Assembly (NCBI GenBank): GCA_964543375.1
Contig: CAZIYD010000005.1
Location: forward strand, 1 to 40,864
Source of the DNA: an uncultured Muribaculaceae bacterium
Lineage (GTDB): Bacteria > Bacillota_I > Bacilli_A > RF39 > UBA660
Direction: 5' to 3'
DNA length: 40,864 nucleotides
Below, in pieces: positions 1 to 40,864 of this stretch (its first letter is position 1; every line of letters starts with the position of its first letter). The notes below the pieces were generated by a model, which saw only the letters and a list, made by a program, of their open reading frames with translations, was not told the origin of the DNA and did no database searches. A program made the position numbers and the translations under genes.

Positions 1-2
1 AA

Positions 3-2510
3 GACTTACCCAACTTAAAACCACAACAAAGGGATGCAAAATATAAAAGTTGTGTTTGTGGAAAATGGGAAGACCCAAAAACAGAAGTTATTACAGCATC
101 CCCAGTTAGAAATGGCAACAAATCTACATATACATGGAACTTTGTAAAGAACGGTCCAATAAATAATATAAAAGAAAGTATAAAACAAGATGTAGTTGCG
201 GGCATTTGTACAACGGGTATAAAGATATTGATAAAAGATGATAGGCCAAAAACAATACTTGGTGGAACAGAATGTCCCCCAGAAGGAATAACGATATTAG
301 TTGGTGAAAAAAGAACATTATATCCAAGATATATTCCTTTAAAATCTATAAATAGAGATTTAACTTGGACCGCTGATACACAAAGAGTAGCTTTAAATGA
401 TGTGGTGCCTTCTGTACAATATCCTTTTAAAGATTACGTTATAGTAACAGGAAAACACGCTGGAGAAACTATAGTAACAGCAACGACAACAAATAATTTA
501 AAAGATAACTGTAAAGTAAAGGTTGTTGATATAGCTGATTTCTCTTGTCCTGATAATCCCTTAGTAATAGCATCTGGTTCAGTAGGTCGTGCTGTTGCAA
601 AAGATGGTTTTACATCCCCTGGAATGGAATTTTCTATATCAAATGAAAATATAGCTACCATTGATAGCAAAACAGGTCTAATAAATGCAAAACCGGATTT
701 AACTTCAACTGCAAACATTAAATATAATATTTCTTTGGCTGGAAAAACTGTTTCTTGCCCTTTAACTATAAAACCTGTAGGAACCGATGATCCAATTCCT
801 ATACCCCCAGTAGGTTCTAACAGCTGTTATGTGGGGAATATAGTTCTATCTAGTACTTCAATTGTTCAAAATTCAGTTCCCGCTTGTCTCAGGGATACAA
901 GCCTAAATTCATTTATTAAGAGAGCCTTAAAAGGTTCGAAAATAAAAGTAAGATATTGTAGTAGAAACACCCCTTTTGTTAGTTGTGGAAACGGAATATG
1001 GGATTCAACAGGAGAAATACCACTTGATGTTTCATCGGGAGATAATTATATAATTTCTACAAATCTGACAAAGTTTGATACAAAAACAAATCAATATTCT
1101 ATAAGCTATACAGTAAATATCAACAATGATGGATGGCAGAAAGATTTAATAAATAAAAATTGTAAAGGAACAGGCGTGATTCAGTCATATAGTGGAACCA
1201 TAAATGGAAAACTTACAGCTGATGCCTGTACTCCTACGACAACTTCTGGATCAAGAACTTTAGAAATATCTAATTGTCCAGATACTTTATTGAAAGGGAA
1301 TACCGCATCTGTGGGAATCTCTTTAGATCCACCTGGACTAGATTCAGAAGGTAAGCAAACAAAAGATAGATATGAGTGGACAATATCAAATAACAAAAAC
1401 ATTTCTATTACTGGATCTGGTTCATCGATTAAAGTAACAGCGATAAAACCTTCAAAAGAAAAACTAACAATAAAAGTGTATAATTCATCCAACACTGTAC
1501 CAGATTTTTACAAAACTTGTGAGATAACAGTTCCAGAAGACCCTTGTTTAACAACTTTAAATATAAGTCCTGCTAGAACTTGTTTAATTGCTGGTAGCAA
1601 AAAAACTTTTTCTGTTGGTGCGGGGTATTCAAATATTTTTGGTAATTCTAATTGGGAGGTTTCGGGAAATATTATATATAGTGGAAGTACTACAAGTAAC
1701 AACATTTCTATCACTGGGGTTAATTCCGGAAAGGGAGGGGCAACTTTGGGAACTTTGAAATATAAAACACAATATAATTGTGATGGTAAACAAAAAGAAC
1801 AAATCAGATTTTTGACTATATATCCTAGAGGTAATTATTTTTGTTCTAACCTTTTTTATCCAGAGTTATCTGGTTCAAAATGTTTTGCAGGAACACTCAT
1901 GCAAGCTCTTAATAAGAAACCAGAGTGTAGTCCAAATCAAGTTTCATATGGAGGAAATTGTTATAATCAGAGTGACATGCCGGCTGCCGTCTATGTTGCA
2001 CCAGAATGTCCTAGTGGAAGTAAATTGATGTGTTCTGGAGGTTCATCTCAAGGTTGTAGTTCATATTTTTGTGGAACAACAACAGAAAAAAAAGTGGCGT
2101 CTTGCAAAGATGGTTATTATTTACTTAGTGGCTCTTGTTATAAAAATAAAGACGATATGAATCTTAATCAATGCAAAGCAGAGGGTAGTGGTGCAACATA
2201 TTCTAATAAAAAATGTTATCATGGTAAGGATTCCACAAAAATTGTATATAAATGTCCTAGTGGAACCAAAAAAAGTGCGACAGATGAAAAATGTTATAAT
2301 GTGGTTGATATGAAAGCGGGATATTATCATTGTACTAAAGGAACAGAAAAAGGATATATGATTTACAACAAGTGTATATATGAAACAACAAAAACAGCAG
2401 TGCCAAACTATTGTAGTGGTAATGTTGCGGGTGTTCCATATATATACAACTCTAGTAAAAAAAGCTGTGTGTTAGCAGTAGATGCAGAACCTGTGCCGTG
2501 TGAAAGATAA
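3..2510 (+). CDS. 5'-truncated large secreted/surface protein with several Ig-like (Big_2-like) domains and a C-terminal Cys-rich repeat region
   Basis: The frame is open from base 3 (DLPNLKPQQRDAKYKSCVCGKW...) into the track ORF, so the TTG at 228 is not the start. Ig-like segments include ITILVGEKRTL...VTGKHAGETIVTATTT and FSISNENIATIDSKTGLINAK. There are 19 Cys from base 1836 to the stop. Confidence 0.8.
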   Translation, partial: DLPNLKPQQRDAKYKSCVCGKWEDPKTEVITASPVRNGNKSTYTWNFVKNGPINNIKESIKQDVVAGICTTGIKILIKDDRPKTILGGTECPPEGITILVGEKRTLYPRYIPLKSINRDLTWTADTQRVALNDVVPSVQYPFKDYVIVTGKHAGETIVTATTTNNLKDNCKVKVVDIADFSCPDNPLVIASGSVGRAVAKDGFTSPGMEFSISNENIATIDSKTGLINAKPDLTSTANIKYNISLAGKTVSCPLTIKPVGTDDPIPIPPVGSNSCYVGNIVLSSTSIVQNSVPACLRDTSLNSFIKRALKGSKIKVRYCSRNTPFVSCGNGIWDSTGEIPLDVSSGDNYIISTNLTKFDTKTNQYSISYTVNINNDGWQKDLINKNCKGTGVIQSYSGTINGKLTADACTPTTTSGSRTLEISNCPDTLLKGNTASVGISLDPPGLDSEGKQTKDRYEWTISNNKNISITGSGSSIKVTAIKPSKEKLTIKVYNSSNTVPDFYKTCEITVPEDPCLTTLNISPARTCLIAGSKKTFSVGAGYSNIFGNSNWEVSGNIIYSGSTTSNNISITGVNSGKGGATLGTLKYKTQYNCDGKQKEQIRFLTIYPRGNYFCSNLFYPELSGSKCFAGTLMQALNKKPECSPNQVSYGGNCYNQSDMPAAVYVAPECPSGSKLMCSGGSSQGCSSYFCGTTTEKKVASCKDGYYLLSGSCYKNKDDMNLNQCKAEGSGATYSNKKCYHGKDSTKIVYKCPSGTKKSATDEKCYNVVDMKAGYYHCTKGTEKGYMIYNKCIYETTKTAVPNYCSGNVAGVPYIYNSSKKSCVLAVDAEPVPCER

Positions 2511-2523
2511 GTAGGAGGTATTT

Positions 2524-3267
2524 ATGGCGAAGAAAATAATATTTTTGCTTTTGATTATTTTTAATTTTAAGGTAAGTGCCGCTCAAATTGAAGATAAAAC
2601 TGTAATTGATTTACTAGATGTTAAGATATCATTTTTGGATAAAAATAAATATATGGTTGTTTATAATTATGATATTTCTACTATATTGGGAATCACACCA
2701 AATGAAAGATATTTTTATAAGTTATTGAAAAATAAAAACAATAAAGATTTAATTGAATATGATAATATTTTTATAAATTCAAAAGCAAATTATGGAATAA
2801 ATAACGTAGATGACGGAAAACTGGTTTTTATAGGAGATGGAACTAGTTTTATGGATGAAAATCAAAATATTACAATATCTTGGGAATCAAATATAAAAAA
2901 TAATGAAAATAATGTTTTTTATATAACCGATGAAAAATATGATATAAAAAAAATATCTTTTGAAGTTCTATATCCCGAGTCTTTTAACAACAAAAAAGTA
3001 CTATTTTCGATTAATAATAAAGAATATAGTGAAAATTTAGAAGGACTAGATTTTCATATAGAAAAAGGATTGATTATAAGGGGAACCTATGACAAAACCA
3101 TTAATGAAAACGACTCTTTCTCATTTAAAATTATAGAAAAAAAACAAATACTTAGGAGTGACTTTATAATTTATATTGTTTTATTATCAGTTGTAATTTT
3201 CGTGTTAGTTACTATATTTTTAAAAAAAGTATTAACTAAAAAGTCGATCATAACTAATCAAAAATAA
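2524..3267 (+). CDS. Hypothetical exported, C-terminally membrane-anchored protein (weak DUF2207-like resemblance)
   Basis: AGGAGGT RBS; signal-peptide-like N-terminus MAKKIIFLLLIIFNFKVSA; C-terminal hydrophobic helix FIIYIVLLSVVIFVLVTIFL followed by a basic tail. Confidence 0.7.
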   Translation: MAKKIIFLLLIIFNFKVSAAQIEDKTVIDLLDVKISFLDKNKYMVVYNYDISTILGITPNERYFYKLLKNKNNKDLIEYDNIFINSKANYGINNVDDGKLVFIGDGTSFMDENQNITISWESNIKNNENNVFYITDEKYDIKKISFEVLYPESFNNKKVLFSINNKEYSENLEGLDFHIEKGLIIRGTYDKTINENDSFSFKIIEKKQILRSDFIIYIVLLSVVIFVLVTIFLKKVLTKKSIITNQK

Positions 3268-3293
3268 TACAGCAATAAAAATGTTATAACAAT

Positions 3294-3321
3294 TTGACAA
3301 GTTTGTAAAAGTATGTATAAT
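3294..3321 (+). promoter_or_regulatory. sigma-A/70 promoter with consensus -35 and -10
   Basis: TTGACA (3294-3299), 16-bp spacer, TATAAT (3316-3321), 35 bp upstream of the ATG at 3357. Confidence 0.8.
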
Positions 3322-3356
3322 AAGAAACAAATTATTCAAATAAGGGGGATTTTTTC

Positions 3357-4586
3357 ATGAAAGGTAAAAAAACATTAAGTTATTTAACTGCTTTATCAAT
3401 GTTGTTTTCGCAAGGAATTTCAACGATATCAAAAGCATCAACTATTCAACAGGAGGATTTAAATACAGAGAGCGTATTAGATGAAGATTATACACCGTTA
3501 CAAATAAATACAATTTTTAATTCCAAAGAAGATTTAAAAATTTCTGATTATTGTGAGCTGACTTTAGTTAGTTTTATTGGGGATAAAATTCTAATACCAT
3601 CTTTTTCATATACTTATGATATTCTAGATAATGATGAAAAAAATGATTATAGTGAAAGTACGGTTTCTATTTCAAAAATAAAAACAGATTTTGAGATAAA
3701 TGAGTATTTTAATAAATTTAATGAAGTTGAGATTGCTTTTGAACATTCTACAAAGGAACCAATATTTTTTAGAGATTTAAAAACTCAAGAAGTTTTTATA
3801 AGTAATACATTTTTTGAAGACTTGAAAAAAAATCCAAGATATTCTAAAATAACAGAAATTAGGAACGTATATGACTCGGAAATAAAGGAAAAGTTTCAAC
3901 AAGATGATGATAATTTAATTAATCTAACAGGTAAATTAATGTCATACTCAGAATATATTGAAAATATATACAAAAAATATATTCCTAAATCTTATTGGCC
4001 AGTAAATTTCAACTTTAAGGGAAACGAAATAAATACGACAATTCCACAATTAAAAGATGAGATAATAAATCAATCTTTATATGATTCAGATGTTGGATCG
4101 ATTGTTGTTTTTGATTTAAAAAACAACCAATTTGATATAAAACATATTTCATTAGTAAAGTACAACTCGAAGTCACGTTCATTCAACGACTTATTTACTA
4201 ATGAGGAATTTTCAATACCAAAAAAAACCTATGAAAGTGTACAATTAAATAGAAAGGCTTTGGATTATGTTTCGAATTCTTCATTTTTTTTGGATTTTTA
4301 TACTTCTAAGGAATCTAACAAGTATAATATTTTGGAAATAATTCAGGAAATGTTATGGGATAGCGAAACTGTAGGAGATATGGTCGAGGGTTATAAACTT
4401 TTACCCATGGAATATACTTTTGATTATAGTAATTATGATTTTACTAATAATCCGAATATAGTTCAATCGGATAAATCAAGTACTATAATAAGTCCCGAAG
4501 GAAATTTTATAGCTGATCTAGATAATGTGTCACTAATGCCAATAACAAATAAACCAAAAATAAAAGAGCTAACTAGAAATAGTTAA
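3357..4586 (+). CDS. Hypothetical secreted protein, no recognisable family
   Basis: 409-aa ORF with AAGGGG RBS and a signal-peptide-like N-terminus (MKGKKTLSYLTALSMLFSQG...SKA). It has its own promoter and terminator. Confidence 0.7.
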   Translation: MKGKKTLSYLTALSMLFSQGISTISKASTIQQEDLNTESVLDEDYTPLQINTIFNSKEDLKISDYCELTLVSFIGDKILIPSFSYTYDILDNDEKNDYSESTVSISKIKTDFEINEYFNKFNEVEIAFEHSTKEPIFFRDLKTQEVFISNTFFEDLKKNPRYSKITEIRNVYDSEIKEKFQQDDDNLINLTGKLMSYSEYIENIYKKYIPKSYWPVNFNFKGNEINTTIPQLKDEIINQSLYDSDVGSIVVFDLKNNQFDIKHISLVKYNSKSRSFNDLFTNEEFSIPKKTYESVQLNRKALDYVSNSSFFLDFYTSKESNKYNILEIIQEMLWDSETVGDMVEGYKLLPMEYTFDYSNYDFTNNPNIVQSDKSSTIISPEGNFIADLDNVSLMPITNKPKIKELTRNS

Positions 4587-4596
4587 CTCTTTTTTT
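4562..4596. terminator. Probable bidirectional intrinsic terminator
   Basis: AAAAGAG-C-TAACTA / GAAA loop / TAGTTA-A-CTCTTTT followed by a T run, between convergent genes. Confidence 0.7.
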
Positions 4597-5395
4597 ATAT
4601 TACGAATATTGCAAGCAATCCAACTATAACACAATAAATTACAAAATATATTAATTTGTTTTTTAATAATATATTTCTAAACCATTTAAAAGCAAAATAT
4701 GTAACAATTGTAGATGCAATCATACCTAGTAAGTATGGTAACCATAAGGTATTAAATGTAGTACTTTTTACAAAGTCATTGACTCCGAGAATCATAGTTG
4801 CCAAACTTATTGGTATATATAGCATAAAACTATATTTTAATGCTACCTCTTTTTTTAAGTCTCTAAACATACCAGCAGTTAAAGTTATTCCACTCCTACT
4901 TATTCCAGGAATAAGTGCAAACACTTGAAATAAACCAACAAATAAAGCATCTTTATAAGTTATATTCTTTTCTTCTTTTTTTCCTTTAATCTTACTTATT
5001 AAATATAACAATCCAGCAGTTACCAGTAACGATATACCTATAGCTTTTATACTACTAAATGATTCTATAAAATCTTTAAATATGTATCCTAGTATTCCAA
5101 CAGGAATAGTAGCAATAATAATGTATATAAAATAATCAAATTCATTTTTATATTTTTTATTTTTAGTTTTCATATATTTTAGGACTCCGTTTAATAATTC
5201 TCTTAATTCTTTTTTATATATAAATATAATTGCTATTAAACTTCCAAAATTTACTATTATTTCAAAATTCAAGTCATATAAAACATCTAATCTAAATATT
5301 TCTTTGAATATAATTAAATGTCCACTTGAAGAAACTGGTATTGGTTCAGTAAAACCTTGTATTATTCCAAGTATTATATATTTTATTAGTATCAT
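4595..5395 (-). CDS. uppP: Undecaprenyl-diphosphate phosphatase (BacA/UppP)
   Basis: GIIQGFTEPIPVSSSGHL and ALIPGISRSGIT motifs; multi-TM 266 aa. Confidence 0.95.
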   Translation of the reverse strand: MILIKYIILGIIQGFTEPIPVSSSGHLIIFKEIFRLDVLYDLNFEIIVNFGSLIAIIFIYKKELRELLNGVLKYMKTKNKKYKNEFDYFIYIIIATIPVGILGYIFKDFIESFSSIKAIGISLLVTAGLLYLISKIKGKKEEKNITYKDALFVGLFQVFALIPGISRSGITLTAGMFRDLKKEVALKYSFMLYIPISLATMILGVNDFVKSTTFNTLWLPYLLGMIASTIVTYFAFKWFRNILLKNKLIYFVIYCVIVGLLAIFVI

Positions 5396-5532
5396 AATTC
5401 ACCTCATTATAATTATACAACATATTTTTTTATTTAAAAGAAATATAGGTTAATAAATTTAAAATATTTGTGTTATTATTGTATTAAATTTAAAACAAAC
5501 ATATATTTTGTTTTATATAAAAACATATAAAA

Positions 5533-5541
5533 TGATATAAT
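5533..5541 (+). promoter_or_regulatory. Extended -10 promoter for asnS-rluB
   Basis: TGaTATAAT followed by a GGAGG RBS and the ATG at 5560. Confidence 0.6.
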
Positions 5542-5559
5542 ATTAGAAATGGAGGAGTT

Positions 5560-6936
5560 ATGACAAGGGATATAAAAGAATTATATGAAGAAAAAAAATA
5601 TGATAAAGATGTAGTAATAGAGGGTTGGGTAAAGAATCATAGAAAACAAAAAGAATACGGATTTATAGATGTTTACGATGGAACATATTTTAAACCAATT
5701 CAAGTTGTTTATGATAATACAAATGAAGATTTTGATAATATACAAAAGATAAAACTAGGGAGCGCTATTAGAGTATTTGGAAAATTAATAAAATCACCAT
5801 CTAAAGGACAAGACTTTGAAATAAAACTTGATAAATTAGAGTTAGAAGGAGATTCAGATGAAGACTACCCAATTCAACCAAAGAATCATTCTAGAGAATA
5901 TTTAAGAGAAATAGCATACCTTAGACCAAGAGTAAATTTATTTCAAGCAGTATTTAGAATTAGAAGTTTAACAGCAATGGCTATACATAATTATTTTCAA
6001 GAAAGAAATTATGTTTATGTACACACGCCTATAATAACTGCAAATGATGGTGAAGGCGCTGGAGAGATGTTTCAAATAACAACTTTAGATTTAGATAAAG
6101 TAGCAAAAACAGGTAAGGTAGATTATGAAAAAGACTTCTTTGGAAAAAAAGTTGGACTTTGTGTAACAGGCCAACTTGAAGGAGAAACATTTGCCCATGC
6201 ATTTAAAAAGATATATACATTTGGTCCAACTTTTAGAGCAGAAGTATCAAATACTAAAATACATGCATCTGAATTTTGGATGATAGAACCAGAAATAGCA
6301 TTTTGTAATTTAAATGGTTTAATGGATATAGAAGAAGATTTTTTAAGATATATAATAAAATATGTACTAGATAAAGCCACCGTTGAAATTGAATTTTTAA
6401 ATAAATTTGTCGAAGAAGGTTTGTTAGATAAGTTAAAAAAAGTATTAGATAGTTCATTTGCTAGAGTAACTCACGAAGAAGCTATTAATATCCTTCTATC
6501 TTCAAATAAAAAGTTTGAAAATAAACCAGTACAAGGAGAAGATATTGGAACAGAGCATGAAAGATATTTAACAGAAGAACACTTTAAATCTCCTGTATTT
6601 ATTACTGATTGGCCTAAAGACATAAAAGCTTTCTATATGAGATTAAATGATGATAATAAAACTGTAGCAGCAGTTGACTTACTTGTTCCCGGAGCAGGAG
6701 AATTAATGGGTGGTTCACAAAGAGAAGAAAGATTAGACTTATTAAAAAAGATAATGAAGGAAAAAGATATTCCATTTGAAGATCTAGATTGGTATCTAGA
6801 TTTAAGAAGATTTGGAGGAACAAAACACTCTGGGTTTGGAATGGGATTTGAAAGATTGTTAATATATTTAACAGGAGTAGAAAACATAAGAGATGTTATA
6901 CCTTATCCAAGAACTCCTGGAAACTGTGAGTTTTAA
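5560..6936 (+). CDS. asnS: Asparagine--tRNA ligase
   Basis: LCVTGQLEGE, YTFGPTFRAE, HASEFWMIEPE, WPKDIKAFYMR, GFGMGFERL and IPYPRTPG motifs. Confidence 0.96.
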   Translation: MTRDIKELYEEKKYDKDVVIEGWVKNHRKQKEYGFIDVYDGTYFKPIQVVYDNTNEDFDNIQKIKLGSAIRVFGKLIKSPSKGQDFEIKLDKLELEGDSDEDYPIQPKNHSREYLREIAYLRPRVNLFQAVFRIRSLTAMAIHNYFQERNYVYVHTPIITANDGEGAGEMFQITTLDLDKVAKTGKVDYEKDFFGKKVGLCVTGQLEGETFAHAFKKIYTFGPTFRAEVSNTKIHASEFWMIEPEIAFCNLNGLMDIEEDFLRYIIKYVLDKATVEIEFLNKFVEEGLLDKLKKVLDSSFARVTHEEAINILLSSNKKFENKPVQGEDIGTEHERYLTEEHFKSPVFITDWPKDIKAFYMRLNDDNKTVAAVDLLVPGAGELMGGSQREERLDLLKKIMKEKDIPFEDLDWYLDLRRFGGTKHSGFGMGFERLLIYLTGVENIRDVIPYPRTPGNCEF

Positions 6937-7650
6937 ATGACAAGACTACAAAAGCATATAGCAGAGTCGGGATACGCATCGAGAAGAAAAGCAGAAGAAT
7001 TAATATTAAAAGGCAAAGTAAAAGTAAACGATAAAGTAGTCACTACTTTGGGAACTAAAGTAAACTTTGAAGATATAGTAATAGTAGATGGAGTAAAATT
7101 AGAAAAACAAGAAAAAGAGTATTATTTATTTAATAAACCAAGAGGTGTTATAAGTACAACTTCAGATGATAAAAAGAGAAAAACAATAATTGATTATTTT
7201 GAATCTGACAAAAGATTATATCCTGTTGGAAGATTAGACTATGATACTACTGGATTAATAATTGTTACAAATGATGGTGATTTTGCAAATATGTTAACTC
7301 ACCCAAAAAACAATATTGAAAAAGTTTATATAGCAAAAGTATCTCCAGTAATAAAGGGAGAACATATAAGGACTTTGAAAGCAGGCATAATGTTGGACGG
7401 AACTCTTTCTATTCCTGATAGAGTGAAACTAAAGTCTTCAGATAAAACAAGTTCTATGGTAGAAATAACAGTTCACGAAGGAAAAAATCATGAAATAAAA
7501 AGATTATTTGAAGCAGTTGGATTTGAAGTTTTAAAATTAACTAGAATAAGAATTGAATTTTTAACCCTAGAAGGTTTATTGTCTGGCAAATATAGAAAAC
7601 TCAAACCAAAGGAAATAAAAAAATTATATGCATGCACAAAAAAAGAGTAA
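6937..7650 (+). CDS. rluB: 23S rRNA pseudouridine synthase (RsuA/RluB family)
   Basis: S4 domain RLQKHIAESGYASRRKAE; catalytic VGRLDYDTTGL; HEGKNHEIKR. Confidence 0.9.
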   Translation: MTRLQKHIAESGYASRRKAEELILKGKVKVNDKVVTTLGTKVNFEDIVIVDGVKLEKQEKEYYLFNKPRGVISTTSDDKKRKTIIDYFESDKRLYPVGRLDYDTTGLIIVTNDGDFANMLTHPKNNIEKVYIAKVSPVIKGEHIRTLKAGIMLDGTLSIPDRVKLKSSDKTSSMVEITVHEGKNHEIKRLFEAVGFEVLKLTRIRIEFLTLEGLLSGKYRKLKPKEIKKLYACTKKE

Positions 7651-7665
7651 TAACTTACTCTTTTT
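7640..7665. terminator. Bidirectional terminator formed from both stop codons
   Basis: Perfect 11-bp arms AAAAAGAGTAA / TTACTCTTTTT with a TAAC loop. Confidence 0.8.
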
Positions 7666-7840
7666 CTATATAACTTATAGTATTTGTAGGACAACTTTCT
7701 AAAGCCTGTATACCAGATTCTTTTGGAACAGATACATCTTTTGCTTCTGCTAATCCATCTTCATCAAAAAAGAATATTTCTGGTGCAATACTAACGCAAG
7801 CTCCACATCCTATACAGTTATCTTTGTCTACATAAAACAT
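7655..7840 (-). CDS. Single-cluster [4Fe-4S] ferredoxin
   Basis: CIGCGAC...AP plus a distal CP (SCPTNTIS); GGTGGTG RBS. Confidence 0.9.
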   Translation of the reverse strand: MFYVDKDNCIGCGACVSIAPEIFFFDEDGLAEAKDVSVPKESGIQALESCPTNTISYIEKE

Positions 7841-7945
7841 ATAATCACCACCATATTAATTATATAAATAAAAAGATTTAAAATCAATCTATAATGTTTA
7901 AAAAATGTAAAACTTATGTTATTATTATTATAGGCTGGTGATTAT

Positions 7946-8668
7946 ATGAAATCTAGAATGGATAAGTACCATAGTAAAACTTCTAACATACCAAAAAGAG
8001 AAACAAAAAACAGTTTTTTGTATGACGAAATTTATGAAAATAAAAGAGAATCAGAAAATAATATAACACTATCTGATAATGCAAGGGAAATAGACATAAA
8101 TAAAATAAAAGAAATTTTAAATGATAGAGAAAATTATAAACGAAGAAGAGAATACAACGAAATAATTGGAGAAAAAAAAGAAATAAAAGAAAAGACACTC
8201 GATTATAAAGAACCCGATGAAAGAGACTACGATATAAACGAACTAATAAAAAGAAAAAAAGATGGTTTAGAAGAAGCCGATGAGAAAATCAGAAAAATAT
8301 CTAATACACAATACGATATATTAAAAGGACTTTCACTAAAAGAAATAAGTGCTGATTTTTTTGATTTAGAAAGGGAACTAAACACTTTGGTAAAAAGCAA
8401 AACTTTTGAAGAAGAAAAAACAATAGATTTATTTAACAATTTAAAAGGAGACAATACTGAAGAGTTAACTCCCGCAATAGAAAAAAAGGAATTAGAAGTA
8501 AAAAAATCATCTTTTAATACATTTGAGTTTGATAAAGAAGACTTTGAAGATATAAATGTTAAAAAAACAAAAATGCCATTTGCTTTAAAAATAACTCTTA
8601 TATTTTTAGGATCTATAATACTTGTTTCATTAATATTCTTTCTATTATCTAAATTTATGGGGAGTTAA
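7946..8668 (+). CDS. Hypothetical charged protein with a C-terminal membrane anchor
   Basis: 240 aa, Glu/Lys-rich, with a single C-terminal hydrophobic helix ITLIFLGSIILVSLIFFLL. Confidence 0.7.
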   Translation: MKSRMDKYHSKTSNIPKRETKNSFLYDEIYENKRESENNITLSDNAREIDINKIKEILNDRENYKRRREYNEIIGEKKEIKEKTLDYKEPDERDYDINELIKRKKDGLEEADEKIRKISNTQYDILKGLSLKEISADFFDLERELNTLVKSKTFEEEKTIDLFNNLKGDNTEELTPAIEKKELEVKKSSFNTFEFDKEDFEDINVKKTKMPFALKITLIFLGSIILVSLIFFLLSKFMGS

Positions 8669-8671
8669 AAA

Positions 8672-10339
8672 ATGTTAAAAAAGAAAATCAAAGTTATTTT
8701 ATTGTTTTTAATTTTGATTATAGTTGGAATTATAGTTTTTTTATTGTATCCTAAAAAAACCATAATAGATAAAGAAACTACATATTACGTATCTAGTAAT
8801 AAAAATAAAGTTGATTTATATGATAAAGATTTAAATAAATCAGGAGAAATTGTAAGAGGTCAAGAATTAAAAATAAAAGATAGCAAATTTAAAAAAGAAG
8901 AAGACCACGTAATTATACAAATAGATAAAAAAGATTACTATATTTTAAAGGATAATCTTGTTAAAGAGATAATAGATATAGTGAGCGAGAAAGAATTATA
9001 TGTAAGGACATCTGCAACTCTTTATGAAAATTTAGATGAATCTAAAATAAATGGTCTCGCATTAAAAGGAGAAAAACTAGATGTAATAGGATATGATAAA
9101 ATTTTAGAAGATGGTAGTGTTAATGCATACAAAATAAAAAAAGAAGAAAAAGAAAGCTACATATATAAAAAATATATAGTATATACTAGTGAAGAATCTC
9201 TATTAAATTATGAACCAGAAAAATACTATAATATACACAACTCTAGAAAAGATACTTATAGTGGGGTCGGAGGAAATGGTGGAAGTCTAGACTACTATCC
9301 AGTATTAAAACCAAAATTTGAAAACAATATAATGCCAGAAAAAGTAAATGCATTTTATTTAAATAGTGGTTCCTTTATAATGAAGAATATAGATAAATAT
9401 ATAGAGTATGCTAAAAAAACAAAAATAAATGCATTTGTTGTCGATATAAAGGATAATGAGAGTCCAGGTTATAAATCAAAGGTATTTGAAGAATTATCTC
9501 CAACTAATTATAAGTATGCAAACAATAGTTTAGAAAATTATAAAATAGCTATTAAAAAACTAAATGATGCAGGTTTTTATACAATAGGAAGAATCACTGT
9601 ATTTAAGGATAAATATTTTGTACAAGATAATCCAGATGTCGCAATACTAAACAAAAGAACTAATTCTCCTTTTGATAGTGGAAGATGGCCAAGTGCATTT
9701 AATAGAAAAATTTGGGAGTTTAATATTAAACTTGCAAAAGAAGCGGTAAATGAAATGGGATTTAATGAAATACAGTTTGATTATGTTAGATTCCCAGATA
9801 GAATAGTTAGACAAGAAAAAAATGGGGAATTAGATTTTAGAAATATATATAATGAAGAGAAAGTTCAAGCAATACAAAGATTTTTAATGTATGCGTGTGA
9901 TGAACTTCATAAGTTAAATGTATATGTATCTGCAGACGTATTTGGAGAATCTGTTAACTCATACATAACAGCTTATGGTCAATATTGGCCCGCTATATCT
10001 AACGTTGTAGATGTAATAAGCGGAATGCCTTATCCAGATCACTTTGCACCAAATTCATACGGAATAGCAAAACCTGGAGAAAACCCTTATGGGGTTATGT
10101 TTAATTGGGCAAAAGAGGCATATAAAAAGCAACAAGAAATACCAACACCAGCAGTTGCAAGAACTTGGATATTAGCACAAAACACAATGCAAGGATTTGA
10201 ATACAATTCTGAACACATAAGCGCTCAAATAAAAGCGCTATATGATGCAAATTTAACAGGCGGATATATGACTTGGGCATCCTCATCAAATTTACAGGGA
10301 TATATAAATAGAAACGCAGCGTATATAAAGGAGTACTAA
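8672..10339 (+). CDS. Membrane-anchored putative glycoside hydrolase (DUF4015-like TIM barrel) with an SH3-like N-terminal region
   Basis: N-terminal TM; NAFVVDIKD, IGRITVFKD, GFNEIQFDYVRFP, VSADVFG and VDVISGMPYPDH motifs. Confidence 0.75.
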   Translation: MLKKKIKVILLFLILIIVGIIVFLLYPKKTIIDKETTYYVSSNKNKVDLYDKDLNKSGEIVRGQELKIKDSKFKKEEDHVIIQIDKKDYYILKDNLVKEIIDIVSEKELYVRTSATLYENLDESKINGLALKGEKLDVIGYDKILEDGSVNAYKIKKEEKESYIYKKYIVYTSEESLLNYEPEKYYNIHNSRKDTYSGVGGNGGSLDYYPVLKPKFENNIMPEKVNAFYLNSGSFIMKNIDKYIEYAKKTKINAFVVDIKDNESPGYKSKVFEELSPTNYKYANNSLENYKIAIKKLNDAGFYTIGRITVFKDKYFVQDNPDVAILNKRTNSPFDSGRWPSAFNRKIWEFNIKLAKEAVNEMGFNEIQFDYVRFPDRIVRQEKNGELDFRNIYNEEKVQAIQRFLMYACDELHKLNVYVSADVFGESVNSYITAYGQYWPAISNVVDVISGMPYPDHFAPNSYGIAKPGENPYGVMFNWAKEAYKKQQEIPTPAVARTWILAQNTMQGFEYNSEHISAQIKALYDANLTGGYMTWASSSNLQGYINRNAAYIKEY

Positions 10340-10623
10340 TGAACATATTATTAGATAATAAAGAATATGAATTAATAAAAGATGAAAAAGAAGGATTTGA
10401 TTTAGAAGAATTAAAAAGTAAGTATACAGAATATTTTTATGACTATGATTATATCGTTGGAGATTGGGCTTACGGGAAATTAAGATTAAAAGGTTTTTAT
10501 GATTTTAAAAATAAGAAGGTAAATAAGATAAATGACTATAAAACAGTAAGCGAATATATAAAAAATAACTGTGCTTATAATTGCAAACATTTTATAGTGA
10601 AAAAGGTATACAAAAACAAATAA
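10339..10623 (+). CDS. YutD-family (DUF1027) protein
   Basis: YDYIVGDWAYGKLRLKGFY and NCAYNC motifs; TAATG overlap with the upstream gene. Confidence 0.85.
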   Translation: MNILLDNKEYELIKDEKEGFDLEELKSKYTEYFYDYDYIVGDWAYGKLRLKGFYDFKNKKVNKINDYKTVSEYIKNNCAYNCKHFIVKKVYKNK

Positions 10624-10627
10624 AGTA

Positions 10628-10636
10628 TGCTATAAT
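10628..10636 (+). promoter_or_regulatory. Extended -10 promoter
   Basis: TGcTATAAT upstream of a GAGGTG RBS and the ATG at 10670. Confidence 0.6.
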
Positions 10637-10669
10637 CATATATATAAAAGAATAAAGAGGTGAACTATA

Positions 10670-10954
10670 ATGGAAGAAAAACAAACAATAATTGTATTGG
10701 CAGAAGACGGAACAGAAAAGGAAGCGGAAGTACTTACTGTGTTTAATATGAAAACAACAGGTAAAGACTATATATTATATACTTTAAATGAACCGGATGA
10801 AAACGATATGGTTAGAATATATGCTTCTATCTTAGTTGAAAAAGATGGAACTTATTCGTTTGAAATCATAGAGTCTGATGATGAATGGGCTCAAGTAAAA
10901 GAGATTATGAAACAAATGGCTAAAGCTGGTCAAGAAGAAACAGAAAACAAGTAA
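10670..10954 (+). CDS. DUF1292-family small acidic protein
   Basis: EDGTEKEAEVLTVF...GKDYILYT...IESDDEWAQVKE pattern. Confidence 0.8.
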   Translation: MEEKQTIIVLAEDGTEKEAEVLTVFNMKTTGKDYILYTLNEPDENDMVRIYASILVEKDGTYSFEIIESDDEWAQVKEIMKQMAKAGQEETENK

Positions 10955-10967
10955 TAAGGAGGAACAC

Positions 10968-12080
10968 ATGAATACAGCAACTGTATATCTTCATACTTTT
11001 GATAATTCACCTGAATTGAAATTTGGGGAATTAAAATTTAACGGAACAAAAGGTGGTCAAATTCTTGCAACGACAAGATCTATTCTTTCTAGAAAAAAAG
11101 CATTTCAAACAATTAAAACTTTTTATACAAGTTTAAAAGGAGCTAATGAAGAAAATGTTAATATAGAAGCGGGCGTTGTCGAGGCTGTTCTACCACAAGT
11201 TGAACAACAAGTTGTGGAACCAGTTGGAGTACCAGAAAAAACTCCAATTTCACCTTCTTCAATTACCGAAGAGAAGCATACTATAGTGCCTTCTATTTTG
11301 GGTGCAAGAGTTGTTAAAATGGATTCAAAAGTATTTAATTTATTAAAAGTAGGAGAAGGCGTTGTAGATAAACCTTTTTCTGTAGGAGAAAATTCAAACA
11401 TTCCAACAGAACAAGTTGTTGAACAACAAGTAATAGAACCAATTACTCCAAAAGAACAAGAATATACAGAAGCGGCTTCTGATTTACAACCAACAATGGG
11501 TGTGCTAGAGCCAATTCCTGTATCTGAACCACTACCAGAAATAGCACTTCCAACTTTAGAAGAAAGTGTACCTGTAGTAGATACAAATGACAATGTTGAA
11601 TCATCTTTAGAACCATCTGTATCATCAAGTGTTGAATCTAACGAAACATACCAAACAGAACCAAGTTATTTACAACCAATGGATATTCCTGTTGATGTTC
11701 AAGACCGTTTAGTAAAAACAGAAGAAGAAGAGGTGGAAACCAAAGTGGAACAATCTCAAAGTCAAGATCACACCAGTGCTTTAGAAAGTTTAAAATCTAT
11801 TGTAAAAGAAAATGCTGAATTAAGAGAAAACAATGTAGTTTTATCAGAAAGAACAAAAGAGTTGGAAGATCAAGTATCATCAAAAGATGGTGATTTGGTA
11901 AAAACAAAAGAAGAATTAAATGTTGCTAAATCAGAAATAATAGAGTTTGGAGAAGCAGCAAAGAGATTAAAGTTGGAAAATGATAGATTGAATCAAGAGT
12001 TAACTCAAACAAAATTAGAACTAACTCAAATGACAGAAGCAATAAACTCAGCACTTAGTGGATATCAAAAAGCAGCATAA
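10968..12080 (+). CDS. Hypothetical protein with an acidic Pro/Val-rich low-complexity middle and a C-terminal coiled coil
   Basis: AGGAGG RBS; E/P/V/S-rich centre; about 100-aa heptad-like tail ALESLKSIVKENAELRE...LTQMTEAINSAL. Confidence 0.75.
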   Translation: MNTATVYLHTFDNSPELKFGELKFNGTKGGQILATTRSILSRKKAFQTIKTFYTSLKGANEENVNIEAGVVEAVLPQVEQQVVEPVGVPEKTPISPSSITEEKHTIVPSILGARVVKMDSKVFNLLKVGEGVVDKPFSVGENSNIPTEQVVEQQVIEPITPKEQEYTEAASDLQPTMGVLEPIPVSEPLPEIALPTLEESVPVVDTNDNVESSLEPSVSSSVESNETYQTEPSYLQPMDIPVDVQDRLVKTEEEEVETKVEQSQSQDHTSALESLKSIVKENAELRENNVVLSERTKELEDQVSSKDGDLVKTKEELNVAKSEIIEFGEAAKRLKLENDRLNQELTQTKLELTQMTEAINSALSGYQKAA

Positions 12081-12102
12081 GAGACTTAAGTCTCTTTTTT
12101 TT
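12079..12102 (+). terminator. Intrinsic terminator
   Basis: Palindrome AAGAGACTTAAGTCTCTT (12079-12096) running into a T tract. Confidence 0.75.
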
Positions 12103-12114
12103 ATTATCTATAAA

Positions 12115-12123
12115 TGTTATAAT
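12115..12123 (+). promoter_or_regulatory. Extended -10 promoter for thiI
   Basis: TGtTATAAT upstream of a GAGGT RBS and the ATG at 12144. Confidence 0.55.
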
Positions 12124-12143
12124 TATAACGAAAAAGAGGTAAT

Positions 12144-13325
12144 ATGAAAAAGTTAATAATGATTAGATACGGTGAATTATCAACAAAAAAAGAAAACATA
12201 ATATATTTTTTAGACACTTTAGAGTCTAATATAAAGAAATCTTTATCTAATTATAATATAAAAATAATAAAATATAAATCTAGAATGTATATAGATTTTT
12301 TTGATAATGACGAAAAAGTTATAATAGAAACTTTAGAAAAAATTCCAGGAATAATAGCTTTTTCAATAGCGTATATAGTAAAAACTGATATTGATGATAT
12401 TAAAACTAATGTTTTAAATATAATAAAAAACATTAACTTTGATACCTTTAAAGTGATTACAAAAAGAGTCTATAAGTCATTTGAATATGACTCAAATCAA
12501 ATTAATAATATTGTTGGTGGATACATTTTAAAAAATATAAGTAAAAAAGTAGATGTTCATAATCCAAGCCTAAATATAAACATTGAAATAAGAGATAAAG
12601 AAAATACATATATTTATCTTAATGAATATAAAGGTTTGGGGGGTTATCCTGTGTCATCTAATGGTAGAGGCTTATTAATGATAAGTGGTGGAATAGATTC
12701 ACCTATTGCGGGTTATTTAGCAATAAAAAGAGGTATATCTTTAGATGCTGTATATTTTGAATCGATACCTCATACAAGTTTAAATGCAAGAAATAAAGTA
12801 ATAAATCTTTGCAAAATATTAAATCAATATTCTAATGATATAAATCTACATATTGTACCTTTTACTAAAATACAAGAAGAAATATATAAAAGCTTTGATA
12901 AATCATATACAATTACTATAATGAGAAGAATGATGTATAGAATTTCAGAAGAAATATCAAAAAAATTAAATTTAAAAATAATAATAAATGGGGAATCAAT
13001 TGGGCAAGTATCAAGCCAAACTCTGTCAAATCTTTATGTGATAAATAATGTAACAAACTTCCCAATTATAAGACCTCTAGCGTGTCTAGATAAGCTAGAA
13101 ATAATAGACATTGCAAAAAAGATAAACACCTACAATATAAGCATTTTACCTTATGAAGATTGTTGTACGGTTTTTGTTCCAAAACATCCAGCAATAAATC
13201 CATCTTTAGAAAAGTGTATAGAAATTGAGTCGAAATTTGATTATGAAAAATTAATAGAAGAAGCAATAAAAAACATTAATACTATAAATATTAAAGAACA
13301 TAAGGAATTTGAAGCTTTGCTATGA
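12144..13325 (+). CDS. thiI: tRNA 4-thiouridine(8) synthase ThiI (short form, no rhodanese domain)
   Basis: RYGELSTK, THUMP region, PP-loop SGGIDSPIA, RRMMY, GESIGQVSSQT and PYEDCC motifs. Confidence 0.93.
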   Translation: MKKLIMIRYGELSTKKENIIYFLDTLESNIKKSLSNYNIKIIKYKSRMYIDFFDNDEKVIIETLEKIPGIIAFSIAYIVKTDIDDIKTNVLNIIKNINFDTFKVITKRVYKSFEYDSNQINNIVGGYILKNISKKVDVHNPSLNINIEIRDKENTYIYLNEYKGLGGYPVSSNGRGLLMISGGIDSPIAGYLAIKRGISLDAVYFESIPHTSLNARNKVINLCKILNQYSNDINLHIVPFTKIQEEIYKSFDKSYTITIMRRMMYRISEEISKKLNLKIIINGESIGQVSSQTLSNLYVINNVTNFPIIRPLACLDKLEIIDIAKKINTYNISILPYEDCCTVFVPKHPAINPSLEKCIEIESKFDYEKLIEEAIKNINTINIKEHKEFEALL

Positions 13326-13331
13326 TATAAT
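13323..13331 (+). promoter_or_regulatory. Extended -10 promoter for ackA, overlapping the thiI stop codon
   Basis: TGA (thiI stop) directly followed by TATAAT; AGGAGG RBS and the ATG at 13355 downstream. Confidence 0.55.
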
Positions 13332-13354
13332 ATAACTATATTTAGGAGGAAAAA

Positions 13355-14530
13355 ATGAAAGTATTATGTATTAATGCAGGAAGTTCTACTGTTAAATTCA
13401 AATTATTTGAAATGCCAAATGAAGAAGTTCTTGTATCATCAAACTTTGAAAAAATTGGAGAAAATAATAGTTTTTATTCAATAAAAATCAAGGAAGATAA
13501 AATAAAAAAAGAAGCGAATTTAAAAACTCATGAAGATGCTATAAAGATATTTCTTGAAGAACTTGTAAATTTGAAAGTAATAAGTTCACTAGAAGAAATA
13601 AAAGGAATAGGTCATAGAGTAGTTCAAGGGGCTGATATATATAAAAAAGCAACAATAGTTGATAATAAAGTAATATCAGATATTGAAGAATTAATACCTT
13701 TAGCGCCCTTACATAACGCAGCACATCTTATTGGAATAAATGTAGCTATGAAGATATTACCAAGCGTAAAAAATGTAGTAGTTTTTGATACTGCTTATCA
13801 TCAAACCATGGAAAAAGATCAATTCTTGTATGCTGTACCATATGAATGGTATGAAAATTATAAAGTAAGAAGATATGGTTTCCATGGTACCAGTCATAAA
13901 TATTTATATAACTTTATAAAAGAAAAACTAGGAAGAGATTTAAAAGTTATTACTTGCCATTTAGGAAGTGGTTCTAGTATAAGTGCTATAAATTCTGGTA
14001 AAGTTATTGCAACATCTATGGGGTTTACTCCTTTAGGAGGTATTGCAATGGGAACAAGATGTGGAGATATAGATCCATCTTTAATAGCGTATGTAATGAA
14101 ACAAACCGGAAAAAACATTGATGAAATAACAACAGACTTAAATAAAAAGAGTGGTTTTTTAGGAGTAAGTGGAATAAGTGGAGATTCAAGAGACATAGAA
14201 GAGGGAATTGAAAACGGAAATGAAAGATGTAAATTAGCACAAGATATATTTGTAAATAGAGTAGTTGCGTTTATATCTCATTATTATGTACTTTTAAATA
14301 AAGCAGATGCAATAATTTTTTCAGCTGGTATCGGTGAAAATTCAATAAATGTAAGAAAAGAAATAATAGAAAAATTAAGTAGTTTAAATATTTTCATAGA
14401 TGAAGAATCAAACAACGTTAGAGGAAAAGAAGCAAAAATTTCTGCAGAAAATTCGGATGTACTTTGTTATGTTGTTCCAACAGATGAAGAGATTATGATA
14501 GCAAGAGATACATATGAATTAATTAGTTAG
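13355..14530 (+). CDS. ackA: Acetate kinase
   Basis: INAGSSTVK, GHRVVQG, APLHN, VFDTAYH, RRYGFHGTSH, CHLGSGSS and PTDEE motifs. Confidence 0.96.
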   Translation: MKVLCINAGSSTVKFKLFEMPNEEVLVSSNFEKIGENNSFYSIKIKEDKIKKEANLKTHEDAIKIFLEELVNLKVISSLEEIKGIGHRVVQGADIYKKATIVDNKVISDIEELIPLAPLHNAAHLIGINVAMKILPSVKNVVVFDTAYHQTMEKDQFLYAVPYEWYENYKVRRYGFHGTSHKYLYNFIKEKLGRDLKVITCHLGSGSSISAINSGKVIATSMGFTPLGGIAMGTRCGDIDPSLIAYVMKQTGKNIDEITTDLNKKSGFLGVSGISGDSRDIEEGIENGNERCKLAQDIFVNRVVAFISHYYVLLNKADAIIFSAGIGENSINVRKEIIEKLSSLNIFIDEESNNVRGKEAKISAENSDVLCYVVPTDEEIMIARDTYELIS

Positions 14531-14537
14531 GGGTATT

Positions 14538-15512
14538 ATGTTTAAGGATATCTATAAAGAAATAAAAAAACATGAAAGCATAGTTATTGCAAGACATATT
14601 GGAGCAGATCCAGATGCATTAGGTTCTCAGTTTGCACTTAAAGAACTTATTTTAAACACTTTTCCGAATAAAAAAGTGTATGCTGCTGGAAGTAGAGCTT
14701 CAAAATTTAAAGTAATTGGGAATACAGATATAATTAAAGAAGACTTTAATTATGAAGATTCTCTTTTAATTGTGTTAGATACTCCAATATTAAGAAGAGT
14801 TGATCTAGATAATATAGATAGGTTTAAAACCTCTATAAAAATAGATCATCATCCATTTGATGAAACATTTTGCAATATAGAATGGATAGATGATACTTGT
14901 TCTAGTGCTAGTGAAATGATAGCGGATTTATCTCTAAATACAAAGTTAGAAATGAATAAAAAAACAGCAGAATATATAATAATGGGGATTGTATCTGATT
15001 CAAATAGATTCTTATATGATAATGCAACTACTAAGACAATGCGTCTAGTTTGTGATTTAATAGATAAATTTGAAATAGATAAAAAAAACATATATGAAAA
15101 AGTATATATGAGGGATATGAGAGAAATAAGACTTCAAGGTTACATTTCAGAAAATATGATTATAACCGAAAACGGAGTTGGATATGTAGTAATAAATGAT
15201 GATATAATCAAAAAATACAACGTAGATGCAGCCTCTCCTGGTAATATGGTAAATAATTTTTCATATATAAGTGAACTTCTAGTTTGGTTAACATTCTCAG
15301 AAGATAAAAAGCAAAATCAAATTAGAGTATCAATTAGATCTAGAGGACCAATAATAAATGATGTTGCAAGTAAATACAATGGAGGAGGTCATAAATATGC
15401 CTCTGGAATAAGAATAAAAAGTTTTGACCAAGTAGATGAAATAATAAAAAGTTTAGATGAGAAGGCAAAAGAATACAAAGAGAGTATAGAGGTGGAAAAT
15501 GAAAATAACTAG
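14538..15512 (+). CDS. nrnA: DHH/DHHA1 phosphoesterase (NrnA-like oligoribonuclease/pAp phosphatase)
   Basis: HIGADPDALGS, LDTP, IDHH, DSNRF and GGGHKYASG motifs. Confidence 0.85.
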   Translation: MFKDIYKEIKKHESIVIARHIGADPDALGSQFALKELILNTFPNKKVYAAGSRASKFKVIGNTDIIKEDFNYEDSLLIVLDTPILRRVDLDNIDRFKTSIKIDHHPFDETFCNIEWIDDTCSSASEMIADLSLNTKLEMNKKTAEYIIMGIVSDSNRFLYDNATTKTMRLVCDLIDKFEIDKKNIYEKVYMRDMREIRLQGYISENMIITENGVGYVVINDDIIKKYNVDAASPGNMVNNFSYISELLVWLTFSEDKKQNQIRVSIRSRGPIINDVASKYNGGGHKYASGIRIKSFDQVDEIIKSLDEKAKEYKESIEVENENN

Positions 15513-16092
15513 TGCAGATATAAAAATAAGTGCTGTTAGACAAAGTCAATATCCAGAAACAACACTACCAGAGTTCCTAGTTGTTGGGCGTTCTAATGTT
15601 GGAAAAAGCAGTTTTATAAATACTATAATTAATAGAAAAAGCTTAGCAAGAACCTCATCTAGACCAGGCAGAACACAAACGCTTAATTTTTATTTAATAA
15701 ATAAAGACTTTTATTTGGTAGATGTTCCGGGCTATGGTTATGCTAGTACAAACAAAAAACAACAATTAAAATTTGGAAAAATGATAGAAGAATACATAGA
15801 AAACAGAGAAAATTTAAAAGAAGTATTCTTATTAATAGACTTTAGACATAAACCAACAAAAGACGATCTTACTATGTATAATTTTCTTAAATACTATAAT
15901 TTAAAAGTGGTTGTAGTTGCAACTAAAATAGATAAAATTTCAAAAAATCAAAGAATTAAAAACGAAAAAATAATAAATAGTACTTTAGATTTGGTGGTTG
16001 GAGATTCTTTAGTCACTTTCTCTAGTGTTTCTAAGGAAGGAAAAACAGAAATTCACGATATAATAGAAAAATACTTAGATTTTATTGAGTAA
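15499..16092 (+). CDS. engB: Ribosome biogenesis GTPase YsxC/EngB
   Basis: GRSNVGKSS (G1), PGRTQT, DVPGYG and TKIDK motifs. Confidence 0.94.
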   Translation: MKITSADIKISAVRQSQYPETTLPEFLVVGRSNVGKSSFINTIINRKSLARTSSRPGRTQTLNFYLINKDFYLVDVPGYGYASTNKKQQLKFGKMIEEYIENRENLKEVFLLIDFRHKPTKDDLTMYNFLKYYNLKVVVVATKIDKISKNQRIKNEKIINSTLDLVVGDSLVTFSSVSKEGKTEIHDIIEKYLDFIE

Positions 16093-16119
16093 TGAAATCT
16101 TTGTTTTTTTTTGTATTTA

Positions 16120-16128
16120 TGCTATAAT
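16120..16128 (+). promoter_or_regulatory. Extended -10 promoter for der
   Basis: TGcTATAAT lies inside the ORF-track 5' extension, which supports the ATG at 16153 as the real start. Confidence 0.6.
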
Positions 16129-16152
16129 CTACTAAGTTTGAGGGGTGATATT

Positions 16153-17460
16153 ATGAAAATTCCAACAGTAGCACTAATAGGAAAACCAAATGTAGGTAAA
16201 TCTACATTGTTTAACCGTTTTGCTGGAAAAAGAATTTCCATAGTAGATGATACCCCAGGAGTTACAAGAGATAGAGTATATAGTTTTTGCACATATCAAT
16301 CACAAAGTTTCCATTTAATAGATACTGGTGGTATAACAATAGAAGATGAAAAATTTAATAAAGAAATAAAATTACAAGCAGAACTTGCAATAGATGAAGC
16401 CGATGTAATAATTTTTATAGTAGATGGGAAGAATGGTATAACAATAGAAGATGAACTAATTGCAAACATACTTAGAAAATCAAACAAGAAGGTAATAGTA
16501 GCAATAAATAAAATAGATAATAAAAAATCTAATGAAAACATATATGATTTTTTTAAGTTTGGTTTTGATGACTATATAAAAATAAGTGCAGAACACGGAG
16601 ACAACACTAACGGCTTACTAGATTTAGTAATATCAAACTTTGATAGCATAAAAGAAATTAATTATGATAAAAACATACTAAAATTCAGTGTAATAGGTAG
16701 ACCAAACGTAGGTAAATCTAGTTTAGTAAATGCAATATTAAATGAAGATAGATTAATAGTTTCTGATATAGCAAATACTACTAGAGATTCGGTGGACACT
16801 CCTTTTACTTATAATAATAGAGATTTTGTTGTTATAGATACAGCAGGCATTAGAAAAAAAGGAAAAGTATATGAAAATATTGAAAGATATAGTGCGCTTA
16901 GATCTTTAAAAGCAATTGATAGAAGCGATGTATGCTTAATAGTAATAAATGTAGAAGAAGGAATAATAGAGCAAGATAAACATATAGCGGGTTATGCTTT
17001 AGATAGTGGAAAAGCAGTTATACTTGTCGTTAATAAGTGGGACAAATCAGAAAAAACTATAAAAGAGTTTGAAAAAGAATTAAGAAATAACTTTGCATTT
17101 ATGCCTTATGCTCCAATTGTTTATTTATCCGCACTTACAAAAAAAAGAATACATACTCTTATGCCAGAAATAATAAAAGTATATGATAATTGGATAAAAG
17201 AAATACAAACAAGTCCACTAAACAATGTTATAAATGATGCGGTATCTTTAAAACAACCACCATCATATAAAGGCAAAAGATTAAAAATATACTACGTTAA
17301 TCAAATAGATAATTCACCACCAAAATTTTTATTTCAGGTTAATGATAAAACATTAATACATTTTTCATACAAAAGATATATAGAAAATAAAATTAGAGAA
17401 TCCTTTGATTTAGAAGGAACACCAATAATATTAGTCTTTAAAAATAGAGGAGATAAATAA
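16153..17460 (+). CDS. der: Ribosome biogenesis GTPase Der/EngA (start corrected from TTG 16111 to ATG 16153)
   Basis: Two G domains (GKPNVGKST...DTGG and GRPNVGKSS...DTAG) plus a KH-like tail; AGGGGTGA RBS before 16153. Confidence 0.96.
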   Translation: MKIPTVALIGKPNVGKSTLFNRFAGKRISIVDDTPGVTRDRVYSFCTYQSQSFHLIDTGGITIEDEKFNKEIKLQAELAIDEADVIIFIVDGKNGITIEDELIANILRKSNKKVIVAINKIDNKKSNENIYDFFKFGFDDYIKISAEHGDNTNGLLDLVISNFDSIKEINYDKNILKFSVIGRPNVGKSSLVNAILNEDRLIVSDIANTTRDSVDTPFTYNNRDFVVIDTAGIRKKGKVYENIERYSALRSLKAIDRSDVCLIVINVEEGIIEQDKHIAGYALDSGKAVILVVNKWDKSEKTIKEFEKELRNNFAFMPYAPIVYLSALTKKRIHTLMPEIIKVYDNWIKEIQTSPLNNVINDAVSLKQPPSYKGKRLKIYYVNQIDNSPPKFLFQVNDKTLIHFSYKRYIENKIRESFDLEGTPIILVFKNRGDK

Positions 17461-17491
17461 AAGAGATATTAGCTTAATATCTCTTTTATTT
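17455..17491. terminator. Bidirectional terminator with perfect 17-bp arms
   Basis: AAATAAAAGAGATATTA-GCT-TAATATCTCTTTTATTT spans the der stop and the pgm 3' end. Confidence 0.8.
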
Positions 17492-18824
17492 TGTTTTCGA
17501 ATTCTTTTTGAATTTCCTTTAATCTTTCTTCTGTTTTAGCTTCAAATCTCATAGTTATGTTAGGACCCGTATTAGAAGGTCTAACGAGTGCAAAACCATC
17601 ATCAAATATTGCTTTACAACCATCTATATCTAAAACTTTATAGCCTTTTTCTTTACAATAACTTATTAACTCATTTACTAAATATTCTTTTTGTTCTTCT
17701 TCTATTTTCATTTTTATTTCATCAGTAGAATAGTATTTAGGAATATCTTTTAACAACTCACTTACTTTCATATCTGTATTACTTAATATTTCTAGCATTC
17801 TCAAAGATGCATATATTCCATCATCATATCCTGGGAACTTATCATTAAAGAATACATGACCAGATAACTCTCCTCCAAATTCAATTTTATCTGTTTCAAT
17901 TCTTGCTCTAAGATATGAATTCCCTGTTCTAGAACAAACCTTTATACCCCCTAATCTATCTATTTCATCTTCTAAAGCCTTAGAACATTTGACATCATAA
18001 AGTATTCTTTTATCATCTAATTTATGAAACAAATTATTGAGTACTACTATCATAAACTTATCTATTGGAATTAATTCTCCTTTTTCATCAACTAAACCAA
18101 TTCTATCAGCATCTCCATCATAAGCAAACCCAATATCTGCTTTTTCTTTTATTACAGTTTCTGATAAATCTTTTGTATTTTCTCTTACACTAGGATCTGG
18201 ATGATGATTTGGAAAATCTGGATTTGAATCTGTAAATAAGGGTATATACTCTAAATCTAATTTATCAAATATATCTTTAACTACTACTGAAGATGTACCA
18301 TTACCACTATCTATTACCACCTTTAATTTTCTTTGACCAAGTCTTATACTAGCAAGTGTAAAAGAAACATATCTTTCTTTTATGTCTTGATTAATAATTG
18401 TTCCTCTTCCGTTTTTAAATTCTTCGCTTTTTACTAATTCCTTAAATTCCTGTATTTGCTCACCATAAGCATTATACTTACCATTAAAAGATATTTTAAA
18501 TCCATTATATTCTTTAGGATTGTGAGACGCTGTAATCATTATTCCGCTTGTTGCATTAAACATATGAAGAGCAAAATAATACATCGGAGTAGTAACTAAT
18601 CCAATATTTATTACATCAACACCACTATCAACTATTCCTTTAGATAAACTGTCAAAAATATCGACAGAAGAAGATCTATTATCATATCCAACTATCGTAA
18701 TATATTTTTTATCATTTATAAGTCTTGTACCGAAAGCTCTTCCAATCTTATAAGATAAGTCTAAATCTATTTCACTTTCATAAATTCCCCTAATATCATA
18801 AGCTCTAAAAATATATTCTTTCAT
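17469..18824 (-). CDS. pgm: Phosphoglucomutase/phosphomannomutase (AlgC-like PMM/PGM)
   Basis: YDIRG, TASHNP (phospho-Ser), DGDADR (metal loop), GELSGH and RPSNT motifs. Confidence 0.9.
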   Translation of the reverse strand: MKEYIFRAYDIRGIYESEIDLDLSYKIGRAFGTRLINDKKYITIVGYDNRSSSVDIFDSLSKGIVDSGVDVINIGLVTTPMYYFALHMFNATSGIMITASHNPKEYNGFKISFNGKYNAYGEQIQEFKELVKSEEFKNGRGTIINQDIKERYVSFTLASIRLGQRKLKVVIDSGNGTSSVVVKDIFDKLDLEYIPLFTDSNPDFPNHHPDPSVRENTKDLSETVIKEKADIGFAYDGDADRIGLVDEKGELIPIDKFMIVVLNNLFHKLDDKRILYDVKCSKALEDEIDRLGGIKVCSRTGNSYLRARIETDKIEFGGELSGHVFFNDKFPGYDDGIYASLRMLEILSNTDMKVSELLKDIPKYYSTDEIKMKIEEEQKEYLVNELISYCKEKGYKVLDIDGCKAIFDDGFALVRPSNTGPNITMRFEAKTEERLKEIQKEFENKIKEILS

Positions 18825-18840
18825 ATTATCACCTACTTAT

Positions 18841-18889
18841 ATTATATCACACATTACTTAATGACTAACTAAGCAAATTGTGATATAAT
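18841..18889. promoter_or_regulatory. Divergent pair of extended -10 promoters for pgm and the glucan synthase
   Basis: 11-bp inverted repeat ATTATATCACA (18841-18851) / TGTGATATAAT (18879-18889); each copy reads TGaTATAAT towards its gene. Confidence 0.65.
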
Positions 18890-18914
18890 GTACAGTAGAA
18901 TAATAGGAGGCTAA

Positions 18915-21900
18915 ATGTATTTAAAAGAAAAGTTTGTTAATAGTAATAAGATAATATTTAATTATTATAAAAAAGTAGTTAAATTGACAAAAGCAAATAT
19001 AAATGTTGGAAGTACTAATGAATGGCTTATAGACAATTATTATATAATAGATTCTCAAAAGAAATCTTTGATGTATTATTTAAAATCAAAGAGTTTTAGG
19101 AAGATAAAAAAGCGTAGAGAGATATATAATTTAATTTATTCAATATTGGAAAATAAGAACTTTCAATTAAACTATAAATATTTATTTGATACACTAAATA
19201 AATATCAAGAAGAAACAAATCATTATTTTTCATATAAAGAAGTAGAATATATTTATAATATAGTAAGTCTTGCCTTAATAAATCGATTGGGAGATTTATG
19301 CTTATCTTTGGATTCAAAATTAACTCAAAAAAGAGAAATTGAGGTATTAATAGAAGAGATAAACACACATAAAAACAAACCTAATTTTAATATTGAAAAT
19401 TTAATTAAAATCGATGAAACTATTATAAACAAACCATATTATATAGAAGAACTAAATTATAAGTTGGGTGAACTTGGTATATCAGCTGAAAAACTTCAAA
19501 TAAAAATGGAAGAAATATTTAAGGAAAACGGAATAGAATTAAACAAAATAATAACAGCTCAACAAGAAGAAATAATAAACCAAAACATACTTATAATGAA
19601 TATATTTTTGTCTATAAAAAAATCATCGAAGAATCCTATAAATATAGAAAGCAATGATTTTTATTCTAACATAAACTTTGCTGAAAAGTTATTGTTAAGT
19701 GAAAAAACGGGTTACTATAAATTAATGACTGATGATAGTAAATACAGATATAGACAAGAGATAATAAAAAACAGTAAAAATAAAAGTGAATATGAATATG
19801 TTTTAAAATTAATAAATAAAGCTAATAAAGAAAACAAACATGTGGGTTTTTATTTATTTAAAAATAAAACTAGTCATAAAAAAACATATTTATATATTGC
19901 TTCTATAGTATTAACAACTTTTTTACTATGTTTGTTAGTATATCGTTATACTGATTTATTAGCTTCTATATTAATAATTATACCTATGATTGGTTTAGCA
20001 ATGGACATAGTAGTGCAAATTCTTTTGAGATTTATAGATGCAAAAGCCTTGTTTTCACTAAAGGTTGAAGATAAAATCAATGAGGAACATGCAACGATGG
20101 TTGTAATTCCAACTATTGTAAAAGATGAAAAAAGAGTAAAAAGCATGTTTGAAAATTTAGAACTATATTATTTATCGAATCTAACAGATAATTTATATTT
20201 CACACTACTCGCAGATGCTGCATCCGAAAAAGAAGAACATGCCGCATATGATGATGAAGTTGTAGAATATGGAACAAAAATATCTAGAGAATTAAACGAA
20301 AAATATGGAAAAGAAATTTTCTATTTTGCATATAGAAATAGATTTTATAGTAAAGATCAAAATAGTTATTTAGGATTTGAAAGAAAAAGAGGTGCTTTAG
20401 TAGAGTTTAATGATTTACTTTTAGGAAATTTATCAGAAGAAGAAAAAAAGTTAAGATATAGGGTTAATACTTTTGATAACTTTAATAAAAAAATAAAATA
20501 TGTAATAACATTAGATGCTGATACAAAACTTGTTTTATCTACGGCACTAAAACTCGTTGGAGTAATGATTCACCCATTAAATAAACCTATATTAAATAAA
20601 TCAAAAACAGCGGTTATTCAAGGACACGCTATGATACAACCCAAAGTAAACATAGATATAGAAGTAACAAACAAGTCAGAATATTCTCAGTTATTTGGAG
20701 GCTTAGGAGGTCTTGATGTATACTCTAGAACTACATTTGATTTATATCAAGATGTTTTTGGTGAAGGTAGTTTTGTTGGTAAGGGTATATATGATTTGGA
20801 AATGTTCCAACTATTATTAAAAGAATCTTTTCCAGATAATTTAATATTAAGTCACGATTTATTAGAGGGTGCTTACTTAAGAAGTGGTTTTGCATCTAAT
20901 ATAGAAGTTTTTGATGACTTTCCATCCAAATACTTAAATGATACTGCTAGACATCATAGATGGACAAGAGGAGATTATCAAATAATGTTTTGGTTAAAAA
21001 ACAAAGTAAAAAACAAAAAAGGAGAATTAGTAAAAAATCCAATATCTACTATTTCAAAATGGAAAATATTTGATAATTTAAGAAGACACCTTAAGTATTT
21101 GTTTTTAATGTTATTTTTATTTTATGGATTTAGTGTTGGTAAAGGAAGTCCAAATGCTTACTTAGCATTTACTATGATGATAATATCAATACCAATATTA
21201 TTCTATATAATATCTTTATTTAGGAGAAGAAAATATAGTATGTTCTTAAAATACTATTTGAATTTAATTAGAGGTATATTATCAGTAATAATAAAATCTG
21301 CTGTTGCAATATCTGTTTTACCATTTGAAACTTATCTTTATATGGATGCAATAGTTAGAGCATTATATAGACTATTTGTAAGTAAAATAAAAAGACTAGA
21401 CTGGATAACTGCAGATGAAGTTGAAAAAAGATCAAAGGGAGACATACTTACATATATAAACAACTTTGATAAATCTTTATTTATAAGCGTTATATTTGTT
21501 TTGGTATCTGTTGTTTTAAAGCCAAACTATATATCTACAACACTAGTTTTAGGGGCTATATGGGTGTTTGCCCCAATATTAATGTTTTTACTAAGTAAAG
21601 ACTTTAAAAGAAAAAAAGAATACTTATCTGATACGGTTTTATCAGAGTATGAAAAATTAGCGCACAAAACATGGAGATATTTTGAACATTATTTAGTAAA
21701 AAAATATAATTACTTGATCCCAGATAACTATCAATTAAATAGAAGAAATAAGTTGGATTATAGAACGTCTTCTACTAATATAGGTTTTTCATTAATCGCG
21801 GTAATATCTGCATACGAACTTAAATTTATTAAATTAGAAGAAGCTATAGATAAAATAAAAAACATAATAAATACAATAGAGGGATTAGAAAAATGGCATG

Positions 21901-24900
21901 GTCATTTATATAATTGGTATAATATTTTAGATACTAAGAAAATGAATCCTTATTTTGTATCATCAGTAGATAGTGGGAACCTAATTGTTTGTTTATTTAC
22001 AACTAAAGAATTTTTAAATTCAAAAGGAGATTATGAACCTTTAGTAAGCAAAATAGAAAAGATAATAAATGATACTAGGTTTGATCAACTGTACGATAAA
22101 GAATTAGATGTTTTTTCAATCGGATTTGATGCGGGTTTAGACACAATGTCTAACTATAATTATGATAAATTTTTATCAGAAAGCAGACTAGTTAGTTATA
22201 TTGCGATTGCTATGAATCAAGTTCCTTATAGACACTGGTTTTCATTAGACAAAAGTTTAACCAAATATAGGTTTAGAAAAGGTTTAATATCTTGGAACGG
22301 AACAGCTTTTGAATATTTTATGCCTCTTATATTTATGGAGTCTTTTCCGTATACTTTATTAGATGAAACTTATTCATTTGGTCATTATGTTCAAAAAGCT
22401 TTTATAAAGGAGGTGGATTCAAGACTTCCTTGGGGAATTACAGAATCTGCTTATAATGATTTAGATGATTCACAAAACTATAAATATAAGGCTTTTGGTG
22501 TACCATATTTAAAGTTTGCAGATACAAAGAAACCTAGAATAGTAGTTTCACCATATGGTTCTATATTAGCAGCACCCAAATACCCAATTTCTGTGTATAA
22601 CAATTTAAATAAATTTAAAAAGTACAATATGGAGGGGGAATATGGTTATTATGAGGCTTATGATGCCGAAGAAAAAGAAGTTGTAAAAACATATTATGCT
22701 CATCATCAAGGAATGATAATTGCTGCGATAACAAATCTTTTAAAAGATAATGTAATTCAAAAATACTTTAACCAAGATAAAAGAATAAAATCTATGGAAA
22801 TATTACTAAAAGAAAAATCACAACTTAAGCCATATATTGATTTAAAAATAGAAAAATATAGAAAATACGACTATAATAGATCAGATAAAGATATACCGGT
22901 TAGATTTCAAAGCGGAATAAAAGAAATTCCCGAATATGGAATTCTTTCCAATGGTCTTTATACAACATTATTAAACGATAGAGGTATAGGCTTTACAAAG
23001 TATAAAAACCTTCAAATAAATAGATATAGAGCAGTACCAGATGAACCTTATGGATTATTCTTATTTATAAAGGATTTATCTAACAATGTTGTTTGGACAA
23101 ACACTTATGAGCCATATATGAAAGAACCAGATAAATATAATGTAACATTTGAACCGGGTACAATAAAATATATTAGAGAAGATAATCTTATAATAACTAA
23201 AACAGATGTTGTTGTAACAAAAGAGCATACAGCAGAGATAAGAAAGATTGTTATAAATAACTATAATATAAAAGACGTCGAATTAGAGTTAACTTCCTTT
23301 GGTGAGGTTATACTTGCAAGAACAGAGGAAGACGTTGCACATAGAGCATTTAATGGGGTTTCCATTTCAGCAGATTTTGATATTGATACACAAAGTTTAA
23401 TCTTTAGAAGACATTCTAGAACTAAAGAACTCGTTGAGTACTTCCTTGCACATAGAATGCTAGTAATAGATGACGATTCAGAAACTAGTTTTGAAACATC
23501 TAGAGCTAACTTTTTAGGAAGAAATAATGATTTAAATAAAGCAGATGCAATATTAAAAAACAAAAAATTATCTAATGATAAAAATGCTTTACTCGATCCT
23601 ATTATGAGTTTAAGAAAAAAAATTACATTGAAAGCCAATAAGCAAAAAACAATTTATTTAGTTACTGGTTTTGGAAAATCTAAAGAACAGGTTTTAGAAA
23701 TACTGGATATTTATGACAATCCAGAAACTATGAAATCAACATTTAGAGAATCAGAAATGTTTAGTAATATATTAGACAGTTATTCAAATTTAAATTCAAA
23801 TCAAATATTCCTATATAATCATATGTTAAAGAAAATATATGGTTATTCACCATATGAATTAGAAAAAGAACAGCTTTTATTAACTAATACAAAATCAAAA
23901 AATGAAATATGGAAGTATGGAATATCTGATAACTGGCCAATAATCACGGTTATAATAAACGACTTTGAAGGCATAGGAGTTGCTAAACAGATACTTAAAG
24001 CTTATGAATATTATAAAAAAAGATCACTTTATATAGACATAGTAATTTTAAATAAAGAACAAGATTCAAAGAAGGATACAATAAATAAATATATTTATGA
24101 TATTTTGTATAAAATAAATGCTCAAAATAATTTTGAAGATAATTTTGGACAAGTTTTTGTTTTAGATGAATTTAATGAAGAAGATGAATCTCTTTTCAAA
24201 TTAGTATCTAAACTATACTTTGAAACTTCTCAATTAAAAGCATCAGATAATATATTTAGTAAAATAGAAAAAGAATTATCAGAATATATTCAAATAAAAT
24301 ATCCACCTATGTTACTAGAGAAAAAAGAAATAAAGGAATATGGAGAGTTTATAAATAACGGTTTAGAATATAAGATAAACACAATAAATACTCCAACCCC
24401 TTGGTCAAATATTCTTACTAATGGTGAATTTGGAAGCGTTATAACAAATAATTTGGGAGGATTTACATACTACGGAAACAGTAGAGAATACAAGATAAGT
24501 GCTTGGAGTAACGACTCTTCAAGAGATCCAAGAAGTGAAAACATAATAATAAACAATGAATCATTAAGTATAGATGAAACTATACATGGTTTTGGATACT
24601 CTAAGTTTTATACTAACAATTCAAATTATGAAATAAACACTAAGGTCTTTGTAGGAAGAGATAATGTAAAAATATATGAATTAGAAATTACAAATAAATT
24701 AAAAGATAATAAGTCTCTTCCAATAAAATTTATGATATCTCCAGTTTTAGGTACTTCAAAAGAATACAATTATCCTTATGTAATAGCCGAAGGAAACAAT
24801 ACATTAAACGCAATGTTTTTACAAAATAAATACTCATCTCCAATTTTTAAAGAAAATGAAGTGTTTGTATCATCAACAGAAAAAATCACAGATTTTGATA

Positions 24901-26546
24901 TTTATAATGACTTTAAATCCATATCTATAGCTTTAAATATAAATAAAAATGAAACAAAGAAAGTATCATTTATAGTTGGGGCTAGTACTGATAATAATAA
25001 ATTAATAGAAAAATACTCAAAATCTGAAAACATTGAAAAAGAATACAATAAAGTATTAGAATTCTGGGAAGATAAGTTGTCATTTATTAAAGTTAATACT
25101 CCAGATAAAACATTCAATTATGCAATAAATAATTGGTATTTATACCAAACGTATGCATCTAGATTATATGCTAAAACAGGCTTATATCAAGTTGGAGGGG
25201 CATTTGGATTTAGAGATCAACTGCAAGATTCTATGTCAATACTTTATAGTGATCCTAATTATTCAAAATATATAATATTAAATTGTGCATCTCATCAATT
25301 TGAAAGTGGAGAAGTTTTACACTGGTGGCATGAAGATTTAAATTTAGGTTCAAGAACAAAATTTTCAGATGATTATTTATGGTTAGTTTTTGTAACAATG
25401 GAATATATAAGAGTTACAGGAGACTATTCAATACTTAAAGAGGACGTAAAATTTATAGAAGGACCAGAATTGGTAGGAACCGAAGGAGAGAAGGGAATAA
25501 ATTACACGAAATCATCTAAATCGGATACTTTATATAATCATTTAAAGTTAGCAATTGATCTATCTTTATCTAAATTTGGAAAACATGGTATTCCACTTAT
25601 TGGTGTTGGAGACTGGAATGATGGTATGAATAAAGTTGGACATAAAGGTAAGGGCGAGAGTGTTTGGGTTGGAATGTTCTTATATGATATATTAAATAAA
25701 TTTGAAGATATTATGAAACACATGAAAGAAAAAACAACTATTATTTCAAATTACAAAAAAGAACAAGATAAACTATTAAATTCTTTATCTACAACTTGTT
25801 TTGATGGAAATTGGTACTTAAGAGCTTTCTTTGATGATGGAACACCTATGGGAGCAAAAAATAACGAAGAAGGTGAAATTGACTTACTTGTTCAATCTTG
25901 GAGTATACTTGCTAATGTAGCGGATCCTATAAGACAAAAGAAAGTAATAGAAGAAGTAGAATCAAGACTAGTAGATAAAAAAAGCGGAATAATTAAATTG
26001 CTTACTCCACCATTTACAAGTAATGAGAAAAATCCTGGTTATATAAGTTATTACTTAAAAGGTATAAGAGAAAATGGGGGACAATATACTCACGCTGCTT
26101 TATGGTACATAAAAGCATTGTTAAAATACGGAGAAAAAAATAGAGCTTACGAATATTATTCTATGATAAACCCAATGAATAGAAACACAGAAACATATAA
26201 AACTGAACCTTATGTTATTGCTGCAGACATATACTCTAACAAATCTCATAAAGGTAGAGGTGGTTGGACTTGGTATACTGGTTCTGCTGGTTGGGCATAT
26301 AAGATTGGAGTGGAAGATATATTAGGATTACAAAAAACAGGAACTAAACTTGTAATTAATCCAAACGTACCTGATAATTGGGATAACTTTGAAATGGATT
26401 ATAAATTTGAAACAACAATCTATAAAATAAAAGCAGAAAGAGGAAAACAAAACAAAATCAAATTAGATGGAAAAGAAGTTAAAGAAATATCTCTAAAAGA
26501 TGATAAATTAATACATAATATACAGATAATCTTTGGAGGCAAATAA
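18915..26546 (+). CDS. cgs: Cyclic beta-1,2-glucan synthase-like protein (Cgs/NdvB/ChvB type: GT84 + GH189-type cyclisation domain + GH94 phosphorylase)
   Basis: EWLIDNYY; ERKRGAL, TLDADT (DxD), SHDLLEG, RHHRWTRGD; three hydrophobic hairpins (about 6 TM); SSTNIG, WHGHLYNWY, FEYFMP, PWGITESAY, AHHQGM; GFRDQLQD, GDWNDG, ENGGQYTHA, WYTGSAGW. Confidence 0.9.
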   Translation: MYLKEKFVNSNKIIFNYYKKVVKLTKANINVGSTNEWLIDNYYIIDSQKKSLMYYLKSKSFRKIKKRREIYNLIYSILENKNFQLNYKYLFDTLNKYQEETNHYFSYKEVEYIYNIVSLALINRLGDLCLSLDSKLTQKREIEVLIEEINTHKNKPNFNIENLIKIDETIINKPYYIEELNYKLGELGISAEKLQIKMEEIFKENGIELNKIITAQQEEIINQNILIMNIFLSIKKSSKNPINIESNDFYSNINFAEKLLLSEKTGYYKLMTDDSKYRYRQEIIKNSKNKSEYEYVLKLINKANKENKHVGFYLFKNKTSHKKTYLYIASIVLTTFLLCLLVYRYTDLLASILIIIPMIGLAMDIVVQILLRFIDAKALFSLKVEDKINEEHATMVVIPTIVKDEKRVKSMFENLELYYLSNLTDNLYFTLLADAASEKEEHAAYDDEVVEYGTKISRELNEKYGKEIFYFAYRNRFYSKDQNSYLGFERKRGALVEFNDLLLGNLSEEEKKLRYRVNTFDNFNKKIKYVITLDADTKLVLSTALKLVGVMIHPLNKPILNKSKTAVIQGHAMIQPKVNIDIEVTNKSEYSQLFGGLGGLDVYSRTTFDLYQDVFGEGSFVGKGIYDLEMFQLLLKESFPDNLILSHDLLEGAYLRSGFASNIEVFDDFPSKYLNDTARHHRWTRGDYQIMFWLKNKVKNKKGELVKNPISTISKWKIFDNLRRHLKYLFLMLFLFYGFSVGKGSPNAYLAFTMMIISIPILFYIISLFRRRKYSMFLKYYLNLIRGILSVIIKSAVAISVLPFETYLYMDAIVRALYRLFVSKIKRLDWITADEVEKRSKGDILTYINNFDKSLFISVIFVLVSVVLKPNYISTTLVLGAIWVFAPILMFLLSKDFKRKKEYLSDTVLSEYEKLAHKTWRYFEHYLVKKYNYLIPDNYQLNRRNKLDYRTSSTNIGFSLIAVISAYELKFIKLEEAIDKIKNIINTIEGLEKWHGHLYNWYNILDTKKMNPYFVSSVDSGNLIVCLFTTKEFLNSKGDYEPLVSKIEKIINDTRFDQLYDKELDVFSIGFDAGLDTMSNYNYDKFLSESRLVSYIAIAMNQVPYRHWFSLDKSLTKYRFRKGLISWNGTAFEYFMPLIFMESFPYTLLDETYSFGHYVQKAFIKEVDSRLPWGITESAYNDLDDSQNYKYKAFGVPYLKFADTKKPRIVVSPYGSILAAPKYPISVYNNLNKFKKYNMEGEYGYYEAYDAEEKEVVKTYYAHHQGMIIAAITNLLKDNVIQKYFNQDKRIKSMEILLKEKSQLKPYIDLKIEKYRKYDYNRSDKDIPVRFQSGIKEIPEYGILSNGLYTTLLNDRGIGFTKYKNLQINRYRAVPDEPYGLFLFIKDLSNNVVWTNTYEPYMKEPDKYNVTFEPGTIKYIREDNLIITKTDVVVTKEHTAEIRKIVINNYNIKDVELELTSFGEVILARTEEDVAHRAFNGVSISADFDIDTQSLIFRRHSRTKELVEYFLAHRMLVIDDDSETSFETSRANFLGRNNDLNKADAILKNKKLSNDKNALLDPIMSLRKKITLKANKQKTIYLVTGFGKSKEQVLEILDIYDNPETMKSTFRESEMFSNILDSYSNLNSNQIFLYNHMLKKIYGYSPYELEKEQLLLTNTKSKNEIWKYGISDNWPIITVIINDFEGIGVAKQILKAYEYYKKRSLYIDIVILNKEQDSKKDTINKYIYDILYKINAQNNFEDNFGQVFVLDEFNEEDESLFKLVSKLYFETSQLKASDNIFSKIEKELSEYIQIKYPPMLLEKKEIKEYGEFINNGLEYKINTINTPTPWSNILTNGEFGSVITNNLGGFTYYGNSREYKISAWSNDSSRDPRSENIIINNESLSIDETIHGFGYSKFYTNNSNYEINTKVFVGRDNVKIYELEITNKLKDNKSLPIKFMISPVLGTSKEYNYPYVIAEGNNTLNAMFLQNKYSSPIFKENEVFVSSTEKITDFDIYNDFKSISIALNINKNETKKVSFIVGASTDNNKLIEKYSKSENIEKEYNKVLEFWEDKLSFIKVNTPDKTFNYAINNWYLYQTYASRLYAKTGLYQVGGAFGFRDQLQDSMSILYSDPNYSKYIILNCASHQFESGEVLHWWHEDLNLGSRTKFSDDYLWLVFVTMEYIRVTGDYSILKEDVKFIEGPELVGTEGEKGINYTKSSKSDTLYNHLKLAIDLSLSKFGKHGIPLIGVGDWNDGMNKVGHKGKGESVWVGMFLYDILNKFEDIMKHMKEKTTIISNYKKEQDKLLNSLSTTCFDGNWYLRAFFDDGTPMGAKNNEEGEIDLLVQSWSILANVADPIRQKKVIEEVESRLVDKKSGIIKLLTPPFTSNEKNPGYISYYLKGIRENGGQYTHAALWYIKALLKYGEKNRAYEYYSMINPMNRNTETYKTEPYVIAADIYSNKSHKGRGGWTWYTGSAGWAYKIGVEDILGLQKTGTKLVINPNVPDNWDNFEMDYKFETTIYKIKAERGKQNKIKLDGKEVKEISLKDDKLIHNIQIIFGGK

Positions 26547-27751
26547 TGATAAAGTTTGATTTTTCAACCTACAATAATGTAAGTGATATATCTAAATATC
26601 GAGAAAAACTAAAAAATATTGAAAATTTCTTTTCTAAACACAAAGAAAGTATGGGATGGTTTGATATAAACAACTTATGTAATGAGGATAAACTTTTTAA
26701 AATTAGAGAAAAAGCTTTATATATAAAAGAAAACTCAGACATCTTATTAGTCGTGGGCATTGGTGGATCTTACATGGGAAGTCAAGCAGTAATAGATGCA
26801 CTTAGTCCATACATAATAAAAGAATCAAAAGTAATATTCGTTGGAACATCCCTTTCTACTGATTATTTAAATGAAATTTTAAAATTAATAGAAACTAAAT
26901 CTGTAATTATGAATGTAATATCTAAATCTGGAAATACTTTAGAAGTTCTTGCTACTTATGATGTTTTACTTTCAAAAATGAAATCAAAATATAATGAAGA
27001 AGAATTAAAGAAAAGGGTAATAATTACAACAGAACCATCAATAAATAACACTTTATATAATGATGCTAAAAAAGACGGTTTTGAAATAATAGAAACTTTT
27101 AAAAATATAGGTGGAAGATTTTCTGTTTTCACTGAAGCGGGTTTATTACCCATATCAGTCTCAGGTATAAATATAGATAATTTAATAAATGGTGCAAAAG
27201 AAGCAATGGATGATTTTAATGATGAAGCAAGATATGCCATAATAAGAGATATAATGATTGATAAAGGGAAGTTAGTTGAAGCATACATAGCATATGAACC
27301 TAAACTAAATTACTTCTTAGAGTGGTTAAAACAACTGTACGCAGAGTCATTAGGAAAAGAAGAAAGTGGAGTTCTTCCAATAAGTTTAATAAATACTAGA
27401 GATCTTCATTCTATGGGTCAATATATACAAGATGGTCCAAAAATTATATTTGAAACACTAATTATAATTAACAACAACAAAGATAATATATATCTAGAAA
27501 GATATAGAAAAAATTTATCAGAGATAAATGAAATTGCATATAAAGCAGTATCCAAAGCACACTTTGATGGTGAAATAAACTCAAGTATAATAGAACTAAC
27601 AGAATTAAATGAAGCAAATATTGGTTATTTATTACAATACTTCATGGTGTCTGTTACTATAAGTGGACTTTTAGAAAATAATGATGAAGTATTCACACAA
27701 AATGGAGTAGAAGCATATAAAAAAGTATTAAATAACATGTTAAAAGATTGA
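26546..27751 (+). CDS. pgi: Glucose-6-phosphate isomerase
   Basis: GIGGSYMG, SKSGNTLE, GGRFSV, QLYAESLGK, DLHSMGQYIQDG and GVEAYKK motifs; TAATG overlap with cgs. Confidence 0.93.
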   Translation: MIKFDFSTYNNVSDISKYREKLKNIENFFSKHKESMGWFDINNLCNEDKLFKIREKALYIKENSDILLVVGIGGSYMGSQAVIDALSPYIIKESKVIFVGTSLSTDYLNEILKLIETKSVIMNVISKSGNTLEVLATYDVLLSKMKSKYNEEELKKRVIITTEPSINNTLYNDAKKDGFEIIETFKNIGGRFSVFTEAGLLPISVSGINIDNLINGAKEAMDDFNDEARYAIIRDIMIDKGKLVEAYIAYEPKLNYFLEWLKQLYAESLGKEESGVLPISLINTRDLHSMGQYIQDGPKIIFETLIIINNNKDNIYLERYRKNLSEINEIAYKAVSKAHFDGEINSSIIELTELNEANIGYLLQYFMVSVTISGLLENNDEVFTQNGVEAYKKVLNNMLKD

Positions 27752-27765
27752 TTACTCAATCTTTT
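27742..27765. terminator. Bidirectional terminator formed from both stop codons
   Basis: Perfect 10-bp arms AAAAGATTGA / TCAATCTTTT with a TTAC loop. Confidence 0.75.
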
Positions 27766-28241
27766 TTCGTTAGTTTTTTAATTGCCATATCTTTGTGATC
27801 TTTGGTAAATCCAACGTTCATAAAACTCGTTTGAACTAATTTATCTATAATATTAAGTTCTTCATAATTGAATGTTTCATCGTCTATTATTACAAATGAT
27901 TCTATAGGATTATCTTTTAGATATTCTAATATCTCATCTCCTCTATAATTAGATGGTTTTTTTAATTTATCATATATATAAAGGTTATTTTCATAAAAAA
28001 CTTGTAAAAAACTTTCCCCTTCTTTATTTAAAGCAATCATATTATCATCAAAGTAACTCTTCCATGAAGATGTTAGTACTATCTTTGCTTTAGTTTCTTC
28101 TACTAATTCTTTTAAGTTTTTTATCATATCCTTATCTATTGGAGGCACTCTTAAACCAGTTTCTTTCCATACTTTATGAATTTCAATAAAAGTTTCTTGT
28201 GTATTTAAAACCCCATCTATATCTAAAAAAATTACTTTCAT
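27756..28241 (-). CDS. Stand-alone HAD phosphatase resembling the Swiss-Army-Knife RNA-repair HAD family (start corrected to 28241)
   Basis: VIFLDIDGVLN, KIVLTSSW, RGDEI and FVIIDD motifs; an AAGGAG RBS precedes the second Met. Confidence 0.75.
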   Translation of the reverse strand: MKVIFLDIDGVLNTQETFIEIHKVWKETGLRVPPIDKDMIKNLKELVEETKAKIVLTSSWKSYFDDNMIALNKEGESFLQVFYENNLYIYDKLKKPSNYRGDEILEYLKDNPIESFVIIDDETFNYEELNIIDKLVQTSFMNVGFTKDHKDMAIKKLTKKD

Positions 28242-28374
28242 AACTTTCTCCTTTGTCATATTTTAGCATAAATATTGTAAAGAAAAGGACAAAAAGTGCA
28301 TAATACAAAGGAAAAAAGAACACATTTTATATAAAAGTATTGCTTTTTTCTATAAATAATGGTATTTATATACA

Positions 28375-28397
28375 TATAAGCATAGCCTATGCTTATA
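28375..28397. repeat. Near-perfect palindrome upstream of hup
   Basis: TATAAGCATAG-C-CTATGCTTATA (11-bp arms). Confidence 0.7.
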
Positions 28398-28423
28398 AAT
28401 AAAGATTATAGGAGGTAATATTT

Positions 28424-28696
28424 ATGACAAAGGCAGAATTAGTTGAATTCATGGCAGAAAAAGCAGGATTAACAAAAGCTGATGCAGGACGTGCATTAGA
28501 TGCATTTATGGAAGGTGTTACAAAAGGACTAAAGAAAGAAGGTAAAGTAGCTTTAGTTGGATTTGGAACATTCAATAAAAAGAAAAGAGCAGCTAGAACA
28601 GCTCGTAATCCACAAACTGGTGCAACTGTTAAGATTCCTGCAAGAAATGCAGTATCATTTAAAGTTGGAAGCAAGTTAAAAGAAGCAGTTAATTAA
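28424..28696 (+). CDS. hup: Histone-like DNA-binding protein HU
   Basis: MTKAELVE...LVGFGTF...RAARTARNPQTG...FKVGSKLKEAV; AGGAGGT RBS. Confidence 0.97.
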   Translation: MTKAELVEFMAEKAGLTKADAGRALDAFMEGVTKGLKKEGKVALVGFGTFNKKKRAARTARNPQTGATVKIPARNAVSFKVGSKLKEAVN

Positions 28697-28705
28697 TTAT
28701 TAACT

Positions 28706-28733
28706 AAAAACTACCTTTTAGGTAGTTTTTTTT
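28706..28733 (+). terminator. Intrinsic terminator after hup
   Basis: AAAAACTACCT-TTT-AGGTAGTTTTT followed by extra Ts. Confidence 0.85.
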
Positions 28734-28734
28734 A

Positions 28735-28743
28735 TGATATAAT
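28735..28743 (+). promoter_or_regulatory. Extended -10 promoter for gatCAB
   Basis: TGaTATAAT immediately after the hup terminator; GAGGTG RBS before 28760. Confidence 0.55.
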
Positions 28744-28759
28744 TTATAAGAGGTGTTTT

Positions 28760-29029
28760 ATGTATAAATTAACTAAAGAAGATGTATTACACGTTGCTTC
28801 TTTATCTAAACTTAAAATAGATAATATAGAAAAATATCAAAAAGATTTAGAGGATATATTAAATAGTATAAAAGATATAGAGGCACTAGATGTTGCCTCA
28901 GATATAATGATATCTCCTACAAAAAAGAGTAATGTATTTTCAGATTACTCGAATAATAAAGAGATTGATGTTTTGAGTAACGTTAAAGATAAATCTGGAA
29001 ACTTTATTAAAGTGGAGGATATGAGATGA
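28760..29029 (+). CDS. gatC: Asp/Glu-tRNA amidotransferase subunit C
   Basis: LTKEDVLHVASLSKLKI N-terminus; position before gatA with an ATGA overlap. Confidence 0.85.
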   Translation: MYKLTKEDVLHVASLSKLKIDNIEKYQKDLEDILNSIKDIEALDVASDIMISPTKKSNVFSDYSNNKEIDVLSNVKDKSGNFIKVEDMR

Positions 29030-30447
29030 GTAATTATTTTGATCTATCGTTAAAAGAAATAAATGAAAAGTTAAAGAGAAAAGAAATAAAACCTATAGAT
29101 TTGGTTAATGAAGCATTTGATAGAATAGAAAAACATAAAGAATATAATGCTTTTATAACTTTAAATAAAGAAGAAGCATTAAATAAAGCAAAAGAATTAG
29201 AAAAAAAAGAAGTAAATAATATATTGTTTGGAATCCCTATTGCAGTAAAGGATAATACAATAACTAAAGGTTTACTTACTACATCTGGATCAAAGATGTT
29301 ATTTGATTTTATACCAACATATGAATCTACAGTAATGAATAAGCTAAATAAATGTAATGCGATAGTAATTGGTAAAACTAATATGGATGAATTTGCAATG
29401 GGATCAACTGGTGAGACTTCTTACTATGGTTCTACTTTAAATGCTTTAGATAAGTCTTTGATTCCTGGTGGTTCATCTAGTGGTAGTGCTGTTGCTGTAT
29501 CACTTAAACTAAGTCCAATATCGCTTGGTAGTGATACTGGAGGTTCTATTAGACAACCATCTAGTTTTAACAATGTAGTCGGCTTAAAACCAACTTATGG
29601 AAGAGTATCTAGGTATGGTTTAATAGCGTTTTCCTCATCATTAGATCAAATTGGACCAATAACAAACGGTGTAGAAGATAATGCCCTACTATTAAATGAA
29701 ATAGTGGGTTTAGATGGAAAAGATTTAAATACGGTAGAAAGTAATGAAGATTTCACTAAACTTATAGGGAAAGATATAAGCGGAATGAAAGTTTGTATTC
29801 CTAATTTTTATATGGCTAGTTTAGATAGAGAAATAAAGGATAAGGTTTTAGATGTTGCTAATTTTTTGAAAGCAAATAATGTAGAAGTTGAATACGTAGA
29901 TATAGATTATATAGAATATGCTGTGCCGTTATATCAAACAATTGCTCTAGCGGAAGCTTCATCTAATTTAGCAAGATTTGATGGTATAAGATATGGATAT
30001 AAAACTTCTAAAAAAACTAAATCTTTAGATGAGTTTTATTCTTATACAAGAGAGGAAGCTTTTGGAGAAGAAGTAAAAAGAAGAATAATGATAGGAACAT
30101 ATGTATTAAGTGGTGAGAATGTAGATATTTACTACAACAAAGCACTAGCTATAAGAAATTTATTATCTAATAATTTATATGCATTATTTAATAAATATGA
30201 TTTGATTATTGGACCTACAACAACCACATTACCATATAAATTAGGAACTAAGAAAAGCGCTAATAATAGTTTTATGGATGATATTTTAACTATACCTGTT
30301 AATATGGCTGGTCTTCCTGCAATGAGTTTACCAGTTGGCACTAATGCCTCACCAATTGGACTTCAAATAATAGGTAATATGTTTGATGAAAAAACAATCT
30401 ATAAGTTAGCAAGTTTTATAGAGAAAAATTATAAGAGGGGTGAATAG
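29026..30447 (+). CDS. gatA: Asp/Glu-tRNA amidotransferase subunit A
   Basis: Amidase signature: IAVKDN, GKTNMDEFAMGS, PGGSSSGSA, GSDTGGSIRQP, SSNLARFDG. Confidence 0.96.
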   Translation: MSNYFDLSLKEINEKLKRKEIKPIDLVNEAFDRIEKHKEYNAFITLNKEEALNKAKELEKKEVNNILFGIPIAVKDNTITKGLLTTSGSKMLFDFIPTYESTVMNKLNKCNAIVIGKTNMDEFAMGSTGETSYYGSTLNALDKSLIPGGSSSGSAVAVSLKLSPISLGSDTGGSIRQPSSFNNVVGLKPTYGRVSRYGLIAFSSSLDQIGPITNGVEDNALLLNEIVGLDGKDLNTVESNEDFTKLIGKDISGMKVCIPNFYMASLDREIKDKVLDVANFLKANNVEVEYVDIDYIEYAVPLYQTIALAEASSNLARFDGIRYGYKTSKKTKSLDEFYSYTREEAFGEEVKRRIMIGTYVLSGENVDIYYNKALAIRNLLSNNLYALFNKYDLIIGPTTTTLPYKLGTKKSANNSFMDDILTIPVNMAGLPAMSLPVGTNASPIGLQIIGNMFDEKTIYKLASFIEKNYKRGE

Positions 30448-30448
30448 T

Positions 30449-31855
30449 ATGAGTTATATACCTACAATAGGAATAGAGGTACACGTTGAATTAAAAACAA
30501 AGCATAAAGCTTTCTCTGATACATTAAACACTTATGGAGATTTAGCAAATACTAAAGCAAATGAAATAGATATGGCTTATCCTGGAACTCTTCCAACTTT
30601 AAATAAAGAAATATTTGATATAGGTATTAAGTGTGCTAAAGCATTAAATTGTAAAATCAATAAGAATACTAATTTTGATAGGAAAAATTACTTTTATCCA
30701 GATAATTCAAAGGGTTATCAAACTACTCAAAAAAATTATCCTATAGGATATGATGGTTATGTTGAAATATCTAATAAAAAAGTATATATAGAAGAGATGC
30801 ATTTAGAAGAAGATACTGCTAAGAGTTTTCACGAGGAAAACAAAAGCTTATTAGATTTTAATAGAGCGGGTATTCCTTTAATAGAAATTGTATCAAAACC
30901 AGATATGGAAAATGAAATAGAGGCTATGGAATATGTAGAGCGTTTAAGAGAAATACTATCATATGCTGATATAAGTGATGTTAAGATTGAAGAGGGAAGT
31001 TTAAGATGCGATGTTAATATATCTCTTAGAAAAAACATTGATGATCCTCTTGGAACAAAGGTTGAAATAAAAAACATTGGATCTATTAATAGTATAAAAC
31101 TTGCAATTTTAGCGGAAATTGAAAGGCAAATTGAAATATTGAATAATAATCAAAAAATAACAGAACAAACTATGCGTTATAGTGAAAAAGATAATAAAAC
31201 AATTTTAATGAGAACAAAAGAATCAAAAAATGATTATAGATATTTCCCTGAACCCAATATACCAAGTGTCATTATAAGCGATGAATGGATAGATAGTATT
31301 AAAGTCCCTGTCTTACCAGAAGAATTAAGAAAGAAATACAGATCTTTAAATATAAATGAGGTAGCAATAAGTGCACTTATTTTATATAAAGATTTAAATA
31401 ATTTTTTAGACGACACCATTGATTTAAAAACAGATCCAGTTATAGCATCAAATCTTTTAACAGGAGATATTCTTTCTTATTTAAATAAAGATAATATTTC
31501 CATATATGAAACAAAACTTACTCCTAATCTTTTAAAGGAATTAAGTGATAAACTTAAATCAAACGAAATATCATCAAAAATATCTAAAATTATTATTCCA
31601 ATACTACTTGAAAAGGGTAAACCTATAAATAAAATAATAGAAGAAGAAAATCTCGTGCAAATAAGTGACGAAGATGAAATAAGACAAATAATTAATAATA
31701 TAATAGATATAAATAAAAACTTTATATATGAAAATAAAGAAAACTTAGAAAAGGTAGAAAAGTTTTTAATGGGTCAAATAATGAAAGAAACTAAAGGAAA
31801 GGCTGACCCAATAGTAACAAAAACCTTACTTAAAAAAACTTTAGAAACAATTTGA
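30449..31855 (+). CDS. gatB: Asp/Glu-tRNA amidotransferase subunit B (start corrected from GTG 30440 to ATG 30449)
   Basis: GIEVHVEL, RKNYFYPD, HLEED, DFNRAGIPLIEIV, RCDVNIS, VEIKN, YRYFPEP and MGQIMK motifs. Confidence 0.95.
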   Translation: MSYIPTIGIEVHVELKTKHKAFSDTLNTYGDLANTKANEIDMAYPGTLPTLNKEIFDIGIKCAKALNCKINKNTNFDRKNYFYPDNSKGYQTTQKNYPIGYDGYVEISNKKVYIEEMHLEEDTAKSFHEENKSLLDFNRAGIPLIEIVSKPDMENEIEAMEYVERLREILSYADISDVKIEEGSLRCDVNISLRKNIDDPLGTKVEIKNIGSINSIKLAILAEIERQIEILNNNQKITEQTMRYSEKDNKTILMRTKESKNDYRYFPEPNIPSVIISDEWIDSIKVPVLPEELRKKYRSLNINEVAISALILYKDLNNFLDDTIDLKTDPVIASNLLTGDILSYLNKDNISIYETKLTPNLLKELSDKLKSNEISSKISKIIIPILLEKGKPINKIIEEENLVQISDEDEIRQIINNIIDINKNFIYENKENLEKVEKFLMGQIMKETKGKADPIVTKTLLKKTLETI

Positions 31856-31880
31856 ATATATAAGGCCTTTGTAGTATAAT
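31852..31880 (+). promoter_or_regulatory. sigma-A promoter for the downstream five-gene operon
   Basis: TTGAAT (contains the gatB TGA), 17-bp spacer, TATAAT. Confidence 0.65.
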
Positions 31881-31904
31881 TAGAAATAATAGTTTGAGGT
31901 GATT

Positions 31905-32381
31905 ATGAAAAAGTTTTATGATAAATATAAGGTAATAATATACATAGTTATAGTTTTAATCTTTATAGGGTTAGCTTTTTTAGCATTAAAAAACTATTTA
32001 TTCCCAGATGATGATAAATCTGTATATGGTAGTAGATTAAATGGAATTGAAGATGTTAAGTTAGATTCTAATAGAATGCTCGCTATAAAAAACGGATATG
32101 CAACAGATAACAATATAGAGAGTATCGTAGTTGATTTAAAAGGAAGAAAAATTAATTTAATAATAAAAGGAAAAACAGACTATACTATAGAATATGCCAA
32201 AAAAACATTGCTAGAAAATTTAAAAGTTTTTCAAACAAAAGAATTAAACTATTATGATATAGAATTTTTTGTAACTAACGAACCATTAAAGTACAACATG
32301 ATCGGGTATAAAAACAAGAAATCAGATGTTATTGTATGGAGCGAGTATAAAGAAGAGGTAATAAATGAAACCAAAAACTAA
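31905..32381 (+). CDS. Hypothetical protein with an N-terminal membrane anchor (start corrected to ATG 31905)
   Basis: GAGGTGA RBS; TM VIIYIVIVLIFIGLAFLAL followed by a small extracellular domain. Confidence 0.7.
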   Translation: MKKFYDKYKVIIYIVIVLIFIGLAFLALKNYLFPDDDKSVYGSRLNGIEDVKLDSNRMLAIKNGYATDNNIESIVVDLKGRKINLIIKGKTDYTIEYAKKTLLENLKVFQTKELNYYDIEFFVTNEPLKYNMIGYKNKKSDVIVWSEYKEEVINETKN

Positions 32382-34401
32382 TAATAAAAAGAATTTAATA
32401 ATAATATCAGGAATTTTATTTTTATTAATATTGGGAACTTTAATATATTTTCTTTCTAGAAACAATGAAGAAAGTTATGATTTAACTTCGGGAGAAAAAC
32501 GTTGGATAGAAAACAACAAAAATAGAGTAGTAGATGTTTCTTTAGTAAAAGATCTACCCATTTTTGCTATGGATGGAAAAGGATTATTACTTACTTTCTT
32601 TGATTATTTTGAACAATCAACTGGTTTAGATTTAAATAAAATAACCTCTGGAAATATTCAAAATTATGATTATAAATTTAGAATTTTAGACGAATCAGAG
32701 GATTTAAAAAACAATCAAGTTTTAATTTATGAAGATAATTTTGTGCTTTTAGGTAAAAAGGGAGATAAAATATCTAATTTAAATCTATTAGTAGATAGAA
32801 AGATAGGTGTTTTAAAAGAAAACTTAGATGAAATATCAAAATATTTAGATGTATCTGTGCCACTTAACTTTGTTGCCTCAGATGATTCTATTTCTCTTTT
32901 CTCTAAGTTTGATTCTGATGATTTGGATTATATCGCAGTACCAAAAAATCAATATTTAGATAAAATAATAAGTAGAAATTATTTTGTTGTTTACAATATG
33001 AGTGCTTTATATAATAAATATGTTTTAGAATTAAACGGTAATAATGAATTAAATGCTATAATTTCAAAGAAGTTAAAAGAATGGATTAAAACAAACTTTT
33101 CAAAATTATATATAGAAGAAATGAATGACTATTATTTTAAACTTGGAAATATAGATGAAAAGAAAAAGACTGATTTTAAAAGTAGAGTATATATATATGG
33201 CTATTTAGATAATGCCCCATATGATATAGAAACGACTGGAAAACATAGTGGAATAAATGATGAATTTATGAAGGGTTTTGAAAGCTTTTCTGGCGCTAAA
33301 ATAAATTATAAAAAATATAATAGTGTTTCAGCGTTAGAAGATGCCTTTAATAAAAAGAATGTAGATGTAATGTTTAATTATTATAGTTTTAAGAATCTTC
33401 CTAATGCAACATCAACCATACCAGTATATTCTAGTAATTATGTAATTTTATCTCATCTAGATAATAACGTCGCTATTGATTCTTTTTCTTCTTTAAAAGA
33501 TAAAGAATTGTATGCAATAAAAGATACTGAGCTTGCTAATTATATAAATAAAAATAGTGGAGCAAAAGTAAAAACATATAGTAAAATCAATAATTTATTA
33601 AAAAATAGAGACCCTTTAATGTTAATGGATTTAAATATTTATAATTATTATAAAAGTTCTAAATTAAAAGATTATTATATTATATATGAAGGTGTAGCGG
33701 ATATAAAATATAATTATGTTATAAATAAAGATGAGGTCAATAATACTTTCTTTCAAATATTTCAATTTTATTTAACAAATGCAAATCATAAAAAAGTTAT
33801 AAATGAAGGTATGTCAAAATCAATAAAATCTAGTTTTCTAGATAATATCTCTAACGTGCAGTATATACTTTTAGCAATTCTAATAATGTTATTACTTTAC
33901 TTTATATTTAAAAGAAAAAGAAGAGTAACAAAATCAAAAGATGGTAAAGGTAAATATATAGATTATCTAACTTCTTTAAAGAATAGAAATTATTTAATAG
34001 ATCATATAGATATTTGGGATGAAGGTAAAGTATTACCAAAAACAATAATAATAGTAGATTTAAACAGAGTAAAAGATGTTAATAATAATTTTGGATATAA
34101 AGAGGGAGATCGTTTAATAAAGGCTGCTTCTAATATTCTAATCACTAATCAACCAGAGAATACTGAAATAATAAGAACAGATGGTAATGAATTTACAGTA
34201 TTTATGGTTGGATATGAAAAGAAATATGTAGTTGAATATATAAAAAAATTAAATCATCTATTTAAAGAACTTCCTTATGAGCATGGTGCCACTATTGGAT
34301 ATAGCATGATAACAGATGATATAAAAGAACTAGAAGATGCAATAAATGAAGCGACTTTGGATATGCTCACAAATAAAGAAAACAAAAATATAGATATATA
34401 A
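32365..34401 (+). CDS. Membrane sensor with two extracellular solute-binding (Venus flytrap) modules and a degenerate GGDEF domain
   Basis: TM, LTSGEKRWIENN...DLPIF and DNAPY...SGINDEF PBP-like modules, a second TM, then DYLTSLKNR, DLN..K.VN, EGD and RTDGNEF. Confidence 0.8.
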   Translation: MKPKTNNKKNLIIISGILFLLILGTLIYFLSRNNEESYDLTSGEKRWIENNKNRVVDVSLVKDLPIFAMDGKGLLLTFFDYFEQSTGLDLNKITSGNIQNYDYKFRILDESEDLKNNQVLIYEDNFVLLGKKGDKISNLNLLVDRKIGVLKENLDEISKYLDVSVPLNFVASDDSISLFSKFDSDDLDYIAVPKNQYLDKIISRNYFVVYNMSALYNKYVLELNGNNELNAIISKKLKEWIKTNFSKLYIEEMNDYYFKLGNIDEKKKTDFKSRVYIYGYLDNAPYDIETTGKHSGINDEFMKGFESFSGAKINYKKYNSVSALEDAFNKKNVDVMFNYYSFKNLPNATSTIPVYSSNYVILSHLDNNVAIDSFSSLKDKELYAIKDTELANYINKNSGAKVKTYSKINNLLKNRDPLMLMDLNIYNYYKSSKLKDYYIIYEGVADIKYNYVINKDEVNNTFFQIFQFYLTNANHKKVINEGMSKSIKSSFLDNISNVQYILLAILIMLLLYFIFKRKRRVTKSKDGKGKYIDYLTSLKNRNYLIDHIDIWDEGKVLPKTIIIVDLNRVKDVNNNFGYKEGDRLIKAASNILITNQPENTEIIRTDGNEFTVFMVGYEKKYVVEYIKKLNHLFKELPYEHGATIGYSMITDDIKELEDAINEATLDMLTNKENKNIDI

Positions 34402-34409
34402 GGTGTATT

Positions 34410-35249
34410 ATGGAAAGAATAAAAACATTTTTCCACGGTATAAAGGAAATGTTGAGTAATCCTGTTGTATCTATACTTCCAGGACATTTATCGTTTGCGT
34501 TTGTACTATCTTTTATACCACTACTGTCTCTGATTGGTTTAATAGCATATGATTTATCAATATCAATAGATATTTTAAGAGTGTTTTTAAGCAACGTGTT
34601 TCCTGGTCAAACAGGAGAAATATTACTTCAGTTCCTAAATAGAGAGACAATATATTTTAATGGGGCGCTATTTACTTTACTCGCAATATCTATATCATCT
34701 AATGGAATGTACTCTCTAATAAGGGTATCAAATATTCTTTATGGTGATAATAGAGATAACATATCATTAAAAATAAAAAATAGAATTAAGTCTCTATTAA
34801 TGGCGTTTTTAATGATTGGTCTAGTAATATTTATGTTTATTGTTTTGGGATGGGGGAACTCTATAATATATGAACTATCAAAAATAGAGGCTTTATCTCA
34901 AATATATAGTGGAATAGAATACATCTATAGGTTGATTAAATTCCCATTATCATTCTTTGTAATATACTTTATTATAAAGATAGTGTATACTTTAGCACCA
35001 AACGAAAACATAAAGAGCAAGACTGTAAATTGGGGTTCATTATTTACGACCATATCTTTAATAATAGTAACAGTAATATATGCGTATTATGTAACTATTT
35101 CAAATAGATATGATATATTGTATGGCAGTTTATCTAACATAATAATACTATTTATATGGCTATATTTTATATCTTTAGTATTTATATTGGGGTTAGTAAT
35201 AAATGTATATAATTCAAAAAAGTTAGAGGAGAATAAGAAGGAGTTATGA
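34410..35249 (+). CDS. YihY/BrkB-family membrane protein
   Basis: LPGHLSFAFVLSFIPLL, SNGMYSL, IVYTLAPN and YGSLSNIIILFIWLY motifs. Confidence 0.85.
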   Translation: MERIKTFFHGIKEMLSNPVVSILPGHLSFAFVLSFIPLLSLIGLIAYDLSISIDILRVFLSNVFPGQTGEILLQFLNRETIYFNGALFTLLAISISSNGMYSLIRVSNILYGDNRDNISLKIKNRIKSLLMAFLMIGLVIFMFIVLGWGNSIIYELSKIEALSQIYSGIEYIYRLIKFPLSFFVIYFIIKIVYTLAPNENIKSKTVNWGSLFTTISLIIVTVIYAYYVTISNRYDILYGSLSNIIILFIWLYFISLVFILGLVINVYNSKKLEENKKEL

Positions 35250-37240
35250 AAATAAAAGAAAAACTATTAAAAATAATTCAAGATATAAAAAAAATATCTA
35301 TAAAAGAAAAGTTAAAAGAAAATAATTTATTTTTAGTAACTGTTTTTTCTATAATCATTAACGACCTATTAATTAGGGCATTTACTGTTGGTTTATCTCT
35401 TTCTATTGGACCTTTGATGGGAACTACTATAGTCGCTTTATTTCTATCATCTTTCGCTTTTCTAATAAAAGAAAACAAAAGAGTAATATACTATTCAATA
35501 CTAATTTTTTTATCTTTACTTATAACAATTTCAAACAGTATATATTACACTTTCTACTCATCATTTGTATCAATATCTCTTGTATCCGCTTTATTTCAAT
35601 TATCTGATGTCAAAGATGCTGTAAGTCAAAGTATATTTCAATTAAAAGATCTAATCTATTTATGGTCGTTATTTCTTTTCATCTATACAGTTAGAAAAAA
35701 CAAAGTAAAAAAGTCAAAGAAAATAGAAAAAACCAAATTTTTTATTACATTTACCATATCAATACTATTAATGATTATATTTATTTCAAATTTAAATGGT
35801 GTTGAGAAGAGTCTAGTTCAACAATGGAGTAGAGAATATATAGTTAATAAATTTGGAATATATATATATCAAGGTAATGACATAATTAGAAGTTTGGAAC
35901 CTAGCATTAATAATATGTTTGGTTGCGATGTTGCAATAAAAAATGTTAGTGATTTTTATAAAGAAAAAGATAATTCAATAAAAAAGAACAAATATACCAA
36001 TATTTTTGAAAACAAAAACCTTATAATGATTCATGCAGAAAGTTTACAAACTTTTCTAATGGATTTAAAATTTAATGATAAAGAAGTAACTCCAAATTTA
36101 AACAGGTTGGCAAAAGAAGGAATGTTCTTTAGTAATTTTTATGCACAAGTTGGTGCTGGAACAAGTAGTGATACTGAATTAACTTTAAATACATCTTTGC
36201 TTCCCGTAAAAAGTGGTACAGCATTCGTTAGTTATTGGGATAGAGAATATTTAGGAATACCTAAAATATTAAATGAAAATGGTTATTATTCTTACAGTAT
36301 GCACGGAAATGTTGGAACATTTTGGAATAGAATGGTAATGCATGAGAAACTGGGTTATAATAAATTTTATAGTAAAAATTCATATAATATAGATGAATCT
36401 ATAGGACTTGGATTGTCTGATAAATCTTTCTTTAGACAATCTATTCCAATAATGAAAGAAATAAAAGAAAAACATAAGAATTTTTATTCGACTCTTATAA
36501 TGCTTACTAATCATACTCCATTTTTGGAACTTGATAAATATGGAGAATTCGACTTATCAATGAAAGTAGAAAAACAAAATGAACTTGGGAATTTAGAAAC
36601 TGTTACAGTTCCTTATATGGAAAATACTAAGTTAGGAAACTATATGAAGTCATCTCACTATGCTGATTCCGCTATTGGAGAATTTATAGATAATCTTGAT
36701 AAAGAGGGGATGTTAGAAAATACTGTGGTAGTCATATATGGAGATCACGATTCTAGAATATCAAGAAAAGAGTATGAAAGATTATATAATTATGATCCAA
36801 TTACTGATTCTATAAAAAGTAAAGAAGATCCAAGTTATAAAGAAATAGACTATTATTTTTATGAATTAAATAGAAAGGTTCCATTAATAATATGGTCTAA
36901 AGAAAAGAAATTAAATACAGAAGTAACAAAAGCAACTGGAATGTATGACGTTCTTCCAACCTTAGGAAACATGTTTAATTTCTCTAGTAAATATAATTTA
37001 GGAAGTGATATATTTAGCGCAGATGATAATCTAGTAGTATTTGCGAATGGAAACTGGTTAACAGATAAAGTTTATTATAATTCTCAAAAAGAAGAATACT
37101 TACCATTGTTAAATGAAGCAATAAGCGCTGATTATATTTCAAATAATACATTAAAAGCTGAAAGAATATTGTCAGTATCAAATGATTTTATTACATGTAA
37201 TTATATAAAATCAGAAAATGCTTTATTAGGTGAAAAATGA
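35246..37240 (+). CDS. ltaS: LtaS-family lipoteichoic acid synthase (sulfatase-like)
   Basis: About 5 N-terminal TMs; IHAESLQ, QVGAGTSSDTE, MHGNVGTFWNR, LTNHTPF and YGDH motifs. Confidence 0.85.
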   Translation: MKIKEKLLKIIQDIKKISIKEKLKENNLFLVTVFSIIINDLLIRAFTVGLSLSIGPLMGTTIVALFLSSFAFLIKENKRVIYYSILIFLSLLITISNSIYYTFYSSFVSISLVSALFQLSDVKDAVSQSIFQLKDLIYLWSLFLFIYTVRKNKVKKSKKIEKTKFFITFTISILLMIIFISNLNGVEKSLVQQWSREYIVNKFGIYIYQGNDIIRSLEPSINNMFGCDVAIKNVSDFYKEKDNSIKKNKYTNIFENKNLIMIHAESLQTFLMDLKFNDKEVTPNLNRLAKEGMFFSNFYAQVGAGTSSDTELTLNTSLLPVKSGTAFVSYWDREYLGIPKILNENGYYSYSMHGNVGTFWNRMVMHEKLGYNKFYSKNSYNIDESIGLGLSDKSFFRQSIPIMKEIKEKHKNFYSTLIMLTNHTPFLELDKYGEFDLSMKVEKQNELGNLETVTVPYMENTKLGNYMKSSHYADSAIGEFIDNLDKEGMLENTVVVIYGDHDSRISRKEYERLYNYDPITDSIKSKEDPSYKEIDYYFYELNRKVPLIIWSKEKKLNTEVTKATGMYDVLPTLGNMFNFSSKYNLGSDIFSADDNLVVFANGNWLTDKVYYNSQKEEYLPLLNEAISADYISNNTLKAERILSVSNDFITCNYIKSENALLGEK

Positions 37241-37836
37241 AAAAAATAAAAATTTTTGAAAAAATCAATATAATACTATTAATAGTTACAATAATAATAT
37301 GTATATTATATGTAGTATTTAACTTTTTATTAAAGAAAGATACAAACCACAAGGTAGAGAATATAACATCAAAATTTAATTATGTACTATACGAAAGAGA
37401 TAATGAAAATTATAAAAAAGAGTTTGAAAATTTAAAAAGCATATTAAAAGAAGAACCATTAAATTATGAAGAATACGCTAACAGTATTTCTAAATTGTTT
37501 ATAATGGATTTATATACCCTTTCAAACAAAAGATCAAATCAAGATGTTGGAGGAGTACAATATATAGAAAAAACATATAAAGATAACTTTGTACTAAATA
37601 TGTCAGATAACATGTATAAGTATATTAATCAAGCAAAGAACTTACCAACAATAAAAGAAGTATTTGTAACGAAAATAGAAAAAACTGAATACAAATATAA
37701 AGATAATAACTATGAAGCATATTCTTTGAATTTGAAATGGGAATATAATAAAGATTATGAATATGAAAAAGAAGGTAAATTAACCTTGATAAAAGATAAT
37801 GATCAACTATTCATAGTAGAAAAAAATATAGATTAA
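37237..37836 (+). CDS. Hypothetical protein with an N-terminal membrane anchor
   Basis: ATGA overlap with ltaS; TM IILLIVTIIICILYVVF. Confidence 0.7.
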   Translation: MKKIKIFEKINIILLIVTIIICILYVVFNFLLKKDTNHKVENITSKFNYVLYERDNENYKKEFENLKSILKEEPLNYEEYANSISKLFIMDLYTLSNKRSNQDVGGVQYIEKTYKDNFVLNMSDNMYKYINQAKNLPTIKEVFVTKIEKTEYKYKDNNYEAYSLNLKWEYNKDYEYEKEGKLTLIKDNDQLFIVEKNID

Positions 37837-37850
37837 TACTATATTTTTTT
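37820..37850. terminator. Bidirectional terminator
   Basis: 12-bp arms AAAAAAATATAG / CTATATTTTTTT with a 7-nt loop, between convergent genes. Confidence 0.7.
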
Positions 37851-39936
37851 ATTCTTCAAAAAATGTAATTGTTATTTCTTTTATATTAGCTATACTTATT
37901 CCCGCTTCAATACTTTGTTTATATAGTTTACCCTTTTTTTCTGAATCATAAAGAGAATCTTCTTTTTTTATTTCTTTTATTGTTATTGTTATTTTATCAT
38001 TTACTTTGTTTTTCCAATCATTAGCCATTTTGATAGTATAGTTAGAGAAATCAGGAACCTTAGATAAATCTTCTTCTAAAATTTTAGGAGTATATTTTCC
38101 AACCTCTATAATTAAATCACCTTTTATATCTTTTACAATATATCCATATGGGATATTTTGACTTTTTACTATGTCGTTTTCACTCTCTTTATTTACTTCA
38201 ACTTCTTTTATAATTATATTTATATTGTTTTTTTCGGCCCACGATTTTGCAACACTAGATTTTTGATTTACAAAATTATCTAGTGTGTTTATTGTATACA
38301 CTTTTGAATATGGACCTTTTCCAATTGTCACCTTTTGATAAGGTTTATTTATAGAAAATGATGTTTCTTTTATTATATTTGGGTTTTCTTTTTCTAGATT
38401 TATATTCATTGCATGTACTATGTCTTTTAAGCTATCTCTATTATAATGAAAAACATATAAAAGTTTTTTAAAACTTGTATAATATACCATTTCCCCTCTA
38501 CCTTCTAAATATAGAGGATCTAGAGAAAATTTAGAATTTTTATCTATTAACATAGTTTTTCCAATGTTATATAAAGATAAAATTTGGCCTGTACTCATAT
38601 TTGTTTCTAAGTTATTACTAAGTAAGTCTAATATTGAATATATCTCATTTATATTTTTTATTTCTTTTAATTTATCTAATATACTAACTATTATTTTTTG
38701 TTGGTTTTGACCACGCACAAAATCATTTTTATTTTCCCCTTTATATTTTGGACAGTATTTTGACATTGTTCTACCAACATCTGATCCATCGTTTGGATTA
38801 TGACGATTTCTAGCAAGCGCTAGAGCTTGTTCTCCATTTATCTTTCTATATCCCTTTTCAATAAATACTGTGTTTTTTCCCCAGTCTCTGTTACTGTTTT
38901 GTTCACAAAGACTATATGGAACATCTATATATATTCCACCCAACTTATCTACAAGTTTAACTAAACCTTTAAAGTTTATTTTTGAATAATAATCTATTTT
39001 GATATTTGTAAAATTCTCGATTGTTTTTATCATACAATCTTGTCCATAACTTGCAGCGTGTGTTATTTTATCTTCTCTTTTATCTTTATAGCAGTCAATT
39101 GGAACATATGTATCTCTAGGAATACTCAAAATAGTAGAATTTAGAGTTTTTGGATTTAATGTTAAAAGTAATAGCGAATCCCCATTAAATGCTGAACCTT
39201 CTTTTATGTTTTCATAAGTAGAATCTACTCCCATAAGTAGAATTGTAAAAGGTTTATCTACCATAGTTTCTGTATTTTTATTATTTTTGACAATTTTACT
39301 TTTACTTAATAATATAAGTGTCTCATTTTTTATATTTGAAAAGCCATTAGATGAAAAAAGTGTTGGATAATTAGAATTTAAAAATATAGCATCTACTTCT
39401 TTATCATATAATGCTTGTATCATAGAGATTATATTATCATATTCAACAATTTTATTATTGCTTCTAAGTTTTTTCTCATTAATTATTTCAGTTGGAATAA
39501 CGTAATTATCTATGCTGTTTTTATCATTAAGTAAACCAATTTTCTTGTTTGATATTTTTTCAACTCTATCTAATTTACTATCTTTTAAAGTAATTAAACT
39601 AGAAGAGTATTTTGTTTCGTTAGAACTAATACTGTTTATAGACATATATACTTTATTTAAAGCATTATATGTCAGACATTCTAACAAAAACAAAACAACT
39701 AAAACAATTGACAATACAATAGATTTTTTCTGTTTTTTGTTAAAAATAACTTTAAAAACTTTTAATGTGACTAGTGAAAATGTTAAAATTAAAACAAAAA
39801 TTACTAAATATCTAAATATATTCTCTATATTATCAATTATATAAATTGTTTTTATTAAGTAAAGATTACTAACTAAAAAAAGTATATAAATCATAACAAG
39901 TAATATAAATTTTCTGTTTTTTAATATGTTTTTCAT
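37849..39936 (-). CDS. LCP (LytR-CpsA-Psr) glycopolymer ligase with CpsA/Wzg-like architecture and two C-terminal PASTA-like repeats
   Basis: 3 TMs and an accessory domain; LLMGVDS, SIPRDTY, LARNRH and DFVRGQNQQ motifs; tail repeats LDNFVNQ...AKSWA and VPDFSNY...ANDW. Confidence 0.85.
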   Translation of the reverse strand: MKNILKNRKFILLVMIYILFLVSNLYLIKTIYIIDNIENIFRYLVIFVLILTFSLVTLKVFKVIFNKKQKKSIVLSIVLVVLFLLECLTYNALNKVYMSINSISSNETKYSSSLITLKDSKLDRVEKISNKKIGLLNDKNSIDNYVIPTEIINEKKLRSNNKIVEYDNIISMIQALYDKEVDAIFLNSNYPTLFSSNGFSNIKNETLILLSKSKIVKNNKNTETMVDKPFTILLMGVDSTYENIKEGSAFNGDSLLLLTLNPKTLNSTILSIPRDTYVPIDCYKDKREDKITHAASYGQDCMIKTIENFTNIKIDYYSKINFKGLVKLVDKLGGIYIDVPYSLCEQNSNRDWGKNTVFIEKGYRKINGEQALALARNRHNPNDGSDVGRTMSKYCPKYKGENKNDFVRGQNQQKIIVSILDKLKEIKNINEIYSILDLLSNNLETNMSTGQILSLYNIGKTMLIDKNSKFSLDPLYLEGRGEMVYYTSFKKLLYVFHYNRDSLKDIVHAMNINLEKENPNIIKETSFSINKPYQKVTIGKGPYSKVYTINTLDNFVNQKSSVAKSWAEKNNINIIIKEVEVNKESENDIVKSQNIPYGYIVKDIKGDLIIEVGKYTPKILEEDLSKVPDFSNYTIKMANDWKNKVNDKITITIKEIKKEDSLYDSEKKGKLYKQSIEAGISIANIKEITITFFEE

Positions 39937-40001
39937 GTTTCCTCACAACTCTAATAATTATATATTAAATATAAATAATTAACAACATAAAAAAGAAAAT
40001 A

Positions 40002-40010
40002 TGATATAAT
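40002..40010 (+). promoter_or_regulatory. Extended -10 promoter for the pilin-like gene
   Basis: TGaTATAAT, then a GAGGT RBS and the ATG at 40041. Confidence 0.55.
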
Positions 40011-40040
40011 AAATAATATATAATATAGTGTGAGGTAATA

Positions 40041-40864
40041 ATGAAAAAGAATAATAAAACTCTAGGATTTACAATGATAGAGATGCTAGCAACAATCTTG
40101 GTATTGTTGATAGTGCTTTTAATCGCAACACCAAGTATAAGAAGGATGCTTAATAAAACAAATGATTTATCAAAAGAGTACGTAGAGAATCTGGTAATAG
40201 ATGCAGCGAAAGAATATGCATCCGTAACAAATAAAACGGTAACAGATACACTCAAGTTAGTTGGAGATAAAAACGTAATATTTTTAGAGACCCTTTTAAA
40301 TATGGGATTAATAGAGCAAAGCGATATAGATAAATTGGGTGCAGAAGCAAGAGTACTATTAACATTAAAAGATAATAACTATCTAGAATATAAAATAGTA
40401 TATGATGGTTCATTGGCAGAAAATACTAATGGACAAATAATATTACTTGGAGGAAACCCAACATATGTGAGACAAAACACACCATATATGGAACCTGGAT
40501 ATATAGCGCTTGATAGTTTGGGGAATATAGTAAACGGAGAAGTAGAGATAACAGGAGAAGTAAATACAGCGATACTAGGTGTATATGAAAAGACATATAA
40601 ATATACAGATGAAAAAAACAATGTAATAGAAGTAAAAAGGACAGTAATAGTATATGATTCTACATATCCAAAAGTAACAGTAGCAACAACAATATCAAAC
40701 AATCCATATAATAATAAGTTTGCAAAAAATGGAGAGAGAATAACATTAAATATAACGTTTAGTAAGGTAGTAACAGATCCAAAAGTAACAATAGGAGGAA
40801 GAGAGGCAGTAGTAACAGGAAGTGGGTTAACAAGAGTAGCAACATTAAATATACCATCAAATGA
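40041..40864 (+). CDS. 3'-truncated type IV prepilin-like protein fused to DUF5011-like and further Ig-like domains (absent from the ORF track)
   Basis: My translation: MKKNNKTLG|FTMIEMLATILVLLIVLLIATP (class III signal, Glu at +5), then ILLGGNPTYV...YMEPGYIALD...GEVNT..LGVY...Y...RTVIVYD. The frame is open to the window end. Confidence 0.85.
   Translation, partial: MKKNNKTLGFTMIEMLATILVLLIVLLIATPSIRRMLNKTNDLSKEYVENLVIDAAKEYASVTNKTVTDTLKLVGDKNVIFLETLLNMGLIEQSDIDKLGAEARVLLTLKDNNYLEYKIVYDGSLAENTNGQIILLGGNPTYVRQNTPYMEPGYIALDSLGNIVNGEVEITGEVNTAILGVYEKTYKYTDEKNNVIEVKRTVIVYDSTYPKVTVATTISNNPYNNKFAKNGERITLNITFSKVVTDPKVTIGGREAVVTGSGLTRVATLNIPSN

Follow-up and report, generated by a model that had tools for sequence, protein, structure and literature searches.

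[quoted passage not shown]

In the literature that we searched, cyclic beta-1,2-glucans are known chiefly from Gram-negative symbionts and pathogens, as factors of the periplasm or as secreted ones. In the systems studied, Cgt exports the ring, which then has its role outside the cytoplasm, with a review also listing a role in iron storage. What would such a ring do in a cell that has no periplasm, and why would the gene of its synthase (cgs) stand between the genes of two hexose-phosphate enzymes, pgm and pgi? In the literature that we found no role is assigned to the glucan in a cell of this type, and for this reason the conserved cgs-pgi(-pgm) module described below gives a concrete handle on whether the ring is exported, retained or recycled. 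By a sequence-only reading of the locus it was proposed that the ring may be a cytoplasmic reserve or compatible solute, which the GH94 domain of the synthase would return to glycolysis. Here, we analyse the locus in its window, i.e., the whole stretch of 40,864 nucleotides, together with related loci.

The locus and its host

The open reading frames of pgm, cgs and pgi, with pgm divergent, lie where the sequence-only reading had placed them (Table 1). The stop codon of cgs overlaps the start codon of pgi (TAATG), with GGAGG 7 nt upstream of pgi, and to judge from this junction pgi is translationally coupled to cgs. Before cgs a consensus scan gives a promoter-like site at 18861-18889 (ATGACT-17-TATAAT with a TG extension), which is a candidate, since consensus matches in such AT-rich DNA are no commoner than in shuffles. 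Because the leader is 90 nt, there is no space for a riboswitch upstream of cgs, and no Rfam family or tRNA was found in the window. The region can be described as a two-promoter module, pgm <- 90 nt -> cgs-pgi, where the promoters are putative. RNA-derived (metatranscriptome) contigs cover pgm, cgs and pgi in patches, at low depth similar to that of the neighbouring genes and with ambiguous library labels, giving weak support for expression of the module. It is noted that the HAD_SAK_2 gene, which was considered as a module member, is missing from loci L085, L166 and L083 and was rejected.

Table 1. Coordinates of the features in the window
Feature	Position	Strand	Description
UppP	4595-5395	-	envelope marker
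pgm ORF	17469-18824	-	451 aa; PMM/PGM-class phosphohexomutase, divergent from cgs
pgm-cgs intergenic region	18825-18914	divergent	90 nt; promoter-like site and AGGAGG ribosome-binding site (consensus matches)
cgs ORF	18915-26546	+	2543 aa
TM1-TM2	19884-20015	+	aa 324-367; hydropathy peaks 2.2-2.5; four K/R before TM1
GT84 domain	20043-21101	+	aa ~377-729; aligned to A. tumefaciens Cgs 470-811
TM3-TM6 region	21093-21593	+	aa ~727-893, including amphipathic stretch 784-802; from hydropathy
GH189 cyclisation (transglycosylase) domain	21621-22853	+	aa ~903-1313; aligned to 8wy1
GH94 phosphorylase region	22929-26546	+	supersandwich, Rossmann-like insert, catalytic domain aa 2050-2471; PF06165, PF17167
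pgi ORF	26546-27751	+	401 aa; glucose-6-phosphate isomerase
LtaS (lipoteichoic acid synthase)	35246-37240	+	Pfam Sulfatase; LtaS_N + Sulfatase; context only
LCP (LytR-CpsA-Psr) with PASTA	37849-39936	-	PF03816 3.2e-40; PASTA 1.3e-06; context only

The product of pgm has all four Pfam PGM_PMM domains, has its best PDB match in P. aeruginosa PMM/PGM (4mrq, 1.7e-95) and retains intact the motifs TASHNP (98), DGDADR (236), GELSGH (318) and RPSNT (415), with a score of 388.6 bits against NCBIfam PgmG, which is under the cutoff of 600. Bacterial GlmM was considered for this gene and rejected on a glmM score of 193 bits versus a cutoff of 447 and on the best matches being PMM/PGM. Note that the linked PMM/PGM could act on mannose phosphates. 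The product of pgi is of the Bacillus type (PDB 3ifs, 7.9e-76), with the motifs SKSG, GGRFS and ESLGK present, and scores 349 bits (3e-104) against NCBIfam PRK14097, under the cutoff of 443.

The GC content of the window is 26%, the relatives of its GatB are named Bacilli, Mollicutes or Tenericutes MAGs, and the related genomes have genes of a PBP, DivIVA, a MurE-type ligase and Ddl. The genes of LtaS, LCP with PASTA and UppP, on which the earlier suggestion of a Gram-positive envelope was based, are all real in the window. From these features the host can be placed in a low-GC lineage of Bacilli MAGs, with a predicted monoderm-type envelope, found in pig gut, wastewater and bioreactors. A Bacteroidales or Muribaculaceae host, as given by some MAG labels, was rejected on the GC content, the LtaS/LCP/gatCAB context and the Bacilli-named GatB relatives. 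While the present system shares the synthase family with the osmoregulated periplasmic glucan systems (Cgs plus the Cgt/NdvA ABC exporter), its marker genes (LtaS, LCP-PASTA) indicate no periplasm or outer membrane, i.e., not the diderm envelope of those systems.

The synthase and its compact form

The cgs product matches A. tumefaciens Cgs (8rf9/8rf0) with E=0 and 1198 bits, in three stretches across the GT, CY and GP regions, and matches the cyclisation domain of T. italicus (TiCGS, PDB 8wy1), the domain on which GH189 was founded, with 2.9e-101, or 4e-104 when the GH189 segment is taken alone. As had been remarked, Cgs homologues are already known in some Firmicutes, and the gene family is not new; homologues with E<=1e-20 number 929. 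Pfam places Glycoamylase at residues 1087-1287 and the catalytic domain of GH94 at 2050-2471 (2.8e-108), and also finds a GH94 supersandwich in two stretches. Residues 1-928 give no match to Pfam or NCBIfam models even at E<=1, and the whole protein matches 0 NCBIfam families, so that the GT84 assignment rests on the homology to the solved Cgs.

The key residues of the Agrobacterium enzyme, D527, D624/D626, Y694, D739 and R773 (PMC10901819), all have counterparts here. In the GT84 domain, D434, D534/D536, D648 and R682-W683 correspond to D527, D624/D626, D739 and R773, and Y603 in the IF1h loop, the predicted priming tyrosine, aligns with Y694; all of these are invariant in the 13 sequences of alignment A1, which was used to assess residue invariance. 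D534 begins at nucleotide 20514 and R679-H-H-R-W683 occupies 20949-20963, exactly where intact GT84 motifs had been claimed. In the GH189 domain, E1089, E1133, E1177 and H1263/H1264 correspond to TiCGS E1356, E1400, E1442 and H1536/H1537, with E1089, E1177 and H1263/H1264 invariant in the same alignment. In the GH94 region, which aligns to residues 2393-2792 of the Agrobacterium enzyme, D2101 and D2236 (in GDWNDG) correspond to D2393 and D2528 and are likewise invariant. With full-length homology to the solved Cgs and all checked catalytic residues present, the claim of a complete Cgs having GH189-type and GH94 domains holds, and the gene is confirmed, by its residues, as that of a full-length and catalytically intact Cgs homologue.

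The hydropathy segments (324-342, 349-367, ~727-741, 750-768, 855-873 and 875-893, with an amphipathic one at 784-802) predict two transmembrane helices on the N-terminal side of the GT domain and some four on its C-terminal side, a layout like the 6-TM one of the solved enzyme, with the orientation taken from homology. In the cryo-EM structure of Cgs every soluble domain is cytoplasmic (PMC10901819).

The present enzyme shares with the Agrobacterium one the predicted domain order (NTD, 2 TM, GT84, 4 TM, cyclase, GH94), the catalytic residues of each of the three sites and the priming tyrosine, whereas it is about 270-290 residues shorter, is only 28-33% identical and is without the ~120-residue 4-helix motif for back-to-back dimers; moreover, its host is a monoderm Bacilli cell without periplasm, and its gene is coupled to pgi and divergent from pgm. 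With TiCGS, of which only the isolated cyclisation domain has been characterised, it shares the Firmicute origin and the cyclase residues, whereas an insert of ~150 residues (chain 149-300), retained in TiCGS, is absent here. The gap between LYNWY and FEYxMP is 134 aa versus 255-353 aa in typical enzymes, and residues 1113-1265 of the Agrobacterium enzyme and 149-300 of the 8wy1 chain have no counterpart. By these alignments the enzyme belongs to a compact clade without the 4-helix dimerisation insert, which is new here. The Clostridia-type enzymes fall on a separate branch of the NJ tree. As the locus shows, a large and old Firmicute branch of the Cgs family exists, including a compact form that is widespread among the uncultured Bacilli of gut, rumen and digester; the public records name these proteins only 'glucoamylase family protein' or 'hypothetical'. 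The compact form may offer a simpler scaffold for cyclic glucan production. Note also that the 4-helix motif is a feature of the solved Agrobacterium structure and does not define the family.

Linkage to hexose-phosphate enzymes

The gene order pgm-cgs-pgi, for which a comparison across relatives had been suggested, is indeed conserved. In 14 of the 15 Bacilli-clade genomes pgi lies downstream of cgs on the same strand, with varied flanks, and in the five closest genomes (including L007, L085, L166 and L083) pgm lies divergent upstream. The trio is retained to 49% Cgs identity and adjoins three distinct left flanks (der; Fib_succ/pilin genes; LemA/unknown). The cgs-pgi pair is kept to 43% identity where both flanks are replaced (L008, L009, L013, L021, L087, L167, L083), and the overlap or near-abutment of the two genes recurs in L083, L085, L166, L167, L021, L013 and L087. 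A scan of metagenome contigs for close relatives gave two loci at 44% identity, the others being distant, soil-type Cgs. In none of the high-GC, proteobacterial or other non-Firmicute loci examined was cgs linked to pgi or pgm. Other Firmicutes have different steps of the pathway beside cgs: galU in Paenibacillus cremeus, and nucleotidyltransferase-PGM fusions in Clostridiaceae. By locus, galU passes the TIGR01099 cutoff in L025, and PGM plus an NTP_transferase-LbH-PGM fusion stands upstream of cgs in L032, L088 and L103.

It might be argued that the linkage is simply an inherited order around housekeeping pgi and pgm, with cgs having been inserted there in an ancestor without functional meaning. 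Both flanking genes do belong to central metabolism, the HU-gatCAB-GGDEF-BrkB synteny downstream is also conserved in the closest relatives, and gene order shared inside a single lineage is in part a matter of descent and not of independent selection. If inheritance were the whole explanation, it would be hard to understand that the cgs-pgi pair persists, with its overlap or near-abutment maintained, where both flanks have been replaced, and that cgs has been joined, independently and in unrelated Firmicutes, to genes for other steps of this pathway. We therefore consider this explanation very improbable. The linkage of cgs to hexose-phosphate enzymes is not accidental, and in the Bacilli clade the synthase is firmly tied to the central metabolism of hexose phosphates; the conservation of cgs-pgi and the persistence of the trio in this clade are new here.

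Precursor supply and the fate of the ring

Probably, the module is a UDP-glucose supply line plus a synthase that makes the cyclic glucan at the cytoplasmic face of the membrane. The identity of the module, the intact catalytic sets, the operon structure and the linkage are observed, and the chemistry is taken by homology from the Agrobacterium and T. italicus enzymes. In the route expected from what is known of the families, PGI would convert fructose-6-P to glucose-6-P, PMM/PGM would convert glucose-6-P to alpha-glucose-1-P, and a GalU encoded elsewhere would give UDP-glucose. On the cytoplasmic side, the membrane-anchored Cgs would then attach glucose to its own Y603, the priming tyrosine, with the GT84 site lengthening the beta-1,2 chain, the GH94 site trimming over-long chains with phosphate and returning the glucose-1-P to the same pool, and the GH189 site cutting the chain free in the form of a ring, of some 17-25 glucoses, while the primer is restored. 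We take the gene clustering, as its best reading, for a line that feeds precursor to the main UDP-glucose consumer, and it does not prove that a catabolic return route exists: as the neighbours of cgs in other Firmicutes are purely anabolic, precursor supply accounts for the arrangement no less well than recycling. Note also that both pgi and pgm are amphibolic, and in a small genome they are probably housekeeping genes, so that the operon may simply keep cgs expressed along with central metabolism and not mark a pathway of its own. It also counts against the supply module that galU lies outside the window and that the pgm and pgi products are both under the NCBIfam equivalog cutoffs.

Where the ring goes is a separate question. 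That a transporter encoded elsewhere exports it, to the wall zone or the medium, has about an even chance in our estimation; that it is kept in the cytoplasm is somewhat less probable, and that it is kept there as a mobilisable reserve is unlikely. It had been noted that the window has no ABC exporter or galU, and indeed no ABC_tran or NTP_transferase domain was found in its scanned ORFs of at least 100 aa, nor was a Cgt/NdvA/ChvA ABC exporter found in the window or in 15 related neighbourhoods. However, in a motif scan, which lacked a positive control of the Agrobacterium type and is perhaps too strict, only 2 of the 166 cgs loci in all phyla have an ABC half-transporter within 10 kb. As exporters are so seldom linked to cgs, their absence from the window is to be expected and is without evidential weight, and exporter adjacency was discarded as a criterion.

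The fuller proposal that the exported ring acts outside the membrane, with pgi and pgm only supplying precursors, would accord with the characterised systems, with that rarity of linked exporters, with the habitat, and with the presence of closely related compact enzymes in diderm Bacteroidales, which at the same time speaks against a reserve. By contrast, no exporter has been found, a Gram-positive wall would not retain a neutral 3-kDa ring, so that the cell would spend one UTP per glucose on a lost product, and our literature searches turned up no monoderm culture for which cyclic beta-1,2-glucan is reported. As a whole, the proposal is possible and rather doubtful.

The reserve proposal holds that the ring is a glycogen-like store or a low-osmolarity solute in the cytoplasm, built by GT84 and released as glucose-1-P by GH94, with PGM and PGI feeding glycolysis. 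The intact Cgs, the monoderm host and the hexose-phosphate linkage, from which it was proposed, all stand: the envelope has no periplasm to hold a neutral 3-kDa glucan, the entire Cgs chemistry is cytoplasmic, the catalytic residues of GH94 do not vary within the clade, and the linkage to the two amphibolic enzymes is close and conserved. The formal parallel with glycogen metabolism (GlgC/GlgA, GlgP, Pgm) also holds, in that both have nucleotide-sugar synthesis, a phosphorylase giving glucose-1-P and a phosphoglucomutase, all in the cytoplasm. The missing exporter, as said above, carries no weight, and the GH94 return route does not stand. An exo-phosphorylase trims linear chains from their non-reducing ends, and a ring has no end; thus GH94 phosphorolysis, as stated, fails to return the glucan to glycolysis. 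GH189 carries out transglycosylation only, with no hydrolysis (PMC10834661), and we found no ring opening by GH189 in the literature. Among the 15 Bacilli-clade neighbourhoods there is no endo-beta-1,2-glucanase or stand-alone oligoglucan phosphorylase, the only nearby degradative candidate being a GH3 gene 5.5 kb from cgs in one lineage. The locus thus differs from glycogen metabolism in that its predicted product is a closed beta-1,2 ring offering no free end to a phosphorylase, in that no debranching or ring-opening enzyme was identified at it, and in that the synthase is a membrane protein with a protein-tyrosine primer. Mutation of the GH94 catalytic acid in the Agrobacterium enzyme (D2528A) has a minor effect only. 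In other Firmicutes, moreover, cgs is linked to strictly anabolic galU and NTP-transferase fusions. We consider the reserve proposal unlikely.

The return route might be rescued if the retaining transglycosylase could, as is possible in principle, reopen the rings onto an acceptor. In that case the compact Cgs with PGI and PGM would be a self-contained beta-1,2-glucan carbon buffer in a broad clade of these uncultured, small-genome Bacilli, where the transglycosylase of the enzyme itself would transfer the opened rings onto the tyrosine-linked primer or a free oligosaccharide and GH94 would then phosphorolyse the reopened chains to glucose-1-P. We give this even less credence than the reserve in general; if true, the compact Cgs would combine in a single protein the functional counterparts of glycogen synthase and phosphorylase.

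Finally, we note that an exported ring could have roles as a secreted or wall-zone host or community factor, or as a cyclodextrin-like carrier of hydrophobic molecules in the gut or digester.

The compact cyclic glucan synthase

The window, a 40,864-bp metagenome contig (ENA ERZ4240871, NODE_1151) of about 26% G+C, carries pgm, cgs and pgi exactly where the sequence-only reading had placed the three ORFs, and since 7.6 kb remain open in AT-rich, stop-rich DNA, the cgs ORF is not a chance event. Its product, Cgs, is homologous to the Agrobacterium tumefaciens Cgs solved by cryo-EM (8rf9/8rf0; E=0, 1198 bits) and to the Thermoanaerobacter italicus cyclisation domain 8wy1, on which GH189 was founded (2.9e-101). 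The Pfam domains are a Glycoamylase fold, two stretches of GH94 supersandwich and a GH94 catalytic domain; no Pfam or NCBIfam model matches the GT84 part, which is thus assigned by its homology to the solved Cgs. NCBIfam gives zero families for the protein, and NCBI lists its 76%-identical homologues (P0242-P0250) as 'glucoamylase family protein', 'glycosyl transferase' or 'hypothetical protein'. The function of all these proteins is missed by public annotation.

With the key residues of the reference enzymes (PMC10901819, PMC10834661) transferred via residue-by-residue alignments, all the residues tabulated below are invariant among the 13 sequences of alignment A1 (44-76% identity). The GT84 motifs begin exactly where they had been read before (DxD from nt 20514, RHHRW at 20949-20963), and with the full-length ORF, the match to the solved enzyme and every checked active-site residue intact, the claim of a complete cgs holds. 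By hydropathy, the GT domain is preceded by two helices and followed by about four, a pattern consistent with the 6-TM layout of the solved Agrobacterium Cgs.

Features of the window, of the Cgs protein (residues; counterparts in Agrobacterium Cgs, Atu, or the T. italicus enzyme, TiCGS) and of related cgs loci (L-numbers)
Feature	Position	Strand	Size	Counterpart
Three successive ORFs	1-4586		>835, 247, 409 aa	
DUF4015 protein	8672-10339	+	555 aa	
pgm	17469-18824	-	451 aa	
cgs	18915-26546	+	2543 aa	
Cyclase domain	21621-22853		aa ~903-1313	
pgi	26546-27751	+	401 aa	
HAD_SAK_2 gene	27756-28259	-	167 aa	
GGDEF-BrkB/YihY-LtaS block	32365-37240			
GT84	D434			Atu D527
GT84	D534/D536			Atu D624/D626
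GT84, priming tyrosine	Y603			Atu Y694
GT84, catalytic base	D648			Atu D739
GT84, RW motif	R682-W683			Atu R773
GH189, acid/base	E1089			TiCGS E1356
GH189	E1133			TiCGS E1400
GH189, nucleophile	E1177			TiCGS E1442
GH189	H1263/H1264			TiCGS H1536/H1537
GH94	D2101			Atu D2393
GH94	D2236			Atu D2528
galU, Paenibacillus cremeus	L025:4196-5077	-		
PGM and/or fusion, Firmicute	L032:3726-8005		fusion 810-860 aa	
PGM and/or fusion, Firmicute	L088:5562-9781		fusion 810-860 aa	
PGM and/or fusion, Firmicute	L103:7158-9740		fusion 810-860 aa	
ROK sugar kinase, Firmicute	L124:8986-9843			
GH3 (Glyco_hydro_3) gene	L172:19091-19632			
GH3 (Glyco_hydro_3) gene	L173:13938-14479			

By contrast with Agrobacterium Cgs and TiCGS, the window cyclase domain is without an insert of about 120-150 residues, which in Agrobacterium Cgs forms a protruding 4-helix motif mediating back-to-back dimers. 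Two conserved motifs lie 132-145 aa apart in the window Cgs, in its low-GC relatives and in some gut Bacteroidales; the distance is 255-353 aa in the proteobacterial enzymes and in most of those of Clostridia type. This short spacing marks the window Cgs as a member of a compact subfamily, about 2550 aa long, the clade of which is shared by low-GC Bacilli MAGs, by Bacteroidales of gut and rumen and by a few other loci. The family and its occurrence in Firmicutes are already known, as the sequence-only reading had said; the window Cgs is a new compact variant of it, standing in a conserved operon with pgi in uncultured Bacilli, with divergent pgm as well in the nearest subclade.

Gene order around cgs and its distribution

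The pgm product is a PMM/PGM-class phosphohexomutase (closest structure P. aeruginosa PMM/PGM, 1.7e-95) with all four family motifs intact, and the pgi product a Bacillus-type glucose-6-phosphate isomerase, also with intact motifs; the structural match and the family scores rule out a bacterial GlmM for the former. The cgs stop and pgi start codons overlap by one base (TAATG), with GGAGG 7 nt upstream, while the 90 nt that separate pgm from cgs contain a promoter-like site with an extended -10 (a consensus match only) and AGGAGG. A scan of the window gave no Rfam family and no tRNA.

The cluster on which the earlier reading was built is retained in relatives. Among 15 distinct low-GC Bacilli-type genomes with sufficient flanking sequence, pgi lies downstream of cgs on the same strand in 14, at no more than 130 nt and often overlapping in 11 and at 0.6-5.6 kb in the other three; divergent pgm is retained in the five closest genomes, to 49% Cgs identity. 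The outer flanks of cgs-pgi are mostly unrelated (P-type ATPase, GH25 lysozyme, HTH protein, DUF308, AAA/DUF4143, UvrD helicases, Ddl and others), and pgm-cgs-pgi adjoins three different left flanks. The HAD_SAK_2 gene, convergent with pgi across a 4-nt gap, is missing in L085, L166 and L083, where HU directly follows pgi; L008 and L172 have a Cof-type HAD phosphatase gene after pgi.

No pgi or pgm relative adjoins cgs in any non-Firmicute locus examined, and neither gene is found in any of the Bacteroidales loci with the compact Cgs. In such Bacteroidales MAGs (L005, L010, L012, L014, L024, L168-L171) Cgs is 40-49% identical to that of the window. A neighbour-joining tree (without support values) nests the Bacteroidales Cgs within the Bacilli clade, which itself lies inside a wider Firmicute radiation, and so suggests that the enzyme is of long standing in monoderms and passed to gut Bacteroidales later.

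Precursor supply, storage and the fate of the ring

Near cgs of other Firmicutes, galU adjoins it divergently in Paenibacillus cremeus (TIGR01099 408.7 bits, cutoff 326.8); two Clostridiaceae-type loci have a 563-aa PGM and an NTP_transferase-LbH-PGM fusion directly upstream, a third has the fusion alone, and another Firmicute locus has upstream a ROK sugar kinase, whose best match is BglK-like and below cutoff. Because nucleotidyltransferases work in synthesis only, the common theme is UDP-glucose supply to the synthase, which explains the pgm/pgi linkage without catabolic return. [quoted passage not shown]

It was proposed in the sequence-only reading that the glucan may be a cytoplasmic reserve or compatible solute, from which GH94 yields glucose-1-P for PGM and PGI to pass into glycolysis. 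The chemistry is coherent partway, as Cgs synthesis is cytoplasmic (PMC10901819), the GH94 module yields glucose-1-P and PGM/PGI would carry it to glycolysis. However, the ring offers an exo-phosphorylase no end, the GH189 domain exclusively transglycosylates, without hydrolysis (PMC10834661), and the compact Cgs also serves diderm hosts, and we regard the storage role as unlikely. A retaining transglycosylase reopening the ring onto an acceptor is chemically conceivable; no report of such reopening was found in the literature searched. No related cgs neighbourhood holds an endo-beta-1,2-glucanase or stand-alone phosphorylase, and the only candidate beta-glucosidase near any Bacilli-clade cgs examined is the GH3 gene that, in one Bacilli lineage, lies 5.5 kb beyond cgs on its downstream side.

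The absence of an exporter from the 41-kb window, noted in the sequence-only reading, carries no weight, because in a motif scan, possibly strict and with no Agrobacterium control, only 2 of 166 cgs loci of all phyla have an ABC half-transporter within 10 kb. Export of the ring has in our estimation about an even chance, and its retention in the cytoplasm a little less than that, a true reserve making up about half of the latter. The papers found on Cgs, GH189 and GT84 (structures, enzymology, CAZyme surveys) give no role for cyclic beta-1,2-glucan in a monoderm; the conserved coupling of cgs to central metabolism and a function without periplasm are worth experiment.

Host, transcription and neighbouring genes

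That the host is a walled monoderm of a Bacilli lineage is well supported, in agreement with the envelope claimed before: the window encodes UppP, LtaS and an LCP protein with PASTA domains, genes adjoining cgs in relatives encode class A PBP, DivIVA, RecU, Mur ligase and Ddl, and the GatB and Cgs relatives are named as Bacilli, Mollicutes, Tenericutes or Mycoplasmatota MAGs. The closest GTDB genome (L003/L007: CAZKBC010000045.1 / CAZKBC010000020.1) bears the label 'uncultured Muribaculaceae bacterium', yet on its contigs the GC content is 26% and the genes run in the Firmicute order thiI-ackA-DHH-ysxC-der-pgm-cgs-pgi; its label or binning is probably wrong.

The window sequence recurs in metagenomes from bioreactor, wastewater and pig gut. 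Assemblies labelled as RNA (biogas fermenter, wastewater), with ambiguous library labels, have contigs that cover pgm, cgs and pgi in patches and about as deeply as neighbouring genes, which hints that the three genes may be transcribed. Over positions 15000-30000 of the window these contigs are of low depth and also cover gatA and HU, the latter deepest. One of them skips 3110 nt within cgs (21875 to 24986), which is probably an assembly artefact because one side is supported by only 20 nt.

Note also that the three ORFs at the left end of the window are without confident Pfam family, the first running off the end with a weak Big_2 match. The GGDEF protein (678 aa) and BrkB/YihY membrane protein remain paired in L085 and L166, with LtaS next in L085 and not in L166, and the protein with the DUF4015 putative glycosyl-hydrolase domain (4.3e-70) is kept in L085.
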